From: a virus
Lineage: Duplodnaviria; Caudoviricetes
Strand: one strand, 5' to 3'
Length of the DNA stretch: 64,000 nucleotides
IMG/VR virus record: IMGVR_UViG_3300037455_001397
Coordinates: 1-64,000 of that record
Shown: positions 1-64,000 of the stretch, one piece after another
How the letters are laid out: each line of letters begins with the position of its first letter
Numbering within the stretch: the stretch's first letter is position 1
Notes under the pieces: model-generated
What the model saw: the letters and a program-made list of their open reading frames with translations, nothing else
What the model was told of the DNA's origin: nothing
The model's database searches: none
Program-made: the position numbers and the translations under genes

Positions 1-1981
1 TGGCCACCGCGAGGCGAGCGTGGACAAAGCTCTTCCAGAAGTTCGAGTCATAGATAACGTGCCGGACAGCCCGCTTCTTTGCGACGCTCGGCATCATCCA
101 GTTGAAGCCCAGGCGGTCGCCCGGCTGTTTGCGATATTCCGTCATGGGTTTCGAACTCGCACCGACATAGCGCCCATGGCTCGGCAGCACGATTCCGGCG
201 AATCTGGACTCGCGGCAGAACTGATAGACCAAGTCCGTACTCTGGCCCCAATTGGCGTCGATCAGCGCACGTTCGATTTTCAGCACGGCTCCGTCCTCTC
301 GCTCCCACTCGCGTCCGAGCAGATCGTCGGTCAGGGCTGTCAGTGCGGCGTACAGGCCGCCTTCAAGTCCGGCACGAGGGAACTCGCTCTGGATGGTCGG
401 ATTGGCGTCGGCAAGCGAGAATTCGCGCCTGTGCTGGTCGGGCCATGCGCCGTAGTCAATGACACTCCCGGTGAAGTTCTCCGCCCACGCTGTTACCACA
501 TAAAACAGTAATGCCTTCTGCACGTCGATGAACAGCGTGATCCGGTCGCAGGCAAGCGGGACCTTGTTATGCGGGAGGCCGTTGATCTTCGCACAGATCG
601 CGTCTATGCTCAGAATCTCCTCGCCGCCCGTGTCTTCGGGGAGCGGGTCGTTCTGATACTCGGCAGCAAAAGCGATTTCGTCCTGGAACTTCAAATTCAT
701 GGCATGCTGAAGAGCGCTGATCTCGTCATGATTGTACCGGGCTTCCCAGCTCACCTTCGCGCCTTCGTCCATCTCCGCACGGTGTGCTTCGTAGAACTCG
801 GTCGCCCTGCGAAAGTTACCGTCTTCCCGCAGAGCCTCCGCACGAATCTCGGCATACTTTTCCCAAAGCTTCATGTTCTTCGGGAATTCGTACACCATTT
901 TCGTCCGCTCGCCGTTCCAGTCGGGGTGCGTCTGCCGGTTGAGGATGATGTCGGCCATGTCGCCGGGTCTGATGATCGTGCAGGGCATGATGCCCGAAAT
1001 CTTCTGACCGGGACCGGCAAGACCGAGGATGTCGCCCGCCAGCACACGGATGCGTTTGCGGGTCTGTTCCAAGGAACCGGCGCTCTCGCTCGTTTGCGGG
1101 TCATCGATCACCACGAGGCTCGGTCGAACACTGCGGCCGTCCGGCCGCTTATACTTCATACCGCGGATTCGTCCGGTGATACCAGCCACGCGTACCACAA
1201 TGCCGCTCGCCGCGCTGCCCTTGATGGTCGGCAGTACGATCTCGTTGCTCGTCCAAGTGATGCGGGTGCGTTCTCCGTGGTACAGCTGACCGGCGCACCT
1301 GTTCGCGATGCCGTCGAGCTGCTGAATCGGATAGCAGACCTCAGGGAAGTCGGCAGATAGATGCTCGTTGATCTCGAACTCGGTCATGAGGGAATCCAGC
1401 AGTTCCAAGGCCGCCGATTCTGTTGCGCCGATGAGCATAATGAATTCGCGATGGCCGTAGAGCATCGCCCAGATTGCCGCGACCTCAGTCAAACTGGACT
1501 TCCCAGAGCCGCGCGGCATCGCCAAAGCGAACAGGCCGCCCTTCAAAACAGCCGTCTCGATTTTATGAATCGCCTTTAGGTGATCGGGCGACCATTCCAG
1601 AGAAAACGTTTCCGGGAAGTATTCCTCGCAGAACATCCTGAAATTCGTCCGGCACCGTTTCTTCCTCTCCGGGTTCACCACATCCGGCAGTTCCCCGATG
1701 TCGCGTCCGGCCATCGCGAGAGCAAGGTTCCGGTTTCGCGCGGCATTCTTCTTTTCCTCATACGTCAACGGCGTCATGCTCTGCCTCACCATGAGCTCGG
1801 AACGGAGCCAGGCGGCGTACTTGAACAGGTTCACGGTCTGCCCGCCGTCATCGCTGATGCGAAAGCCTGCGCGGTCGCGATGCCGCCTGAGCTGGCGATC
1901 ATTCAGCACCGCCATCAGCGGCGTCGTATTCACGATGCGGACGATTTCAATCGGTTTGAGTTTGGTCGGGTTCATTGGCAT
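1..1981 (-). CDS. terL: Phage terminase large subunit, GpA-like (C-terminus runs off window)
   Basis: Read by hand: MPMNPTKLKP...; Walker A AMPRGSGKS, Walker B SLVVIDDPQ, nuclease FIDVQ. GGAG RBS upstream. Absent from ORF track because there is no stop in the window. Confidence 0.9.
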   Translation of the reverse strand, partial: MPMNPTKLKPIEIVRIVNTTPLMAVLNDRQLRRHRDRAGFRISDDGGQTVNLFKYAAWLRSELMVRQSMTPLTYEEKKNAARNRNLALAMAGRDIGELPDVVNPERKKRCRTNFRMFCEEYFPETFSLEWSPDHLKAIHKIETAVLKGGLFALAMPRGSGKSSLTEVAAIWAMLYGHREFIMLIGATESAALELLDSLMTEFEINEHLSADFPEVCYPIQQLDGIANRCAGQLYHGERTRITWTSNEIVLPTIKGSAASGIVVRVAGITGRIRGMKYKRPDGRSVRPSLVVIDDPQTSESAGSLEQTRKRIRVLAGDILGLAGPGQKISGIMPCTIIRPGDMADIILNRQTHPDWNGERTKMVYEFPKNMKLWEKYAEIRAEALREDGNFRRATEFYEAHRAEMDEGAKVSWEARYNHDEISALQHAMNLKFQDEIAFAAEYQNDPLPEDTGGEEILSIDAICAKINGLPHNKVPLACDRITLFIDVQKALLFYVVTAWAENFTGSVIDYGAWPDQHRREFSLADANPTIQSEFPRAGLEGGLYAALTALTDDLLGREWEREDGAVLKIERALIDANWGQSTDLVYQFCRESRFAGIVLPSHGRYVGASSKPMTEYRKQPGDRLGFNWMMPSVAKKRAVRHVIYDSNFWKSFVHARLAVA

Positions 1982-2171
1982 TGTTATTTATCTCCTTCAG
2001 TGTCCACGCCATATAACTGATGAAATTGACTGTGCCGTCGGCGTTGCGTGGTGCACCCGCGTCAAAGTCGCTATGCAGAAGTTCCAAGGTCATGCCGCGA
2101 TAGCCGGACTTGACCAGAACGTCCACCACCTGTTCCGGCGTCAAAGCCAGCAGGTTCCGATGGTTTTCCAT
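1947..2171 (-). CDS. Small protein upstream of terL, possible terminase small subunit
   Basis: 74 aa with RBS, overlaps terL start; GAPRNADGTVNFISYMAW motif. Confidence 0.65.
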   Translation of the reverse strand: MENHRNLLALTPEQVVDVLVKSGYRGMTLELLHSDFDAGAPRNADGTVNFISYMAWTLKEINNNANEPDQTQTD

Positions 2172-2194
2172 GAAAGCCTCTCCTTTCTGGGATT

Positions 2195-2267
2195 AAGTTC
2201 GATTAAATCTGGGTTTAAGTTCAAATTCGACTGGACAAAGCGGAAACATGCGCTTTAAGTAATGTCG
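2195..2267 (+). promoter_or_regulatory. Copy of the cassette promoter motif (AAGTTC..GACTGG-N14-TGCGCT-TTAAGTAATGTCG)
   Basis: Same motif and spacing as the copy at 47024 (N21 between aagttcRattaaa and gactgg). Confidence 0.7.
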
Positions 2268-2312
2268 TCCGCTCGAATAAGCTCACCAACAACACCAAAC
2301 AGGAGGTCATCA

Positions 2313-3008
2313 ATGAGCAACAGCGAAGTTAAAGTCGGAAGCCTTATCAGAGTTAAGGTCGGTCGCAACCTCATCCTCGCAAGAGTCCTCGAAGTCCTCA
2401 ACGACGGATTCCGCGTGTGCAGCGTCGCGAAAAACAAGGAGTTCAACGTGCCGCAGAGCCGGGTCCAGCTCGACGGAGAACAGCCCGCACCCGCAAACAC
2501 GGAGCCGCAGGCCGAGACCACGGTGCAGACCGAGCAGGAATCCGCAGAAGCTTCAGCACAGGAACCGCAGGCCGAACAGGCTGAAGCCGCCGTGGAGACC
2601 TCCGAGCAGGAAGCGGCAGAGCCGGAGGTTCCGGCCGCAGATGCCGAATCCGGCACCCCCGCCACCGTGGAAGTTGTCCCCGAAGACGAAGCTGCCGAGT
2701 TCACGCCCTCCGGTGAGGATGAAGAAGACGAGTACGCCATCAACCCTGCCCACGAGTCCGACAAACCGGTCAAGCGTATGTCGCTCCTCAGCGCCGCCGT
2801 CGAGGTTCTCAAAGCCGCCGGACCCGAACACCCGATGAACTGCAAGGAAATCCTTGAAGCCATCCTCGAACGCCATCTGTGGACACCGACCGACTGCAAG
2901 ACGCCGGAACAGACCCTCTACGGGAGCATCTTCCGCGAGATCAACACAAAGGAGCATCCCCGCATCGTGAAGAGCAACGTCAAGGGCAAATTCGTAATCG
3001 CAGACTGA
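2313..3008 (+). CDS. HARE-HTH (HB1/ASXL/RNAP delta-like winged helix) protein with acidic linker
   Basis: C-terminal MSLLSAAVEVL..PMNCKEI..KTPEQTLYGSIFREI; AGGAGG RBS before ATG 2313. Confidence 0.8.
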   Translation: MSNSEVKVGSLIRVKVGRNLILARVLEVLNDGFRVCSVAKNKEFNVPQSRVQLDGEQPAPANTEPQAETTVQTEQESAEASAQEPQAEQAEAAVETSEQEAAEPEVPAADAESGTPATVEVVPEDEAAEFTPSGEDEEDEYAINPAHESDKPVKRMSLLSAAVEVLKAAGPEHPMNCKEILEAILERHLWTPTDCKTPEQTLYGSIFREINTKEHPRIVKSNVKGKFVIAD

Positions 3009-3021
3009 CAGTCGCAGACTT

Positions 3022-3051
3022 GAAAGTAGGTCGCATCGTCGACCTACTTTC
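3022..3051. terminator. 12-bp perfect hairpin after the HARE-HTH gene
   Basis: GAAAGTAGGTCG-catcgt-CGACCTACTTTC. Confidence 0.55.
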
Positions 3052-3130
3052 TAACGAATCAGACAGACGCTGTGTGTTTGGAGTCTGCACCAGTGTCTTT
3101 AAAAAAAATCAAGAAAAGTGAGTTTCTTAT

Positions 3131-3166
3131 TTGAAAAAGTGCGTCAATAGTGTTATATTTGACGCA
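3131..3166 (+). promoter_or_regulatory. abiE promoter with overlapping inverted-repeat operator
   Basis: TTGAAA-17-TATATT; TGCGTCAA-N11-TTGACGCA straddles the -10, as expected for AbiEi autorepression. Confidence 0.75.
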
Positions 3167-3190
3167 GATTTCTAATTTTGGAGGATCACG

Positions 3191-3784
3191 ATGAACAAGA
3201 CAAACAGGCTCAGAAGGATGCTCAGACGAGGTTTTGTCGATGCCGCGGCAGCACACAGGGCTGGAATTCCAATCAGTCTTGTATACCCTCTTGTTAAGAC
3301 CGGCGAAGCCAGGCGCGTTTCAAGAGGCATCTATTCATCGGCAAATGCCGGATATTCTGATATGGCGGATTACGAAACGCTTGCCATGACTGTTCCGCAG
3401 GGAGTGTTCTGTCTGCTTTCCGCCCTTCGGCTGTACAATCTGACGGATGAAAATCCTCATGAGCTTTATGTCGCCATTAAGCGAGGATACCATCCTCCGC
3501 GCGTTGCCCACCCGCCAGTCTGTTTCGTTTACCGGAGTGAACCACATTATTCAGCTGAGGTGGAGACCCGCCTGTCAAATGGAATTCCAATCCGGGTGTA
3601 CAGCCTGGAGCAAACGCTTGTGGATTGTTTCAAGGCCAGAAACAAAATCGGTCTGGACGTTGCCATTTCCGCTCTGCGGGAAGCATTCAACAATAACATG
3701 GTCGACCGAAACAATCTTTGGGAGGCCGCAAATCGTTGTCGGGTTTCGCGGGTCATGCGTCCCTACCTGGAGGCACTTTCATGA
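3191..3784 (+). CDS. abiEi: Type IV TA / abortive infection antitoxin AbiEi
   Basis: RVSRGIY wHTH, GVFCLLSALRLYNLTDENP, YSLEQTLVDCFK; coupled to downstream nucleotidyltransferase. Confidence 0.85.
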   Translation: MNKTNRLRRMLRRGFVDAAAAHRAGIPISLVYPLVKTGEARRVSRGIYSSANAGYSDMADYETLAMTVPQGVFCLLSALRLYNLTDENPHELYVAIKRGYHPPRVAHPPVCFVYRSEPHYSAEVETRLSNGIPIRVYSLEQTLVDCFKARNKIGLDVAISALREAFNNNMVDRNNLWEAANRCRVSRVMRPYLEALS

Positions 3785-4692
3785 GCGCAAACACAATAAA
3801 GAACATGGGACATTCTGTTAATGTCCGCCTGAAACAACTGGCCCAGGAACAGAATGTCGGCTTTGACTATCTTCTTCTGCGGTATGCCTACGAACGTTTT
3901 CTCTATCGTTTAGGGCAAAGCTCGTATGCAAAACGTTTCATCTTGAAGGGAGCCAGCGTCTTTTCCGTATGGTTCGGTCCGATGCTTCGCGTAACCCGCG
4001 ATACCGATTTGCTTTGTCACGGGAATTCCGATCCCGAATATCTCGTTCAATGCTTCCGCGAAATCTGCGAAACGGTTGTCCCGGACGATGGAATCGTTTT
4101 TGATTCCTCGTCCATCTCATCCAGCGAAATCAAAAAGGATGCAAAATATCACGGCACAAGAATTGCGTTCAACGCCAGAATACAGAACGCAAGAGTCCCC
4201 ATGCAGTTTGATATCGGCTCTGGCGATTCCATTTATCCGGAGGCGGAACTCCAGGAGTATCCGAGGCTTTTGGACAGATTCCAGCCCCCGAATATTCTTG
4301 TCTATTCCCGCTACACTGTAATTGCCGAGAAATTCGAGGCTATCACGGCACTTGGCATGTTGAACAGCCGTTTGAAAGATTTCTTCGATATCTGGCTTCT
4401 GTCGGAACGATTTGATTTCGATTTCCAGTTACTTGAACAGGCAATATCAAAAACGTTCCAACGTCGTGACAGCATCCTTCCGGCTGAACTCCCCATCGGA
4501 CTTACGAAAGAGTTTTATGAAGACCCGATCAAGCAGTCCCAATGGCGGGCATTCTTAAAGAAAGTATCCCCGAAACAAAAGCCTGAAAGTCTGCGAGAGG
4601 CCATTGATAAAATCAGCATCTTTCTTCTTCCGTTCGTTTCCTCCGGGAAAAAACAACTCACGAAATGGGTTGCCGGAAAAGGTTGGATGTGA
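3781..4692 (+). CDS. abiEii: Nucleotidyltransferase toxin AbiEii
   Basis: ERFLYRL, FILKGA, RVTRDTDL, AEKFEA, NSRLKDFFDI; ATGA overlap with abiEi. Confidence 0.88.
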   Translation: MSANTIKNMGHSVNVRLKQLAQEQNVGFDYLLLRYAYERFLYRLGQSSYAKRFILKGASVFSVWFGPMLRVTRDTDLLCHGNSDPEYLVQCFREICETVVPDDGIVFDSSSISSSEIKKDAKYHGTRIAFNARIQNARVPMQFDIGSGDSIYPEAELQEYPRLLDRFQPPNILVYSRYTVIAEKFEAITALGMLNSRLKDFFDIWLLSERFDFDFQLLEQAISKTFQRRDSILPAELPIGLTKEFYEDPIKQSQWRAFLKKVSPKQKPESLREAIDKISIFLLPFVSSGKKQLTKWVAGKGWM

Positions 4693-4705
4693 TGTCCCCC
4701 GCCCA

Positions 4706-4939
4706 TCACTTGGATGGGCGGGTCTCGTCCTTCCTCCACGCAAAGATGCCCCAGATGGCGAACGCCAGGTGGACGGTGTCCAGCACAGCGCGACTGAACA
4801 GACCTGATGCCACGTCGAAGCCGAGCCAGGCGATGTTTCCGACCGCCCACAGGTAGAAGCACAGGATGTTCTTCCTGACGTTCAAGACCGTTCCTGCGAG
4901 GCTGATGAACGTGATGATCCAGGTGAACGCCGCCATCAT
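4706..4939 (-). CDS. Small membrane protein, PnuC-like
   Basis: Three hydrophobic segments (SLAGTVLNVRKNILCFYLWAVGN...WGIFAW); ATGA overlap with metK stop. Confidence 0.6.
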   Translation of the reverse strand: MMAAFTWIITFISLAGTVLNVRKNILCFYLWAVGNIAWLGFDVASGLFSRAVLDTVHLAFAIWGIFAWRKDETRPSK

Positions 4940-5952
4940 GTGAAGAGTCCGTTTCTGCACATCTGCGCGGACCTCGGCTCCCGCAGGCGGAAGTGCCGAA
5001 TGAGTTCATCGGGGCTGACGCTCTCGCGGTACGCCAGAAGCTCGTTGCCCTGTCGGTCGGTGAACACGACGAGAATCTCCGGCGAACCGATGCGACAGGA
5101 AATCGCGCAGAACACCTCCGGGCACTCCGGGTGCTCCTTGATGTAGGACAGAGCACGAGCTCGAGCGAGCAAATTCAGCGACAGGTCGGCTTTCGTGCCA
5201 TCCTTCGTCCAGGGCGAGCCGCCGCCGATCTTGCAGTTCCCGCCATAGAAGTCCACGGCAAGCTTACGTCCGGTCACGCCGCAGTCCCCAACGGGGCCGT
5301 GCTTCACGAACTTGCCCGTGCCGTTGATGTGGAGCTTGTATTCGCGGCTGCCGTCGCAGCAGAACGCGACCGCGTTCCCGATGTCGGAATCGAAGTGGCG
5401 ATGATTCATTGGAATGGCGACGACGATTTCCTCAATCCGGTCGTCCTTCATCGTGACCTGCGTCTTGATGTCGATACCCGCATATCGGGTGTCGTACAGG
5501 TGCTTCCCAATCTTCCGGGCAAGCCACCAGTCCTTCGGCATGTAATCTGTCTCCGGAGTGTTCGTGGCCATGCCCCAGAAGATTCCTTGGTCACCCCAGC
5601 CGGACTTGTTCACGCCCTGTGCGATGTCGGGCGACTGCCGTCCGATGTGCTGCGTGACCTCGATGTCGTCGCCGCAAATCGTGTTCTCCTTGCCCCAGAA
5701 CCGCTGGTACGCCTTGGTGTAGCCGATCTGGTTCACGGCAATCCGAACGAACGCCGCGATGTCCGCCGGGGAATACTGCGCCTTACTGGTGATCTCCCCG
5801 CCAAGCGTGACGTGGTTGTCCTTGATCATGACCTCCAGTGCGTATCGCGTCATCGGGTCTTTTTCGAGGAAGCGGTCGAGGATGAAGCAGGACAGATAGT
5901 CCGCAGCTTTATCCGGGTGGCCTAGGGACACATACTCTGATGTTCTGTACAT
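4936..5952 (-). CDS. metK: S-adenosylmethionine synthetase (phage-encoded)
   Basis: TSEYVSLGHPDK, QSPDIAQGV, GDQG, GDCGVTGRKLAVDFYGG, GGGSPWTKDGTKAD. Confidence 0.92.
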   Translation of the reverse strand: MYRTSEYVSLGHPDKAADYLSCFILDRFLEKDPMTRYALEVMIKDNHVTLGGEITSKAQYSPADIAAFVRIAVNQIGYTKAYQRFWGKENTICGDDIEVTQHIGRQSPDIAQGVNKSGWGDQGIFWGMATNTPETDYMPKDWWLARKIGKHLYDTRYAGIDIKTQVTMKDDRIEEIVVAIPMNHRHFDSDIGNAVAFCCDGSREYKLHINGTGKFVKHGPVGDCGVTGRKLAVDFYGGNCKIGGGSPWTKDGTKADLSLNLLARARALSYIKEHPECPEVFCAISCRIGSPEILVVFTDRQGNELLAYRESVSPDELIRHFRLREPRSAQMCRNGLFT

Positions 5953-5968
5953 TTTTACCTCAAATTTG

Positions 5969-7198
5969 TTAAACGGTTTCAACGGGAGTTTCCGTCACGG
6001 CAGGCGTCAGCCGTTTCCAGTCGCAGCCCTCGCCATACTTGAACTCCGCCCAGCGCCGACGGATGACGTCGCAATAGTGTTCGTCCAGTTCCATCATCCG
6101 GCACACGCGCCCGGTCTGCTCGCATGCAATCAGCGTCGAGCCGGAGCCGCCGAAGTTGTCGAGCACGATTTCGCCATGACGGGACGAGTTCTGAACGAGG
6201 TAGACGAGCATCTCGACGGGCTTCATCGAGGGGTGCTTGTCGTTGCACTTTGGCTTGTCATAGTGCAGAAGGTTCGTCTGGCACCTGTCGGAATACCACG
6301 CATGGGCGGCTCCGGGCTTCCATCCATAAAGCGCTGATTCCGAGGAGTAGTGGTAATCAAACCTTCCGAGCACGAAGCTGTTCTTGATCCAGTACAGCGT
6401 CTCATGAACCTCCAGGTCGTTTTCCTTCGCCGCGAGGCGGAAGTTCGCGGACTCGCTGTCCGAGTGGAAGATGTAGAACACGGCTCCCGGTTCCATCACG
6501 CCCGACGCGCACTTGAATGCATTGTCGAGGAATTTGCGGAAGTCGGCGTCCGGCATGTCGTCGTTCTGGATCGTCAGCCCGTTGCTCCCCTGCAGAGCTA
6601 CATTGTACGGCGGGTCAACGAGATACAGAATCGCCTTGTCCTCGCCCATCAGCTTGGCAGTGTCGGCGGCATCCGTGCTGTCGCCGCACATCAGCCGGTG
6701 TTCGCCGAGCTGGTAAACCTCGCCGCGAACACTGACCGCCACCTCCGGGGCTTCCGGCACAGCGTCCGGCTCCGTTTCCCCGGTCGCCACCTGCTTGTCG
6801 GTATCACCGTTGAGGAGCTTGTCGAGCTCGTCCGAATCAAAGCCGAGGAGCGACAGGTCGAAGTTCGCGTCCTGCAGGTCTTTGATTTCAAAGGGGAGGA
6901 GGTCGTAGTTCCATTCCGCGATCTCGCCGGTCTTGTTGTCGGCGATGCGGTAGGCCTTCACCTGTTCCGGCGTCAAGTTGTCCGCGACGATGACCGGGAC
7001 TTCCGTGAGACCGAGACGCTCGGCGGCCTTTAGGCGGGTGTGACCGCAGATAACGGTCATGTCCTTGTCCGTTACAATCGGCTGCTGCCAGCCAAACTCT
7101 TTGATCGATTTTGCGACGGCATCCACGGCGTCGTCATTGAACCGCGGGTTTTTCTCATAGGGCTTCACCGACGTAATCGGCACGTTTTGGATTTGCAT
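5969..7198 (-). CDS. ParB-N domain fused to N6A/N4C DNA methyltransferase
   Basis: PYEKNPR..GHTRLKAA..YRIADNK; DPPY; HPSMKP; LDNFGGSGST. Confidence 0.9.
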   Translation of the reverse strand: MQIQNVPITSVKPYEKNPRFNDDAVDAVAKSIKEFGWQQPIVTDKDMTVICGHTRLKAAERLGLTEVPVIVADNLTPEQVKAYRIADNKTGEIAEWNYDLLPFEIKDLQDANFDLSLLGFDSDELDKLLNGDTDKQVATGETEPDAVPEAPEVAVSVRGEVYQLGEHRLMCGDSTDAADTAKLMGEDKAILYLVDPPYNVALQGSNGLTIQNDDMPDADFRKFLDNAFKCASGVMEPGAVFYIFHSDSESANFRLAAKENDLEVHETLYWIKNSFVLGRFDYHYSSESALYGWKPGAAHAWYSDRCQTNLLHYDKPKCNDKHPSMKPVEMLVYLVQNSSRHGEIVLDNFGGSGSTLIACEQTGRVCRMMELDEHYCDVIRRRWAEFKYGEGCDWKRLTPAVTETPVETV

Positions 7199-7229
7199 TG
7201 ATAGTCCTTTCAAGTTAAAAAGGTTATGG

Positions 7230-7302
7230 AATCATCCCGAATGGGAAGATTTCGTTTGTTTGCGTTTCAAGTTCGCAATAATCATCCCGAACGGGAAGAT
7301 TT
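7230..7302. repeat. Two copies of an imperfect palindrome, 50 bp apart
   Basis: AATCATCCCGAAYGGGAAGATTT at 7230-7252 and 7280-7302. Confidence 0.8.
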
Positions 7303-7343
7303 GTACAGGATGATTGCAAAAGCGGTTTTGTGGATTTTGGAAC

Positions 7344-7372
7344 TTGCTTTTTCCGTCGCAGCGTGGTATATT
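7344..7372 (+). promoter_or_regulatory. sigma70-like promoter of XRE gene
   Basis: TTGCTT-17-TATATT with extended TG. Confidence 0.6.
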
Positions 7373-7425
7373 ATAGGTGATTGCTCAATTTCAATATTAT
7401 CAGCAAATTACAACGGAGAAACACC

Positions 7426-8007
7426 ATGCCTGATTTCAAACTGACATTCCAAGAAGAAGTCCGCCGTCTTGCCCGCAAGGAAGTAAAAGCCGCTAGCGAA
7501 ACCCTTGCCGCACAGCAGAAGACCATTCGTGAGCTGACGAAACGCATTGACGCCCTTGAAAAGAAACAGGCTGTTCCCGTTGCACAGAAAGCTGATAAAC
7601 CGGAAGAACCGGCTGTCGCAGTGAAATCCGGCAAGGCCAGATTCTCTCCGAAGACCATTATCAAGTTCCGCAAGAAATACGGCATCTCCCAGAAGGGTTT
7701 TGCCGCCCTTCTCGGCGTTGCCACCTTTACGGTCAGCCATTGGGAACTCGGCAAGAATCGTCCTCGTGCCACGCAAGTCGCGGCTATCAGCGCACTGACG
7801 AAACTCGGCAAGAGGAAAGTTGCCGCGCTCCTGGCGGAGAAAGCTCCCGCCGAAGTCGCCAAGAAGCCTACCAAGGCTGCCAAGCCCGCAAAGGCCGACA
7901 AGCCCGCAAAGAAGGCCAGAAAGCCCAGAGCTCCGAAGGCCACAAAGACTGTTGCCGTTCCCGCTCCTGCCGTGGCGACAGACAAAGTCATCACCGTAAA
8001 GCCCTGA
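7426..8007 (+). CDS. XRE-family HTH protein with Lys/Ala/Pro-rich tail
   Basis: IIKFRKKYGISQKGFAALLGVATFTVSHWELGKNRP; KKPTKAAKPAK tail. Confidence 0.8.
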   Translation: MPDFKLTFQEEVRRLARKEVKAASETLAAQQKTIRELTKRIDALEKKQAVPVAQKADKPEEPAVAVKSGKARFSPKTIIKFRKKYGISQKGFAALLGVATFTVSHWELGKNRPRATQVAAISALTKLGKRKVAALLAEKAPAEVAKKPTKAAKPAKADKPAKKARKPRAPKATKTVAVPAPAVATDKVITVKP

Positions 8008-8527
8008 ACCCGACGCAAAACAACGGGTTTTGCATAACGCGCGACAAACGCGATTTGTCGCGTTTTGCCAGTATGATCCCAAACCGGCAAACGCCCGCAA
8101 GCCCCGTCAAATCGCCCTTTGCAACCCCTTAAAAGGCAGGGAAATATAAAACTCGGACAACCGCGGAAACTCTGCCTATTAGGGGGAGTCCTTCCGCGCG
8201 CCATAAGCCATTGATACTCAAGGAGTACCTAATGCGACCTTTTCGAGGTCGGTTTTTTCGACCCCGTGGTATTTTCGAAGAAGGCCGAATTTCGGGGTTT
8301 TGGGGCGATTTGAGGGGCTTTACGGCCTCGCGCGACCTCATACCCGCGCGAGAACGTCGCGCGAATTTGGGCCGTTTCTCGCGTTTCCGTTATTTCTTAT
8401 GGAATCGTGCTTGACTTTCTCGCGAGTGCGTGGTATCGTATGGTACCTTTTCGGGGCTCTGCGTGAGGTGCGCAGGGCAGCCGGCGGTCTCTCGCGGGAT
8501 CGCCGGTAATTTTTTGAGTTTGAGCTC

Positions 8528-8830
8528 TGGGAATCGAGAGTCTGTTGATTATGAGTTGGTTGGATGTTCGATTCCCCAATTCCCATACCAGACAGCGTCC
8601 TGGCATATAAATGGCTGAAAAACACATGCATGTAAGACCCCTTGGGAATCGTGGGAATTGGGGAATTGAGAGATGGGAATTTATTATTTCTTATTGATTG
8701 TTAGTATGTTTCAAAAAAACTCTCGATTCCCACCAAATTCCCAAAACAGCCCTCAATTCCCAAGGTTCCGATTATTTTTCTGACCATCATCTTGGGAATT
8801 TACGATTTGGGAATCGATTTCGGGGAATCG
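8528..8830. repeat. GGGAAT/ATTCCC iteron cluster, putative replication origin
   Basis: More than 10 copies in both orientations around an AT-rich stretch directly downstream of the primase gene. Confidence 0.65.
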
Positions 8831-11238
8831 GCGGTCAGACGGTAATACACGATCTTTCTTCCGGCCTCTGTTCCGTACTCACCCGCGACAATGCTGCCGT
8901 TTTCTTGGAGGGTGGCGATGATCTGCCGGAACATATCCTTGGATTCGTGCATGCGTTTCAGCAAAGCACTGTGGGTGTATGTTCCTCCGGCTTCGCGGAT
9001 GTACCGCAAAGCCTTCTGGCACTTCTCATCGAACGGGTTCTCGAACGTGTAGGAGTTGGTGAGGAAGAGCGTTTTGTTGATCTGATATTCCACGAACTGG
9101 CTGGCCCACTTGACGGCATCCACGGAGATGACGGGATCGTTGACGTTCTCGCTGACGGCATACAGGATGGATAGCTTGCACACCTTTTCGAATGCGCGAG
9201 CCCAGAACGCGGTCGGAATGATGGCTTTGAGCTTGTCGTACTTGCTGTAGATCTCGTCGTACTTGTCGTCCAGCTTATCGAGCAGCTTGGCCGCGTCCTC
9301 GGTCGCCTGAATGATCATCGGCGTCGGGAATTCCATGCAGAGGTTTCCTCTGCTCTGACCGTAATTGAGGATGGTTTTTACCTGTCGGATGATGGGAGGC
9401 GGGACGTTGATAATTTGGGCGTGGTTCTTTTTGCCGCGTTCTCCGGCTTCGAAGATGAGGCATCGTGCGATAAGGCCGTTGGCGAGCAGGCGCTTGTTGA
9501 GCGACTGGAAAAACATCTCCGGGATGGCCGTTCCGAAGATGACGAGGTACGGGTTTTGGATGTCAACGGCCATGGAATCAAATCCTTTCTCTTTCTGTTC
9601 TTTTTTGCGTTTGATGAGTTCAGCTCGGCCCATAGCCTTGCTTCGGATGGTGTAGGAGCTTGAAGACGAGGTGAAGATTTCGAGCATCTTTCCGATCATC
9701 GCCTCGGCTCGCGGGTCGCCGGACTTCATGCTGTTGATAAGCGTGTCGATCTCGTCGACCTGGAACAGCATTGACGGGCTGATGAAGAGGGCGTCCTCCA
9801 GGGCTTCGCCGGATGCGAACGAGTTCGCGATGCACTGGTTCATGGCGGGCTTCGCGGCACAGGCGATGGTCTTGGTGATCCGTCGCGGGTGGTCTTTGCC
9901 GACGCCCGATCCCGCGAGCGCGATGAGATAAATGTTCGCGCGGTTGTTCCGTGTGTCGGCGACGTTTCGTCCGACCAGGAGCGACAGACAGGACAGAGCG
10001 CCGCAGAACGACAGGAGCCTGTTCGGCTTTGGGGCACAGCTCATGGAGAAGTCCGTGATCTCGTCGATGAGTCCGGGAACGTGCAGGAGCTTTTCGCTGA
10101 TCCTGCCTGGGTCGCCAGTGAATTCAAGGCTATTCTCCTTCTTTTCGAAGTCGCCGATATCGACGGGCTTCGGCTTCATCAAGCCGCTGATGTCCACGGT
10201 CACCGGCTGCGGCTGTACCGCCTTCGGCTTGTCGTAACAGCCTGGCTCGTACATCTCCCGGAGCTTGCGCCAGTCGTTGCCGGAACACGAGTTGTGGTGG
10301 CATCGAAATCCGATGGCACCAGATGGTTCCTCAATGAGGACGGCTGACCCGTTGGTGTGCTGCGGATTGAACGGGCAGACCTTGAACACCCACTTTCGCC
10401 CGCCGTTGTACGGAACGGGGCTGTTGACGTTGAGTCCATGCCGGAGAATCCAGTCGTCGAGGACGAAGCCGGAGCTGGACGGAGCCGCAACGTGCGTCTG
10501 CGGCTCTGCGGCCTCGATGCCTGCAGCGGCGACCAGAAGTTCACGGCTGACCTCGCGCACCTCATCCGGCACCGAAACTATGTTCGCCATGCGGTGCGGG
10601 CGGTTCGGGATGCTGTCGCCCTTGCAGTTCATCGTGCCGGGCAGACGCCAGATCCGTGCCGGATTGAACACTGTAAGGTCGACATGGACCTTGTCGGTCG
10701 ATGCGGCCGCGATGCTCGCGATGACGTTCTGGACAAGGCCGTCGTCCTTCGCCGGAAGGTCGATACGGTAAAGGAGCTGTGCTCCATTGCCGGAGTCCAG
10801 CACAATGGGCTCCGGCCATCCGACTGAGGCAAGCCCGTTGCGAATCTGGTCTGCGAGTTCGAGCGCGGCTTTGTGTTCCTCGTCCGTGCTGGAGATGTTG
10901 CTTTTCCGTACTGCGTCGCAGTCGATGGGCAGCCATCGGCGGCGCACGATGTCATCGTCCGCCGTGGTAGCATTCTGCTCGGCTGGACCGAGCCTGTTGA
11001 ACGCCCGTGCCAGAAGGTCGGGGTCAACGGGATTGAGCGTGACATACGCACCTGCGAAGGCTCGAATCTTTGCGATGGCATCGGCGGCCTGGGGGATGTG
11101 CTCGAAGTCGAAGTAGCCGGATTCCGTGTGCGGTCGCATGTAATTCGCCGACACAGCCTTCAATATTCTGACCTCGAACACATCCCCCTTGGAGAACAGC
11201 AGACGCAGCGCGCGAACGATTTCTTCGCGGTTTGTCAT
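8800..11238 (-). CDS. Primase-helicase (AEP-like N-terminus, Zn finger, DUF3987-like NTPase)
   Basis: WLPIDCD, DSGNGAQL, NPARIWRLPGT, CPF..H..CHHNSC, LAGSGVGKD. Confidence 0.82.
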   Translation of the reverse strand: MTNREEIVRALRLLFSKGDVFEVRILKAVSANYMRPHTESGYFDFEHIPQAADAIAKIRAFAGAYVTLNPVDPDLLARAFNRLGPAEQNATTADDDIVRRRWLPIDCDAVRKSNISSTDEEHKAALELADQIRNGLASVGWPEPIVLDSGNGAQLLYRIDLPAKDDGLVQNVIASIAAASTDKVHVDLTVFNPARIWRLPGTMNCKGDSIPNRPHRMANIVSVPDEVREVSRELLVAAAGIEAAEPQTHVAAPSSSGFVLDDWILRHGLNVNSPVPYNGGRKWVFKVCPFNPQHTNGSAVLIEEPSGAIGFRCHHNSCSGNDWRKLREMYEPGCYDKPKAVQPQPVTVDISGLMKPKPVDIGDFEKKENSLEFTGDPGRISEKLLHVPGLIDEITDFSMSCAPKPNRLLSFCGALSCLSLLVGRNVADTRNNRANIYLIALAGSGVGKDHPRRITKTIACAAKPAMNQCIANSFASGEALEDALFISPSMLFQVDEIDTLINSMKSGDPRAEAMIGKMLEIFTSSSSSYTIRSKAMGRAELIKRKKEQKEKGFDSMAVDIQNPYLVIFGTAIPEMFFQSLNKRLLANGLIARCLIFEAGERGKKNHAQIINVPPPIIRQVKTILNYGQSRGNLCMEFPTPMIIQATEDAAKLLDKLDDKYDEIYSKYDKLKAIIPTAFWARAFEKVCKLSILYAVSENVNDPVISVDAVKWASQFVEYQINKTLFLTNSYTFENPFDEKCQKALRYIREAGGTYTHSALLKRMHESKDMFRQIIATLQENGSIVAGEYGTEAGRKIVYYRLTADSPKSIPKS

Positions 11239-11249
11239 GCCTCCTCCCA

Positions 11250-11615
11250 TCAGTCGAAGACGAACACAAGCAGGACGTTATCGTCCTTCTTCGGCTTTTC
11301 GGCAGGCTTCGGAGCAGTCTGCGCCGTGCCTCTGCGGAGCCAGGCGCGAAGCTTCGGGGCATTGCGGTGGCGGCAGCGGTCCAGCACTTTCTCGATGTCG
11401 CCGCGTTCGGCCACGCGGAGCTTCTGCGTACCGCCACGAGTGATGGCGTCGATGTATTCCGGCTTCGACTTGACGAACGGGTTCAGCATGTCGTGCGGTG
11501 CGTGATAGCCAAGGATGCCGCAGAGATCGCGGGCGGCGTACTTGATTCTGCCATTGACCGCGAACGTGCGGACAGGGATTTCACCGTAGAACACGGTTTC
11601 GGGTTTGTTGGGCAT
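11250..11615 (-). CDS. Bro-N domain protein (antirepressor-like)
   Basis: VRTFAVNGRIKYAARDLCGILGY...TRGGTQKL. Confidence 0.7.
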   Translation of the reverse strand: MPNKPETVFYGEIPVRTFAVNGRIKYAARDLCGILGYHAPHDMLNPFVKSKPEYIDAITRGGTQKLRVAERGDIEKVLDRCRHRNAPKLRAWLRRGTAQTAPKPAEKPKKDDNVLLVFVFD

Positions 11616-11637
11616 TGGAAGTTCCTTTCTTGGTTTG

Positions 11638-11856
11638 TTATTCTTCCGGGTCGTCGTACCAGTTGTTGAGCGTGGCGAGCGCGAATCCGAGCTTCGATGC
11701 GGCCTCCTCGATCTGCCAGTTGACTTCGCTGTTCCAGTCGGTGTGCTCGAACACAAATTCGAGGTCGCTGTGCAGGGCTTCGATGATGTTCAGCGCCTTC
11801 GCCAGACGCTTCACCGAACGGTCGATGTTTTCGCGGTAGTCTTTTTCTTTTCCCAT
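11638..11856 (-). CDS. Hypothetical phage protein
   Basis: 72 aa ORF in operon with RBS. Confidence 0.7.
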   Translation of the reverse strand: MGKEKDYRENIDRSVKRLAKALNIIEALHSDLEFVFEHTDWNSEVNWQIEEAASKLGFALATLNNWYDDPEE

Positions 11857-11863
11857 GATGATG

Positions 11864-12175
11864 TCATCCTTCGGTTACGTTGTCAGGGTTGTCGTGCATG
11901 GCCTCTTCGCAGTCGTCCAGGCGGGCGACAAGCCGTGCGTTATCTTCGATTTCCTCGCGGAATTCGCGAAGTTTCATCGCGATGAACTCCGGCCACGGGT
12001 ATTCGTGCCCCTCGTCGTCCTTCGCGTAGGCGGGCGGCGTCATCGCCATGTAAGCAAGGATTTCCCGCCACATCATGTCGTTGATGCTCTCGCACTCTTC
12101 GCGTTTGCTTTCGATTTCGTTCTTCCCGATGCGGGAGAGATACCCATCGTATTTGTAGTAAGTTCCCCAGCCCAT
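11864..12175 (-). CDS. Hypothetical phage protein
   Basis: 103 aa ORF in operon with RBS. Confidence 0.7.
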   Translation of the reverse strand: MGWGTYYKYDGYLSRIGKNEIESKREECESINDMMWREILAYMAMTPPAYAKDDEGHEYPWPEFIAMKLREFREEIEDNARLVARLDDCEEAMHDNPDNVTEG

Positions 12176-12193
12176 GTGGGTGTTCCTTTCTGT

Positions 12194-13936
12194 TCAAAAT
12201 GGTATGTCGTCCGGGTCAAAGTCCTCAATGTGCGGGTCGTCGCCGGACATCACGACCTCCGCCGTGTCATCGCCCGGCTCGCGTTCGGGACGTTCGCCAA
12301 GCTCGTACCTGGTTATGGTTTCGAACTTCTCGCCCGCAGTCGAGCGGACGGTGATTCTCTTCGGCTCAGCGAGGATGCCGGAGCTTGCCAGTCGGACAGC
12401 CTCAGCGGCACTGTGCGGCACAGGACACCATTCCGGCGCCCGCTCCTTCCACCACTTGACGAACTTGGTTCGTGCGTAGCCGGAGTGTTCCGGGCAGACC
12501 CATTCCGACTTGTACGTCTGAAACGCGACCTCGTAGTCGACGCGCATCGTGCTCGGCGTATCGTCCGGCGCATATCGTTTCCTGTGGACTGCGTAGAAGG
12601 TACGCCGCACCTCGTATTCATCGAAGAACACCTCGCCGGAGATGATGCCGTCGTGGGCGGCATGGGCGGTGAGGTCCGAGTGCCCACTTGGTGGAAACTC
12701 GTATCCGCATTCAGGGCACTTCGCGTATGCCGCATGGATGAGGGCGTAGCACTGCGGGCATTTCTTTGCCGGAGCCTCGCCGTTGCCGGGAGTCTTGTCT
12801 TTCACGCGGATCATGTCCACGGGACCGTGGCGCATGATGTTCCCGCCGTAGTCCAGAACAAGACAATTGGTCTTCCCGGTTTCGGGCGAGAGCCGTGTTC
12901 CGCGTCCGACCATCTGGATCAGCAGACCCGCCGAGTTCGTCGGGCGAAGCAGGACGATGCAGTCCGTGTTCACTGCGTCGAATCCCGTGGTCAAGACGTT
13001 CACATTGCACAGGAACTTCAGCGGCGGCTTCGGCGTCCCGAACAGATCGGCCGGAACAGCCTTGCCCTTGAAGCGGTCGAGAATCTCGGCACGTTCGCCA
13101 GCCGGAGTGTCGCCAGTCACGATGGCGCATTCCTGCCCGCTGTAACCTCGGATTGCCTCGGCGACGTGCTGACAGTGTTTCACTGACGAGGTAAAAATCA
13201 GGACGGACTTGCGGTCCCGTGTCAGGTCGACGATCTCCCGGCAAGCGGACAGAACGAGCTGTTCCGTGTCCATCGCAGCTTCGATCTCGTCCCCGATGAA
13301 CTCGCCGCCACGAATGTGGAGGTTGCTGAGGTCGGCTTCGGCGCGACCGGCACGGGACACCAGGGGTGACAGGTATCCCTGCTGTATCATCTCTTTGAGG
13401 TTGGCCTCGTAGCAGATTTCATTCAGCAGGTTGTCCGGCTTGCAGATCAGGCCGCCTTTCAGTCGGAACGGTGTGGCCGTCAGCCCGATGAGCCGGACAC
13501 GGGGATTGATTTCCTTCATGTCCTGCAGGAACGTCCGGTACATTCCGTCTCCGTCCGGAGCGATGAGGTGTGCTTCGTCAACGATAATCAGATCGAAGCT
13601 GCCAAGCAAATCCGCTTTGTTGTACACACTCTGAATCCCGGCCACGATGACCGGCTCCTCGGTGTTCCTCGAGTTCAGCCCCGCGGAGAAGATTCCGATG
13701 GGGACATCCGGACATAGTTTCCTGATTTTGTCGGCGTTCTGTTCAAGGAGTTCCTTCACATGAGCAAGGATGAGCACTCGACCGTTCCACAGCGTCACAG
13801 CATCCTTTGCGATCTGTCCGATCACCAGAGACTTGCCCGTTCCCGTGGGGAGAACTACGCATGGGTTGTTTTTCTTTTCGCGGAGGTGGTTGTACACGGC
13901 CTCAACCGCCTCCCGCTGGTAGGGCCGCAATTCCAT
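12194..13936 (-). CDS. SF2 DEAH helicase with Zn finger (RadD/YejH-like)
   Basis: LPTGTGKS, IIVDEAH, GLTATP, QMVGRGTR, CPQC..CPEC. Confidence 0.92.
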   Translation of the reverse strand: MELRPYQREAVEAVYNHLREKKNNPCVVLPTGTGKSLVIGQIAKDAVTLWNGRVLILAHVKELLEQNADKIRKLCPDVPIGIFSAGLNSRNTEEPVIVAGIQSVYNKADLLGSFDLIIVDEAHLIAPDGDGMYRTFLQDMKEINPRVRLIGLTATPFRLKGGLICKPDNLLNEICYEANLKEMIQQGYLSPLVSRAGRAEADLSNLHIRGGEFIGDEIEAAMDTEQLVLSACREIVDLTRDRKSVLIFTSSVKHCQHVAEAIRGYSGQECAIVTGDTPAGERAEILDRFKGKAVPADLFGTPKPPLKFLCNVNVLTTGFDAVNTDCIVLLRPTNSAGLLIQMVGRGTRLSPETGKTNCLVLDYGGNIMRHGPVDMIRVKDKTPGNGEAPAKKCPQCYALIHAAYAKCPECGYEFPPSGHSDLTAHAAHDGIISGEVFFDEYEVRRTFYAVHRKRYAPDDTPSTMRVDYEVAFQTYKSEWVCPEHSGYARTKFVKWWKERAPEWCPVPHSAAEAVRLASSGILAEPKRITVRSTAGEKFETITRYELGERPEREPGDDTAEVVMSGDDPHIEDFDPDDIPF

Positions 13937-13938
13937 TG

Positions 13939-14157
13939 TCAGTCCCTCAGCTGTACGCCCGACTTCTTCAAGCCGTCGCCGATGGTTTTCTTCATTTCTT
14001 CCCAGGCTTTCTTATTCATGTGCATGCGTTTGCGGACCTTGTTTTCCGGGACCCCCTTCATGATCATGACGCAGATGGTGAATTCCTTGCCATCAGGCAG
14101 GTTCTTGCAGAAGTTCTGCACGGCTTCAATCTGCTTGCTTCGGTCGATCTTTTTCAT
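13939..14157 (-). CDS. Hypothetical protein
   Basis: 72 aa ORF between rusA and helicase. Confidence 0.6.
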   Translation of the reverse strand: MKKIDRSKQIEAVQNFCKNLPDGKEFTICVMIMKGVPENKVRKRMHMNKKAWEEMKKTIGDGLKKSGVQLRD

Positions 14158-14503
14158 ATTCTGTAATCCTTATGAATGCCATTCCGTTCGGGGGCATCGG
14201 TTCGCGTTTGGTGACGGTGATTTTGTGGATAAGGGAGTCGTCCTCGTACACGCCCGCGCAGGTGAGCGCGTCCAGTAAACTCTTCTGGGAGTTATCGATG
14301 TCTCGCCTGCGGTTGTCGGGCGGGTAGAGGTCGAGCTCTACTTGAACGGGGCATTTGAATGTCGCATGCCCCGTTCGCCGGGCTATCGCCGTCACGTTTT
14401 CCCGGTACTTCCGGCCATCACGGCTGATGAGGACTCTCGGCCCCACATGCCTGTAGTAATGGTTGAGTGAGGGTGGCCACGGCAGTTCGAGCTCGACCGG
14501 CAT
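14126..14503 (-). CDS. rusA: RusA-family Holliday junction resolvase
   Basis: LPWPPSLNHYY, PPDNRRRDIDN, LDALTCAGVYEDDS. Confidence 0.9.
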   Translation of the reverse strand: MPVELELPWPPSLNHYYRHVGPRVLISRDGRKYRENVTAIARRTGHATFKCPVQVELDLYPPDNRRRDIDNSQKSLLDALTCAGVYEDDSLIHKITVTKREPMPPNGMAFIRITEYEKDRPKQAD

Positions 14504-14976
14504 CACATCCACGGCGGCTTACTCGGAATGCGGGGGGCGGTCGTCGGCGTTGCGGGAGCCTGTTTCGGCTCCGGCTTGTAGTTCGCCTTGGACTCGTATC
14601 CGCGGATGTCGTTGGTGATCTCGCCGGTGTTCTTGTCCTTCCGGCAGTGGACTTTGATGACGAGCGGGAGGTTGTGGAGGTCGATGGAGTCGCTCGGCGT
14701 GAGGACGTTGACCGCACGGCAGATAGCGGACAGGTCGGCACGGGCCAGGCGGACGGCCTCGGCGTTCTGGTTCTCGATGTTCAGACGCGACCAAAGCTTG
14801 CGTCCGGCATACTCGCCGTCCGTGATCTCGAATTCGAGCTGGAGGTAGCGGCCGGTTCCGGCTCTGGTTTCCTTCATCTCGGAGTCGGTAATGACGGCGA
14901 TGTATTTCCCTGCGGGGATGGGATCGAACGCTTTGCTGGGTTCGACTTCGTTGGCATTGAAATTGAGGGTGGCCAT
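14503..14976 (-). CDS. DUF669 family ssDNA-binding-like protein
   Basis: FDPIPAGKY..YLQLEFEITDGEYAGRKLWSRLN..KPPWM. Confidence 0.8.
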   Translation of the reverse strand: MATLNFNANEVEPSKAFDPIPAGKYIAVITDSEMKETRAGTGRYLQLEFEITDGEYAGRKLWSRLNIENQNAEAVRLARADLSAICRAVNVLTPSDSIDLHNLPLVIKVHCRKDKNTGEITNDIRGYESKANYKPEPKQAPATPTTAPRIPSKPPWM

Positions 14977-14991
14977 GATGATAATCCTTTC

Positions 14992-15216
14992 TTAGCACGC
15001 GCAGAATGCGGGCGTGAATTTGGGTTTGATCGGTTTATTCGGGGTGGATGAGCTGACGAACACGGGCTTCGAGGGCGGGCAGTGCAGATGCTCGAAGTAG
15101 ACGAGCTTCGGCATGAAATCGTCATGAATGATCCTGCACTTCGTCCCCTTCGGGATCAGCCCGCCGCAGAAGTCGCAGAAGTGGTTATGCTTCGCGACAG
15201 CGATATGGTCGGACAT
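14992..15216 (-). CDS. Small Zn-binding hypothetical protein
   Basis: AGGAG RBS; HFCDFCGG..EHLHC. Confidence 0.55.
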   Translation of the reverse strand: MSDHIAVAKHNHFCDFCGGLIPKGTKCRIIHDDFMPKLVYFEHLHCPPSKPVFVSSSTPNKPIKPKFTPAFCAC

Positions 15217-15229
15217 GGTGAATCTCCTT

Positions 15230-16003
15230 TTATGAGGCCGCATCGACAGCGGGCGCAACGGAATTTCCATACGCCTGGAGGAAGGCGTCCCAGCGAAGCG
15301 GAATCTCGTTCGGCAGGCTGAAACGGTTCTTTGCGAGGCAAGCCGGGCTTCCGTTCGTGCGGAGGATGCGTTCGCCGCCGTCTGCCCCGATGGGGGCCGC
15401 GATGGCACGGCTGTCACCGTCCTTGGAGACGCGGAGGCGCTTCGCGGCGAACAGCACGGCGTCGACCCACTCGGAGATGAGGCTTGCGGCGTGTTTGTGC
15501 AGACGGGGAGCGTAGCGGTCGTAGGCGATGTTCTCCGGGTCCTCGAAGCGTTCGACCTTGGCGTGAGCGAGCAGGATGACCATCATGCCGCGTTTGTTCC
15601 TGAGGTCGTCGAGGAGCGCAAGGACTTTGCGCCAATGGACGAGCGCATCCACATACCCCTTGCCGTACCCGCCGTCCGCCTTTTCGATGCTGCGGACTCC
15701 GAATTCCTTGCACACTTCGTCGAAGATGAGGCGTTCAAGCCAGTCGAGCGAATCGATGACGACGGTTCGGAAGTTGTGTTCCTCGTCGCGAAGGGCGGTC
15801 AGCTCGGCGATGACGTCGCCGACGCTCTGAGCGAGCGGGAACTTGCAGGTGTCGATCTCGCCGAGGCCGTCCTCGGTCTGGATGAAGACGGGGTCGGGAG
15901 CGGATGCCCCGAAGGTGCTCTTCCCCACGCCTTCCTGGCCGTATACCATGATGCGAGGCGGCTTGTTCTCGCGTCCGGTCTGAATGTTATCAAGCATTCC
16001 CAT
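15230..16003 (-). CDS. AAA_24 / Sak4-like ATPase recombinase
   Basis: YGQEGVGKST, TVVIDSLDWLE, GYGKGY, AKNRFSLP. Confidence 0.85.
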   Translation of the reverse strand: MGMLDNIQTGRENKPPRIMVYGQEGVGKSTFGASAPDPVFIQTEDGLGEIDTCKFPLAQSVGDVIAELTALRDEEHNFRTVVIDSLDWLERLIFDEVCKEFGVRSIEKADGGYGKGYVDALVHWRKVLALLDDLRNKRGMMVILLAHAKVERFEDPENIAYDRYAPRLHKHAASLISEWVDAVLFAAKRLRVSKDGDSRAIAAPIGADGGERILRTNGSPACLAKNRFSLPNEIPLRWDAFLQAYGNSVAPAVDAAS

Positions 16004-16005
16004 AT

Positions 16006-16821
16006 TTACTTCTTTCCTTTCTTCAGTTTGCCGAGGGCTTCGTCGAGTTTGGAGATGATTCTGCCCTTCATGGCATGGATTTCGGTGGTCGAGTACCGGA
16101 CGCCGGGGTGCTTCAGCAGTTCGAGTTCGGTGCGCTCCCGGATTCCCTTGCTGATGCTCTTCTCCAGGACGGCGAGCCGTTCGGACTTGAATTCGGCAGT
16201 GTTCTTGCAGTTTTCCATACGGCGGGTTTCCATCGTGATGATGTACGCTCTGTTCGCCGAGATGCTGCCGGACAGGACGGCCAGCTTGATGGTCTGGGGC
16301 GCGTAGTCATTGATGGTGCGGAGTTTCTCGACCTTGCAACGGGAGGTTCCGAGGAGATAGGCTGTGGCATCGGCGCTCTTTCCGTGGACGACATCGGAAA
16401 CCTTCGGGCGACCGGTCTTCCTGCGCTTGTCGAGAGCGGAGAGGCAGCGCATCATTTCGGCGTCGGAGAGGTTGCGGCGGTTACGCTGGGAATCGATGGC
16501 GTATTCGAGGGCGTCATTTTCGTTTCCGAATTCACGGACGACAACGGGAATGGCATCGATGCCGAGGCGGCGGGCTGCGGCGAGCCGGGTGTGTCCATCT
16601 ACCACGGTGAACTTGTGTCCGGCCCAGACGATGATCGGGTGAGCGTGATCGAAGCCGTGCTTCTTCATGTCGTCGGCAATTTTGTCGAGGTCGGCTTCAC
16701 GGATCGGGAAGAGGCTTTTGAACGGTTCGGCAGTGCGGAGAGAATTGGTGTTCACAATCACCTGTTTTCCGGTCACGATGCTATACCCATTTTCGGGGGT
16801 GTAAAGAGTATTGGTTTTCAT
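16006..16821 (-). CDS. ParB/Srx N-domain protein with HTH (paralog 1)
   Basis: VVDGHTRLAAA, SQRNRRNLSDAE, ATAYLLGTSRCKVEK. Confidence 0.8.
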   Translation of the reverse strand: MKTNTLYTPENGYSIVTGKQVIVNTNSLRTAEPFKSLFPIREADLDKIADDMKKHGFDHAHPIIVWAGHKFTVVDGHTRLAAARRLGIDAIPVVVREFGNENDALEYAIDSQRNRRNLSDAEMMRCLSALDKRRKTGRPKVSDVVHGKSADATAYLLGTSRCKVEKLRTINDYAPQTIKLAVLSGSISANRAYIITMETRRMENCKNTAEFKSERLAVLEKSISKGIRERTELELLKHPGVRYSTTEIHAMKGRIISKLDEALGKLKKGKK

Positions 16822-16853
16822 GGATGTCTGATTCCTTATTTTGGTTTTTCGGA

Positions 16854-17684
16854 TTACTTTTCTTCTGCGTCCAAGGCGAGCTTGGCAAGTTCGGCATCGA
16901 GTTTCTCGATGACGGTCTGGCGGATGTGGGCGATGTCTTTGGCGAAATACCGGATATTGGGATGCTTCGCCAGTTCACGGTCGACGCGGGCCTGGATCAT
17001 TCCGCAGAAACCGTCCTCCAACGCGGTCTGGCAGGCGATATAGAGCTCGGCCTCGTCCTTGTATTTGCTTTCCTTGCGTGCCTCCATCGTTTCGTCATAG
17101 GCTCTGTTCACGGAGAGCTTGCCGGACTTGACGGCTTCCTTGACCTCATCGGATGCGTGGTCGTTGATCGCACGGATACGCTCGACCTTCGCCCGCGAGA
17201 TGCCGAGGAGTTTTGCGGTGTTCTTGGCGGAGCCCCCGGAAATACCCTCGTCCGAGGGTATTTTTTTCGGGCGGCCGACGGTCTTTCTTTTGTCGAGTTC
17301 GGTCATGCACTTGATGAGCTCGGCATCGGTCAGATTCCTGCGGTTGACCTGAGATTCAATTGCAAACTCCAGGGCTTCGGCTTCATCCTTGAAATTCTTG
17401 AGGATGACGGGGATTTTAGCGAACATCAGCTTTTTTGCCGCAGCCAGACGGGTATGCCCGTCCACAACGGTCGCGTTGTGTCCCGCCCAGAGAATGAGCG
17501 GGTGTCCGAATTCAAAGCCTTTGGCCTTCATGCTGGCCTCGATGTGTTCCAGGTCGCCGGGCTTCACCTGGAAGAGATCCTTGAACGGGGACGCCGTTTT
17601 GATCTCCAGCGTCTCGAACATGATGGGTCTTTCCTTGGTGATATAGACGTGCTCATCGAGCTCTTTTTCGACCGTGTCGTCCAT
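16854..17684 (-). CDS. ParB/Srx N-domain protein with HTH (paralog 2)
   Basis: VVDGHTRLAAA, SQVNRRNLTDAE, TAKLLGISRAKVER. Confidence 0.8.
   Translation of the reverse strand: MDDTVEKELDEHVYITKERPIMFETLEIKTASPFKDLFQVKPGDLEHIEASMKAKGFEFGHPLILWAGHNATVVDGHTRLAAAKKLMFAKIPVILKNFKDEAEALEFAIESQVNRRNLTDAELIKCMTELDKRKTVGRPKKIPSDEGISGGSAKNTAKLLGISRAKVERIRAINDHASDEVKEAVKSGKLSVNRAYDETMEARKESKYKDEAELYIACQTALEDGFCGMIQARVDRELAKHPNIRYFAKDIAHIRQTVIEKLDAELAKLALDAEEK
17237..17263. repeat. 27-bp palindromic element, copy 1
   Basis: CGGAAATACCCTCGTCCGAGGGTATTT, identical to 25658-25684. Confidence 0.85.
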
Positions 17685-18502
17685 CAGAGCACCTCCGGAA
17701 TCGGTTCGCTGGCGTTCCAGCGGATGGTCGTCAGTTCTTTGTCGCGGACGTAGGCGTTCCAGACGCGGATATAGGTGGCGAGGGTTTCCTGAACGGACAG
17801 CTTTCTGACCTTGAATTTGTTGTCGAACAGTCTGGCACGGAGCGTCATGATCGGGTGCTTTTCAGAGAGGCATGCTCCGGTTTTGATGGCGTCGAAGAAA
17901 TCGTCGAGTTTGTAGCGGTAGGCGGTGTTTCTCCTGATGATGCAGTAGGCAAGCGCCATGTGGGACTTCACAAAGTGATGTCCGCCACGGTCAGCGATTT
18001 CCGAGGCTTTTTCAATCAACTCCGTGTTCTGATCATAGAAGTTGAGCAGGCAGCTGTTGCTGACATTCGACCGGCAGGTTTCCGGGGTGAGATTGCAGTC
18101 GATGAAGTCGTGGAGCCAGAGGAGTTTCGTCAGCCTGGCCGCAGTGTTGGAGTGTTCGGAACGGGCGATCTGCATGACGTGTCTGGAAGTGCGGGCCATG
18201 CCGGTGTCGAGCGTGTCGATGCAGTCCTTGTCCACGTTGCGCACGACGAGGAAGTCGACGGCGATGTTCGCGTCAATGACCGCCAGGAGACGGTTCTGTC
18301 CGTCAAGCAGGGTTCCGTCCTTTGCAAAGACGATGGTGGCTCCGTTCAGTCCCCACGCTCCGCTCTTCATGTCGAAGGCGTACTTCTTGACATTCGACCA
18401 GTTGACGTTGCGGTTCATGGTGTTGTGCGTCAGCATCTCGCGGGCGATTTCGGGCGTGATGGTGAGCTGTTCGACGGTGATTTCGGCTTCGTTTTTGTTC
18501 AT
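17684..18502 (-). CDS. Phage protein with ParB-like DGQxRL motif
   Basis: ITPEIAREML..NRNV..LLDGQNRLLAV. Confidence 0.7.
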   Translation of the reverse strand: MNKNEAEITVEQLTITPEIAREMLTHNTMNRNVNWSNVKKYAFDMKSGAWGLNGATIVFAKDGTLLDGQNRLLAVIDANIAVDFLVVRNVDKDCIDTLDTGMARTSRHVMQIARSEHSNTAARLTKLLWLHDFIDCNLTPETCRSNVSNSCLLNFYDQNTELIEKASEIADRGGHHFVKSHMALAYCIIRRNTAYRYKLDDFFDAIKTGACLSEKHPIMTLRARLFDNKFKVRKLSVQETLATYIRVWNAYVRDKELTTIRWNASEPIPEVL

Positions 18503-18541
18503 GGTGGATTTCTCCTTTGCTTTGTTGGTTATTGAAGGGAA

Positions 18542-19342
18542 TTAAAGGGTGTCGATGATGCGGATGTCTTCAAAGCCGGTCGGCCAGATGCCGGAGTTGT
18601 CGCATTCGCGGTAGCGGTTCAACGCGGCCTTGTTCGTCTTCTCGGCGAGGTCGAGAACCTCGTCGGTCAGCTTCCAGACGCCAGCGGAGAACGGCTCGTT
18701 CTTCTCGACGGCGATCATGTAGACTGGGTAGTTCGTGCCGGAAACGGCTCGGAGAACCATGCGGTAGAAAGCCATCTGGTGGATGTAGCCGTAGCGGCGG
18801 CAGTCGGACTCGAACCAACGAAGGGCGTCGCAGGTTTTGAGGTCGACGATGCCGTAGTCCGGATTGAACCAGTCCAGCCGAACCTGGCACGGGACGCCGT
18901 TGCAGGATGCCCGGACAACGCCTTCGGCCTCGCCGTTCGCAAGGAGCTTCACGGCTTCGGGGTGGACGCAGACAGCCGCCTGTAGCTTCATGATGAAAGC
19001 GAAGTCCTTCTCGGAAATGACCTCGCGGTCCTGCTCCTCCAGCCAGTCGGCGTAGGCCTTGGTGGTCTTGCCGAAGGGTTCGCCAGTGCGGGGGTTGACG
19101 GGGCCGTTGCAGACGATGTAGTCGCGGTCAAAGGCGTGGCGTCCTTCGAGGATCAGGCTGTGTGCGGCGCGTCCGAGGGTGAAAGCGGCGGATTCTTTCG
19201 GGTCGATCTGCCCGGAAATTTCCTTATAGTAGAGCGCGGGGCTCTCGCGGAAGTCGGCCAGCAAATGGCTCGACATGTATTCGCCGCTGCGGCTGCGGAA
19301 GTGGTAGCTTTCCGCGGGTTCGTGGGTGATGAAGTTTGTCAT
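18542..19342 (-). CDS. PD-(D/E)XK exonuclease (DUF3799/RecE-like)
   Basis: LGRAAHSLILEG, RLDW..IVDLKT, YGYIHQMAFY; GGAGG RBS before ATG 19342. Confidence 0.85.
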   Translation of the reverse strand: MTNFITHEPAESYHFRSRSGEYMSSHLLADFRESPALYYKEISGQIDPKESAAFTLGRAAHSLILEGRHAFDRDYIVCNGPVNPRTGEPFGKTTKAYADWLEEQDREVISEKDFAFIMKLQAAVCVHPEAVKLLANGEAEGVVRASCNGVPCQVRLDWFNPDYGIVDLKTCDALRWFESDCRRYGYIHQMAFYRMVLRAVSGTNYPVYMIAVEKNEPFSAGVWKLTDEVLDLAEKTNKAALNRYRECDNSGIWPTGFEDIRIIDTL

Positions 19343-19357
19343 GTTTTGTTCCTCCGA

Positions 19358-19418
19358 GTTTCTGGTCTCTATTGGTATATTCACCTGTTTTGGGACAACC
19401 ATTCGGTAGAATTTTAGG
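19358..19418 (-). promoter_or_regulatory. 61-bp leader element of left operon (inverted copy of 23544-23604)
   Basis: 57/61 identical with a 33-bp perfect core. Confidence 0.85.
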
Positions 19419-19482
19419 AATTAAATCACAATTCCGTGATTTTGAGTTTTTCCTATCCGATTCCTAATACTATCCTAAAGAA

Positions 19483-20040
19483 TCACATATAGAAGGAGTC
19501 AGACTTGTCCAGATAGCGGTCAAGCATGTTCTCCTTGAACTTCTGGCGGATGGGACAGATATAGGCTTCCAGGAGGTACGAGGGGGAAATCCTCATGTGT
19601 CTGGCAATCCGGGTAATGGACTCCCCGTTCATGAGGTGCTTGCAGATTCTTTTCTCCACGGGGGAAAGCATTTCAAAGACGATCTGCAGGTCCATCTTCA
19701 GGCAGAGAAGGCGAATGGAGTTGTGGGCGTCGACCAGGTCGTTGCCGGACAAATCATCCAGGCTGACCACGTCATTGTTTGTTATGGACATGTAGCGTTT
19801 GATGACATTGTATTTGCGGCGGTCGATGACATGGCGGAAGAACGTTCCGATGGAGACCTTGTCGGGATCATACTTCGGAATCGCCTTACTGATCGCGATC
19901 CAGAGATCCTGGGTGATTTCATCGTAATAGTTTCCGAGTGCGGGATAGGCTTTGACAGCCGTTTTCGCGACGGCTCTGACAGATTCCCGGATGTACTTGT
20001 TTTCGTAGACTTCCTCGAATGTGACGGGTGTGTTGCTCAT
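19483..20040 (-). CDS. sigma70/ECF-like sigma factor
   Basis: EITQDLWIAISKAIPKYDPDKVSIGTF (region 2); LSPVEKRICKHLMNGESITRIARHM (region 4). Confidence 0.78.
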   Translation of the reverse strand: MSNTPVTFEEVYENKYIRESVRAVAKTAVKAYPALGNYYDEITQDLWIAISKAIPKYDPDKVSIGTFFRHVIDRRKYNVIKRYMSITNNDVVSLDDLSGNDLVDAHNSIRLLCLKMDLQIVFEMLSPVEKRICKHLMNGESITRIARHMRISPSYLLEAYICPIRQKFKENMLDRYLDKSDSFYM

Positions 20041-20389
20041 GGTGTTTTCTCCAACATGTTTTTGTTTTTGCTCCCGCACCGTGCGGAAGCTCCGAACTTG
20101 TTGGGGGATTGCACCAAAAACCGGCAGAAACTCGAAAAAAAATGGAAACTGAGCTTAGAATTGATGAAGAATTGCAGAAGTCGATTGCACGAGAAAACGG
20201 CAAATTGCAATTCGACCATCAAAAACGAGGGAGAAGAAACGGTTAAAAACATCCCCGGAAGAATTGCAAAAAGGGGGTAGAGGCACCGGCAAATTGCAAT
20301 TGCTTGATACGGTTGTCAGGGCAAAAAAAAGGCGCGGCCCAGAGTCTCAGACTCCAGACCGCGGCCTAAGAAAGAGAATGCTAACTCTT

Positions 20390-21331
20390 TCAGTATCCGT
20401 TCTTTTCCATTTGTTTGCCCCTGTTGTACGCCTCGTCCCGATTCTGGGCAACCTCAAGCAACAACTTCAAATCGCCATCCCCCTTAATTGCTCGGCAGAC
20501 CATGGAAGGATCGACTTCGAATTGCTCGGCGAGTTCTTTTTGGGTGATTACATGGAAAGTGTAGTCAGTACCGATTCTTTCGTGATGTTCAATTTCTGAA
20601 TAGATTCCGTGAATCCAGTTCAGGAGACGTTTTTTGAGTTTGACCTGAAGAGCGCCGATTTTTGCGTTTCTCCCCGGCCCTCTTTTCTTCGTTTCCTTTG
20701 TCGGATTCAGAAGATCAAAAGCATCTTTGACGGGGGCTGTGTTCACGTTGAATCCAGTTTCCTCCAGTGTCACGAGAGAATTGATGGAGAACACTTTATC
20801 CGCATTGAACGTCCCGCACATTCCTTTCTCCGGAAGCGAGCCAAAAACAAAGAGAAGCGAAGTTTTGTTTTCCGGGAGTTTTTTCACGATATCTCTGTTT
20901 TTCTGCGTATTAATGCCCCGCGCGACATAGATGACGCGCGACTGACCGGCAAGGGCACAACGTCCAAGTTTCCAGAGTATATTGGGGATAAGAGGCTCCG
21001 TTTCTTCTGTACACTGAAAACCAGCATACAGACTTTTGACTATGGGCGTAAAACACGGATTCCACCAAATCAGTTCTTCTTCAAGAGGCTCATACCGGCC
21101 GCAGCAGGGGCAAATGGCGAATATCTTTTTGTTCACATGTATGATTGTGGCGTACTGATCGCACGTCAGGCATTCGATGCTGAATGGAATCGGAGCTCGT
21201 TTCAACAATCCGATTCGTTCATAAAGGTCAGGATCAATGCCATCTGTTTCCAGCATTTGCCTGTTCAGGTCATAGTTTTCCACGTCACCGCCGAAATGCA
21301 GGAATTTATCAAATGAGCTCGGGCTGTTCAT
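20390..21331 (-). CDS. Hypothetical protein with Zn ribbon and C-terminal HTH
   Basis: CLTC..CPCC; ITQKELAEQFEVDPSMVCRAI. Confidence 0.7.
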   Translation of the reverse strand: MNSPSSFDKFLHFGGDVENYDLNRQMLETDGIDPDLYERIGLLKRAPIPFSIECLTCDQYATIIHVNKKIFAICPCCGRYEPLEEELIWWNPCFTPIVKSLYAGFQCTEETEPLIPNILWKLGRCALAGQSRVIYVARGINTQKNRDIVKKLPENKTSLLFVFGSLPEKGMCGTFNADKVFSINSLVTLEETGFNVNTAPVKDAFDLLNPTKETKKRGPGRNAKIGALQVKLKKRLLNWIHGIYSEIEHHERIGTDYTFHVITQKELAEQFEVDPSMVCRAIKGDGDLKLLLEVAQNRDEAYNRGKQMEKNGY

Positions 21332-22493
21332 CAATTCCACTCCTTCTAAGATATTCTTCTCCGATCTGGCGGAGCTCTTCGCTGTTGCTCCGAAGAGCAC
21401 AGGAATTGCGCGTCAGTTCAATGATCATTTCTCTGCGGATGCCGTCCACATTCATTTCAAGCGCAATCTTGATTAACCGCGGACGCGTTTTGTTTTGCCC
21501 GTAGAGGGCACAGCCTTCTAGCGTGTTGTACATGTCATCATTGCCGCGAGTGTTTCTGTCGATAGACTGCGTCGAGACGAATCTCTTTCCGTTGTCGTTC
21601 AACGTGAGTTCAACGGAATAAATTGTGACTTTTTCGACGCCCAGCTCCGGCATAGGCTTCAGCATGTTTTCGCGATGGATCAAGTGATCAATCCGAAAAG
21701 CGTCCTTGATTGTCCGAGACGAAGTGACTTCATGATTCAGGATTGCTTTGGAAAAAGATTCGTTCAGCATTTGGGAGATTTCTTTTCCGCCACGAGCAAA
21801 TACATTGAGAGTGCCATAGGTCTCATTATACTCAAGAACCATGTTGAACGGACGCGATTCAACGCGCGTGGTCAGGGTGTCGCTACCACCCGTCCATACA
21901 CCGTATTTGTTGGAGTAGTCGCTCAAATTGAGATAAAAATAGTGATCGCTCTCAGTCCTTGCGGCATAGTCGACCAAGTAGTGTTTACCTCGAATCTGTT
22001 TCGACATGTAATAATCGGAAACAAGCTGTCCCAGATTCAGGAGAGCCGCGTTGTCCTTCAACGGGGTTCTGCGCGGAAGGCCGTTGAACCTCGTCCAGTA
22101 CCGTGGAGGCAAAGAGTCAACAGGCGCAAACTCGGCGTGACGTTTCCAAACATCAGGGCAATTCATCTGGACAAAGAAACCCTGGTCATATTTGTTTTTC
22201 AGCAGGAAAAACTCACTGCGGATGTCCCGCTCGTCCAGCCCGTGATATTCTTTGAGTTCATCGATTATGCTGGTCATCGTAGCCGTGCTGTGTGCTATGT
22301 CGTACACACCCTTCAAGATGGGATCGATTCTGTGCCGAACAGAATCCGGCAAGGCTCCGAACATCTCCTGAATCTCATAGAGAGTGGTTCTGTTGAGGTC
22401 GATGCCATTCATGCATCCTTCACGTTCGAAAAATGCCGACAGGATGGGTTTTGAGGTCAGACGAATAACCGTCGCAGCATTATACACGCACAT
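21309..22493 (-). CDS. Hypothetical protein of control region
   Basis: 394 aa ORF with RBS, overlaps next gene. Confidence 0.75.
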   Translation of the reverse strand: MCVYNAATVIRLTSKPILSAFFEREGCMNGIDLNRTTLYEIQEMFGALPDSVRHRIDPILKGVYDIAHSTATMTSIIDELKEYHGLDERDIRSEFFLLKNKYDQGFFVQMNCPDVWKRHAEFAPVDSLPPRYWTRFNGLPRRTPLKDNAALLNLGQLVSDYYMSKQIRGKHYLVDYAARTESDHYFYLNLSDYSNKYGVWTGGSDTLTTRVESRPFNMVLEYNETYGTLNVFARGGKEISQMLNESFSKAILNHEVTSSRTIKDAFRIDHLIHRENMLKPMPELGVEKVTIYSVELTLNDNGKRFVSTQSIDRNTRGNDDMYNTLEGCALYGQNKTRPRLIKIALEMNVDGIRREMIIELTRNSCALRSNSEELRQIGEEYLRRSGIDEQPELI

Positions 22494-22614
22494 AATGCTT
22501 CGTTCCTTTCCTCAGCACTTGCTGAGGTTATACCTTTATCTCTTCATTGGCTCGCGGCCGGGAGGTGTTCCAACCGGCGAGGAGCGCAGTAGATCATCTT
22601 GCTGCACTGGATAT

Positions 22615-22716
22615 AATATATCACAAGGGAATCCCAAAATCAAGCCTAATTAGGACAAAAAATCGCAGAAAATATCTTAAAACCTATTTGACTTTCATCC
22701 TAAAACGATATATAGT
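22615..22716. promoter_or_regulatory. Divergent sigma70 promoter pair (lysis/lysogeny switch-like)
   Basis: Minus strand TTGATT-17-TATATT (22643-22615); plus strand TTGACT-17-TATAGT (22688-22716); CCTAATTAGG palindrome between them. Confidence 0.7.
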
Positions 22717-22752
22717 ATATTATTAATTCATTATCAACGAAAGGAGACTCCC

Positions 22753-23466
22753 ATGGAACAGCATCCGGAACTTCTGAAAGCGCTTTTCGACTGGCAGAAC
22801 GAGAAGGGCTACACAGATGCAAAGCTGTGTCGGCTTCTCGCCATAAACAAGAACACCATCATCAACTGGAGAAAATACGGCCTGACTTCCTCTCGGTCGA
22901 TTGAGAAAGTCCAGAACTTCCTCAGATACGGTAGTGTCGACCCGGCAAGTGAAATTGAACCGCAGAACTCCAGGATTCCGACATATCCCATTATTAGCGA
23001 CGCGACGGCTGCAACGGTCAACAGGGCTTATATGTCGGCCATTGATTTCGCTACGGAGTATGCGGAGGATTACGTTTCATTCAGCAAAGGCTGTCCCGGA
23101 GACTTCGTGATCAAGGTGTCGGGAGATTCGATGGCTCCCTGGTATCCGGAAGGAACTCTCCTGCTTGTCCGACCGAACGTGAAGCTTGTGAACGGAGATC
23201 GCGTTGTCGCCGTCCTTGCCGATGGTACGACGCTCTTCAAGATTTTCGGAGAGGATGAAAGCTCGATCTTCCTGTTTTCCGAGAATCGGCAGGACGGGCA
23301 GGACTATATGTTCTCCAAAACGGACTTCAATGGTGTCCGGGCGCTGTATTTGGTCGTACAGTCCATGCGTGACGAACGGGCTCTGGATTCGGCCAAGGAG
23401 CGTCAGGGAATCCGATCCGAGATTTCAAGCAGGATCATGGAGATGAAGAAGAAGAAAAACAAATAA
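22753..23466 (+). CDS. CI-like repressor (HTH + S24 peptidase)
   Basis: AKLCRLLAINKNTIINW; FVIKVSGDSMAP; TLFK. Confidence 0.85.
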   Translation: MEQHPELLKALFDWQNEKGYTDAKLCRLLAINKNTIINWRKYGLTSSRSIEKVQNFLRYGSVDPASEIEPQNSRIPTYPIISDATAATVNRAYMSAIDFATEYAEDYVSFSKGCPGDFVIKVSGDSMAPWYPEGTLLLVRPNVKLVNGDRVVAVLADGTTLFKIFGEDESSIFLFSENRQDGQDYMFSKTDFNGVRALYLVVQSMRDERALDSAKERQGIRSEISSRIMEMKKKKNK

Positions 23467-23490
23467 CCTTATCTCATATATTTAACACAC

Positions 23491-23525
23491 GCGCGACTCG
23501 TTTCCGGCGGGTCGCGCTTTTTTTT
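23491..23525 (+). terminator. Rho-independent terminator
   Basis: GCGCGACTCG..CGGGTCGCGC + T8. Confidence 0.8.
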
Positions 23526-23543
23526 GCGCAAAATACTTTAAAA

Positions 23544-23604
23544 CCTAAAATTCAACCGAATGGTAGCCCCGAAACAGGTGAATATACCAATAGAGACCAG
23601 AAAC
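23544..23604 (+). promoter_or_regulatory. 61-bp leader element of right operon
   Basis: CCTAAAATTCAACCGAATGG..AAACAGGTGAATATACCAATAGAGACCAGAAAC. Confidence 0.85.
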
Positions 23605-23619
23605 ACGAAGGAGACTTAA

Positions 23620-25635
23620 ATGAACTACGGAAGCATTTGCAGCGGCGTCGAAGCCGCGACGCTCGCATGGGAGCCGCTTGGATGGAAGGCAGTGTTCTTT
23701 GCCGAAGTCGAGCCGTTCCCTGCTGCTGTTCTACAGCAGCGGTTCGGGGCTACACGGCCTCTGCGTTTGCTCCCGCCTGCCGAGGCCGAGACCGAGAAAG
23801 ATCGGAAGCAGAGAGAAAGCTGGGAGAAACAGATTGCCGAGCTTCCCGAAGGCGGCACGATCCCGAATCTGGGGGACTTCACACGAATCACAACGGAGGA
23901 CTACGATGAACCAATTGACCTGCTCGTCGGCGGAACGCCCTGCCAGAGCTATTCCATTGCCGGGCTTCGAAGAGGTCTTGCCGATCCCCGCGGAAACCTC
24001 GCGCTTGAGTTTGTCCGCCTGGCTTATCGCTCAGGGGTACGATGGACAGTCTGGGAAAATGTGCCCGGCGTACTTTCAAGCGGGTCCGGAAAAGATTTTG
24101 CCAGCTTCCTATCGCTGCTGTGCGGCTGGGAAGTCAGTGTCCCTGACGGCGGGTGGCGCAAATGCGGAATCGTCACGCCTGCACCTGGATGCTTTGGACT
24201 GGCATGGAGAGTGCTTGATTCTCAATATACCCGAGTTCCCGAATTTCCAAGGGCGATCCCGCAGCGAAGGAGACGTATCTTCGTTATCGGATATATTGGT
24301 TCGTGGCTCTATCCCGCAACGGTACTATTTGACTCCGAGATGTGCGGAGGGGATACTCCGCCGCGCAGAACGAAGAGGCAAACCGCTTCCGCCTGTGCTG
24401 AAGGCGGCGTTGATTCGACAAAGTCAATCCGCATGCGTGGAGGAAAACCCGGAGGCGGAAAAGGAGCTTTAGTCGGCGACGACCTGAGCCACACGCTGTC
24501 GACCGGCAATGATCAGACCATCGTAACTCTGACCGAAGATGCTCAGTGGTGGGATGGCAGCGATCAGGCCGGAACGCTGACGGGAACAAGCAACAATCAG
24601 CTGATGCCGGACAAAGGTCGCCTACAGTGTGTGATCGAGCCTGCCGTTGAATGCATGGACATGAGGAGGGTTGAGGTTCAGGAAACTGAGCTCGCCCCAA
24701 CCTTGATCGCTACGGATTACAAGAGCGGCAAGGCTGTCGGGATTGGACGCGATGCGTTCAATCAGGGGCAGAATGCCAAATACGGTATGAGCCTTTCGGA
24801 AGATGTTCAGCCCACGCTGACAGCCAAGGGCCCCGGAGCCGTCTGCTTCGAGAATAATCCGACCGATGCCAGACTGAAGGAAGTTCCTGTCTCACCGACC
24901 GTGATGAGTCGTTGGGGAACAGGCGGCAACCAGACTCCGCTCGTGATAGATGATGTTCAGGAGAAGGAAGTCGCCCCCACTCTGATGGCTTCGATGTATG
25001 GCAAACACACACACGAAGACTGCGACAAATACTTAGTCGAAGGCAAACCAGTCGGCTTTATCAAAAATGATGCCGGAGGTGAACAGCAGGGGTTCTGGGG
25101 TGACACTTTTCCGACGCTCAGGAGCGGCGCTCTTCCCGCGGTTGCGTACAATGTTACGTTCTGCGACGCCAACGGAACACGAAAAGACCGTCCGAACGGC
25201 GGGCTGTATGTGACCGAGGCTGATGCGGGAAAGACCGTAACAGCAAACGGGCCGAGCACGGAAATGGTTGTCGTTGATTCGCCTGAATGTGTTCCTCTTG
25301 ATCTAAGGAACGCGACACGCGATCCTAATAAGAAAGATGAACAGAACCGGCAGGGCGTCGGTGTAGGCGAAGATGGTGCTCCGATGAACACCATCACCTC
25401 CGCATCCATTCCCGGAGTCGGCTGGCAGGCGACCGTGCGCAAGCTCCTTCCGGTCGAATGTGAGCGTCTGATGGGCTTTCCAGACAATCACACACGGATT
25501 TCGTGGAAGGGAAAGCCAGCGGAGGAATGCCCGGATGCTCCGAGGTACAAAGCCTGCGGGAACTCGATGTGCGTGAACGTGATGGCGTGGATCGGACGCC
25601 GGATTCAGGCGGTCGAGGAAAGAATCGTCAGCTGA
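23620..25635 (+). CDS. C5 cytosine DNA methyltransferase with expanded variable region
   Basis: ICSGVEA, GGTPCQS, WENVPG, QRRRRIF, LLPVECERLMGFPD, GNSM. Confidence 0.92.
   Translation: MNYGSICSGVEAATLAWEPLGWKAVFFAEVEPFPAAVLQQRFGATRPLRLLPPAEAETEKDRKQRESWEKQIAELPEGGTIPNLGDFTRITTEDYDEPIDLLVGGTPCQSYSIAGLRRGLADPRGNLALEFVRLAYRSGVRWTVWENVPGVLSSGSGKDFASFLSLLCGWEVSVPDGGWRKCGIVTPAPGCFGLAWRVLDSQYTRVPEFPRAIPQRRRRIFVIGYIGSWLYPATVLFDSEMCGGDTPPRRTKRQTASACAEGGVDSTKSIRMRGGKPGGGKGALVGDDLSHTLSTGNDQTIVTLTEDAQWWDGSDQAGTLTGTSNNQLMPDKGRLQCVIEPAVECMDMRRVEVQETELAPTLIATDYKSGKAVGIGRDAFNQGQNAKYGMSLSEDVQPTLTAKGPGAVCFENNPTDARLKEVPVSPTVMSRWGTGGNQTPLVIDDVQEKEVAPTLMASMYGKHTHEDCDKYLVEGKPVGFIKNDAGGEQQGFWGDTFPTLRSGALPAVAYNVTFCDANGTRKDRPNGGLYVTEADAGKTVTANGPSTEMVVVDSPECVPLDLRNATRDPNKKDEQNRQGVGVGEDGAPMNTITSASIPGVGWQATVRKLLPVECERLMGFPDNHTRISWKGKPAEECPDAPRYKACGNSMCVNVMAWIGRRIQAVEERIVS
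23906..24472 (+). CDS. Nested +1 frame gene, M.EcoHK31I beta-polypeptide-like
   Basis: GGAGGA RBS 5 nt before ATG 23906; SLSDIL..PQRYYLTPRCAEGILRRAERRGKPLP. Confidence 0.65.
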   Translation: MNQLTCSSAERPARAIPLPGFEEVLPIPAETSRLSLSAWLIAQGYDGQSGKMCPAYFQAGPEKILPASYRCCAAGKSVSLTAGGANAESSRLHLDALDWHGECLILNIPEFPNFQGRSRSEGDVSSLSDILVRGSIPQRYYLTPRCAEGILRRAERRGKPLPPVLKAALIRQSQSACVEENPEAEKEL

Positions 25636-25657
25636 CCGCAGGAAACAATGCCTCAAG

Positions 25658-25684
25658 CGGAAATACCCTCGTCCGAGGGTATTT
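25658..25684. repeat. 27-bp palindromic element, copy 2
   Basis: Identical to 17237-17263; intergenic before head genes. Confidence 0.85.
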
Positions 25685-25711
25685 CTCCAGATGAACAGTA
25701 AGGAGAATATC

Positions 25712-25915
25712 ATGACCGAACACGGAAAAATTACAGAAACCATCGTCAAAAACGCATCCGGTCCGAAGTCCGCGGAAGTAGATGGACAGCGAGTTGAACA
25801 GCATACTCTGACCGAGCAGATTGCCGCCGACAAATACCTTGCATCCAAAGATGCAGTGAAGCGCCGCGGGAGCGGGCTGAAGTTTTCCAAGATGACACAT
25901 TCGGGGGCTGTGTAA
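25712..25915 (+). CDS. Small head protein upstream of portal (gpW-like position)
   Basis: GPKSAEVDGQRVEQHTLTEQIAADKYL; AGGAG RBS. Confidence 0.7.
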   Translation: MTEHGKITETIVKNASGPKSAEVDGQRVEQHTLTEQIAADKYLASKDAVKRRGSGLKFSKMTHSGAV

Positions 25916-27363
25916 TGCTTGAGGTGCTGAAGAACTTTTTCCGCACCTCGAAGCCACAACAGGAACAACACTTTCATCGCCCGATCCGGGCGAGGTTCGA
26001 TGCCGCGCAGACCACGCGGGACAACGCGAAGCACTGGGCGTATGCCGACCAGCTCTCCGCGGACATGGATGCCTCGCCGGAGGTCCGACGTACCCTGCGT
26101 ATGCGTTCGCGTTACGAGGTGGCGAACAACAGTTATGCGCGTGGCCTCGTCCAGATGCTCGCGAACGACACCATCGGCACTGGTCCAAGGCTGCAGATGC
26201 TCTCCGCGGACGAAACATTCAACGATGAGGTTGAGCGGGCGTTCATGAGGTGGGCGGAAGCGGTCAGGTTGGCCCCGAAGCTCCGCACCATGCGGATGGC
26301 TCGATGCCAGGACGGCGAGGCGTTCGCCGTGCTCGCGACGAACCCGAAAGTCCGCAGTCCCGTCAAGCTGGACTTGATGCTGATTGAGGCCGACCGGGTA
26401 TCAGGCGGCATCAAGCTTCTGGATGACGGGCAGTCTGTCGACGGCATCACGTTCGATGAGTGGGGTAACCCGACCTCGTACCGGGTATTGAAATACCATC
26501 CGGGCGATGACAGATTCGCCACAGGCGATGAGGCCGTCGATGTTCCCGCCGAATGGATGATCCACATCTTCCGTCAGGACAGACCGGGACTGCATCGTGG
26601 TGTGCCGGAGCTGACCTCGGCGCTGCCTTTGTTCGCCCAGCTTCGACGATACAATCTTGCCGTCCTGAGCGCAGCCGAAGCCGCTGCCGACTTCGCCGCC
26701 ATCCTCTATACGGATGCCCCGCCGAACGGAGAGGCAGATGAAGTCGAACCGATGGACACCATCCCGCTCGAACGGAACATGATGCTCACCGTCCCCTCGG
26801 GCTGGAAGATGGATCAGCTCGACCCGAAGCAGCCTGCGGCCAACCATGCGGAATTTGTGAAAATCATCCTGAGCGAGATCGCCAGATGCGCCGTTACCAC
26901 CTACGGAACACTCGCCGGCGACTACAGCGGACACAACTACGCCTCAGGCCGCCTCGACAACCAGATCTACCACAAGTCCATTCTGGTCGACAGGTCGTTC
27001 TGGGAAACCGAGGTGCTGAACAGAATTTTCGAGGCGTGGTTCCGGGAGTATCTCCTTACCGAGAATCTTGTTCCGACCGAGGAAAACCACACATGGTTCT
27101 GGGATGGCTTCCCGCACGTCGACCCCAACAAGGAGGCGACCGCACAGGAACGCCGCCTTGCGAACCTCACCACGACGCTCGCCGCCGAGTGTGCGAAGGA
27201 CGGCAGGGACTATCTCGGCGTCCTGCAGCAGAGGGCGAAGGAGATCAAGCTGATGAAATCTCTGGGGATTCCGATCCCAGGTGAGAACGCGAAAGAACAA
27301 AACAACACCTCAGAACCGGGAGAGTCCGGCGAGGAAGAAACTCAAACAAACGAGGTTACATGA
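25915..27363 (+). CDS. Portal protein, lambda family
   Basis: LRMRSRYEVANNSYARG, DGEAF, RPGLHRGVP, GDYSGHNYASGRL, HVDPNKE. Confidence 0.92.
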   Translation: MLEVLKNFFRTSKPQQEQHFHRPIRARFDAAQTTRDNAKHWAYADQLSADMDASPEVRRTLRMRSRYEVANNSYARGLVQMLANDTIGTGPRLQMLSADETFNDEVERAFMRWAEAVRLAPKLRTMRMARCQDGEAFAVLATNPKVRSPVKLDLMLIEADRVSGGIKLLDDGQSVDGITFDEWGNPTSYRVLKYHPGDDRFATGDEAVDVPAEWMIHIFRQDRPGLHRGVPELTSALPLFAQLRRYNLAVLSAAEAAADFAAILYTDAPPNGEADEVEPMDTIPLERNMMLTVPSGWKMDQLDPKQPAANHAEFVKIILSEIARCAVTTYGTLAGDYSGHNYASGRLDNQIYHKSILVDRSFWETEVLNRIFEAWFREYLLTENLVPTEENHTWFWDGFPHVDPNKEATAQERRLANLTTTLAAECAKDGRDYLGVLQQRAKEIKLMKSLGIPIPGENAKEQNNTSEPGESGEEETQTNEVT

Positions 27364-29393
27364 ACGAATTTACCCTGATTGAAGCTGCCGGAGATGCTCG
27401 TCCGAAGATTGTCGGCACTGCGTACTCCGGGGGCAAGATGTCCCTGCCGGGCTGGAAGAACCCGGTGGTCGTCGACCTGAGCGGGATGGAGCTGCCGGAA
27501 TCCGTGCCTCTGCTCGCGAACCATGAAAACCGGACGAGCGCCCGCGTCGGCATGGTGTCGGCGCATGTGAAGAACAACCAGCTCGAAATCACCGGCGAAA
27601 TCATCTCCGAAAGCTCGGAAGCTGCCGACATCGTGGCGCAGAGCAAGGCCGGTGCCGACTGGCAGCTCTCCATCGGAGCCGACGTGAAGGAATGCGAGCT
27701 CGTTCGAGGAAAACGCGAGGTGAATGGACAGGTCATCGACGGTCCGTTCTACCACGTCCGCAAGTCTTCTCTCCGCGAAGTGAGCGTCGTTGCCGTTGGC
27801 GCCGATGCTCACACGAGCATGAAAGTCACCGCAAAATTCGATCTTACAAACCCTAACCCCGAAGAGGAAGGAGACAAAGATAACATGAACGAAAACAAAG
27901 ATGTCGAAGCCAAGGCTGACGTCCAGCCTGAGGTCAAGCCCGAAGCGAAGCCGGAAGTCAAGCCGGAAATCAAGGCTGAAGCGAAGCCCGAAATCCAGGC
28001 GGCCCAGCCGGAAGTCAAGCCCGAACCCGCGCCTGTCGACGTGGCCGCCGCTGCCCGCGATGCCGCCGCTGCCGCGGTCAAGGCCGAGCGTGAGCGTGTC
28101 GCGGCAATTCGTGCCATTTGCGATGGCGAATTCCCCGAAATTGAGAAGGACGCCATCAGCTCCGGCTGGACGCCCGAAGTCGTGACGAAGAAGGTGCTGG
28201 AAACCATCCGCGCCGAACGGCCTGCCGCCAACGTCCATATCTCTGTGAAGACCGAACCGGAGGGCGACAGTCTCCGCAAGACCATCGAAGCGGCGATGTG
28301 CCTGCGTTGCGGCATCTCCGCCGATGACCTCGAAAAGTCCTACGACGGCAAGACCATCGAAGCGGGCATGCGCGAGATGGATATGCCCCTCAAGCAGCTC
28401 CTCGTCGAATGCATGAAGCTGGACGGCATCCCGTATGGTCGCGGCTTTGACAACGAGACCATCCGCGCCGCGTTCTCCAGCGTGTCCCTGCCGGGCATCC
28501 TGAGCAATGTCGCAAACAAGAAGCTTCTGAAGAGCTTCGAATCGCAGCCCATCATCGCCACCAAGCTGTGTTCCACCGGCGACCTCAACGACTTCAAAGA
28601 GAACGACCGCTTCCGTCTGACCGACGTCGGCGACCTGCTTCCGGTCGGCGCTGACGGCGAGATCAAGGACGGCGGCGTCACCGAAGAAGCGGCCAAGAAC
28701 CAGCTCGAAACCTACGGCAAGAAGTTCTGTTTGACCAGAAAAATGATCATCAACGACGACCTCGGAGCCTTTATGAAGGTCCCGGTGGCGATGGGCAACC
28801 GTGCGGCAAGGCTGATCGACCAGTTGTTCTTCTCTCGTCTGTTGAAGAACCCCGTGCAGCTTGACGGCAAGGCTCTGTTCAGCTCCGCTCACAAGAACCT
28901 GCTCACCGGCGCAACGAGCGCACTGTCCTCCGACAGTCTGAAGAAAGCCATCCAGCTGTTTTTGGATCAGGTCGACGCGGACGGTCAGCCGATCAGTGTC
29001 GAACCGAAGTTCCTGCTTGTCCCGACCGCCCTCAAGCACCTCGCCATCGAGCTCACCCGTGGTGCGACCCTCATCACCGCTGGCGGCGCCGACAACGTCG
29101 TCCGTCCCGCCCTGAACATCCTCGCGGATGAGAACCTGCAGGTCGTCAGCTCCCCGTACCTTGCGAACAGCGCATACGAAGGAGCCTCCTCCACCGCATG
29201 GTATCTCTTCGGCGATCCCCGCCAGGTCGACACCTGGGAAATCGGGTACCTCAAGGGCAAGCGTACCCCGACCGTGGAGCGCGGTGAGACCGATTTCAAC
29301 ACCTTGGGCATGTGGTTCAGGGTCTATTTCGACCTCGGCGTCAGGGAACAGGAACATCGCGGCATGGTCAAGTCCGCAGGTGCGGCTGGCTGA
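27360..29393 (+). CDS. Prohead protease fused to scaffold and major capsid protein
   Basis: AYSGG, LANH, WQLSIGA, LREVSVVAVGAD; PEVK linker; ETYGKKFCLTRKMIINDDLG; YFDLGV. Confidence 0.9.
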   Translation: MNEFTLIEAAGDARPKIVGTAYSGGKMSLPGWKNPVVVDLSGMELPESVPLLANHENRTSARVGMVSAHVKNNQLEITGEIISESSEAADIVAQSKAGADWQLSIGADVKECELVRGKREVNGQVIDGPFYHVRKSSLREVSVVAVGADAHTSMKVTAKFDLTNPNPEEEGDKDNMNENKDVEAKADVQPEVKPEAKPEVKPEIKAEAKPEIQAAQPEVKPEPAPVDVAAAARDAAAAAVKAERERVAAIRAICDGEFPEIEKDAISSGWTPEVVTKKVLETIRAERPAANVHISVKTEPEGDSLRKTIEAAMCLRCGISADDLEKSYDGKTIEAGMREMDMPLKQLLVECMKLDGIPYGRGFDNETIRAAFSSVSLPGILSNVANKKLLKSFESQPIIATKLCSTGDLNDFKENDRFRLTDVGDLLPVGADGEIKDGGVTEEAAKNQLETYGKKFCLTRKMIINDDLGAFMKVPVAMGNRAARLIDQLFFSRLLKNPVQLDGKALFSSAHKNLLTGATSALSSDSLKKAIQLFLDQVDADGQPISVEPKFLLVPTALKHLAIELTRGATLITAGGADNVVRPALNILADENLQVVSSPYLANSAYEGASSTAWYLFGDPRQVDTWEIGYLKGKRTPTVERGETDFNTLGMWFRVYFDLGVREQEHRGMVKSAGAAG

Positions 29394-29459
29394 TGACCGC
29401 CGGAGGCGGGGCAATTCCCGCCTCCGAACTTCAACTTGAACACAAACAGGAGAAAAAAC

Positions 29460-29951
29460 ATGATTGCACGTTATGTTCAGAAAGGCGAAGCCATCGATTA
29501 TCGCCCCACCGAGAATGTCCCTGCCGGAACCATCGTTCCTTTCGCCGGATTCGTCGGAATCACCCGCCTCGACATCCGAGCCGGTGAGCTCGGCGCTCTC
29601 GCCGTGTCCGGTGTTTTCGAAACCCCGAAGGCTGATGAAGCCATCGACGTCGGCGACCCGGTTTACTGGGACGAAGCGAACGAGGTCGCCACGAAGCAGA
29701 AGACCGACATCTGTCTCGGTACTGCCGTCTACAACGCCCAGGCGAGCGCCGAATCCGTCTACTATCTTCTCAATGCCGGTGCCACGGGCGGCTCTGCAGG
29801 CGGTTCCGGCAGCTCTGCCGGTGAGGCCATCGCCGACCTCGGTACGCTCACCAGCGACTCCGGGTGCGCCGAGTCCATGACGACCCTCCGAGAGAAGATC
29901 AACGCCATTCTTGAAGCCCTTCGTTCCGCGAACATCATCGCGGCCAGCTAA
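29460..29951 (+). CDS. DUF2190 capsid cement-like protein
   Basis: YVQKGEAIDY..GELGALAVSGVFETPK..GDPVYWD. Confidence 0.8.
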   Translation: MIARYVQKGEAIDYRPTENVPAGTIVPFAGFVGITRLDIRAGELGALAVSGVFETPKADEAIDVGDPVYWDEANEVATKQKTDICLGTAVYNAQASAESVYYLLNAGATGGSAGGSGSSAGEAIADLGTLTSDSGCAESMTTLREKINAILEALRSANIIAAS

Positions 29952-29956
29952 ACACA

Positions 29957-30307
29957 ATGGGACTGCTGGAAGAAGGCCAACTGTGGTTGTCGTCCCAGCG
30001 TGAGGCCTGGCTCTCCGTCCCTGTGGAGTATCTTCGCAGGGATGGAGAAAGGCTTCGTGTCCATGCCACGCTCGGTCGGACGCTGTTCAAGGTCGAGAAC
30101 TCTTACGGAACCACAATCCACGTCTATTCCCGTGACTTCCTGATTCCGTCCGAAGTTCTGCCGAAAGACCCGCAGTCCGGCGACAAGATTTTTTACGATG
30201 GTGTCGAGTACGAGGTGCTGGCACCGCAGGACGAACCTGTCTGGCGGTGGAGCGGGACGATTCATCAGGTGAGAAGAATTCATACCAAGGAGATTGGGAA
30301 AAGATGA
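29957..30307 (+). CDS. Head-tail joining protein
   Basis: Position; SRDFLI..PQSGDKI..RIHTK. Confidence 0.7.
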   Translation: MGLLEEGQLWLSSQREAWLSVPVEYLRRDGERLRVHATLGRTLFKVENSYGTTIHVYSRDFLIPSEVLPKDPQSGDKIFYDGVEYEVLAPQDEPVWRWSGTIHQVRRIHTKEIGKR

Positions 30308-30555
30308 ACGAAAACAAAGATGCAGTGCCGGTGCCGGACACCCGAGACCTCTGGCATGAAGTAAACCAGGCAAGACTGGACATCGCGGAACTGCGCGGAA
30401 TGCTGAACATGCATTTCGGGCGTGGCGAGCACCACTATCCTCCGTGCAAACCTGCAGCAGACCTGCAAAAGATGATGATGTCCACGCTCGGCGCAGCTCT
30501 GATTGCCCTGCTTGCCGCAATCGGAAACATCGTAATGGAGCTGATGCGGAGATGA
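30304..30555 (+). CDS. Small protein with C-terminal TM helix (holin-like?)
   Basis: Coiled segment plus LGAALIALLAAIG. Confidence 0.55.
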   Translation: MNENKDAVPVPDTRDLWHEVNQARLDIAELRGMLNMHFGRGEHHYPPCKPAADLQKMMMSTLGAALIALLAAIGNIVMELMRR

Positions 30556-30968
30556 TCGACAATATGGACTGCCTGATTTTGAGCGAGGCGGTCGCCGCGT
30601 CGCTCGACGACTGGCATGCGAAACCCGTGCTTGCTCCCGAATTCACCCTTCGTGAGCTTGAGGAGCTGAAGGTTGTCGTCGTGCCTGTGGAGTTGTCGTA
30701 CAAGAACATCACGAGAGCGCTGAAGGAACGCACGGTCAAGTTGCAGATCGGCTTCATGAAACGGGCAAAGGACGAGGAGCTCGACGAGCTTCTGGCGACC
30801 GTCGAGAAGCTCGGAATGAGCTTCCTGAACAAGGAATTCTGCGGAGCCAAATGCGTGGCTGTCGGATTCAACCCGATTTATTCCGCCGACGACCTCAGGG
30901 AACGCCACCAGTTCACGAGCGTGATTGAACTCGTGTTCCGCGACACCTGCAGGCGGCTGGAATGCTGA
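30552..30968 (+). CDS. Putative tail terminator/completion protein
   Basis: Position; LRERHQFTSVIELVF. Confidence 0.6.
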   Translation: MIDNMDCLILSEAVAASLDDWHAKPVLAPEFTLRELEELKVVVVPVELSYKNITRALKERTVKLQIGFMKRAKDEELDELLATVEKLGMSFLNKEFCGAKCVAVGFNPIYSADDLRERHQFTSVIELVFRDTCRRLEC

Positions 30969-30986
30969 CCTTCTGAAAAGGACCCC

Positions 30987-31382
30987 ATGTCCGTAAAAAT
31001 GCGCTTCGAGTTCGATTCGAGGCGGCTTCTGGGGGCAGTCAACAAGGCAAACTTGGCATCCTTGCGGAGGGCTGGCGCGTATGTCCGAAAGGCCGCCAGA
31101 AACGCCGTTCACAGGTCGAAACGCGCCTCGGAAAAAGGAACGCCTCCGCACACAAGACGCGGGCTTTTGAAACGCTCGATTCTGTTCGGCGTGGACAAGA
31201 GCAGGATGTCCGTCGTCATCGGCCCCGCGAAAAAGTTTATCGGCGTGTCCATGACTGCCCACGAATTCGGCGGGATGTACCGCAGACGCCGCTACCCGAA
31301 ACGTCCCCTCATGGGACCGACTTTGAACAAGACCGCACCCCAGCTCCCGAAGCTGTGGGAAGATGCGGTCAAAAAACAATGA
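30987..31382 (+). CDS. Neck / HK97 gp10-like protein
   Basis: PPHTRRGLLKRSI..HEFGG..YPKRPLMGP. Confidence 0.7.
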   Translation: MSVKMRFEFDSRRLLGAVNKANLASLRRAGAYVRKAARNAVHRSKRASEKGTPPHTRRGLLKRSILFGVDKSRMSVVIGPAKKFIGVSMTAHEFGGMYRRRRYPKRPLMGPTLNKTAPQLPKLWEDAVKKQ

Positions 31383-31394
31383 AAGGAATAATCT

Positions 31395-31811
31395 ATGGCC
31401 ATTAAACTCGGTCTTGATGCAAAATTGTTCCGCGGCACTGCCGGGACTCAGGGGAACATTGAGGTTACCAACGTCAAGGACGTTTCCCTCAGCCTGGAGT
31501 CCGGGGAAGCGGATGTCACGACCCGAAAAGCCAAGGGCTGGAAACTGAGCGTCGCAACTCTTAAGGAAGCTTCTCTCGAAATCACCATTCTCTATGATAC
31601 CGAGGACGAAGACTTTATCGCGTTCAAGGAGGCCTACTTCTCGAACACGCCGATCTCGCTGTTCGTGACGGACGGCGATACCACGGCACACGGACTGGAT
31701 GCCGATTTCTCGGTTACGGGCTTCACGGTCGACCAGCCGTTGGAAGAGGCCGTCACCGTCAAGGTCACTGCAAAGCCGACTGCTTCCGACAGAGCGCCGG
31801 TCTGGGTGTGA
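31395..31811 (+). CDS. Major tail tube protein
   Basis: VKDVSLSLESGEADVTTR..DQPLEEAVTVKVTAKP. Confidence 0.8.
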   Translation: MAIKLGLDAKLFRGTAGTQGNIEVTNVKDVSLSLESGEADVTTRKAKGWKLSVATLKEASLEITILYDTEDEDFIAFKEAYFSNTPISLFVTDGDTTAHGLDADFSVTGFTVDQPLEEAVTVKVTAKPTASDRAPVWV

Positions 31812-31819
31812 GGTGGACG

Positions 31820-32308
31820 ATGAAATCTTTCACCGACAACAAGGGCCGCGCGTGGGAAATTGTGGTAACCGTCGCGACCGTCAAACGTGTTCGCGGCCTC
31901 TGCAAGGTCGACCTCAATTCCATTGTGGAACTCGACAAGAACAACAAGCCCTCTGCTGAACTCCTTGAACGTCTTTCGTCCGACCCTGTCCTGCTCGTGG
32001 ATGTGCTGTACGCCATCTGCAAGCCGCAGGCAGATAAACTCGGCGTCTCGGACGAGGACTTCGGCGAGGCTATGGCTGGCGACGTCATCGATCATGCAAC
32101 CACGGCTCTCCTGGAGGAAGTCATCGATTTTTTCCCGGAGGCGAAGCGGATGGTCATGCGGAAGATTCTGTCCGCCAGTCGCAGGTTCAGCAGAGCCGCA
32201 CGAAAGAAACTGGAAGCCGAGCTGAACGGCGAGTTCGAGAGCCGGGTGGTCTCCGAGCTGGATCGGTTGACCGGCTCATCTGGGACTGCGCAGGCATCTG
32301 CGGAGTAG
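31820..32308 (+). CDS. Tail assembly chaperone (gpG-like)
   Basis: Between tube and tape measure genes; slippery TTTTTTC at 32128-32134. Confidence 0.75.
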   Translation: MKSFTDNKGRAWEIVVTVATVKRVRGLCKVDLNSIVELDKNNKPSAELLERLSSDPVLLVDVLYAICKPQADKLGVSDEDFGEAMAGDVIDHATTALLEEVIDFFPEAKRMVMRKILSASRRFSRAARKKLEAELNGEFESRVVSELDRLTGSSGTAQASAE

Positions 32309-32544
32309 ACCCGAACGGATTCACTCTTCGCGAACTCGTCCGCATGACGGAAGCCCGTGGCCGCTTCGAGTGGGGACAGACGGCATCCTTGATGGCTCTG
32401 ATCGCCAATGTTCTTCGTGACCCGAAGAAGAGCAGGACCGTGAAGCCGTCCGACTTCAATCCGTACAACATGAAACAGAAAACGAAAGCGCCGGTCAGCA
32501 TCCTCAGAGACATCTGGTGCAAACAGGATTCTGCACAATCCTGA
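32281..32544 (+). CDS. Tail assembly chaperone gpT-like segment (-1 frame)
   Basis: WDCAGICGVDPNGFTLRELVRM..DFNPY; frame open back to the slippery site. Confidence 0.65.
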   Translation, partial: WDCAGICGVDPNGFTLRELVRMTEARGRFEWGQTASLMALIANVLRDPKKSRTVKPSDFNPYNMKQKTKAPVSILRDIWCKQDSAQS

Positions 32545-32598
32545 TGCCGAATTGGGCAGAAAGGCACGATTTATTGTGCAGAACGGGAAAGGAACAAC

Positions 32599-35040
32599 AT
32601 GAGCACGGCAACAGGCGAAGTGAAAGCGGGACGCGCATACGTCGAAATCCTGCTCGACCAGACGAAACTTGAACGGGGACTAAAGCAGGCCCAGCAGAAG
32701 ATTAAAAGCTTCGGGTCGGCTCTGACGGGCATCGGCAAGAACATGCTCGCAGTCTCCGGGGTTCTGGCTGCTCCGATGGCGTTTGCCACAAAGACGTTCG
32801 CCGACTTCGACGACGCCATGCGCATGGTCAAGGCCGTGTCCGGCGCGACCGAGGGCGAATTCAAGAGGCTGACCGATGCTGCCGAGAAGCTCGGACGCGA
32901 AACGTCCTACACGGCGAAAGAGGTGGCCGAGGGCATGACGGCTATGGGGCGAATGGGTTTGAAACCGGACGAGATTCTGTCCGCTGTTCCCGCCGTTCTG
33001 AGCCTCGCCCGTGCGACCGGAACCGAGCTCGGAGAAGCCGCCGAGATCGCCTCCAACAACATGCGTGTGTTCGGCCTTGACACCTCGAAGATGGCGAATG
33101 TCGCGGATATCCTGACTGCCACGGCCAACGGATCGGCGCAGACGCTGACTGACCTCGCCGAAGGGCTGAAGATGGCGGGACCGCAGGCGGCGGCCGCGAA
33201 CGACAACATCGTGAACGTGTCCGGTGCGCTCGGCGTTCTGGCGAACATGGGCATAAAAGGCTCCTTAGCCGGGACAGCCCTGCGGAAATCCTACTCGCAG
33301 TTTGCGAAGACGAAAGTGCAGGACAAGCTCAAAGCCATTGGGGTCGCCACCACGGACGCAAACGGAAATCTGCGTTCGATGCCGGACATTATCGCCGACA
33401 TCGCCAAGTACATGAACAAGCTTCCGACAGCCCAACGCTTGGGTTTTGCGGAGGAAATCTTCGACCTGCGCGGCTCCCTTGCCGGGCTCCAGCTCGGCGG
33501 AAACGTTCAGCAGCTCGATGAGTTCATTTCGAGGCTGAAGAACGTCGGCGGGGTTGCCGACCAGACGGCGGCGGAAATGGACGCCGGAATCGGCGGGGCT
33601 TTCCGAATCATGATGAGCGCGATTGAAGGATGCCAAATCGCCATCGGGCGGGTCATCGGCGAGGCTCTCAATCCTTATGTAAAGCGGCTATCTTCCACGC
33701 TGAATGTGGTCGCCGAATGGATTGCCGCGCACAAGGAAGTGGTCATCATGGCTGTCAAGGTCGTCGTCGGTATCGCTGCTGTCGGTGTCGGCATGATCGC
33801 CGCCGGGCTTGCCATCAAAGCGATGGCTGTCGGCGTTGGCTTGCTCTCGACCGTGTTCTTCCTGCTGAAAGCTGCTGTCCTCGCTCCGATGGTCGCCATC
33901 CAGGGATTGATCGGATTGTTCGGCCTCCTGCAGACGGCGATGGTTGCCACCAAGGTCATCGCTCTGGCGATGTGGGCGGCCATCACCTCTCCGGCATTCC
34001 TGATCGGCGCGGCCTTGGCCGCCGTGATAGCAGTCGTGTGGGAGCTGACGGGAGCATGGGCGGCCTGCAAAGCCGAGGCAAGCGAGCTTGCTAATGATGT
34101 AACTGGTGCTTTCACCTCAATCCGGGACATTGCCGGGCAGACCTGGGAGACCATCAAGACCGCTTTCATGTCCGGCGATCTCGCCGGGGCCGCCAGAGTT
34201 GGCCTTGCCGCTTTGAAGCTCGCCTGGCTGACCGGGCTACAACCGCTGAAGAAAGCGTGGGCAGGCTTGAAAATGTTCCTTGCCGACAGCTGGACTGTCA
34301 TCGTGTACTCGATTTTGAAGCTGGGAAACAATCTGTGGTACGGTCTGCTTTACGGACTGAAATCCATCGGCAACGCGATGCAGGACGCATGGGCCTTCAT
34401 CTGGAACGGCATCATTGCGGCATTCGAGAAGACCGTGCTGGAAATCCAGAAGGTCTGGATCAAGACGAAGGGATTCTTCGACTCCGACGAGGAAGTCGAG
34501 GCCGAGATCGCCCGCGTCGAACGGGCATACAATGAACGGAAGAGTGCCAGGGAAAACGCGAAGGCTCAGGCATCCGCACAAAGAAAGGCCGAGCTTGCGA
34601 GCATCAACGACGACTGGGACAGAGCGAATGCGAGCGCTGACGAAGCACAGACGCAGGAGATTCTGGAACACCAGAAGGCGTATCAGGACGCCCTGACCGG
34701 GGCTGCCGAGGAGATCGCCAGTGCTCGTGCCGCATGGCAGGAAGCAATGGACGAGGTCAAACAGAAAGCTGCGGAGAAAGCTGATAGGGTCGAAGAAATC
34801 CGCGAACGGACAGAAACCGCCGCCGAGGAGACGGAACGCTCCGAGGTTAAGATTCAGGAAATCTCCTCTGTCGGGGAGAAGTCGATGGGAGCATGGAGCT
34901 CGGAGGCCTTGGATGCTCTCCTCGGCGGCGGTGCGCAGGAACGGACAGCAAAGGCGACCGAGCAGATGGCCAAGAACACGCAGCAGACGAACAAGCTGCT
35001 GAAGAAAATCGGTCAGGATAAGGCTTTGACCTACGGATAA
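32599..35040 (+). CDS. Tail tape measure protein (TP901-family core)
   Basis: FADFDDAMRMVKAVSGAT..ETSYTAKEVAEGM..LANMGIKGSLAGTALR. Confidence 0.92.
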   Translation: MSTATGEVKAGRAYVEILLDQTKLERGLKQAQQKIKSFGSALTGIGKNMLAVSGVLAAPMAFATKTFADFDDAMRMVKAVSGATEGEFKRLTDAAEKLGRETSYTAKEVAEGMTAMGRMGLKPDEILSAVPAVLSLARATGTELGEAAEIASNNMRVFGLDTSKMANVADILTATANGSAQTLTDLAEGLKMAGPQAAAANDNIVNVSGALGVLANMGIKGSLAGTALRKSYSQFAKTKVQDKLKAIGVATTDANGNLRSMPDIIADIAKYMNKLPTAQRLGFAEEIFDLRGSLAGLQLGGNVQQLDEFISRLKNVGGVADQTAAEMDAGIGGAFRIMMSAIEGCQIAIGRVIGEALNPYVKRLSSTLNVVAEWIAAHKEVVIMAVKVVVGIAAVGVGMIAAGLAIKAMAVGVGLLSTVFFLLKAAVLAPMVAIQGLIGLFGLLQTAMVATKVIALAMWAAITSPAFLIGAALAAVIAVVWELTGAWAACKAEASELANDVTGAFTSIRDIAGQTWETIKTAFMSGDLAGAARVGLAALKLAWLTGLQPLKKAWAGLKMFLADSWTVIVYSILKLGNNLWYGLLYGLKSIGNAMQDAWAFIWNGIIAAFEKTVLEIQKVWIKTKGFFDSDEEVEAEIARVERAYNERKSARENAKAQASAQRKAELASINDDWDRANASADEAQTQEILEHQKAYQDALTGAAEEIASARAAWQEAMDEVKQKAAEKADRVEEIRERTETAAEETERSEVKIQEISSVGEKSMGAWSSEALDALLGGGAQERTAKATEQMAKNTQQTNKLLKKIGQDKALTYG

Positions 35041-35071
35041 CTACACCCCCTCTGCCTCAGGCTTTGGGCAC

Positions 35072-35099
35072 GGGGAGCCGCGAGGCTCCCCAGTTTTTT
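35072..35099 (+). terminator. Rho-independent terminator
   Basis: GGGGAGCC-gcga-GGCTCCCC + T run. Confidence 0.7.
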
Positions 35100-35119
35100 C
35101 AAACTTTACAGGAGATACT

Positions 35120-35941
35120 ATGGCGGCAAAAGTCGAACAGAATTACAAGGAGCACGCTACCAGCATTGACCGCTGGGGTCGGTATACGTCGGTCGAAGTC
35201 CCGTATATCGTTTTCGAGGCTGCGGACGAGGATGCGGCACTGACCGCCGTCCTCAACACCGCGCCGAAGACGCTGCACAATCTCCCGCTGGATGCCATCG
35301 AGATCGACAGCCGCGAGGGCAACACCACATTCAAGGTGAACGCGACGTACAGAGCGGAGACCAGCACGGAATCTTATGGCGATGACGAGGAGGACGAGGA
35401 ATCGACCATCAGTTTCGACTGCGGCGCCGGAACAAAGCATGTGTCGTTTGCTATCGATCAGCGTATCGCATACGGTACGATTGATGCAGGCGGCGCAATC
35501 GGGTGGAATGGAAAGTACGGCACGGAGATGGAAATCGCCGGCGTTGATGTTCCGACTGCCGAGCTGAGGGAAACGCACACGAAAACCATGCGTGTTTCGA
35601 GGCTGACGAACTCCTTCATTCGGAAAGTCGCGGGGTTCGTCGGCAAGGTGAACTCGAAAAGCTTCAACGGCTGGCAGCCGGGAGAAGTGATGTTTCTCGG
35701 CATGGGCTACAGCCGGGCAAAAAGCGCGAAACACGTCTCGGTGACGTTCCACTTTTCGATTCAACTGAACGAAACAAACGCCAAGCTCTGCGGACATTCT
35801 CTGGGTTCAAAAAAAGGTTTTGAGTACATTTCGGCCATTCCGAAAACGAGCGTGGATGATGACGTTCCGAGCGTGGATATTGAAGCTGCACATATTTCAC
35901 AGGTCGTCCAGTACGGCGACTTCGGAGAATTGGGGGTCTGA
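35120..35941 (+). CDS. Putative distal tail/hub protein
   Basis: Follows tape measure; GKVNSKSFNGWQPGEVMFLG. Confidence 0.65.
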   Translation: MAAKVEQNYKEHATSIDRWGRYTSVEVPYIVFEAADEDAALTAVLNTAPKTLHNLPLDAIEIDSREGNTTFKVNATYRAETSTESYGDDEEDEESTISFDCGAGTKHVSFAIDQRIAYGTIDAGGAIGWNGKYGTEMEIAGVDVPTAELRETHTKTMRVSRLTNSFIRKVAGFVGKVNSKSFNGWQPGEVMFLGMGYSRAKSAKHVSVTFHFSIQLNETNAKLCGHSLGSKKGFEYISAIPKTSVDDDVPSVDIEAAHISQVVQYGDFGELGV

Positions 35942-35942
35942 C

Positions 35943-36785
35943 ATGCCATTTTATCCTGACGTTTCACCGGGCGATCCATTCAAACCGAACGCCCGACTGA
36001 GCAATGATATCCGGCATCTCGTCAATGCCGCTCATGGCTTCCAGGACTGCCGGCAGAAAAGTGTTCCTTTGGGAGCCGTGCGAGTGAGCGTGTACAACGC
36101 TTCTACCACATTGATTCCGGCGAATACTGCTGTGGTGTTCACCTCGGGCGTTACAAAAGGAAACACGCTTCCGGTGAAACAGGCTCCTGCAGGAACAGCT
36201 GAATTCGGCATCGTGACCCGTGCGCTTGCCCCGAAAGAATGCGGGAGCTGCATCATGATCGGAACGGCGACCGTGGATGTTGCCGAAGGATCGGGCAACT
36301 TCGTCAAACCGGGCAATACGCGGACATTTGTCCGGGGGAGCAGCGGAACCGCCAAAATTCTGCATGTTTCTGGGACAAAAGCGGTTATTCTGCTTGGGGG
36401 AAGCCAGCCGCAGACAACGCAGATCATTTCGGGTTATGCCGGAGCCTTCTATGTGAAGAATAATGGAAACGGAACCGTAACCATCTTCAATATCTCCAAC
36501 CCGTCCGGGGAATACGCGGGACAGGTCATAGTTGGATCAACCAGATATAACATGCCTGTCGGAACACTCTCGTTCTCGTCGAACGCTGAAACCGACATCT
36601 ACCTGACCGTGTATTATGACACGACCACAAAGAAACTGGTTTACGAATTTGCCACGGAGTTGTCCGAAGAAGTCACCGGACCTCAGGGATGGTACAAAAA
36701 ACTGGCACATGTGAATAGTTCCGGTCTTGTAACGCAGGTTCATTTCTGCGGGGACATTGAAATCACTGGAAGGTGGTGGTACTAA
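35943..36785 (+). CDS. Putative tail tip protein
   Basis: ORF in tail operon; beta-rich. Confidence 0.6.
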   Translation: MPFYPDVSPGDPFKPNARLSNDIRHLVNAAHGFQDCRQKSVPLGAVRVSVYNASTTLIPANTAVVFTSGVTKGNTLPVKQAPAGTAEFGIVTRALAPKECGSCIMIGTATVDVAEGSGNFVKPGNTRTFVRGSSGTAKILHVSGTKAVILLGGSQPQTTQIISGYAGAFYVKNNGNGTVTIFNISNPSGEYAGQVIVGSTRYNMPVGTLSFSSNAETDIYLTVYYDTTTKKLVYEFATELSEEVTGPQGWYKKLAHVNSSGLVTQVHFCGDIEITGRWWY

Positions 36786-37861
36786 TGGATCTTGGCGAAT
36801 GCTGCTGGGGCGACCCCTCGTTTCGCGCTCCATTTCCTGTAATGCAAAGTCTGGTTTCTGCTGCTTGCGAACGCATGGATGCAATATCTTCCAACTTCCA
36901 TGAAAGCTGCGTATCGTCCGGAATGCAGGCTCTTGTAGAAGAGAATCTGACGGAAATGCTTGCCTGCGACACCGTGGAAGAAATCCCGTTTAAGGAGATC
37001 AAGAAAGAATATACGTTCGATCCGGTTTATGGCGGATACAGAACGCTGTCATTCATGCACAGATTCGATGGTTTCCTTTGGCAACTGCTCGGCGGGTATG
37101 GGTGCGGTTACGATGTGCGATATTACACGGACAAAACGGGAGCCATTGAGTATAATACGCTGCCAGACCTTGCCAGTGCGCTTTCGGAACCGCTGATCGC
37201 TCCTGAATGGATTTACTGGAACGATGATTCTGTGATAAAAGCAGATGTGAATCTGCAGGTGCTTCTGAATGCGAAATGGGCGTCGCAAAGAATGCGAATG
37301 CTGAATCTTCTCCGGTATATAAGAGTCTATAACGGCGGCGTTATTTTGAGGTCTTCTTATCCGGAAAATGACGGCTGGGGAACCACCCCGCAAAACGCCT
37401 ACGATTCGATTCAATCTCGGAATATGGTTGATTACACCTATTTCGGATTTGAGGAAGATATCGGATGTCGCGTGTGGTACTGGGACACCCAGTTTTCAGA
37501 TCCCGAAGAACAATGGGTCGTCGAGAACGAATGGTCGGGCGAAATAGCAGAAATACTGCCGGACTTTCATGGCTGCGCTCCTGCTGAACACGGTGAACTT
37601 ACGTTTGATGCCGTTGCTCCTGTGGATGACTGGTATTGGGATTTCGAAGCTAAGTTCGACCCACTCTGTACGAATATAACATCCGGGGCACAGACGCTGA
37701 CTTTGAGCGGCGGAAGCTTTGCTTCATGGGGATATGGCTCTGCATCCACCATAGGCGGGGAGGATACTCCGTATGGGAAATACATCCGCGGATGGCAAGC
37801 ACAAAACGTGAAGGTTATCTTCGACTATGAATCAACCTTTCAATTCAAACAGGAGGAATGA
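36785..37861 (+). CDS. Hypothetical tail-region protein
   Basis: ORF coupled to neighbours; aromatic/acidic. Confidence 0.65.
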   Translation: MDLGECCWGDPSFRAPFPVMQSLVSAACERMDAISSNFHESCVSSGMQALVEENLTEMLACDTVEEIPFKEIKKEYTFDPVYGGYRTLSFMHRFDGFLWQLLGGYGCGYDVRYYTDKTGAIEYNTLPDLASALSEPLIAPEWIYWNDDSVIKADVNLQVLLNAKWASQRMRMLNLLRYIRVYNGGVILRSSYPENDGWGTTPQNAYDSIQSRNMVDYTYFGFEEDIGCRVWYWDTQFSDPEEQWVVENEWSGEIAEILPDFHGCAPAEHGELTFDAVAPVDDWYWDFEAKFDPLCTNITSGAQTLTLSGGSFASWGYGSASTIGGEDTPYGKYIRGWQAQNVKVIFDYESTFQFKQEE

Positions 37862-38655
37862 ACACACAAATGCAGGAGCACATTATTTATCTCGATGCGC
37901 ATGAATCGGTCGCAGTCGTGCGCGATGAGAAGAACATGAGGACACTGCCGCCGCCCACGCTCGTTCGCGGCACGGCATGCATCCTCAAACTGCGGCTGTT
38001 TGCCGAAAGGATCGGCACAACGCCATTTCCAATCGCAAATCTGTACGACGTTGTGAGCTGGCAATGGGCAATGGATTCGGACTTCTACGACCGCAGCCCG
38101 TACAAGCTCGTCGGAGACAATCCCAACATCGAACTCAATTCCGTGCAGGAATTCCGGGATGGTATCGGTCGGGTCTACACGCAAATCACGATTCCGATGC
38201 CCTCGATGGAAACGAACGAGCTTGCACGATGGCTTGGCTCCGAGCCTGTCCGAGCAGGACTGACCGGGGAGCTGACGGGCTTCGATGCCACTGGCTCTCC
38301 GATTTACATCCTGCAAATCGAGGGCTTCAAAATCCGAAATCGCATCGTGTCTTCTGCGGGGCCGACCACCTCGTCTTCGAGTGCGGTTGCCGGCATCACG
38401 ATGGAACAGCTTCAGGAGATGATCAACCAGGCAATCGTCAATGCAGGTGGGAACAGCTCCAGTGGAAACAACAGCTCCTCCGGCAGTGGCGGAAACAATT
38501 CGAGCTCCGGCTCCGAGGGCAACAATTCGAGCTCTGGCAGTGGAGGTAACAGCTCTTCCGGCAGCGGCGGGAACAATTCGAGCTCCGGCTCCGGCGCCTA
38601 CGAAAACGAGACCGGGGGCGCGATCAGTGAAGATATCACCTACGACATTCTGTAA
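37858..38655 (+). CDS. Tail-region protein with Ser/Gly/Asn linker
   Basis: PTLVRG..WQWAMDSDF; (NNSSSGSGG)n; ends ITYDIL. Confidence 0.7.
   Translation: MNTQMQEHIIYLDAHESVAVVRDEKNMRTLPPPTLVRGTACILKLRLFAERIGTTPFPIANLYDVVSWQWAMDSDFYDRSPYKLVGDNPNIELNSVQEFRDGIGRVYTQITIPMPSMETNELARWLGSEPVRAGLTGELTGFDATGSPIYILQIEGFKIRNRIVSSAGPTTSSSSAVAGITMEQLQEMINQAIVNAGGNSSSGNNSSSGSGGNNSSSGSEGNNSSSGSGGNSSSGSGGNNSSSGSGAYENETGGAISEDITYDIL
38449..38597 (+). repeat. Coding tandem repeats (GNNSSSGSG)
   Basis: About 5 degenerate aacaattcgagctccggc-type units. Confidence 0.8.
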
Positions 38656-38697
38656 CCGCGCATTTAGCGCACAAACAATTTTACAAGGAGGCAACAC

Positions 38698-39597
38698 ATG
38701 GCCAACCAGAAAATTCAACTCAAGAGCGTGAACGGGAACAAACTGTTCCCCCGGACGAGCATCAACAACATCGTTGGTGAAGACTTTACGACCGTCGTCA
38801 GCATCCCCGTCCTCGACGGTACCGGCAAAATCAAGGCGGAGAACCTGCCGAGCTTCGTGGATGACGTGATCGAACTCGTCGCGGTCAGCGAAACGGCTCC
38901 GGCATCCTGCTCTGTCGGGGACATGTACTTCAACTCCGGCTCCACGAACAAGAAAATCTACACCGCCACCGCGGCCAATACATGGGGAACCACCGGAGTC
39001 GAGCCCGAAAAGAGCAAGATTTACGTCAACACGACCGACAACAAGACCTATCGCTGGTCTGGCACGGTCATGACGGAAATCGGCAAGATGCCCGCCGTTG
39101 CCACCACCATTCGCGTGTCCGGTACCGCCGACGACAACCACGTCGCATCCGAGAAAGCCGTCCGCGACGCCCTCGTCGCTGCGGGAGCTTATACGCTTCC
39201 GGCCGCCACCGCATCCGAACTCGGCGGTGTCAAGGTCGCCGCAGTCGCCACGTCCGGCCTGAACAATGCATCCGGGAGCATCAGTCTTGCTACGGCGTCC
39301 GCTTCCCAGCTCGGCGGCGTGAAGATCGGTTCGAACATTTCCGTCAGCAACGGCGTCATCAGCGTGGCCGAAAGCACCAACTCCCAGAAGGGCGTCGTCC
39401 TCACGAAGAGCACCGTTGACGGCAACAACACCTCCCTGTCCGCAACCGACTCCGCAGTCGGCACTGTCCCGACCGTGTGGGCCGTTGAAACCGCCCTGAA
39501 GGCGAAGCAGGACAAGCTCACTGCCGGCACGGGCGTCTCCATCACGGACGGCACGGTCAGCGTGGCCGATACCGTCATCTACGAGGTCGTGTCCTGA
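38698..39597 (+). CDS. Tail fibre-like protein 1
   Basis: LPSFVDDVIE..KIYVN..YRWSG; YTLPAATASELGGVK repeats. Confidence 0.75.
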   Translation: MANQKIQLKSVNGNKLFPRTSINNIVGEDFTTVVSIPVLDGTGKIKAENLPSFVDDVIELVAVSETAPASCSVGDMYFNSGSTNKKIYTATAANTWGTTGVEPEKSKIYVNTTDNKTYRWSGTVMTEIGKMPAVATTIRVSGTADDNHVASEKAVRDALVAAGAYTLPAATASELGGVKVAAVATSGLNNASGSISLATASASQLGGVKIGSNISVSNGVISVAESTNSQKGVVLTKSTVDGNNTSLSATDSAVGTVPTVWAVETALKAKQDKLTAGTGVSITDGTVSVADTVIYEVVS

Positions 39598-39626
39598 CAC
39601 AACCTGACCCGAACTGAACACTCTTG

Positions 39627-39660
39627 AATCCGTCCGGCATCCGGTCGGGCGGATTTTTTT
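39627..39660 (+). terminator. Rho-independent terminator
   Basis: AATCCGTCCGG..TCGGGCGGATT + T run. Confidence 0.7.
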
Positions 39661-39686
39661 AACCTCAAATCCAGGAGAAATACTAC

Positions 39687-40934
39687 ATGGCAAATAAGAA
39701 AATCCTTCTGAAATCGACCGCTGGCGACGCACTGTTCCCGCGCACCTCCATCGACAACCTCGTGGATGCGGTCGGCAGCACCGTATCCGTCAGCATTCCT
39801 GTCCTTGACGCCAACGGCAAGCTCGATGCTTCCTACCTTCCGAGCTATGTGGATGACATCATCGACCTGAAAGCCATCACCGGCACCGCGCCGAGCTCCT
39901 GCGCGGTCGGCGACATGTATTTCAACAACGCGTCCGGCAACCTCAAAATCTACACGGCGACCGCAGCCAATACCTGGGGAACGACCGGAGCAACGCCCGA
40001 AACGGGCAAGATCTACGTCAATCTCGCCGACTCCAAGATTTACCGCTGGTCGGGAAGCGCAATGGTGGAGATCAGCAAGCAGGTGTCGACCGTCACGAGT
40101 GTTCGTGATACCTCCTCCGCGCTCGACACTGTCGTCCCGACCGAGAAGGCCGTCGCCACCGCCCTTTCGGGTAAGGCGGCAAGCTCTCACAGCCACAGCA
40201 TCGCCAACGTTTCCGGCCTCCAGTCTGCTCTTGACGGCAAGGCGGGGACCAGCCACAGCCATGAGATTTCGGATGTCTCCGGTCTCCAGACTGCCCTTGA
40301 TGGAAAACAGGGCACTCTGACGGCAGGCACGAATATCTCCATCTCAAACGGCACGATCAGCAACACCTATTCGTATTCTCTGCCCGCTGCGACCACCTCG
40401 GCACGAGGCGGTGTCGTGGTCAGCACGACCGCTTCGAACGGTGTGGCCCTTGCCATCAGTTCCGGCACGGTCAGCGTGGCGGCAACCGCAGCATCTACCA
40501 CGGCAGTCGGTACCGTCCGCCTCGCCACCACCTCGGAAGCAACCACAGGGACGAGCGAATCCGTCGCGGTTACCCCGAAAGGCCTGAAGACCGAGCTGGA
40601 CAAGAAGGCGAACACCTCGCACACGCACAGCTATCAGGCCGTGCTGACAGCAGGCAACGGTATCGCGATTGCCAGCAACGTCATCTCCGCCGATATCTCC
40701 ACCACTGCTTCGAACGGCGTCGCTCTCGCCTGGGACGGCACGACCGAGAATTCGAAGAAAATCAAAGTCACGGCGACTGCCGCGACCGCATCGGCTCGCG
40801 GAACTGTCATTCTGGCTTCCACGACCGAGGCGTCTACCGGAACGGATACGGCGAAAGCCGTCACCTGTGCTGGCGTCAAGGCCGCGCTCGACAACCGCCT
40901 TGCGTCCTACATCACCTACGAGGAACTGGCTTAA
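39687..40934 (+). CDS. Tail fibre-like protein 2
   Basis: LPSYVDD; HSHSIANVSGLQSALDGK tail repeats; ASTTAVGTVRLAT fibre repeats. Confidence 0.8.
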   Translation: MANKKILLKSTAGDALFPRTSIDNLVDAVGSTVSVSIPVLDANGKLDASYLPSYVDDIIDLKAITGTAPSSCAVGDMYFNNASGNLKIYTATAANTWGTTGATPETGKIYVNLADSKIYRWSGSAMVEISKQVSTVTSVRDTSSALDTVVPTEKAVATALSGKAASSHSHSIANVSGLQSALDGKAGTSHSHEISDVSGLQTALDGKQGTLTAGTNISISNGTISNTYSYSLPAATTSARGGVVVSTTASNGVALAISSGTVSVAATAASTTAVGTVRLATTSEATTGTSESVAVTPKGLKTELDKKANTSHTHSYQAVLTAGNGIAIASNVISADISTTASNGVALAWDGTTENSKKIKVTATAATASARGTVILASTTEASTGTDTAKAVTCAGVKAALDNRLASYITYEELA

Positions 40935-41002
40935 ATCCCGAACCTCATTTGTGCCGGGGACTTGTTCCCCGGCATGTTTGACCTTAAATCGAAAGGTTTT
41001 CT

Positions 41003-42115
41003 ATGGCTGAGAATAAGAAAATCTTACTCAAGTCCTCGGCTGGAGATAACCTGTATCCACGGGCATCTCTCGACAACCTGGTGGATGTCGTCGGCGGCAC
41101 GACAGCCGTGCGGGTTCCGACACTGGACAGCGATGGGCATATCGAGAGCAGATTCCTGCCGACAGGGATGTCCTTGCTGGACAGCGACGGTCGCATCGAC
41201 AGCCAATACCTTCCGCCGGATTTCTTTCCTCCGGCAGCTCGTGTCGCGCTGAGCGGAACGATTTACGTCTCATCTGGCGCTTTGCTCAGGGACGCGGAGG
41301 AAGCCTCCGGGTTCATCCGGGTTCTGAGCGGCGGCAGCGCAAAGCGCATCACGGTCACGTCCGGCAATTTCACGGTATCTTCCGGTGGAGCTGCCGCAGA
41401 CCTGACCTGGAACAGTCCGGGCACAATGTACATCCCAGGCGGCCACGTTCAATATGTGGACTGTCGGAAAGGCAGCATCGAGGTCCAAAAAGGCGGGCTT
41501 CTGAAACATGTGACTGCAAGCACAGGATGCCTCCTGTTCGTGTCGTCAGGCGGAACGGCTACCAATATCGTCGAATACGGCGGATACGTTCGTGTTCCGA
41601 CCGGAGCTGTCGGCCAGTTCGAACAGACCGTCATCCCGAATCTCGCACTGTCGGCCTCTCAGTCGGCAACAATTCATGGCGGAAACCAGGTCAGCAACAC
41701 TACTATTTCGAGCGGCGGTTCGCTTCACGTCTTCGAGGAAGGAACGCTGACCGGGCAATGCACTGTTCTGAACGGCGGAAGCCTGGTTCTGTACAATGGA
41801 GCCATTCTGGATTTCCGTCTTGCGGACATGGAGCCGGGAGACGCTGCCAGAATCAATGACGTAACGAAAATATCGAGGAGCAACAATGCTGCCGTTTCGT
41901 TCACACTGACCGTGTCGGAAGACCAGCCGTCCGGGGTGTACGCCATTGGCGGCAACTGCTCCTCCTGGAATACGGAACTGCAGGTGCGGACGGATGACGG
42001 TACAAGCCTCGGCTCCCTCGCATTGAACGGATCACTTACGGCTTATGGCGCGGTTTACACGCTGTCGATCATCGACAATGAGCTCTCCGTGACAGTCAGC
42101 CGCTCAAACCAATAA
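41003..42115 (+). CDS. Fibre/adhesin protein 3 with AIDA-like beta-helix repeats
   Basis: Shared N-terminus; repeated VSSGG/ISSGG units. Confidence 0.7.
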   Translation: MAENKKILLKSSAGDNLYPRASLDNLVDVVGGTTAVRVPTLDSDGHIESRFLPTGMSLLDSDGRIDSQYLPPDFFPPAARVALSGTIYVSSGALLRDAEEASGFIRVLSGGSAKRITVTSGNFTVSSGGAAADLTWNSPGTMYIPGGHVQYVDCRKGSIEVQKGGLLKHVTASTGCLLFVSSGGTATNIVEYGGYVRVPTGAVGQFEQTVIPNLALSASQSATIHGGNQVSNTTISSGGSLHVFEEGTLTGQCTVLNGGSLVLYNGAILDFRLADMEPGDAARINDVTKISRSNNAAVSFTLTVSEDQPSGVYAIGGNCSSWNTELQVRTDDGTSLGSLALNGSLTAYGAVYTLSIIDNELSVTVSRSNQ

Positions 42116-42131
42116 CAGAAGGATTTTTTAC

Positions 42132-44642
42132 ATGGCGGAAAACAAGAAAGTCCAAATCAAAAATACAGGCGGCGACGCGCTGTATCCGCGGACTGCCGCG
42201 GAGAACATCGTGAACGTTCCAGGAGGAACAATGAACGTGTTCATGTACCTTCAGGGAATCGGAGACGCCAATCAGTTCCCCGATCCCGACAAAGGTGCCA
42301 GATACTTTGACCCTGCCGCGAATGGCGGCGGTGGTGCGGTTTACGAATGTGTCTCGTCTGGCACCTGGACCGGGAAGAAAGAGGTTACCTCGTGGGATTC
42401 GAATACGCTGTTCTTCTGGAACGGCGACGTCTACAAGTACGTGAACGGCGAGGACACGCTGATTCCCATCGTGTGTGCGGGGATTGACATGACGGATACT
42501 AACGGCGTCAGGCTTGACGGTGGTGGCGGCATGCCCCTCAAGGTTGTTGCCAGTTCGGCCACGACCACGACATTCGGTACCATCAAACCTCTCAACACGG
42601 TGACCAACGGAGCATCCCTTTCCACCACAAACGGTGAGGTCAAAGCCATCGTCTCCTCGGCCACGAATGCCCAGCTCGGCACAGTAAAAGTCACGACCAC
42701 TGCGTCCAATGGTGTCGCTCTCGCTATTGCAAATGGTGCGGTCAGCGCCACCCAGACCTTCGCCACGAACGCGGAGGCGTCCGCGGGTTCCATCTCCAGC
42801 AAGGGCGTCACGCCTGCCGCAATGAAGTACGCCCGCACCTGGACCTCCATCACCGACAAAGGAACATCCGCGACCGTGACGATCTCGCCCGGAGGTGTCT
42901 ACAAGGTGACCCCGGCTTCCGGTCTCACGCTGTCCACGACTGCTGTTTCGGCAAACATGTACGGTGCGGATGCCCGTCTTGCTCTCTACATGCCGAACGG
43001 CGGCTACATGACGGCTATCGCGCCTCTGGTGCTGGTCGACCCGGTGACACCCGGCGCCGGCAACTATTATGTCGCAAAGTACCGAGACGGCAACGCCTAT
43101 CTGTACAAAGAGGGCATCGAGGGCGGATACTTCGTGAACAACTACAGCAACAACAACGCGAATTCGCTCTATTACGCCATCAACACGCAGAAGAGCCCGT
43201 GGATTTATGTTCAGGGCACGGCGGGACATACGATGGATTTTGGCGGCACTCTGTCCAGCAACACCAACATCGTCGGCAACGGTTACGACTGCCTGCTTGC
43301 TGGTTCACTCAAGCTTGGAAACAAGACCCTGCGTATCACGAATGCGGAACTGCACGGTCCTTTCTTCAGCAGCGGTACCGTTGTTCTGGCAGGACATGTA
43401 TATTTCGACGGCACGACTACCCTCGGAACGGGAGGCGGACTGCAGGTGTCCCCCGGCTCTGTTCTTGAAGGTAAGCAGGGAGACGGCATTACGCGGGGCA
43501 AGATCGACTTCGCAGGAAGCACGACTCTTACCTTTGGAAACGACACAGAAATCTCCCACCTTGATCTCTACAGGGCAAAAGGCGCGGACGACCTGCAGAT
43601 GTTTGTCAGCAAGACAACTCTCACAGACGTCAAGTTCGATGACTGCTTTATGGGGCAACACCAGATGGGGCTTATTGAGGCCAACCAGTCCCCCATTACG
43701 CTGAACGATTGCGTCATCACCGGTTGCACTGTCGCTGAGGCATCGAATATAATCGGGAATGTGGATGACGATTTCTCCGAACTTACGATGTCTGGTTGCA
43801 GGTTTAAAAACAACATCGTGCAGCAAGGCGGCAATGGTGGCTTCCTTGGCGTACATGCCGGTCAGACACATGCTGTGAGGGCAAAGGACTGTGAGTTTCT
43901 GGGCAACAAGGTGTTCTCCGGCACAGCGCAGACGACAAGAGCCGGTCAAGGCGGAGCGCTCGTCCTCTATGATGCATATAGAAACGATGAACCTATCGGC
44001 CGCGGTACTGAAAATGCCCGGTTTGATAATTGCACATTCAGCGGAAACGCGGCATCCAGAGGCGGAGCAATCGCAGTACCGGAATGCAGCTACGCTGACG
44101 CATCGTTCCTGAATTGTTCCATTGTCGGAAACAGTGCGAATGTCGGTGGTGCTTTTGACCTGGGGGGTGTACTCCCATCCACTGATGTGCTTTATTTCTC
44201 GAACTGCGTTATTTCCGGCAACTCTGATACCGCCGGATCGACCGGTCTCGGTCACATCAAATCAGGGTGGGTGCATTTCGACACATGCCGTCTCGGCGGG
44301 TCGATTGCTGTTGAAAGCGGAGGAATCTTGCTTACGGGCTCCAACACGTTCGCCACGGGCAATCCAGATGAAGACGGCGGATACAGACCGCTGATCTCCG
44401 GGGGAACCGTATTCATCTCTGCCGGAGCCATCGTTGATGCTCAGGCACAGGGCGGCTATCTGATGGATTGCGCGTCCGTTCAGGTCGGATCCGGTCCGAA
44501 TCCATTCGAATATCTGGACCCGGAATGGACGATTGGTGGGTCCGCAACGCTGATCACGAGCAACGGCGTGAAGAAGCTCATTGGTTCCGGCAACATCGTC
44601 GACGCCAATGCCGGAGGCTCGAATGCACTCATTTACGACTGA
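42132..44642 (+). CDS. Fibre/spike protein 4 with beta-helix (GGA repeat) domain
   Basis: Shared N-terminus; FDNCTFSGNAASRGGAI, NCSIVGNSANVGGAF repeats. Confidence 0.75.
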   Translation: MAENKKVQIKNTGGDALYPRTAAENIVNVPGGTMNVFMYLQGIGDANQFPDPDKGARYFDPAANGGGGAVYECVSSGTWTGKKEVTSWDSNTLFFWNGDVYKYVNGEDTLIPIVCAGIDMTDTNGVRLDGGGGMPLKVVASSATTTTFGTIKPLNTVTNGASLSTTNGEVKAIVSSATNAQLGTVKVTTTASNGVALAIANGAVSATQTFATNAEASAGSISSKGVTPAAMKYARTWTSITDKGTSATVTISPGGVYKVTPASGLTLSTTAVSANMYGADARLALYMPNGGYMTAIAPLVLVDPVTPGAGNYYVAKYRDGNAYLYKEGIEGGYFVNNYSNNNANSLYYAINTQKSPWIYVQGTAGHTMDFGGTLSSNTNIVGNGYDCLLAGSLKLGNKTLRITNAELHGPFFSSGTVVLAGHVYFDGTTTLGTGGGLQVSPGSVLEGKQGDGITRGKIDFAGSTTLTFGNDTEISHLDLYRAKGADDLQMFVSKTTLTDVKFDDCFMGQHQMGLIEANQSPITLNDCVITGCTVAEASNIIGNVDDDFSELTMSGCRFKNNIVQQGGNGGFLGVHAGQTHAVRAKDCEFLGNKVFSGTAQTTRAGQGGALVLYDAYRNDEPIGRGTENARFDNCTFSGNAASRGGAIAVPECSYADASFLNCSIVGNSANVGGAFDLGGVLPSTDVLYFSNCVISGNSDTAGSTGLGHIKSGWVHFDTCRLGGSIAVESGGILLTGSNTFATGNPDEDGGYRPLISGGTVFISAGAIVDAQAQGGYLMDCASVQVGSGPNPFEYLDPEWTIGGSATLITSNGVKKLIGSGNIVDANAGGSNALIYD

Positions 44643-44657
44643 GAGGAGATATAATCC

Positions 44658-45065
44658 ATGAAGCTTTACACCATCGACGGGCAGACCTTCAAAAGTCTGC
44701 CCGATCCGTATCAGAACATGAGCCCCATGACGGACGAACTGTTCGAGCAGCTTGGCGGCACCATCACGGATGACGGCACTCCGACTCCAGAAGAGGAGTT
44801 TGAGGCGGCCTGCGCTCAATTCCGAACCATCTGCACCGCCATCGGGCAATTCATCGGAGCAGACAACTTCCACGGCGGCTTCGGGGAGATGGCGTCCTTC
44901 GCCAGCTCCGAAGCGTACCAGGCAAATCCGGTCATGGGGAACAGCCTCGCCATCCAGTGGTCGGCCGCCAACGAGCAAGGCAAATACTTCGGTTCCAAAA
45001 TCGGGTACGGTCAGCCTCAGTGGTGGTACCGATGCTGGCAGCTGGCCGGAATTGAAATCGACTGA
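44658..45065 (+). CDS. Hypothetical protein (fibre chaperone-like position)
   Basis: 135 aa ORF with GAGGAG RBS. Confidence 0.7.
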   Translation: MKLYTIDGQTFKSLPDPYQNMSPMTDELFEQLGGTITDDGTPTPEEEFEAACAQFRTICTAIGQFIGADNFHGGFGEMASFASSEAYQANPVMGNSLAIQWSAANEQGKYFGSKIGYGQPQWWYRCWQLAGIEID

Positions 45066-45079
45066 CAGGAGGAAAAACA

Positions 45080-45529
45080 TTGACTTCCATCGAAACCATC
45101 ATTGAGCTGTACTACCAGGCTCAGAAGTTCCATCTTGAGAACACGGACATCCTCGAACGGTACTCGTTTGAGGACCTGGCAAAGATCTACAACGGCATCG
45201 GGCCCGATTCGTTCCCGGAATGGCTCCGCAAGGTCATTTCCTCCTTGCATCCCAGCCTCGCTCCTGCAGCCCTCATCCATGATGTGGAGTGGCACGAAAG
45301 CGACAAAACACGGGATTCCTTCTCCGAATCCAATGCCCGTTTCAAACGCAACGGCAAGGCCGTCGCCAAGTGTTCTTTCTCGTTCTTCAACCCGCGTCGC
45401 TACATCGTCTGGAATCAGGCGCGGCGCTTCGGGAACTACTGCGAACTCTTCGGCTGGTCCGCCTGGTGTTCTCCGTGCGAATGCCCGATCTGCACGAAGG
45501 CGCGTGAGCAGGCGAAGGCGAATGGATGA
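45080..45529 (+). CDS. Hypothetical protein with NGxG...HD motif (phospholipase A2-like?)
   Basis: YNGIGP..AALIHDVEW; TTG start after AGGAGG. Confidence 0.55.
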   Translation: MTSIETIIELYYQAQKFHLENTDILERYSFEDLAKIYNGIGPDSFPEWLRKVISSLHPSLAPAALIHDVEWHESDKTRDSFSESNARFKRNGKAVAKCSFSFFNPRRYIVWNQARRFGNYCELFGWSAWCSPCECPICTKAREQAKANG

Positions 45530-45623
45530 GCTTGCCAGCCTCGCTGTTGTGCTTGTCTTCGGCTTCGTCCTGCTCGTGCTGTTCCTGCTTCTCCTGGCTG
45601 CGTTTTTCACCATCAACTATTGA
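45522..45623 (+). CDS. 33-aa single-TM peptide
   Basis: MDELASLAVVLVFGFVLLVLFLLLLAAFFTINY. Confidence 0.45.
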   Translation: MDELASLAVVLVFGFVLLVLFLLLLAAFFTINY

Positions 45624-45635
45624 AAGGCTAAAACC

Positions 45636-46001
45636 ATGAAGGAAATCTTTCTTACCCTCGCGATCCCCGCTCTGCTCGTTCTGAGCGGGTGCTCGCACAA
45701 CGTCGTAACCTATGGTGACGGCATCGGCTTCGACATGGGCGTCGATCCCGAACATTTCTCGGCGTCGTTCACCCTGCGTTACGGCAAGACCCTTACCGCA
45801 ATCACCCGAGATAACGTGGAGATCGAGCTTGCGGGGAAAGCCAATGCGGACGGAATCCCGGCTTCCGACGCCAGCACCAATGTCGGAACTGACGGCAACC
45901 TCCGCGTCAAGATCGGTCGGCAAATCAATGGGTATGCCGTCGACCTCGTGGAGGCCGGAGCCGATCCCGACAAGGTGGTCGATGCGCTAACCGACAAATG
46001 A
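45636..46001 (+). CDS. Lipoprotein
   Basis: Signal peptide with lipobox LSGC. Confidence 0.75.
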   Translation: MKEIFLTLAIPALLVLSGCSHNVVTYGDGIGFDMGVDPEHFSASFTLRYGKTLTAITRDNVEIELAGKANADGIPASDASTNVGTDGNLRVKIGRQINGYAVDLVEAGADPDKVVDALTDK

Positions 46002-46138
46002 AAACCGATCCCCGGCTGGAGTCCGACTTCAGTGTTCGGGCGTGATGCCGGGGACATTTCCACAGCATACCACCGCAAGCCTCTGTCCGGCTTCCCGGAC
46101 ATGCTCAATGTGCGGTGGGTTTTATTTTCTCCGCGAAC

Positions 46139-46167
46139 TTGACAAATCCCGTTTCCCGTGTTATAGT
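46139..46167 (+). promoter_or_regulatory. Strong sigma70 promoter
   Basis: TTGACA-17-TATAGT with extended TG. Confidence 0.75.
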
Positions 46168-46224
46168 ATCAGGCTTTTTCGCAAAGAAGATACAGACCAA
46201 AAGAATCCAAGGGAGTGCCGCACT

Positions 46225-46533
46225 ATGCCCGCAAGAAAACCGTATCAGAAAAAACTGAAGCTTCCGAAGCATTGGAAGATTTCAAGAGTCGAGCATGCCG
46301 AAAACGGTTCGCGTGTTGATCTCTGGCTGAAACATGAGCCGCATGTCTTTCGTTGTTCCAAATGCCATGAGCCTGCCACGACCTATGCCCACATGGAGGA
46401 GCAGGTTCTCCTGCACCCCGACACGACTGAACGCAGGATATTCCTGCATGTCCGCCGTCCTCTTGTGAGCTGTCATGAGCACGGAATCACTCCCGGAAAG
46501 TTCTTCGCGGAGGGATACGCGGAAAGCGACTGA
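46225..46533 (+). CDS. Stand-alone ISL3 transposase N-terminal Zn-finger domain
   Basis: LKLPKHWKISRVE..CSKC..RRPLVSCHEHG; no DDE domain follows. Confidence 0.6.
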   Translation: MPARKPYQKKLKLPKHWKISRVEHAENGSRVDLWLKHEPHVFRCSKCHEPATTYAHMEEQVLLHPDTTERRIFLHVRRPLVSCHEHGITPGKFFAEGYAESD

Positions 46534-46819
46534 CAAACAATTCCCCGGCTAGGCCTCTGTCCGTTTTCGGGTAAGCCCAACCTTGCCGGGCTTTTTTTCT
46601 CGTCCAGGTCTGACCTCGGTTAGGCCTGGCATTTTTTTGCCTTTGCGCTGGAAGACACAGCGGCTTTCGTGGCGATCTTTCGGCTATGTTTCGCGCAACG
46701 CATAAGGCCTTGGTTCAGGGGCATCCTGCCAAGGGGGCAAGATCGCACAAATCGGCCTTTCTGGGCGTTTATTGGCATAAATCATAATGGACCTGCGCGA
46801 GCAAACGCCTCAAAACTTT

Positions 46820-47060
46820 CTGCGAAGAATTATAGAAAAACCGCTTGACTTTTCTGTAAAAGCATAATCGGAGAATCTTCGATTTTTCTTTCGTTTTCGA
46901 CTTGCTTTTTGGAAAAAGGGATAGTCGAAGAAAAACTGGTCTTTCTTCGGAAACCGACTTGATATTGAGGCAAACAATGCTCAAGAAGAAAGTTCAATTA
47001 AAAACGCTTATTTCTCTGTAAAAGACTGGCTATTAACGAATAGTACGCTAAATTAACAAC
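46820..47060 (+). promoter_or_regulatory. Phased repeat array plus cassette promoter 1
   Basis: CTTG at 46844, 46901, 46958, then GACTGGCTATTAACGAA at 47024. Confidence 0.8.
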
Positions 47061-47107
47061 AGAACGGGAAGCATAGGGCGACCCACACGACAACAAGGAG
47101 ATGCAAC

Positions 47108-47368
47108 ATGAAAAAGAGAATCGAATGCAAGATTCCCGAATCCTTCTGGAACACCGAAGCCGGTCAGAAAATCGCCGGAGCAATGCACAGCGATGGCTGG
47201 GAAGCTTCGGACTGCCTCACGAGCGTGATAGACCTTCTCGAAGATGGCATCAGGAACTCGCAAGACATGGCAATCGTCGAGGAACTGAAGAAAGCACAGA
47301 AGCAGGTGGCCGCCGCCAAGAAAGCCCTCTGGAAAGCATCCGACATCCTCCGCGAAACAGGATTCTGA
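47108..47368 (+). CDS. Cassette hypothetical protein
   Basis: 86 aa, AAGGAG RBS, followed by hairpin. Confidence 0.7.
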   Translation: MKKRIECKIPESFWNTEAGQKIAGAMHSDGWEASDCLTSVIDLLEDGIRNSQDMAIVEELKKAQKQVAAAKKALWKASDILRETGF

Positions 47369-47439
47369 ACCGCAACACTCGAACACCCCGCTGCCCTGAG
47401 CGACGGGGCTCTCTTTTCGACAATCCTTTTGAAAAAAAG

Positions 47440-47640
47440 ATTATCGAAGAAAGATCGGTTTTTCTTCGGAAACCGACTTGATATTGAGGCGAATCATGCT
47501 CACGAAGAAAGTTCTATTAAAAACGCTTATTTCTCTATAAAAGACTGGCTATTAACGAATAACGCGCTAAATTGTTAATGTCGAGCGGGCGAATGGAACA
47601 CCTGCGAAAGAAACAAAAAACTGCCAACAGACGGAGGCAC
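47440..47640 (+). promoter_or_regulatory. Repeat unit plus cassette promoter 2 and stem-loop leader
   Basis: Near-duplicate of 46925-47055; GACTGG at 47543. Confidence 0.8.
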
Positions 47641-47643
47641 AAG

Positions 47644-47955
47644 ATGGACGAAGAAAAAATCCTCAGAGACACCGAAACCGGCGAAGAATTCACCTATGAG
47701 GAAATCGAAGCCGAGTACGAACGACTCAAACGCGATGGGGAAACCGAAGCGGAAACAATCGGGGACTACATCGAAAACATCACGGCCCCAAACGGAACAT
47801 GCGAGTGGATCGACGAAACCTGGCACAAATGCGAATGGTGCGGTGAAATCTACCCCGAAAGCGACCTGAGAGAGGAGAAGGACCTCGGCTACCTCTGCGA
47901 ACACTGCATCCTTGCCATCTCGAGCCGCGGCGAAGACCTCTACCTGAAATACTGA
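47644..47955 (+). CDS. Acidic Zn-finger cassette protein
   Basis: CEWC..CEHC, very acidic; GGAGG RBS. Confidence 0.7.
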   Translation: MDEEKILRDTETGEEFTYEEIEAEYERLKRDGETEAETIGDYIENITAPNGTCEWIDETWHKCEWCGEIYPESDLREEKDLGYLCEHCILAISSRGEDLYLKY

Positions 47956-48011
47956 AACCCAAACGGGAGCCCGCCGAACGGCGGGTTCCCAAACAACCTA
48001 CGGAGGACAAA

Positions 48012-48446
48012 ATGGAACAGTCAATCATCGACAAACTGAACGCCCCCATACAGAAGGACATGCTTCGAGTCGAGGGAATCATGAAAAAACTGGAGATGAA
48101 TTTCGCGGAAGGCTACATGGACGAGGTCGCGGAAGCGATATGCAGAATCCGTCCGCAAACACAGACAAAAGTACGCCCGATTGATTTGAAAGAAGCATGG
48201 GAGTTTTCCAATAGAGCAATAAGAGTTGCGACCGACCTTGCCCGGATAAAACTTGCCGAAAAAATCAAGGCTGAATACCTGAGTCGAGCAACTGCCGATG
48301 AAACCAAGTTGAAAGGCTGGTCAAATAAAGCCGCACTGTACTTCATCTACGGAATGGATTACGAACGCCCCATCACTGAAAAGCTTGATAAGGCGGTCGA
48401 GGCAGAAGTCTACGATGCAATCAAAAAATACCTCGGATTCGAATAA
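48012..48446 (+). CDS. Cassette hypothetical protein
   Basis: 144 aa, GGAGG RBS. Confidence 0.7.
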   Translation: MEQSIIDKLNAPIQKDMLRVEGIMKKLEMNFAEGYMDEVAEAICRIRPQTQTKVRPIDLKEAWEFSNRAIRVATDLARIKLAEKIKAEYLSRATADETKLKGWSNKAALYFIYGMDYERPITEKLDKAVEAEVYDAIKKYLGFE

Positions 48447-48629
48447 TCCGAACCCAACGCCCGCGCGACAGCGGGCTTTATTCGTTTAGTTGGGGCTATG
48501 TGTCGCGTGACGTGCCGGATTGACCTATTACAAAATGCGACCCCCTATGCTAACTCGGACAAAGAGCCGTTTCCGGCCGTTGTTTGCCAAAAATCATAAT
48601 TGACCAGGCCGAGCAAACGTCCAAAATCT

Positions 48630-49000
48630 TTTCTCGATATTTCTCGGAAAAAGCCGGAATAAAACTTGACTTTTCCGAAAAAGCATAATCGGAGAATCTT
48701 CGATATTTCTTCCGAAAAAGACTTGACTTTATCAAAAAGGGATTATCGAAAGAATGTTCGATATTTCTTTCGTTTATGGCTGGACTTTTGTTTTATCCAT
48801 GCTCCGGCGTTCTTCGCGTCTTGATAGACATTCTAAAACGACCCCGTTCCGAGCTCGGAATAAAAGTCGAATAAAAGTCCTTATTTCTTCGATTAACGAC
48901 TGGCTATTAACGAATTATGCGCTTAATTAATTGATGTCGAGCGGGCGGCACGGGCCGCCTGCGAACCAAACGAAAAATGCCAACCCTGATGGAGGCAAAC
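48630..49000 (+). promoter_or_regulatory. Phased repeat array plus cassette promoter 3 and leader
   Basis: CTKG at 48665, 48722, 48780; GACTGG at 48898. Confidence 0.8.
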
Positions 49001-49252
49001 ATGAGCAAGACGAACATCAAGCTCAACCTGGAAGGAGTGGACGGGAATGCGTTCTGCATCCTGGGCCACGCGATGCGCGCACTGAGACAGAACCACAAGA
49101 TGGAACTCTGGGACGAGTTCCACGCCGAAGCCACCTCCGGCGACTACAACAAACTCCTCTGCACGGTCTCCGACTGGTTCGACGTCTGCTTCGGCGACGA
49201 AGACGAAGATGAAGACGAGTACGACTTCGACTGCGAAGGCGACGAAGACTGA
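49001..49252 (+). CDS. Small acidic phage protein (DGNAF motif)
   Basis: LEGVDGNAFCILG..ATSGDYNKLL; D/E tail. Confidence 0.75.
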   Translation: MSKTNIKLNLEGVDGNAFCILGHAMRALRQNHKMELWDEFHAEATSGDYNKLLCTVSDWFDVCFGDEDEDEDEYDFDCEGDED

Positions 49253-49308
49253 ACCCCCAACAGCATGGCCCGCCGCCTGGCGGGTCATGCCCAACCGGAG
49301 AACAAAAC

Positions 49309-49539
49309 ATGAAAAGACTGCAAACCGAAAGCCTGATCGCCGCGATGAACAGCATCTGCTATGTGGCCACGGGCGAACCGAGCGGAATCTCCGAGGTCTG
49401 GAACGGAGACCTTGACGAGCTCGAAGAACACCTCGAAAAGATTGAAATCTACGCCGAGGACGAAGGAATGACCGAAACCGCCAAGGAGCTGTTCGCGGCC
49501 GCCCACCACATCATCGAAGCCTTCCGAAAAGAAGAGTGA
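49309..49539 (+). CDS. Small acidic cassette protein
   Basis: 76 aa with RBS; terminator at 49551-49580. Confidence 0.7.
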   Translation: MKRLQTESLIAAMNSICYVATGEPSGISEVWNGDLDELEEHLEKIEIYAEDEGMTETAKELFAAAHHIIEAFRKEE

Positions 49540-49579
49540 ACATCGAACACGCCCGGCCGGATGCCGGGCAACTCTTTTT

Positions 49580-49823
49580 TCGCTTTTTCTTCGCATTTCG
49601 ACTTGCTATTCAGAAATACCATGCTCCGAAAGAATCTTCGTTATTTCTTCGCTTTCACACTTGACATTCCGATAAGCTCGTTATGAGCAGAATAAAAAGA
49701 AAGATTCGTATTTCTTCGATAAAAGACTGGATTAAGTTTCTTTAAGCGCTTAATTAATAGCAGAGCGAGGCTGAACGAGGTCGCGCGAACCAAACGAAAA
49801 ACTCCAAACTGACGGAGGAAACG
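49580..49823 (+). promoter_or_regulatory. Phased repeats plus cassette promoter 4 and leader
   Basis: CTTG at 49602, 49660; GACTGG at 49725. Confidence 0.75.
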
Positions 49824-50090
49824 ATGATCGAAATCATCAAGCATGACGGAGCCTGGACAGTGGCCAAGGCAGTGTTCGAAGGCAAAAACTATCACATCGA
49901 AACCAAGCACTTCGAGCTGCCGAGCGAATTCGGAATCAACAACGGGCGCATCAGCAAGCTGTTCATCAGCGAGGGGACGAGCTGGAACCCTGACAAATGC
50001 CGGTGCGCCTACGACCGCGGCTGGGATCGCAGACCGAGAACGAAGGCGGCCAAGGCCATCTACAATGAAATCCTCGCGATGTACAACTGA
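49824..50090 (+). CDS. DUF7678-like phage protein
   Basis: PSEFGINNGRISKL..YDRGWD. Confidence 0.7.
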   Translation: MIEIIKHDGAWTVAKAVFEGKNYHIETKHFELPSEFGINNGRISKLFISEGTSWNPDKCRCAYDRGWDRRPRTKAAKAIYNEILAMYN

Positions 50091-50102
50091 GGAGGAGCGA
50101 CC

Positions 50103-50567
50103 ATGGCAAACAACTGCTTCATCGAAATCTCGCTCGAAACCGAAACCTCCGAACAGGCCAAGGGGCTCCGCAAGGAGCTCCGGGCCGCCTTCCGGCAGGC
50201 TGCTCGCGAAAACGTCGGAGCCTACTTCGGGAGCGACCGTTACTTCTTCGACGGCAAAGTCGAACAGGACGGAACGGAGGTGTTCATCGGCGGCTGGGTC
50301 AAGTGGGGATACAGCGACGGCGAGTTCATCGACATGTTCAGCTGGCTCCGCCGCAAGACCGCAATCAAGAAGTTCCACATGCACTACGAGGAGCTCATGA
50401 CCGACCAGTACGGCGAATACGAACTTCACGCGGACGGCACGGTCTGGAACAACTTCCTGCTCGAAAAAGATTTCCCGACCGAGACCGACGACTACGAAGC
50501 CTACTGCGAAAAGGTCGAGGAAGCCTTCCGCACAAAACCCGCCACAAGATTCATCGAGGTCGGCTGA
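50103..50567 (+). CDS. Hypothetical protein (YubB/DUF1281 ferredoxin-like?)
   Basis: MANNCFIEI..GWVKWG..YEE. Confidence 0.6.
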   Translation: MANNCFIEISLETETSEQAKGLRKELRAAFRQAARENVGAYFGSDRYFFDGKVEQDGTEVFIGGWVKWGYSDGEFIDMFSWLRRKTAIKKFHMHYEELMTDQYGEYELHADGTVWNNFLLEKDFPTETDDYEAYCEKVEEAFRTKPATRFIEVG

Positions 50568-50640
50568 ACAGAAACCACCAACGGTCCCGCCACCCTGGCG
50601 GGGCCGAAATATCCACACCCCAACATAAGGAACACTCACA

Positions 50641-50826
50641 ATGGAAACCAAAACCGTCGAACAGTCCATGAAGGAACTCGAAAACCGTGTGCATCTTCTG
50701 ATGGAAGAACTCTCGGCCGCCGGGCAGGAAAACCTCGCCAATCGCATCCAGGACATCTGGGATGAGACCAACTTCCTCCGCGACGAACACCCGGACTTCA
50801 ATTTCGGGAAGTGGCGCGAAGCGTAA
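50641..50826 (+). CDS. Small cassette protein
   Basis: 61 aa with AAGGA RBS. Confidence 0.6.
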   Translation: METKTVEQSMKELENRVHLLMEELSAAGQENLANRIQDIWDETNFLRDEHPDFNFGKWREA

Positions 50827-50893
50827 CCGCCAGTATTCGGCAATAATGGCTTTCCCGTAAAGTCAAGCTCAAAATCGAAGAAAACCGAATCTT

Positions 50894-50955
50894 TCCGCAG
50901 ATTCGTCGGACGACCTCTTCGCCTCCGTCAGGGCTTTCGTTCGCGAATCTGCGGA
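50894..50955 (+). ncRNA. Candidate 62-nt hairpin RNA element with anti-Shine-Dalgarno loop (copy A)
   Basis: TCCGCAGATTCG..CGAATCTGCGGA stem; loop TCGCCTCCGTCAGGGCT shared with copy B. Confidence 0.5.
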
Positions 50956-51164
50956 TTTCTATGCACGGGTATCGCAATTATGCGAAACGTCGCTCGCTTA
51001 TGCCGGAACGTGCGATCATGCGCCTGGGGTCGCATGTTTCAAATCGAACGCCGGGGATACGTCGGCCAAATACCGGCCTTTCTGGCGGGCGTTTGGCGTT
51101 TTGAATAGAGATCAGACGCGCAAAGCGGCCCGAAACCGGGCATCGGATGTTGTCGGTACCGAAA

Positions 51165-51358
51165 ATCTTTTTTCGATATTTCTTCGATCTTCGGCTGGAT
51201 TTATCAACTTTCCATGCTCCCGAATAAAGTCCGAATTAAGTTCGAATAACCTCGGTTTCCGACTGGCTATTCACGAATAGAACGCTAAATTTACAAACGA
51301 GCGCGGGAGATACGGAAAACCCGCGGAAACCGAAACCCAAACGAAGGAGAACAGAAAA
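51165..51358 (+). promoter_or_regulatory. Repeat unit plus cassette promoter 5 and leader
   Basis: CTGG at 51195; GACTGG at 51261; CGCGGG..CCCGCG leader hairpin. Confidence 0.75.
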
Positions 51359-51592
51359 ATGCCAGACAGATTTCTGACGGCAACGAAATGTGCAAGATGC
51401 GGCGGGTCGCTTGATGGCGGCAGGATAATGAGCCGGTTCAATGAGGATGTCCTCTGCCTCGACTGCGAACGCGAAGAGCGCCAGCATCCGGACTACCAGA
51501 AGGCTGCCGATGCGGAACTCGCCGCTGTTCGTCGTGGCGACATGAACTTCCCCGGCATCGGCTGGCCGGGAAAGAACGGTCGCGTGAAGTGA
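51359..51592 (+). CDS. Small Zn-finger phage protein
   Basis: CARCGGSLDGGRIMSRFNEDVLCLDC..GDMNFPGIG. Confidence 0.75.
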   Translation: MPDRFLTATKCARCGGSLDGGRIMSRFNEDVLCLDCEREERQHPDYQKAADAELAAVRRGDMNFPGIGWPGKNGRVK

Positions 51593-51633
51593 AACAAGAA
51601 CAACAGGCCGTCGCCAGAAGGTGGCGGCCAGTA

Positions 51634-52092
51634 AATCTTTCTTCGATATTTCTTGATATTTCGCTTGCTTTTCCGAAAAGAGCATAATCAAAGAATCTTC
51701 GATATTTCTTCCGAAAAAGACTGGATTATATTGAAACCGCGTTACGGAAAGAAAGTTCGATAATTCTTCGCTTTTCCGCTTGACTTCCCCTTTTTCCATG
51801 CTCGAAAGAATAATCGATATTTCTTTCGTTTTCCACTTGCTATTCTGCTTTTCCATGCTAGAAAAGAATAATAGATATTTCTTCGCTTTCTGACTTGATA
51901 TTTCTCTTTTACCTCATTTCGAGCAGAAAGACGGCTTTATTAAAATAATCGGAAGAAAGTTCGATAAAAAGCGTTATTTCTTCGATAAACGACTGGCTAT
52001 TAACGCTTTCCATGCTTAATTAACTAATGTCGAGCGGGATGCACGGGCAACCCGCGAACCAAACAAGAATGCCAACCAAGACGGAGGCAAAC
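51634..52092 (+). repeat. Five-unit 57/58-bp array plus cassette promoter 6 and leader
   Basis: CTKG at 51664, 51721, 51779, 51836, 51894; GACTGG at 51991. Confidence 0.88.
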
Positions 52093-52986
52093 ATGAGCGA
52101 GAACAACATCCTCGACACCGCGAAAACCCTGGGCTTCGGAACGGAGCTCGAATACACTCACATCAGCCGCGAAGGAGCCGCGAGAGCAATCCAGAGCGTG
52201 GTCGGCGGCAACATCAGCCACACCGGCGGGAGCTACGACGCCTGGACGGTCACCGCCCCTGACGGACGGAAATGGAAGGCGGTCAGCGATGGCAGCCTCA
52301 GCGGAACCTCGGCAGAGGTGGTCACGCCCATCCTGCACTGGGAAGACTTCGATACCCTGCAGAAGGTGGTGCGCGCCCTGCGCCACGCCGGAGCCAAGAC
52401 CCCGGCCTGCACGAGCCAGCACGTCCACGTCGGAGTCGAAGACTTCACGGCGGCGCAAATCGCGAACTTCGCGAGAATCTGGTACAAGCAGGAAAAGCTC
52501 ATCCTCAAGGCGGTCGGAACCCTGCCGAGCCGCCTCGCACACTACACGAAGCCGACCGACCGCGAGTTCATCGACCGCCTCGAAAAGATGAAACCGCAGA
52601 CCCGCCAACAGCTGAACATCGCCTGGTACGGGTACGCGAACCCGCGTCCTGCCCACTACGACAGCACCCGCTACCGCGCCATCAACCTCAACAACGTGTG
52701 GACCACGGGGACGGTCGAGCTGAGGTGCTTCAATGGCTGTAATCATGCGGGCAAGGTCAAAACAGCCGCGATTCTTGCCCTGATGATCGCCGCCAAGGCC
52801 AAGACCGCGAAGTGCGCGAGCACGAAGAAGCCGCGCGAGTACAGCGAGGAGAGCGCCGCCTACGATATGCGGGTGTTCCTCCTCCACCTCAAGGCAATCG
52901 GGCCGGAGTTCAAAAACTTCCGCAAGCACCTCCTCGACAACCTGCCGGGGAACAAGGCGTGGAAGCACGGCAGGCCGAACGCCTGA
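52093..52986 (+). CDS. Putative amidoligase (COOH-NH2 ligase type 2)
   Basis: FGTELE, WKAVSDGSL, AEVVTPIL, HVHVG, RYRAIN, TVELRCFNG. Confidence 0.88.
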   Translation: MSENNILDTAKTLGFGTELEYTHISREGAARAIQSVVGGNISHTGGSYDAWTVTAPDGRKWKAVSDGSLSGTSAEVVTPILHWEDFDTLQKVVRALRHAGAKTPACTSQHVHVGVEDFTAAQIANFARIWYKQEKLILKAVGTLPSRLAHYTKPTDREFIDRLEKMKPQTRQQLNIAWYGYANPRPAHYDSTRYRAINLNNVWTTGTVELRCFNGCNHAGKVKTAAILALMIAAKAKTAKCASTKKPREYSEESAAYDMRVFLLHLKAIGPEFKNFRKHLLDNLPGNKAWKHGRPNA

Positions 52987-53027
52987 CCGACCAGCCGGAG
53001 GGGGCCGGACAACCGGCCTCCTCACCT

Positions 53028-53194
53028 CAGCATGGCTTGCCGAAAAAGCAAGCGGTTCTTTGAAATAAAACGAAAGAAATTCGGATAATCCGGTTTTCGG
53101 AATAGCAAGTCCAAACCGAAAGAAAAACGCGACTTTCTGCCGATTATGCCTTTCCCGAAAAGTCAACCGGAAATCCGAAGAAAAACGAATCTTT
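53028..53194 (-). repeat. Three inverted copies of the 57/58-bp unit
   Basis: CAAG/CAAC at 53049, 53106, 53164; AGCATGG-N13-CAAG is the reverse complement of the unit. Confidence 0.8.
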
Positions 53195-53256
53195 TCCGCA
53201 GTTTTGCCGGGGACCTCACTCGCCTCCGTCAGGGCTGTTTCCGGCGAAACTGCGGA
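53195..53256 (+). ncRNA. Candidate 62-nt hairpin RNA element (copy B)
   Basis: TCCGCAGTTTTGCCGG..CCGGCGAAACTGCGGA stem with compensatory changes relative to copy A. Confidence 0.5.
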
Positions 53257-53437
53257 TTTTAATTCGAGCATTCTAAATCGCTTCCCCTATGCCGATTATG
53301 CCAAACGTCGCTCGCTTTGGGCTCAACGTGCGATTCGGCAGCCGGGGAAGCACCCCCCAAATCCAACCGCATAAATCAACCCCCACAAACGGCCCCGGAA
53401 CGGCCACAAAACCCGTAAAGAATAGGAGGTCAGACCT

Positions 53438-53716
53438 ATGAAAATCAGAATTCACGAAATGGACATCGACGGTACCCCTGTCGCCTATACCGGCGAATAC
53501 TATGTTGGCGCGAACGCCACCGAGATTGTCGAAGCCATGAAAAAGAACCCGTTCCAAATCGACCTCACGGTCGAAGAATACATGCGGAAGATTCTCGATA
53601 AAATCGGCAAGGCGGACTATGTCCTCACCGAGGACGATGCCCCGCTGGAGTTCCTGAATCTGCTCGCCAAACTCAATTATGCTTCCTTCGAGGAGCAGGA
53701 GGTCAAGGTAAAATGA
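53438..53716 (+). CDS. Hypothetical protein
   Basis: 92 aa with AGGAGG RBS. Confidence 0.7.
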   Translation: MKIRIHEMDIDGTPVAYTGEYYVGANATEIVEAMKKNPFQIDLTVEEYMRKILDKIGKADYVLTEDDAPLEFLNLLAKLNYASFEEQEVKVK

Positions 53717-54057
53717 ACGCTATCTTCATCGATGCCCAAAACAAGACTGTCAGCCTGATCGAGATTGAAAACGATCTCCAGGCCATGTACGACAAAATCG
53801 GATGCCTGCTCGTGCAGACCGTTCCCTTTGCCGGGGAAAACATCGTCTGCGATGAGGAAGGACGCCTCAAGCGGTGGACTTCCGGATTCGAGCTCGGCGA
53901 CTGGCGCATCGTCGGCAACGCCCTGATCGTCGGCGACACCGAGGACGGGGACTTCGCGGACACGAAACTGTTAGCAGAAGAGATCGCAAAGCAAATCCGG
54001 TTCTTCGGCGAAGACGAACCGCTGCCACCTCCGGAATTCCATGTCATCGGGCTGTGA
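53713..54057 (+). CDS. DUF3846-like protein
   Basis: IENDLQAMYDKIG..CDEEGRLK..IVGNALIVG. Confidence 0.7.
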   Translation: MNAIFIDAQNKTVSLIEIENDLQAMYDKIGCLLVQTVPFAGENIVCDEEGRLKRWTSGFELGDWRIVGNALIVGDTEDGDFADTKLLAEEIAKQIRFFGEDEPLPPPEFHVIGL

Positions 54058-54096
54058 AAACTTTATCGAAGAAACTTCATCTTATTCTCCGAAAGG

Positions 54097-54135
54097 CACT
54101 TGCGTTAATCAAAAGTCATGCTTTAAGTAATAACA
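54097..54135 (+). promoter_or_regulatory. Cassette promoter 7
   Basis: CTTG-N14-CATGCT-TTAAGTAAT, same 3' part as the copy at 2229. Confidence 0.7.
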
Positions 54136-54161
54136 GCCACAACCATAAGGAGAAAGAATCC

Positions 54162-54623
54162 ATGAACACCCCGATCCTCTACTTCGCCTACGGGTCGAAC
54201 CTCAACCCGAAACGCATCCACCACAGATGTCCGACAGCCGCTTCATTCAGAGCAGCCCAGCTCAAGAACTATCGTCTCGTCGAACGCCTTTACGCCGACA
54301 TCGACTATGAAGAAGGCGCTGTGGTCCATGGCGTCCTCTACTGCATCAGCGAACGAGAACTGAGCATCCTCGACACCTACGAGGGATGCCCGCACATCTA
54401 CCGCAGAATCTGGATCGAGGCCGACTGCAACGGCGAGACCTTCGTGGCCGCGACCTACGAGATGACGCCCGAAACGAAAGTCCTTCGCGAAGGTCAGCCG
54501 TTCCCCGAAGATTACAGAAAGATCTGCTCTGTGGGTGCGGCCTTCCACCGCATCCCAAATGCATTCCGCAACAACAAAAACTTCTTCCATCAACTCAACC
54601 TCAAAAGGAGCACAAAAAAATGA
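54162..54623 (+). CDS. Gamma-glutamylcyclotransferase (AIG2-like) 1
   Basis: LYFAYGSNL..VHGVLY..LDTYEG. Confidence 0.85.
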   Translation: MNTPILYFAYGSNLNPKRIHHRCPTAASFRAAQLKNYRLVERLYADIDYEEGAVVHGVLYCISERELSILDTYEGCPHIYRRIWIEADCNGETFVAATYEMTPETKVLREGQPFPEDYRKICSVGAAFHRIPNAFRNNKNFFHQLNLKRSTKK

Positions 54624-54994
54624 AAACTGTCAAACTTGTCGTCTACGGAACACTCATGACCGGAGAGGGCAACCACCGCCTCTGCGCAAATGCCGTGAAA
54701 ATCACGCCCTGCACAATCGTGGGGACGCTCTACGACACAGGCTGGGGCTTCCCCGCCTTCGAACAGACCGGAGACACGGTCGTCCATGCCAAACTCATCG
54801 AAATCCCGTTCGAGGACTGGCCGAACGTTGACAGGCTGGAAGGCTACCCCAGGCTCTACGACCGCAAGCTCATTCAGGCAACGCTCGCAGATGGAAGCAC
54901 GGACACCGGCTGGGTGTACATCATGAACAGCCTTCCGGCCACTGCCAAGGTCATCCAGTCCGGCGACTGGAAGAAGCGGAAGGAGGCCGAATGA
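54620..54994 (+). CDS. Gamma-glutamylcyclotransferase (AIG2-like) 2
   Basis: VVYGTLMTGEGNH..DRLEGYPRLYDR..WVY. Confidence 0.85.
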   Translation: MKTVKLVVYGTLMTGEGNHRLCANAVKITPCTIVGTLYDTGWGFPAFEQTGDTVVHAKLIEIPFEDWPNVDRLEGYPRLYDRKLIQATLADGSTDTGWVYIMNSLPATAKVIQSGDWKKRKEAE

Positions 54995-55470
54995 GCACGA
55001 ACGCAGCAATCGGGATGACGATGCCCGACGGAACAATTCATGCCGTCTATCTGCATTGGGACGGGTACATCACTGACGGTGGAGCCGGGGAAACTCTCGC
55101 CGAACACTATCAAGACCGGGCAAAGGTCGAGGAACTCATCGCCCTTGGCTTTCTGAGCTCGCTCGGAGCCGAGGTCGACCCGGACCCGGCAAACCCGCAC
55201 TCCTGGTCGAATCCGCAGCCAGGCGTCACGGTGGCCTACCACCGCGACCGCAAGGAGCCGCTTCAACCCGCAGTCGAGTTCAAGGACAGGGATTCGTTCG
55301 CGGAAGAGGCGAAGGGTAGCCTGTGGGCAGAGTATTCCTATCTGTTCGAGGACGGTCGCTGGCTGGTGTGCGACCTCCACCTCAGCACGAAGCCGTGGAA
55401 GTGGAAGGTGCTGTCGGATGTTCTTGCTCAGACCGGATGGAAGCTGAACGGGAAGCCGGTCGATGTCTGA
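54991..55470 (+). CDS. Conserved phage protein (YxHWDGY motif)
   Basis: MSTNAAIG..VYLHWDGY..GETLAEHY..AYHRDR..EYSYLF. Confidence 0.75.
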   Translation: MSTNAAIGMTMPDGTIHAVYLHWDGYITDGGAGETLAEHYQDRAKVEELIALGFLSSLGAEVDPDPANPHSWSNPQPGVTVAYHRDRKEPLQPAVEFKDRDSFAEEAKGSLWAEYSYLFEDGRWLVCDLHLSTKPWKWKVLSDVLAQTGWKLNGKPVDV

Positions 55471-55749
55471 GTTTCGCTCAGTCTTGCCTTTCTCGGAAAC
55501 TCGTGCTGTACAGCGGCCCCGTTCAAACGGGGCCGCTGCAGAATCCGCGAAAAAATCATTCATTTTCCCGGTTATTTCGCCAAAAACTTCTTTCTACACT
55601 GGAAAAAGCGTTGATTGTATGCTAAAGTATGTTTCACACGGTTCTTTGGTATCCTTATTGGCTTAGATGTCCAAAGGTGCTTTTGAACCTGCTACGCGTT
55701 TTCATGTACAAAGAATAAAAACTTTTGAAATCACACCGAGAAGCCTTTT

Positions 55750-57837
55750 ATGTCTGCCATAAACGACCTTGTCCGACAGATCACAGACCCTGATCTGCGA
55801 GAAAAACTTCAAAAAGAAGTCAACAAGTTGGCCAAACAGAAAAAGTTCGGTTTGGTCTTTGAGGAGCATCTTCCAGAATGTACTCCGCTGTGGGATATGC
55901 CAGTACGTCGCGGAGCAAAGGTCGCACTCAGGTCCGGTCCCGTCAGTGATTTTTATCAAGTTGTTCAAATTAAAAAGGGAATGGCTCAATGTATCCGTCG
56001 AGGTGAGTCCGAGGCGGTTGAATTCTCGATTGGGGATCTTGTTCCCATCGCTGAGTTCGGAGAACCAATTTATCCATATTTGAAGCCGATAGATGCTGTG
56101 TGCAATGCGCCGGACAACGACCTATGGCATACATTGATTGAAGCAGACAACTATCATGCTTTGCAGCTTTTGGAGTATCTCTATGCAGGAAAGGTGGATT
56201 GTATCTATATTGATCCACCCTATAACACAGGTGCACGTGATTGGAAATACAACAATGATTACGTGGACAGCACCGACCAATACCGACACAGCAAATGGCT
56301 TTCCATGATGCAGAAGCGGCTCCGTATTGCAAAGAAACTCCTCAATCCTAATGAATCAGTTTTGATTATTACTATTGACGAAAAAGAGTATTTACATCTT
56401 GGATGCCTGCTGGAAGAGATGTTTCCTGAAGCAACAACCCAAATGATTTCTTCCGTTATTAATCCAAGCGGCTCAAAAAGACTAAATGAGTTTTCGAGAA
56501 GTGACGAGTACATTTTCTTTGTGATGATTGGTGCGGCTGTACCTTGTGGAATAAAAACTGAAGCAAGTTCTGAAAAGAACAGTATCAGTTGGGAAACATT
56601 TAGGCGACACGATCTGCAATCAAAACGTGGCACATCGAAAGGCGGGACGGCTCAATTTTACCCACTTTATGTTGATACAAAAACTGGAAAGATTGCAGAA
56701 ATAGGTAATCCCATTCCTCCGAATATAGATATAAAAACTGTCCCCAATAGACCTGGATGCACAACCGTATTTCCGATTCGAGATAATGGAATTGAAATGA
56801 ACTGGGGGGCAAGGCCTGAAACGGCAAGAGAACTGCTGAAAAATGGATATCTCAAAGCAGGAGAACGCAAGGAAAATACCCCCCAGAAATATGTGGTTAA
56901 ATACCTGACCTCAGGGACAATCGAAGATATCAAGGATGGTACAGCCATTGTGGATGGATATGATACTGATGGCTCAATTATAGCACATTATGAAAACGGA
57001 AAAGATGTTATGCCTAAAACGAACTGGAACGAAAAAAGTCATAATGCAAATGCATATGGAAGCAAGATAATAAAGGATATAATAGGCAATAGGTTTAGTT
57101 TCCCGAAATCATTATATGCAGTACATGATTGCATTGATTTGTTCGTAAGAAATAAGCCTAATGCTATAGTCATTGATTTCTTTGCCGGTTCTGGAACAAC
57201 ACTTCACGCTGTCAATCTGTTGAACGCGGAAGATGGTGGTCATCGTCGTTGTATTCTTGTCACTAATAACGAAGTTTCGGATGATGAGGCAAAAGAAATG
57301 TCCTCTCGAGGACTTAAGCCTGGCGATGAGGAATGGGAGAAACTCGGCATAGCTCAGTACGTCACATGGCCACGCACAGTTTGCTCCATCGAAGGTCATG
57401 ATGTAAAAGGCAATCCACTGAAGGGAACCTATCTCGGCAGTGATTTCCCAATGGCGGATGGTTTTAAGTCAAATGCGGCATATTTTAAGCTTGGATTCCT
57501 TGATAAAACCTCAGTAGCTCTCGGAATGCAATTCAAGGAAATGCTGCCGACTCTATGGATGAAGGCAGGATCTCATGGACCATGTCCTTCACTGACTGAT
57601 ACTCCTGCAGACATGCTGATCCTGGCTGAAAACAGAATGGCCGTCTTGATGAACGAAAATGACTTTTCTTCATTCTCTGAGAAGGTTAATGCCATGCCCG
57701 AAATCAAAACAGTATTTATCATTACAGACTATGATATTAATTATCGCAACATGGTAAGTGCTCTGAAAGGAAAGACTACCTTCCAGCTTTACAGGGACTA
57801 TCTGGATAATTTCCGGATTAATTATGGGAGGAACTGA
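55750..57837 (+). CDS. mod: Type III restriction-modification methyltransferase (Mod)
   Basis: KKFGLVFEEH, YIDPPYNTG, FPKSLY, DFFAGSGTT. Confidence 0.88.
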   Translation: MSAINDLVRQITDPDLREKLQKEVNKLAKQKKFGLVFEEHLPECTPLWDMPVRRGAKVALRSGPVSDFYQVVQIKKGMAQCIRRGESEAVEFSIGDLVPIAEFGEPIYPYLKPIDAVCNAPDNDLWHTLIEADNYHALQLLEYLYAGKVDCIYIDPPYNTGARDWKYNNDYVDSTDQYRHSKWLSMMQKRLRIAKKLLNPNESVLIITIDEKEYLHLGCLLEEMFPEATTQMISSVINPSGSKRLNEFSRSDEYIFFVMIGAAVPCGIKTEASSEKNSISWETFRRHDLQSKRGTSKGGTAQFYPLYVDTKTGKIAEIGNPIPPNIDIKTVPNRPGCTTVFPIRDNGIEMNWGARPETARELLKNGYLKAGERKENTPQKYVVKYLTSGTIEDIKDGTAIVDGYDTDGSIIAHYENGKDVMPKTNWNEKSHNANAYGSKIIKDIIGNRFSFPKSLYAVHDCIDLFVRNKPNAIVIDFFAGSGTTLHAVNLLNAEDGGHRRCILVTNNEVSDDEAKEMSSRGLKPGDEEWEKLGIAQYVTWPRTVCSIEGHDVKGNPLKGTYLGSDFPMADGFKSNAAYFKLGFLDKTSVALGMQFKEMLPTLWMKAGSHGPCPSLTDTPADMLILAENRMAVLMNENDFSSFSEKVNAMPEIKTVFIITDYDINYRNMVSALKGKTTFQLYRDYLDNFRINYGRN

Positions 57838-57839
57838 CA

Positions 57840-60683
57840 ATGATCAACGATTTGTTCTCGTTTCAACAACAGGCCGTAAATGAGCTCAGAGTAAAAACCG
57901 CAATGGCCATGAACAATTATCGTGCTTGTCAGGTTCCTCAGGTTATTTCTCTTCAGGCACCGACCGGTTCGGGCAAAACCATTATCATGGCGGCTTTTGT
58001 GGAGGATGTGTACTTTGGTTCCGACCAATATACAGAACAGCCAGACGCTATCTTCGTGTGGCTATCCGATTCTCCTCAACTGAACGAGCAATCCAGGCAG
58101 AAATTTGAACAGAAAGCAGACAGGCTGAGGCTGACGCAATATGTGACGATTACAGACGAAAGTTTTGATCAGGAAGTGCTGGATGATGGTCACATCTACT
58201 TTTTGAATACACAAAAGCTTGGAAGAGGCGGCAATCTGGGGAAGCATTCCGATACACGCCAATACACAATCTGGGAAACGATAGAGAACACAGCCAAGAA
58301 TAAATCTGACCGGCTGTATTTCATTATTGATGAAGCACATCGAGGAATGATGGGTAACGCAGCTGGAACGGCCACTTCGATCATGCAGCGATTTATTAAG
58401 GGAAGCCCTGCACATCAGCTTTCTCCTGTCCCGGTGATTGTGGGCATGAGTGCAACCTCAGAACGTTTTGATAGTTTGATAGGCAAAGACACGACCTCAA
58501 CACTTCAGAAAGTCATTGTCAGCCCTGCTCAGGTCCGTGCGTCTGGTCTCCTGAAGGACCGAATCGTTATTACTTATCCAGAGGATCCGACCAAACATAA
58601 TGACATGGCCGTCCTTCAGGCTGCGACCGACGAATGGCGGGAAAAGTGCCAGCATTGGTATCAGTACACATATGAACAGCATTATACCAATGTCAACCCC
58701 GTGTTTGTGATTCAAGTAAAGGCGGGGAATGGAAGCAAAGTATCCGATACAGACCTGAATGACGTTATTGCTAAAGTCGAAGAACGGCTGGGGAAGCAGT
58801 TCAAAGAAGGAGAAGTCGTTCACACTTTTGGCTCCACAGGCACGATTACGATAAACGGACTGAACGTCCCTCATATTGAACCTTCGGACATCGCAGATAA
58901 CAGGAAGGTCAAGATCGTATTATTCAAAGAAAACCTTTCAACAGGATGGGACTGCCCACGAGCTGAAACAATGATGTCTTTCCGCGTGGCAGAGGATGCG
59001 ACCTATATTGCACAGCTTCTTGGCCGGATGGTACGTACCCCTTTGCAGTGTCATGTCGTGGTTGACGATTCTCTGAATGAGGTCAGGCTTTTCCTGCCTT
59101 ATTTCAACAAAGACAATGTGCAGAAAGTCATTGACGAATTGCAAAGCACAGAAGGTGGAGAAATCCCGACCGTTGTGGATGGGGAATCGCTTGAGGACCA
59201 GATATACGTTCCCTGGTCAGTTCATGTCTCTTCCGGCAGCAAATCCAGAAAAGGGACACAAGATCCAGATCAACCGGACTTATTCGGGGGAGAGGGAGAA
59301 TCCCCGTATTCGGAAGAACAATCCCATCCTGCCGATGCCGGGCAAGCAAATGCAAGTGTTAAGTCAGATAATGGCCAGATGCTACCTTCACAGGATAACA
59401 ATGCTGTATCCAGCGAAGCAAGTCAGGCCACCAAACCAGCAGGTCATGAAGGCGATGGAAATACTGCATCTGACAAGCCCGTTCTAAATGCTGCTACACC
59501 GATCCAGATGTCTCTTTTCCCTGAGATAGATCGAGAAGCTGTGATCCACTTTATCAATGAACAAGGCTTCCTCACGTATCAGATTCGTATTACGAAAGTT
59601 AACAGTTATCTGAAATCATTGCTGAGTCTTGCCGGAATCCTCACGCAGAATCTGATTTATCAGGGGGCAAATGACGAGGTCAAGGATGAAGTTACCGACC
59701 TGATGCAAGCATATATCCGGGACCTGAAAGACAGGGGGAAATATGATGATCTTGCCAAGAAGGTCCTGGAATTTAAGCTTTCCATACAAATATTCGATCC
59801 GTTTGGAGAAAAAATCGAAAATTCAACTCATTACGACCTGTTTGAGGCTTCAGAAACGGATTTGGACAGGCAGCTTCGTGCAGCCGATGCTAAACTGGGG
59901 GGATATGGTTTCCCGTTTGTATATGGTCGCAGATTCATTGATTTCGACAATCCAAATGCATTTAAGATCGACTGCATTCTTTTTGCTGCGGATGAGGAGT
60001 GTATTCGCAAACTGAACCAATATGCTGAAACAAAATTCCACGCATTAAATGACAAATATCGCAAATATGTCATTTCAAAATCCGAAAAATGCAGAAAACA
60101 GTACAGCGATATTGTTGCAAACGGAGATGAGATCAGTAAACACAACTTTACGCTCCCGGAAATGATTAGCGCGAGGGTGGACAAAGGCGGCGATGTTTAC
60201 AGAGATCATCTTTATGCTGACGCTCATGGAAATGCCCGCATCAAATTGAACGATTGGGAAAAAAGCGTTCTTGAAGAAGAACAAAGACGTGAAGATTTCG
60301 TCTGCTGGCTTCGAAATTTTGACCGGCAATCCTGGTCATTACGAATTCCCTATGAGATTGACAATACAGTGAAGGCTGCCTATCCAGATTTGATCATCAT
60401 CCGCAGAGATCCTGACTTGGGGTATATTATGGACATCCTTGAACCACATAGCCCTGATTTTAAGGATAATCTTGGAAAAGCCAAAGGCTTTGCTGCTTAT
60501 GCACGGGAAGAGATGAAGATAGGCAGGATTCAACTGATTCGCACAGCGAAAGATGCCGCCGGGAAAAACAGATTCAGAAGGCTGGATATGGGAAAAGGAA
60601 TCGTCAGAGACAAGGTTACTGCTGCGATTAACAATGATGAGTTGGACCATATCTTTGATACGGACGGAGAATACGAAGACTGA
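57840..60683 (+). CDS. res: Type III restriction helicase/endonuclease (Res)
   Basis: APTGSGKT, IIDEAH, GMSAT, GWDCPRA, QLLGRMVR, YPDLII..ILEPH. Confidence 0.85.
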   Translation: MINDLFSFQQQAVNELRVKTAMAMNNYRACQVPQVISLQAPTGSGKTIIMAAFVEDVYFGSDQYTEQPDAIFVWLSDSPQLNEQSRQKFEQKADRLRLTQYVTITDESFDQEVLDDGHIYFLNTQKLGRGGNLGKHSDTRQYTIWETIENTAKNKSDRLYFIIDEAHRGMMGNAAGTATSIMQRFIKGSPAHQLSPVPVIVGMSATSERFDSLIGKDTTSTLQKVIVSPAQVRASGLLKDRIVITYPEDPTKHNDMAVLQAATDEWREKCQHWYQYTYEQHYTNVNPVFVIQVKAGNGSKVSDTDLNDVIAKVEERLGKQFKEGEVVHTFGSTGTITINGLNVPHIEPSDIADNRKVKIVLFKENLSTGWDCPRAETMMSFRVAEDATYIAQLLGRMVRTPLQCHVVVDDSLNEVRLFLPYFNKDNVQKVIDELQSTEGGEIPTVVDGESLEDQIYVPWSVHVSSGSKSRKGTQDPDQPDLFGGEGESPYSEEQSHPADAGQANASVKSDNGQMLPSQDNNAVSSEASQATKPAGHEGDGNTASDKPVLNAATPIQMSLFPEIDREAVIHFINEQGFLTYQIRITKVNSYLKSLLSLAGILTQNLIYQGANDEVKDEVTDLMQAYIRDLKDRGKYDDLAKKVLEFKLSIQIFDPFGEKIENSTHYDLFEASETDLDRQLRAADAKLGGYGFPFVYGRRFIDFDNPNAFKIDCILFAADEECIRKLNQYAETKFHALNDKYRKYVISKSEKCRKQYSDIVANGDEISKHNFTLPEMISARVDKGGDVYRDHLYADAHGNARIKLNDWEKSVLEEEQRREDFVCWLRNFDRQSWSLRIPYEIDNTVKAAYPDLIIIRRDPDLGYIMDILEPHSPDFKDNLGKAKGFAAYAREEMKIGRIQLIRTAKDAAGKNRFRRLDMGKGIVRDKVTAAINNDELDHIFDTDGEYED

Positions 60684-60717
60684 CAAAAGGAAAAGAACCA
60701 GAGGAAACGAAGCCATC

Positions 60718-61986
60718 ATGCCGAAATACAATTTCATAGATCTATTTGCCGGCGCGGGTGGCCTTTCTGAAGGTTTTATTCAGGCAGGCTTTGTGCCTTT
60801 GGCTCATGTTGAAATGAATCCCTTCGCGGCAAAGACCATAGAAACGCGAAGTGCCTACTATTATCTGAAAGGAAAAAAGAATCTGTCGCTTTACTACAAA
60901 TATTTGAAAGGTGAAATGTCTCGTGATGAGTTTCTTTCGCAAATTCCTGAACAGTACAAAAAAAATGTTCTATGCGAAACCATGTCCAAAGAAACTCTTC
61001 CTGGCCTGTTCAAAACAATTGACGGTTTGATGGAAAAAAGGGGGCATGCAGCGGTGGATGTGATTATTGGAGGACCGCCATGCCAGGCGTATTCTCTTGT
61101 GGGGCGTGCTCAGAGCAGCCACATGGAAACGCCAATGGAAGAAGACCCTCGTAATGGGTTATATAAACTATATGCGAGTTTTCTAAAGAAGTATAATCCC
61201 CGGATGTTTGTCTTTGAAAATGTTATGGGGATTGAGTCAGCCAACAATGGGAAGACGTGGAAGAACATTCAGAAACGGCTGAAACAGGTAGGGTATGAAA
61301 TTGAATGTCATGAGCAGAATTCAAAGGACTTTGGAGTTCTTCAGAATAGACGGCGCATGATAATTGTAGGATGGCGAAAGTACAGTAATCTGAGATACCC
61401 TGAGTTTAAGAAAGTCTCTTTTGATGCAGTTGTGTACGATTTGCTCGATGATCTTCCTAGGCTTACCCCAGGGGAAAGTGCAGATAACTATAGAACCGTG
61501 CAGATTGGATCCTACTTGGCGGAAACAGGAATCAGAGTTTCAGACGATGTGCTGACGCTGCATTCTGCGAGGCCAAACAAAGACAGAGACATCGAAATAT
61601 ACAAAAGAGCTATAGAAGAGTGGAACGGCGGCCACAAGCGTCTTAATTACAATGATCTGCCTGACGATTTAAAAACACACAAAAACAGGGATTCCTTCCT
61701 CGACAGATTCAAGGTGGTCGAGGGGCATGAGAGGTATTGTCATACGATGCTGGCCCACATTTCCAAAGATGGGCACTACTTTATTCATCCTGATATTAAT
61801 CAACATCGCTCCATTACAGTAAGAGAAGCAGCGAGGATACAGTCTTTTCCAGACAGCTATTTCTTTGAGGGCCCCCGGACATCTCAATTTGTTCAGATTG
61901 GGAATGCCGTACCCCCGCTCATGGCAAAAGCTATTGCCAAAGGAATAGCCAAAGTCCTAAATCAGGGAGGGGGAGATGGAAAGTAA
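60718..61986 (+). CDS. C5 cytosine DNA methyltransferase
   Basis: DLFAGAGG, GGPPCQ, FENV, QNRRR, REAARIQSFPD, IGNAVPP. Confidence 0.92.
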   Translation: MPKYNFIDLFAGAGGLSEGFIQAGFVPLAHVEMNPFAAKTIETRSAYYYLKGKKNLSLYYKYLKGEMSRDEFLSQIPEQYKKNVLCETMSKETLPGLFKTIDGLMEKRGHAAVDVIIGGPPCQAYSLVGRAQSSHMETPMEEDPRNGLYKLYASFLKKYNPRMFVFENVMGIESANNGKTWKNIQKRLKQVGYEIECHEQNSKDFGVLQNRRRMIIVGWRKYSNLRYPEFKKVSFDAVVYDLLDDLPRLTPGESADNYRTVQIGSYLAETGIRVSDDVLTLHSARPNKDRDIEIYKRAIEEWNGGHKRLNYNDLPDDLKTHKNRDSFLDRFKVVEGHERYCHTMLAHISKDGHYFIHPDINQHRSITVREAARIQSFPDSYFFEGPRTSQFVQIGNAVPPLMAKAIAKGIAKVLNQGGGDGK

Positions 61987-64000
61987 TCTTCTGCTGGAAC
62001 AATACAGCCGATATAAGAAGATATTTTTGGGGGAATCTCCGTATAAGTGTCTTCTGAATGCAGACATTGAATTGAATCCACACCAGATCAATGCATTTAT
62101 TGCTGCCGTGCATGCACTGAAAACAGGCGGAATCGTTCTGGCAGATGAAGTTGGCCTTGGAAAAACCATAGAAGCCGGACTGGTGCTTAATTATGTTCTG
62201 GACTCTGGAGCTAAGAAGATTTTAATTGCCCTCCCGGCAACACTGCGCAAGCAATGGGAAGTGGAGCTTGAAGACAAGTTCGGCAAAAAAGCTGTTATTC
62301 TTGATCGTCAGACCGTTGAGAAAGATTATTACGGAATGAAGGACTGGATTGAAAAACCCGAAGTCCGAATTATCATCACCTCCTATGATTATGCATCCAA
62401 GCTGATGCGTCGTTTCCCTGCTGTGAAATGGGACTTTATCATCATTGATGAAGCTCATAATCTGCGCAATGTCTTCCATGGAACAAAACGTGCCAAGAAC
62501 CTTTATGAACTGTCCAAAGGTATTCCTAAAATTCTGCTGACCGCAACCCCCTTGCAGAATTCCCTTTCTGATCTCCATGGGCTCATCTCTTTTATTGACC
62601 CTAAAATATTTGGTTCGGAGCAGGTCTTTAACCACCGATTCATTGAAGGCCAAGACTACGAGACGCTCAAACAAGAATTACTGCCGGTTCTTTTCCGCAC
62701 ATTACGGAAAGATGTTGGTAAGTACATGGATTTCAAACGCAGGGAATGCATTACTGTCGATTTCCATCTAACTCAAGAGGAAAGCGATTTATACAATCTG
62801 GTTAACGCATTCCTGAAACGAGAAACTCTGCATTCGATTCCGACCAATAACAAAGGTCTGATTATTCTTGTAATTCGCAAACTGCTTGCCTCATCCAGCT
62901 TTGCCTTGGTTCAGACGTTTGAAATTCTCCGGAAAAGATTGGAGAAACTCTACCAAGGAACGAAATCAGCAAATGCCCAAGATGGCTTTAATCTTTTCTG
63001 GGACTTTGTGGAAGACGAAATGGATGAGTCTGATTTTGAAGAAAAGGAAGATTTGGATTCTGTCATTCAGAAGCAGGAAATCCAAGACGAACTCAACGCC
63101 GTTCAGGCAATTATTGATGTTGCCACTAAAATTTCTTCCAATGCTAAAGTTGCAGCATTAAAAACTGCTTTGAGAACAGCTTTTGCTCAGCAGGAGCACG
63201 AAGGTGTTCCACAGAAAGCTGTTGTATTTACAGAATCCAAGCGGACACAGAAATACATAGCAGCTGAACTAAGAAAAGATGGTTATGCGGAGGAAGATAT
63301 TCTTCTTTTTAATGGTGATTTTGATGATGCCATGTCCAAAGGGATCTTTCATGCCTGGCTGGTTAAGAACTTTAGAAAGACTAATTATGGCCGAAATGTG
63401 GAGTACAAGCATGCTATCGTGGATTATTTCAGTAACCATGCGAAAGTGCTGATTGTAACAGATGCGGGTTCCGAAGGATTGAACCTCCAGTTCTGCAACA
63501 CTGTAATTAATTATGATTTGCCTTGGAATCCACAGAAGATTGAACAACGGATAGGACGTTGTCATCGTTATGGACAGACACATGATGTGGTAGCAATCAA
63601 TTTGCTCAATACAGATAATGAGGCAGATAAAAGGGTATATGAGATTCTGTCCCGAAAATTTGAGCTGTTTGACGGTGTTTTTGGAGCTTCGGACGTGGCA
63701 TTGGGAACCTTGGAATCAGGTACGGGGTTTGAAAAGACCATTTTGGATATCTACCAGAAATGCAATTCTAATGCGGAGTTCATTCGGGCGTTTGAAACTT
63801 TGGACAAGCAACTGACATCAAAGATGAACAAGCAAGTAGTACAGCTTCGATCTATCCTGCTTACGGAAAGCCCGGAAGCCAAGGGGGAAGCATTGGAGAA
63901 TACGAGAGAAAATATTGAGAAATATCTGCACGATGTGGAATACTGGAATCAATTTGCAGAGCCAGAAATGGATGGCAATCTGTATTACTGGAAAATAGAC
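61976..64000 (+). CDS. SNF2-family helicase (partial, runs off window)
   Basis: Read by hand: MESNLLLEQ..LNPHQ..LADEVGLGKTIEAG..IIDEAH..LTATPLQN..EGLNLQ..YDLPWNP..EQRIGR. Confidence 0.88.
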   Translation, partial: MESNLLLEQYSRYKKIFLGESPYKCLLNADIELNPHQINAFIAAVHALKTGGIVLADEVGLGKTIEAGLVLNYVLDSGAKKILIALPATLRKQWEVELEDKFGKKAVILDRQTVEKDYYGMKDWIEKPEVRIIITSYDYASKLMRRFPAVKWDFIIIDEAHNLRNVFHGTKRAKNLYELSKGIPKILLTATPLQNSLSDLHGLISFIDPKIFGSEQVFNHRFIEGQDYETLKQELLPVLFRTLRKDVGKYMDFKRRECITVDFHLTQEESDLYNLVNAFLKRETLHSIPTNNKGLIILVIRKLLASSSFALVQTFEILRKRLEKLYQGTKSANAQDGFNLFWDFVEDEMDESDFEEKEDLDSVIQKQEIQDELNAVQAIIDVATKISSNAKVAALKTALRTAFAQQEHEGVPQKAVVFTESKRTQKYIAAELRKDGYAEEDILLFNGDFDDAMSKGIFHAWLVKNFRKTNYGRNVEYKHAIVDYFSNHAKVLIVTDAGSEGLNLQFCNTVINYDLPWNPQKIEQRIGRCHRYGQTHDVVAINLLNTDNEADKRVYEILSRKFELFDGVFGASDVALGTLESGTGFEKTILDIYQKCNSNAEFIRAFETLDKQLTSKMNKQVVQLRSILLTESPEAKGEALENTRENIEKYLHDVEYWNQFAEPEMDGNLYYWKID

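Follow-up and report, generated by a model that had tools for sequence, protein, structure and literature searches.

Phased arrays of promoter-like units without a −10 element precede accessory operons in a temperate phage of rumen Lentisphaeria

In a temperate phage whose host group is the rumen Lentisphaeria, six small accessory operons are preceded by arrays of a 57/58-bp unit that copies the upstream half of a host promoter, lacks its −10 element and is constrained in both spacing and helical phase. In our leading reading, to which we give a little under an even chance, the units would be tiled, non-initiating docking sites for RNA polymerase (RNAP) that alternate with a phage-specific palindrome bound by a second factor, and would control weak cassette promoters.

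Arrays of a 57/58-bp unit upstream of accessory operons

The window, the whole 64,000-nt stretch of DNA that was analysed, is contained in a 98.5-kb phage record. Units were scored with a position weight matrix (PWM) derived from the units themselves, and all matches of at least 29 bits in the whole record lie within 46.8–53.2 kb, with the single exception of a canonical promoter at 75255. Most forward units score 45–57 bits and the inverted copies 25–33 bits; the PWM regained every forward start and, with these lower scores, the inverted copies of the initial annotation. The motif TTTCTT-N9-ACTKG (up to one mismatch) was found 17 times (2.15 expected), and 16 of these occurrences are inside the region. 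This excess of unit motifs, together with the periods of 57 and 58 that Tandem Repeats Finder returned, excludes chance. The window and 49 related rumen loci hold 254 distinct units; these loci, found by way of the proximal promoter motif, stem from a small number of rumen studies, and their lineages are therefore not independent. No description of such an arrangement was found in the literature searched.

Table 1 Arrays, proximal promoters and inverted copies between 46.8 and 53.2 kb
Feature	Position	Strand	Content	Evidence or distance	Target or context
Array 1	46811..46982	+	three 57-bp units, CTKG 46844/46901/46958	PWM 36–53 bits; repeat families D3/D4	47108 gene, downstream
Proximal promoter 1	47006..47054	+	T-tract, GACTGGCT, 17-nt spacer, TAAATT in host −10 register	68 bp past last unit of Array 1	
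Array 2	47417..47501	+	partial unit and one full unit, CTTG 47477	PWM 52 bits; repeat D4, duplicate of 46908–47054 at 88%	47644 operon
Proximal promoter 2	47525..47573	+		68 bp past Array 2 unit	
Array 3	48632..48804	+	three units, 48665/48722/48780; tail to 48897 of a degenerate unit and 11-bp A-tract repeats (120-bp linker family)	PWM; Tandem Repeats Finder	
Proximal promoter 3	48880..48928	+	TTAATT in −10 register	120 bp past last unit	before 49001 operon
Array 4	49569..49684	+	two units, 49602/49660	PWM 51 and 55 bits	
Proximal promoter 4	49707..49755	+		67 bp past last unit	before 49824–50826 operon
Single inverted unit	50843..50900	−	CTTG 50867	PWM 29 bits; inverted repeats I4/I5/I15/I16	directly after end of 49824–50826 operon
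Array 5	51162..51219	+	one CCATGCTC-class unit, CTGG 51195	PWM 46 bits	
Proximal promoter 5	51243..51291	+		68 bp past Array 5 unit	before 51359 gene
Array 6	51631..51918	+	five units, 51664/51721/51779/51836/51894, spacing 57-58-57-58; box classes in order GCATAAT, GCGTTAC, CCATGCTC, CCATGCTA, CCTCATT	PWM; Tandem Repeats Finder	
Proximal promoter 6	51973..52021	+		99 bp past last unit	before amidoligase gene (52093–52986)
Inverted array	53028..53200	−	three units, CTKG 53167/53109/53052	PWM 26–33 bits; I1/I2/I3/I6/I7	aimed into 3' end of amidoligase gene

In each of the six operons, a leader hairpin accompanies the proximal promoter, and terminator-like hairpins lie at 46604, 47393, 48459 and 49551. 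Between the window and one related locus (L057), cassette content and order differ with the breakpoints at the modules; the arrangement is of the PeSL or moron type, with a promoter and a stem-loop or terminator around small accessory ORFs and recombination at the modules. Another related locus (L070) has changed in copy number by a whole unit. Array 6 is conserved, with orthologous arrays in nine other distinct sequences. The middle unit of the three-unit inverted array is deleted in most relatives, and the spacing of the inverted arrays is lost in most of them (80–81 bp). Long linkers hold degenerate, out-of-register units, and a unit of 52 bp occurs in locus L074.

Match to host promoters and the missing −10 element

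The host consensus was built from 30 tRNA promoters of two host genome bins and provides, as a by-product, a promoter consensus for uncultured rumen Lentisphaeria. It comprises a T-tract UP region, CTTGAyTTTT, a 17-nt spacer and TGn-TATATTAA; CTTG-N19-TATAnT is present in 21 of the 29 tRNA promoters scored and the N20 form in 5, with T-tracts upstream. The unit logo, TTTCTTC-N8/9-gACTTGAyTTT, carries T-tract UP-like DNA and a −35 TTGAyT in the register of the host logo. When applied to the host promoters, the phage-unit PWM scored +3.9 versus −49.8 for shuffles (sd 16), and the UP part alone had its best register at shift 0. In the commonest unit class, the match to the host runs from the UP region and the −35 across the spacer to the extended −10 TG and T(−12), beyond which the left palindrome arm occupies the place of A(−11) to T(−7). 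TG at the extended −10 position (−15/−14) is found in 74 of 75 distinct CCATGCTC-class units compared with 13 of 23 host promoters and is absent from the other three unit classes; after T(−12), the CCATGCTC-class units have CGGAA, CGAAA or CCGGC in place of ATATT.

Hexamers compatible with a −10 element are depleted about five-fold in the upstream units, where nAnnnT at a 16–18-nt spacer occurs in 7 of 184 distinct units (3.8%) against 19.8% expected from local shuffles. The stricter TAnnnT occurs in one of the 184, namely the canonical promoter at 75255. Because the upstream half of a promoter is copied without the DNA-melting −10, the units resemble non-firing RNAP docking sites. Among all copies, the gene-proximal ones alone carry an A/T-rich hexamer in the −10 register. 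The motif of these copies, GACTGG-N-GCTWAATT, occurs six times in the whole record, always on the + strand and in the array region. With CTGG as the −35 and mostly TTAATT as the −10 (TAAATT in three of the six in the window, TTAATT in most relatives), the proximal promoters are weak as judged by consensus. Their spacer is unusually conserved, and this, together with the T at −11 in most relatives, suggests that they may not be read by the plain σ70 holoenzyme.

We considered whether the units are instead genuine tandem promoters for an alternative or remodelled polymerase (a phage σ, a group-3 host σ or T4-like σ appropriation), with CATAAT, GATTAT and CCTCATT, 11–13 nt after TTGACT, as −10 elements. 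The conserved boxes and a σ-like protein encoded by the phage at 19483–20079 would fit, as would TTGACT-N12-CATAAT, which has the geometry of T4 middle promoters, and CTTGAC-N12-CCTCATTT, which resembles the σ32 consensus. However, the "box" of the largest class is no more than the extended −10 TG of the host with T(−12), in the exact host register, no phage RNA polymerase was seen, and the element at 23544–23604 heading the structural-gene arm, with a reported inverted copy at 19358–19418, is unlike any unit; we regard such promoters as unlikely. Canonical tandem promoters were not supported, as a σ70 consensus scan of the region gave no excess (4 versus 3.2 expected). Nor was there support for a σ32-type promoter, that is, RpoH with CTTGAA-N-CCCCATNT upstream of host genes: the best family match for RpoH in the hosts reached 164 bits against a cut-off of 323, and CTTGA-N11-15-CCYCATNT was not enriched there (three matches versus six for the reversed-pattern control).

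The palindrome reported initially, AAGAA-N3-TCGA-N3-TTCTT, is above chance as a dyad (nine matches with up to two mismatches versus 0.48 expected), but it is asymmetric. The right arm, TTTCTTC, is nearly invariant, with T at four positions in 192–207 of 210 units, and lies where the host-type T-tract is; the degenerate left arm departs in 41–81 units per pair without a matching change, double changes that restore pairing being few. The units fall into ordered classes with the boxes GCATAAY, GSRTTAY, CCATGCTC and CCTCATT, whose order is the same across relatives, and the boxes are 90–100% conserved compared with 30–70% for spacer and linker columns. Four parts of the unit have no counterpart in host promoters and are specific to the phage: the left arm, the TCGA at the dyad centre, the cGA before CTTG and the non-TG boxes.

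These parts would also suit an operator array, in which a phage or host transcription factor would bind each palindrome as a dimer, possibly with the box and cGA, and assemble cooperatively, with repression or activation of the proximal promoter as the outcome. The promoter-like parts would be inherited from a duplicated promoter. Such an array would be compatible with polymerase docking. The excess of dyads, whose arms can be extended to CGAAAGAA/TTCTTTCG, argues for it, as does the location of the dyad centre near −55, some 20 nt upstream from the −35-like box, a position used by class I-type phage activators. Nevertheless, conservation is strongly one-sided, the most conserved element of the unit, ACTTG, lies outside the dyad and is identical to the host −35, and cooperative binding on one helix face would not usually go with half-integer spacing. 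We consider an operator array possible but rather doubtful. CI, earlier listed as a candidate binder, is an unlikely one because its control region has different palindromes, and the CI operator reading was not supported.

A centromere-like or iteron array of the F sopC type, bound by a ParB-like or replication protein, would likewise consist of tandem direct repeats with an internal inverted repeat in each, and a ParB-like gene was reported in the initial annotation. We find this, or an array of RNA or single-stranded DNA hairpins, extremely improbable: there are six separate arrays, each co-oriented with and directly upstream of an operon, and their units match host promoter halves. The hairpin was not supported, as the arm changes are uncompensated and an Rfam search gave no match. 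The proposal that forward and inverted arrays fold back in single-stranded DNA lacks support, given the same lack of compensation, and the inverted arrays are weaker and mostly out of spacing.

Spacing, helical phase and the proposed docking mechanism

Spacing was claimed at the outset to be kept while the sequence drifts, and the counts agree. Among the 104 distinct neighbour pairs spaced 56–58 bp in the window and related loci, 103 are 57 or 58 bp apart, and the same spacing was obtained with a loose anchor (288 matches versus 14 in shuffles). Orthologous arrays differ at 17.7% of sites and are nearly gap-free, the sole gaps being of 58 (a whole unit), 2 and 1 nt; per column, gap events are some ten-fold more frequent in the linker next to the arrays. 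The arrays appear to be under selection against insertions and deletions. The last unit lies 67–68 bp before the proximal copy in four of six cases, as first measured, and the distances from last unit to promoter change in steps of ~10.4 bp, so that the half-turn phase is maintained. For the linker lengths of 14 families, which are related and in some cases linked by 10-bp duplications, 10.4 bp fits best of all periods from 5 to 30 bp (R 0.69, p ~6e-4), and the mean phase of 0.51 turn is that of 57.5 bp.

The units could in principle be recombination by-products of repeated PeSL- or moron-like cassette modules, the promoter fragments merely offering homology for shuffling. The cassette differences and breakpoints in L057, the whole-unit change in L070, the irregular units of the long linkers and of L074, and the decay of the inverted arrays in relatives all point that way. 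Yet paralogous units keep their length and motifs at a mean identity of only 57%, and the constant class order, the rarity of gaps, the depletion of −10-compatible hexamers and the helical phasing of the linkers also speak against by-products, which we judge very unlikely.

In the docking reading, each unit would be a host σ70-type promoter truncated just ahead of the −10 hexamer. The host holoenzyme would dock through the α C-terminal domains and σ regions 4 and 3, and since it could not melt the DNA, the arrays would tile closed, non-initiating complexes. The 57.5-bp unit would approximate the footprint of one such complex, with neighbours half a helical turn out of phase, and the array would set the amount of polymerase that reaches the proximal promoter, either as a local reservoir feeding it or as a sink or roadblock insulating each cassette. 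The phage-specific parts of the unit imply a second DNA-binding factor, which could gate docking and whose site would overlap the place of the −10 in one unit as well as the UP region of the next. We infer polymerase binding, the sign of its effect and the second factor from these sequence patterns. Polymerase or regulator decoys on alternating helix faces, one of the possibilities raised in the initial annotation, is the reading best supported by the host-register match, the missing −10 and the half-turn linker phase, and would correspond to this mechanism. A more specific version, which we offer tentatively and hold to be somewhat unlikely in full, is that head-to-tail, −10-less copies of the host's strongest promoter architecture (UP, −35, extended −10 TG), footprint-sized and offset by half a turn, would park several holoenzymes before each weak accessory promoter as a DNA-only cis reservoir or insulator gated by the palindrome-binding factor.

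The docking model has its limits, in that TG is present in only one class (75 of ~184 units) and the GCATAAY, GSRTTAY and CCTCATT boxes, though conserved, are outside its explanation. As the left arm, TCGA and cGA are foreign to host promoters, a dedicated factor might explain the entire unit. If polymerase docks, the strength of a natural promoter would be set by ordered non-initiating sites rather than by the promoter itself or a classical factor, which would bear on the competition of a single phage genome, incoming or resident, for host polymerase and on insulation between accessory cassettes. With its strict period, its half-turn phase and "bind" elements cleanly separated from "melt" elements, the system lends itself to direct testing.

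Comparison with known systems

The PeSL cassettes of T4-type phages are described as having a single strong σ70-like promoter and a terminator stem-loop (PMC2839356, PMC4122927). The phage cassettes share with the PeSLs so described the repetition of a promoter and stem-loop module around small, mostly unknown accessory ORFs, the presence of a promoter and a terminator in every cassette, and differences between close relatives whose breakpoints lie at the modules. Neither tandem −10-less copies nor a fixed 57/58-bp period nor helical phasing is described there for the PeSLs, in contrast to the phage arrays. The morons of lambdoid phages are comparable cassette modules. A short motif also recurs at control regions in the stoperators of mycobacteriophage L5, the conserved inverted repeats of phiC31 and the CUP repeats of IncN plasmids, and F sopC is a tandem array of 43-bp repeats with an internal dyad. 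To our knowledge, none of these copies the upstream half of a host promoter or has a 5.5-turn period; like them, the phage has one motif recurring at many accessory or early control regions.

The "promoter islands" of E. coli are reported to be H-NS-occupied and to have an excess of sites that can serve as a polymerase interference platform and as silencers (PMC3661553, PMC7054387). The phage arrays resemble the islands so reported in placing dense promoter-like sites beside horizontally acquired genes. Promoter islands consist of A/T-rich sites that overlap, are irregularly arranged and harbour potential start points, whereas the phage units are non-overlapping and strictly periodic, with a consensus −35 and without a −10. 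UP elements and extended −10 elements are "mix and match" elements of strong promoters (PMC2613000), and at the Mu Pm promoter, polymerase contacts upstream DNA without an activator (PMC4287176, PMC4390567). The phage units share four promoter elements with these systems, and upstream polymerase contact without initiation would be possible in them as well; those promoters are single, whereas in the phage from one up to five or six head-to-tail repeats of the upstream half stand before the genuine promoter.

The cassette region and its arrays

The window makes up the first 64 kb of the 98.5-kb virus record, which has a GC content of 50.8%. Downstream of the tail-fibre region lies a run of small operons, the last of which is the amidoligase gene, and each is preceded by array units and a gene-proximal promoter copy (the proximal copy). 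Two cassette proteins, 103 and 77 aa long, have zinc-ribbon motifs of the form CxxC-N19-CxxC; neither has a Pfam match, and the 77-aa protein matches PHROG 27033, a family of unknown function. Long open frames also run across the operons on the minus strand. Since the amidoligase on the plus strand is confirmed by Pfam, at least the 415-aa antisense frame is a shadow ORF. A conserved 5' leader comes after each proximal promoter; in it, a GC-rich hairpin starting GAGCGGG, with variable stems, is followed by GAACCAAACGAAAAA and a strong GACGGAGG Shine-Dalgarno sequence. Conserved non-coding blocks of ~150-200 bp (repeat families D8, D9 and D17) stand before the long arrays and after the inverted ones, and are common to L057, a related IMG/VR contig. 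In the right third of the record the genes are not core phage genes but belong either to a defence or accessory island or to flanking host DNA.

Features of the record and the cassette region
Feature	Position	Strand	Remarks
Small sigma-like protein	19483-20079	−	
CI control region	22600-22735		canonical promoters of host type, diverging: TTTGACT-N-TATAGT (towards CI) and CTTGATTTT-N-TATATT (minus strand)
S24 CI-like repressor	22753-23466		
Lambda-type portal	25915-27363		
Conserved non-coding blocks	46640-46830, 48470-48640, 51050-51160; also 50919-51049, 53220-53367		D8, D9, D17
Conserved 5' leaders	47055-47107, 47574-47643, 48929-49000, 49756-49823, 51292-51358, 52022-52092		
Small operons	starts 47108, 47644, 49001, 49824, 51359, 52093	+	
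Protein with zinc-ribbon motifs, 103 aa	47644-47955		
Protein with zinc-ribbon motifs, 77 aa	51359-51592		
11-bp A-tract repeats	48858-48879, 51220-51249		GAATAAAAGTC / CCGAATAAAGT, in linkers
Long open frames	49641-50843, 51236-51856, 52024-53271	−	400, 206 and 415 aa
Long hairpins	50896-50955, 53199-53256		
Amidoligase_2 gene	start 52093	+	Pfam E 3e-49
Genes after amidoligase			GGACT, DUF3846, DNA methylase, ResIII helicase
Right third of record (L145/L146)	64-98.5 kb		SF1/SF2 helicases, MrfA-type Zn domain, Ser/Thr kinase, DUF2357, Sel1, ankyrin-repeat proteins

A 58-nt position weight matrix (PWM) made from the 15 forward units of the initial annotation recovered all of them and its four inverted copies, and across the whole record, matches of at least 29 bits are confined to 46.8-53.2 kb, apart from a canonical promoter at 75255. 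The palindrome AAGAA-N3-TCGA-N3-TTCTT, given there as part of the unit consensus, has nine matches versus 0.48 expected, and TTTCTT-N9-ACTKG has 17 versus 2.15. The 57-58-bp repeat was returned by Tandem Repeats Finder as periods 57 and 58. There are six copies of the proximal motif GACTGG-N-GCTWAATT, all in the array region and on the plus strand, at 68, 68, 120, 67, 68 and 99 bp from the last unit, so that the reported distance of 67-68 bp in four of six cases holds.

Searching with the proximal promoter pattern identified 44 rumen metagenome loci and four genome-bin contigs, one bin being named Lentisphaeria bacterium UBA1732; relatives were thus chosen through the proximal motif and derive from a few rumen studies. 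An exact unit 16-mer gave 56 single, chance-like matches in viral contigs, a proximal-box 18-mer gave none, and a strict three-box pattern matched nothing in host genomes but the prophage copy; as it was overly strict for the window as well, that outcome is uninformative. No DNA similar to the record was found in the phage collection. L057 has the array architecture in common at 74-90% identity, with a different cassette set. Applied to the window together with 49 loci that total 226 kb, the PWM found 335 units (254 distinct), and the claim of conserved spacing is borne out by distinct neighbour pairs at 57 bp (n = 47), 58 bp (n = 56) and 56 bp (n = 1). A looser anchor, T[TA]TCT[TC]-N10-12-[CT]T[TG]G[AC], gave 288 matches versus 14 in shuffles and left the spacing peak unchanged.

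The units are ordered classes, not a homogenised repeat. Named by their boxes, they typically run GCATAAY, GSRTTAY, CCATGCTC (1-2 copies), CCTCATT and then the proximal promoter, an order kept across relatives, and paralogous units in the window have a mean identity of only 57%. Ten distinct orthologous amidoligase arrays differ by 17.7% per pair over 291 array columns, where the only gaps are one of 58 nt, a whole unit, one of 2 nt and one of 1 nt; their 52-column linker differs by 31% and has ~10 times more gap events per column. Array gaps are therefore rare relative to the linker and either whole-unit or tiny, which indicates that spacing is under constraint and copy number shifts by whole units. 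Recombination scars and a centromere-like array are rival readings of such a repeat.

Units compared with host promoters

Host promoters were sampled from the upstream DNA of 30 tRNA genes (loci L106-L135) in G001 and G002, the two genome bins behind the related loci L102 and L103. The resulting consensus, drawn from tRNA genes only and with the host assigned through prophage-bearing bins, has two T-tracts, (g)CTTGAyTTTT, a 17-nt spacer, TGn and TATA(T/G)TAA; this promoter consensus of uncultured rumen Lentisphaeria is a by-product of the analysis. The distance from CTTG to the hexamer is N19 in 21/29 scored promoters and N20 in 5/29, and an extended −10 TG stands at −15/−14 in 13/23. The CI promoter of the phage and the site at 75255 obey the same rule.

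Scored with the unit PWM, host promoters reached +3.9 versus −49.8 for shuffles, and the UP-like upstream part alone matched best at shift 0, with a drop on either side. In the CCATGCTC class, the commonest (75 distinct units), TG occupies the extended −10 position in 74/75 and T the −12 position, after which CGGAA, CGAAA or CCGGC stands in place of the host ATATT. The pattern nAnnnT at a 16-18-nt spacer was found in 3.8% of 184 distinct upstream units versus 19.8% expected from local shuffles, and TAnnnT only once, at the canonical promoter at 75255. This in-register match without a −10 thus equates the unit with the stretch of a host promoter between about −69 and −12. As judged from these alignments, the unit appears to hold all polymerase elements that bind duplex DNA and none that nucleates melting. 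In the −10 register, only the proximal copy has an A/T-rich hexamer: three window copies read TAAATT, and the remaining three and most relatives read TTAATT. With a weak −35 (CTGG), the proximal copy would by consensus be a poor promoter.

Several other promoter types were considered. Canonical tandem sigma-70 promoters were rejected, as a plain consensus scan of the array region gave no excess and no −10 lies in register. A mis-spaced −10 or T4 MotA-like geometry was rejected because CCATGCTC supplies the extended −10 TG and T(−12) in exact host register; it is possible for the GCATAAY and GSRTTAY classes only. Sigma-32-like promoters were also rejected, since no RpoH above the family cut-off was found in the hosts and their motif shows no enrichment; the groES upstream region is uninformative here because another frame, presumably dnaK, directly precedes the gene. 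Promoters of an alternative or remodelled polymerase are a further rival; no phage RNA polymerase was found in the record beyond the window. Small ORFs across the units were rejected as well: although 57 bp would hold 19 codons, the frame is lost where 57 and 58 alternate, and a Shine-Dalgarno sequence is absent.

Palindrome, inverted copies and linker phase

The dyad is lopsided. Its right arm is nearly invariant and coincides with the host-type T-tract, and its left arm deviates in 41-81 of the 210 units with no compensating change, evidence against a hairpin in RNA or ssDNA; this candidate, which has no Rfam match, was rejected. The left arm, the central TCGA, the cGA before CTTG and the three non-TG boxes are conserved with no counterpart in host promoters, so a second binding specificity on the units is likely. 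A pure operator array is the corresponding rival. CI, listed among the candidate binders in the initial annotation, is unlikely to be the factor, as its control region has different palindromes (GATATAATATATC type); the AT-rich palindromes GGATATAATATATC and ATATATAGTATAT there are probably the CI operators.

Weaker than the forward units, the inverted copies are nonetheless real. They lie just after two operons and directly upstream of two long hairpins, and the three-unit inverted array has lost its middle unit in most relatives, leaving the outer units 80-81 bp apart. With copies this weak and the middle unit mostly deleted, we saw no support for the suggested fold-back pairing with forward arrays. 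The hairpin stems differ by compensatory changes (GCAGATTCG/CGAATCTGC versus GCAGTTTTGCCGG/CCGGCGAAACTGC), and the loop common to both, CGCCTCCGTCAGGGC, has complementarity to the ribosome-binding sites of the cassettes (GACGGAGGC). A T-run follows the second hairpin, which may therefore also terminate plus-strand transcripts.

Two units span 115 bp, equal to 11 helical turns at 10.45 bp each. Between the last full unit and the proximal promoter, the distance belongs to one of several classes, 67-69, 77-79, 87-90, 99-100, 115-120 or 130-131 bp, with 134 in addition; the lengths 124 and 144 can be split as 57+67 and 57+87. Within a 5-30 bp range, the best period for 14 sequence families was 10.4 bp (R 0.69, Rayleigh p ~6e-4), with some families related through 10-bp duplications or 11-bp A-tract repeats (GAATAAAAGTC), one family ranging over 115-118 bp, and degenerate, out-of-register units inside long linkers. 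The mean linker phase of 0.51 turn equals that of 57.5 bp. Copy-number change of the A-tract repeats may generate the ~10-bp length classes. By eye, A/T tracts inside the unit are not spaced at ~10.5 bp.

A proposed docking model and known systems

The host holoenzyme itself would be the simplest candidate to recognise a consensus −35 combined with a UP-like T-tract and an extended −10 TG, and it should halt at the closed complex on a unit lacking A(−11) and T(−7). A closed complex covers about −55 to −5. Such a footprint would occupy roughly one unit, and half-turn phasing would place neighbouring polymerases on opposite helix faces. Because host-type binding elements occur without the melting positions and the footprint approximates unit size, we read the arrays as putative tiled polymerase docking sites, which would govern polymerase supply to the weak proximal promoter and could be gated by a palindrome-binding factor. 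Their net effect could be positive, as a reservoir, or negative, as a sink, roadblock or insulator.

Our literature search, of incomplete coverage and hence giving absence of evidence only, found no published account of −10-less promoter copies in arrays that are periodic and helically phased. The cassette layout matches that of moron-type modules. It also matches that of PeSL modules as these are described (PMC2839356, PMC4122927). The idea of docking arrays is preceded by the E. coli promoter islands, described as non-productive polymerase-binding clusters (PMC3661553, PMC7054387), for which a negative effect of the sink, roadblock or insulator type has been proposed (PMC7054387). At the Mu Pm promoter, polymerase is documented to touch upstream promoter DNA without initiation (PMC4287176).

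Follow-up and report, generated by a model that had tools for sequence, protein, structure and literature searches.

Two + strand operons in the accessory-gene array of a prophage from a rumen Lentisphaerota each carry one of two paralogous 62-nt hairpins at the 3' end, and the question that these raise is whether the hairpins only end transcription or also act on the translation of the genes that they follow. The window, by which we mean the whole stretch of 64,000 nucleotides that was analysed, contains the array, whose genes encode an amidoligase, two gamma-glutamyl cyclotransferases and small acidic proteins and probably have counter-defence or host-modifying functions.

Two hairpins at operon ends

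Both hairpins lie where an earlier note on this DNA had placed them, and its description of stems that differ yet still pair around an invariant loop core proved accurate. Hairpin A (+ strand, 50894-50955) consists of a 5' arm at 50894-50913 with a bulged T at 50906, a loop at 50914-50936 and a 3' arm at 50937-50955, and hairpin B (+ strand, 53195-53256) of a 5' arm at 53195-53214, a loop at 53215-53236 and a 3' arm at 53237-53256, so that the stems measure 19-20 bp and the loops 22-23 nt. The predicted folding energies of the + strand RNA are -35.0 and -38.9 kcal/mol (z -5.8 and -6.6), and none of 200 shuffled sequences folded as well. Within the loops, the 17-nt cores at 50919-50935 (A) and 53220-53236 (B) are identical and contain CCUCC and an apical hexamer, CCGUCA, that is predicted to be unpaired; no third copy of the core occurs in the 98.5-kb record, where 0.2 would be expected by chance at up to two mismatches. 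The stems of the two paralogues differ at many positions while the loop core is unchanged, and their pairing is kept: one A-U pair is exchanged for U-A and one C-G pair for U.G, and the inner stem is a different one.

The check on homologues that had been proposed in the earlier note gave a positive result. In 27 homologous hairpins from rumen metagenomes the stem is preserved through compensatory changes, the close homologues having been retrieved with a pattern that fixed 11 loop bases and both stem bases, so that the invariance of their loops is partly built in. Over the set of 28 hairpins (18 distinct sequences) 91% of stem positions are paired, compared with 31-48% when the partners are slid, and the covariation score was reached by none of 500 shuffles. 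The A-type hairpins alone are 94.7% paired, with four pairs altered on both sides. Copies are few, at one or two per phage; a scan of viral contigs with the 17-mer, the block downstream of the hairpins and a promoter motif returned only one related phage contig, and a scan with a 14-mer gave chance matches only. No Rfam 15 family matched the window at gathering thresholds, c4 antisense RNA and other phage small RNAs included, and at E values up to 10 the region 50700-53500 gave only chance-level miRNA-type matches of about 18 bits that touch hairpin B.

From their fold and position, the hairpins appear to be primarily intrinsic terminators, A of the operon at 49824-50826 and B of the amidoligase operon at 52093-52986 (both + strand). 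Each is stable and G+C-rich and closes a transcription unit, and the operons ending at 50826 and 52986 are without the short-loop terminators that are present at other cassettes. The U-rich tails, at 50956-50964 for A (+ strand, weak) and 53257-53265 for B (+ strand), hold 3-4 U among the first 9 nt 3' of the stem, and U-tracts in the window are weak. In more distant prophages (L219, L226, L227, L229-231 and L232), which were reached through the amidoligase protein with the loop sequence disregarded, T5-T8 follows directly after the homologous hairpins, suggesting that the hairpin is first of all an intrinsic terminator. Ordinary Rho-independent terminators share the G+C-rich stem and subsequent U-rich tract at the operon end (T5-T8 in the relatives), but they usually have a stem of 5-14 bp and a loop of 3-8 nt, and the 19-20 bp and 22-47 nt found here are far outside those ranges; the loop here, moreover, is under sequence constraint. 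Loops measure 18-47 nt in the relatives, and in the window it was the loop size of 22-23 nt that kept the hairpins from being called by a consensus terminator scanner.

Both hairpins are embedded in a repeat, at about 50835-51075 and 53135-53375, which is longer than the earlier note had stated and takes in an inverted promoter-like unit upstream and an 80-nt block downstream of the hairpin. One such inverted unit (- strand, 50835-50893) lies directly 5' of hairpin A and three (- strand, 53040-53194) lie 5' of hairpin B. The conserved non-coding blocks are at 50970-51049 (+ strand), 3' of A, and at 53288-53367 (+ strand), 3' of B and within the 5' region of the gene at 53438. A small ORF in this block was rejected, as it has no ribosome-binding site and is interrupted by an in-frame stop in L138. 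No conserved + strand promoter was found upstream of both hairpins.

The strand on which the hairpin acts bears on two other explanations. About nine site-types with G.U pairs are found on the + strand as against one doubtful A.C site, and the + strand gives the better fold in 13 of 17 variants; since the G.U pairs are mainly on the + strand, they point to RNA. One alternative, which the earlier note had raised in the form of GGA shown in a minus-strand loop as a protein decoy, is that a transcript of the minus strand presents a loop with GGAGG and thereby lures ribosomes or a protein that binds Shine-Dalgarno sequences. The minus strand does fold, at -31.4 kcal/mol for each hairpin, and inverted promoter-like units are nearby, but on the minus strand these units are downstream of the hairpin and so would not transcribe it, the fold is the weaker one in those 13 variants and the G.U pairs would become A.C mismatches, which leaves this explanation with hardly any probability.

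The same asymmetry weighs against an element that works as DNA, whether a cruciform or attC-like recombination site bounding cassettes, a miniature inverted-repeat mobile element or an origin. In favour of such an element, the two hairpins stand in direct orientation on either side of a two-gene cassette, the cassette content varies between phages, and quasi-palindromes can gain apparently compensatory changes by template switching. However, the break points of cassette gain and loss fall in the arrays of promoter-like units and not at the hairpins, G.U pairs are almost confined to one strand, and the low copy number per phage extends to the host: when a model of the hairpin (R1) was run on 61 genomes related to the host MAG G001, only G001 itself matched, with no copies elsewhere in that MAG and no strong-scoring match in the 60 related genomes. 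Three weak matches in these relatives were dismissed as a coding-region coincidence (L194) or ordinary terminators. An integron attC site was likewise rejected, given that the stem bases are without the R''/L''-L'/R' core sites (GTTRRRY) and that no integron integrase is among the proteins scanned. We regard a DNA-level element as very improbable.

Complementarity between loops and leaders

The earlier note had reported matches of the loop to the ribosome-binding regions of four cassette leaders, and all four are present, on the + strand. Two belong to the operons that end in the hairpins. The leader of the hairpin-A operon (49802-49818) has 10 nt complementary to the loop (49809-49818), and the amidoligase leader (52070-52089), whose operon ends in hairpin B, has 9 nt (52080-52088), so that the cis partners in the window are short, at 9-10 nt against 11-15 nt in relatives; for the amidoligase leader, relatives have 12-15 nt. 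The best match in the window, of 13 nt (48984-48996; 12 Watson-Crick pairs and one G.U), is in the leader of the operon at 49001-49539 (48978-48997), which would be a target in trans because this operon has an ordinary terminator of its own. The fourth leader, of the gene starting at 47644 (47622-47639), has 9 complementary nt (47630-47638). As had been noted, three of the leaders are predicted to form a small TGCC..GGCA hairpin around the target, those of the gene at 47644 and of the amidoligase operon among them, while the leader of the hairpin-A operon has CTCC..GGAG. In leaders of the window type the Watson-Crick complement is 9-15 nt long and has the Shine-Dalgarno site at its centre. The proposal that the whole cassette regulon is targeted is too broad, because only one class of leader is complementary, comprising 4 of about 9 operon-first genes in the window.

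Taken within the window alone, matches of 9-10 nt are at chance level, there being about 100 + strand runs of at least 9 nt when G.U pairs are allowed, and the 13-nt match is equalled by one unrelated site at 20725. The significance of the matches lies instead in their position on Shine-Dalgarno sites and in the comparison with relatives. Across six lineages the loop sequences differ, yet each is complementary to 6-15 nt over the Shine-Dalgarno region of the amidoligase leader. Matches of a loop to its own leader are 11/11 in L219, 10/10 in L231, 9/10 in L220/L225/L226 and in L227, and 7/7 in L232. In five lineages every base of the loop hexamer can pair with the hexamer that lies 5' of the Shine-Dalgarno GG, and in L219 five of the six pairs can form; compensatory changes between loop and leader, in trans, occur at three positions (-1, -3 and -4). 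When five loops were set against five leaders, the native assignment scored highest of the 120 permutations, although the lineages are few and related and a p of 1/120 is only a rough guide. The mini-hairpin of the leader itself covaries, and prophages without the hairpin (L223, L224 and L228) have a different leader. The proposed geometry of loop-loop kissing is plausible, as the unpaired apical hexamer faces the loop of this covarying leader mini-hairpin.

Support is uneven among the lineages. In those of L220, L227 and L222 an A.G mismatch or a bulge interrupts the duplex, which by itself does not exceed chance expectation, and duplex energies show no preference for the own leaders. A cross matrix of such energies showed a preference for the own lineage only for the window type; for the L219 loop, which is AU-rich, and for the L220-type loops of 45 nt it carries no information. 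L219 has a possible second anti-leader hairpin (1024-1101) with a 15-nt complement, which is mostly an A/T run and was left uncounted.

It might be argued that the hairpins are plain terminators or 3' stabilising hairpins whose complementarity has no function, an inverted patch of leader having been copied into the loop by module shuffling. Between cassettes the DNA is indeed a patchwork of the same units, placed in either orientation; a unit box is present, inverted, in the loop of the L220-type hairpin; and the left flank of hairpin A, when reverse-complemented, is marginally similar to leaders (uncorrected p 0.03-0.08). For hairpin B, on the other hand, the flanks are unlike leaders (p 0.35-0.85), and this hairpin as a whole was rejected as an inverted leader copy; the loop core has remained unchanged between A and B despite the many differences in their stems. 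Complementarity has also been kept in six lineages though both partners changed, which would need repeated independent copying of the patch, or else gene conversion of tracts of only 6-15 bp between sites 1.1 kb apart. We therefore consider functionless complementarity unlikely.

The co-variation also bears on the idea that the hairpin is a binding site for a protein, for example in nut- or put-like antitermination or as the operator of an RNA-binding regulator, with the loop as recognition element and the downstream block as a boxA-like partner. Consistent with such a site, there are two copies in the phage with a conserved loop on a covarying stem, the conserved block 35-55 nt past the hairpin holds a boxA-like CGCTCGCTT motif, and read-through of hairpin B would be needed for the genes at 53438-54057, which are without their own promoter units. 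Between lineages, however, the loop is not conserved but tracks the leader; several homologues have another sequence in place of the boxA-like motif; among the part of the prophage proteins scanned, no antiterminator-like gene of the N, Q or any other kind was seen; and, as stated above, there is no match in Rfam. Sites of the nut and put type lie just downstream of early promoters and have a short boxB loop or the two-hairpin put fold, with a sequence that is conserved across relatives. The hairpins here are single, are found at operon ends and not just downstream of early promoters, and have loops that change between lineages, and a lambda nut or HK022 put site was rejected on these grounds. 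A protein-binding site is, in our judgement, improbable.

As loop and ribosome-binding site co-vary among related phages, a pairing between them that limits translation is probable. Of the RNA silencing suggested in the earlier note, the pairing of loop and ribosome-binding region gains comparative support, in six lineages and with compensatory changes at three positions; the probable main role of the hairpins as intrinsic terminators had been missed.

Comparison with known systems and a proposed mechanism

Contacts between the two ends of an mRNA are known from the hok mRNA of plasmid R1, in which the fbi element at the 3' end of the full-length mRNA pairs with the 5' region and makes the message translationally inert. 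There the partner is the tac element and not the Shine-Dalgarno sequence, and hok belongs to a type I toxin-antitoxin system with the antisense Sok RNA. No such toxin or antisense gene is seen here. A further parallel is the icaR mRNA of Staphylococcus aureus, whose 3'-UTR contains an anti-Shine-Dalgarno motif; by pairing with the Shine-Dalgarno region of its own mRNA, this motif prevents initiation and gives rise to a substrate for RNase III (PMC3868564). Each hairpin-bearing operon in the window similarly begins with a complementary leader about 1.1 kb upstream, its 3'-UTR motif being complementary to the Shine-Dalgarno region of the same mRNA, and this pairing is supported beyond a single sequence by the six lineages and the permutations. 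There is no sequence relation to icaR, and the motif here occupies the loop of the terminator hairpin, is present twice, at the ends of two operons, and has further matches in the leaders of other operons.

Hairpins H7, H13 and the terminator H14 of S. aureus RNAIII, like those of similar small RNAs such as 6C, are stable, and their C-rich apical loops bind several mRNAs at the G-rich Shine-Dalgarno region, in part through loop-loop contacts (PMC2837412, PMC6486639). RNAIII is a dedicated regulatory RNA that is transcribed from a promoter of its own, whereas the hairpins here appear to be the 3' ends of protein-coding phage operons, with a complement that is longer (up to 15 nt) and specific to the lineage. 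The c4 antisense RNA of phages P1 and P7 is a structured RNA whose loops pair with the ribosome-binding region of a target in the same region (PMC12197685). The likeness lies in a phage-encoded structured RNA that sets a loop against a ribosome-binding region, with specificity alleles that differ between related phages. However, c4 is transcribed together with its target, from a position upstream of it, and is released by processing, while these hairpins are at operon 3' ends, match c4 neither in sequence nor in structure in Rfam, and face unrelated target genes.

On balance we favour the view that the hairpins are terminators whose anti-ribosome-binding-site loops pair with the leaders of their own and of paralogous cassettes and so repress translation; the pairing in the cell, its action in cis or in trans and the repressive effect are what we infer from comparison of the sequences. 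In such a scheme, the operon would end in an intrinsic terminator with an unusually long stem and a large loop bearing the anti-ribosome-binding-site sequence. The apical hexamer and its flanks would pair with 6-15 nt over the Shine-Dalgarno site of the operon's own leader, about 1.1 kb upstream in the same mRNA, and likewise with the leaders of paralogous cassettes. As the target is displayed in the loop of a small leader hairpin, a loop-loop contact could start the pairing. The finished transcript, or a stable 3' fragment left after decay, would likely then block further initiation of translation, and the duplex of loop and leader may create a substrate for RNase III. Expression of the amidoligase and of the sister cassettes could thereby be self-limiting.

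A wider reading, which we advance only tentatively, is that the array is run by a modular RNA circuit in which lineage-specific "keys" in terminator loops close cassette leaders in cis and in trans. Every cassette would have the same kind of leader, displaying its ribosome-binding site in a small hairpin, the keys would be at the ends of certain operons, and an early burst of expression would switch off itself and the sister cassettes without a protein repressor. Specificity would evolve by matched changes in loop and leader, as in the immunity alleles of P1 and P7.

Should the pairing prove real, the prophage would offer a compact phage example of control from the 3' end to the 5' leader, in a host phylum that is almost unstudied, and one that is easily tested, as the natural co-varying alleles already point to compensatory mutants. 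The motif, being absent from Rfam, could be deposited as a new family. If true, the proposed regulation would bring a phage example to the very small number of bacterial mRNAs known to be controlled by way of their own 3'-UTR, and would illustrate how genes with probable counter-defence or host-modifying roles, arranged in an array, can stay self-limiting.

The prophage and its cassettes

The IMG/VR record, of which the window is the first 64 kb, totals 98.5 kb. By Pfam matches, the minus strand carries the replication and early genes (~5-22 kb), an S24-peptidase repressor lies at 22753, and portal, capsid, tape-measure and tail genes are on the + strand up to 44.6 kb. An array of small + strand genes (46.8-55.6 kb) includes a DUF7678 gene (49824), an amidoligase gene (52093-52986) and a gamma-glutamyl cyclotransferase gene (54163) identified by its N-terminal sequence; GGACT genes lie downstream of the amidoligase in relatives. 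Since relatives of the amidoligase carry the source names Lentisphaeria, Victivallaceae and Oligosphaera, the host is assigned to the Lentisphaerota. The record's left edge holds an AbiEii-type nucleotidyltransferase toxin gene (3718-4692). The G+C content falls from 55.7 kb on, where restriction and helicase genes of the sort usual in host defence islands appear. This low-G+C stretch adjoins the prophage end (55750-64000 in the window and 64-98 kb of the record, L189-L191) and is probably a host defence island; it encodes an N6/N4 methylase with a ResIII helicase, SNF2 helicases, a protein with an MrfA Zn-binding domain, a protein kinase, a McrBC-like pair (AAA_5 and DUF2357) and an ankyrin-repeat protein.

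Each cassette, or small accessory-gene operon, has promoter-like units of 57 nt in tandem, one last promoter-like box, and a leader that combines a 5' stem-loop with a strong Shine-Dalgarno site; most cassettes end in a short-loop terminator. Upstream of each cassette (46844-52021) are 2-7 of these units of ~57 nt, in which a T-rich dyad is joined by two boxes, GACTTGAC/GCT and CATAATC/CATGCT. The boxes are 12-14 nt apart, a distance at odds with a sigma-70 promoter; in the final unit ahead of each leader the -10-like box is different and better spaced. The leaders (48940-49000 and those of other cassettes) share a plan of strong 5' stem-loop, A-rich linker and 4-bp mini-hairpin, which surrounds the Shine-Dalgarno site and covaries (TGCC/GGCA, CTCC/GGAG, CGCC/GGCG). 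The gene behind the 47630 leader starts with the ATG at 47644. In related prophages, IS elements of the DDE_Tnp_1, IS66 and ISL3 families sit within the unit arrays, immediately upstream or downstream of the amidoligase operon in L220 (5206-6579) and L223 (5096-6583 and 9827-11074).

Structure, strand and operon-end position of the hairpins

An earlier note had described two hairpins with differing stems and an invariant loop core, A (50894-50955) and B (53195-53256), both on the + strand. Both are present, and shuffled sequence folds far less well than either; their 17-nt loop core, the same in both and unique within the record, sits on stems that are unlike at many positions. They are parts of a longer repeat of ~240 nt, with inverted unit copies 5' of each hairpin. 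Located 3' of each is an 80-nt non-coding block (50970-51049 and 53288-53367) kept in all homologues, which an in-frame stop in one relative rules out as an ORF. The genes at 53438-54057 lack promoter units and may rely on this block or on transcription reading through hairpin B.

Scanning metagenomes for a pattern of both stem bases and 11 loop bases yielded 47 stretches, among which were 27 true homologous hairpins at 24 loci, all from rumen samples and one located in a rumen MAG. As in the window, an A-type and a B-type hairpin occur together at two loci, separated by 2.3-2.8 kb. With a covariance model of 14 distinct sequences the homologues score 77-104 bits, with nothing comparable elsewhere, and no Rfam family matches the hairpins by sequence or structure. 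The stems covary: pairing holds in 91% of the cells of the model alignment, versus 31-48% with the partners slid, and no shuffle matched the observed covariation. The 91% is an underestimate because a bulged T offsets the A-type inner stem; A-type hairpins alone give 94.7%, with four pairs altered on both sides. Loop constancy among close homologues is partly built in by the retrieval pattern, and unbiased evidence of loop constraint comes from the core shared by the A/B paralogues and from the protein-anchored lineages.

Where stem pairs are imperfect, the + strand has G.U at about nine site-types, versus one doubtful A.C, and it gives the better fold in 13 of 17 variants; this asymmetry and better folding favour an RNA of the + strand rather than a minus-strand RNA or a DNA cruciform. 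The G.U asymmetry speaks against the earlier suggestion of a minus-strand decoy.

Hairpins A and B follow the operons that end at 50826 and 52986; within the array, these two operons alone lack a short-loop terminator. Prophages reached by way of amidoligase homologues (71-77% identity) carry a homologous hairpin at the end of that operon, with a stem base of the same kind and again compensatory differences, and in most of them T5-T8 follows directly (L219, at 4537-4612, L226, L227, L229-L231 and L232). Because of this position and T-tract, the element is, judged by its sequence context, first of all the intrinsic terminator of the amidoligase operon; the U-tract of the window's hairpins is weaker than in these relatives. 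Terminator loops measure 43-52 nt in L220 (8054-8132), L222 (8063-8137), L226 (8127-8216) and L227 (~7950-8030), where they contain an anti-leader part and a small palindrome in which a unit box is joined to an inverted copy of itself; in L222 a further hairpin carrying this palindrome insert lies directly upstream. A recombination site or mobile element is a further reading of the hairpins; against it, cassette break points fall in the unit arrays, copies number only one or two per phage, and there are none elsewhere in the host MAG and none strongly scoring in 60 related genomes.

Complementarity between loop and leader

The four leader matches first noticed in the window are real, but those of 9-10 nt are not above chance on their own and that of 13 nt ties with an unrelated site. 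One class of cassette leaders, represented by 16 distinct members in window-type phages, can form 9-15 Watson-Crick pairs with the loop, and the complementary stretch is in every case centred on the Shine-Dalgarno site. Decisive are the protein-anchored lineages, in which loops and leaders both differ, yet still match. Between amidoligase leader and hairpin loop, complementary pairs number 12/12 in L125 and L142 and 14-15 in L137 and L164 (all window type), 11/11 in L219, where a leader A-run after GGAG faces a loop U-run before CUCC, 10/10 in L231 (one G.U), 9/10 in L220, L225 and L226 and likewise in L227 (one G.U and one A.G mismatch in either case) and 7/7 in L232 and L233. The leader hexamer whose last two bases are the two leading G of the Shine-Dalgarno site is UGACGG, CAACGG, CGAUGG or CAAUGG by lineage, and the matching loop hexamers are CCGUCA, CCGUUG, CCAUCG and CCAUUG; in L219 five of six positions pair (AACGG with CCGUU). 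Both partners are altered at each of positions -1, -3 and -4, and no violation occurs. When five loops were compared with five leaders, the native assignment scored highest of 120 permutations, the lineages being few and related. Prophages without the hairpin carry a different leader.

A simple inverted copy of the leader fails as the source of the match, because outside the loop the reverse-complemented hairpin shows no resemblance to the leaders, and gene conversion over 6-15 bp at a distance of 1.1 kb is unlikely. The hairpin could also be a protein-binding or antitermination site; however, the loop follows the leader instead of staying constant, and the boxA-like motif of the downstream block is not conserved.

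A proposed regulatory role

Beyond termination, the role proposed for the hairpins is to limit translation of cassettes. Transcription of the operon would stop at the hairpin, and the loop of the finished transcript, or of a stable 3' remnant, would then pair with leaders, that of its own mRNA as well as the paralogous ones at 47630, 48984, 49809 and 52080, occluding the ribosome-binding site. The analysis shows the structure, its strand, the terminator setting and the co-variation of loop and leader; from these we infer pairing in the cell, as well as its action in cis or trans and the sign of its effect. The leader target sits in the loop of the covarying 4-bp leader hairpin and the apical hexamer of hairpin B is predicted to be unpaired; a loop-loop start of pairing is geometrically plausible. 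Weak points of this mechanism are the mismatched duplex in L220-type lineages and the small number of lineages, which are related. It is possible, at a fairly low probability, that the hairpin is a function-less relic.

As proposed, the element would most resemble in its working the icaR 3'-UTR, in which an anti-Shine-Dalgarno motif pairs with the ribosome-binding site of the same mRNA (PMC3868564). RNAIII has similar C-rich loops, one of which is a terminator loop (PMC2837412), and the closest phage concept is c4 RNA, known from P1 and P7 (PMC12197685). Pending experiments, the hairpins may provisionally be classed as an additional case of an already known type of regulator.
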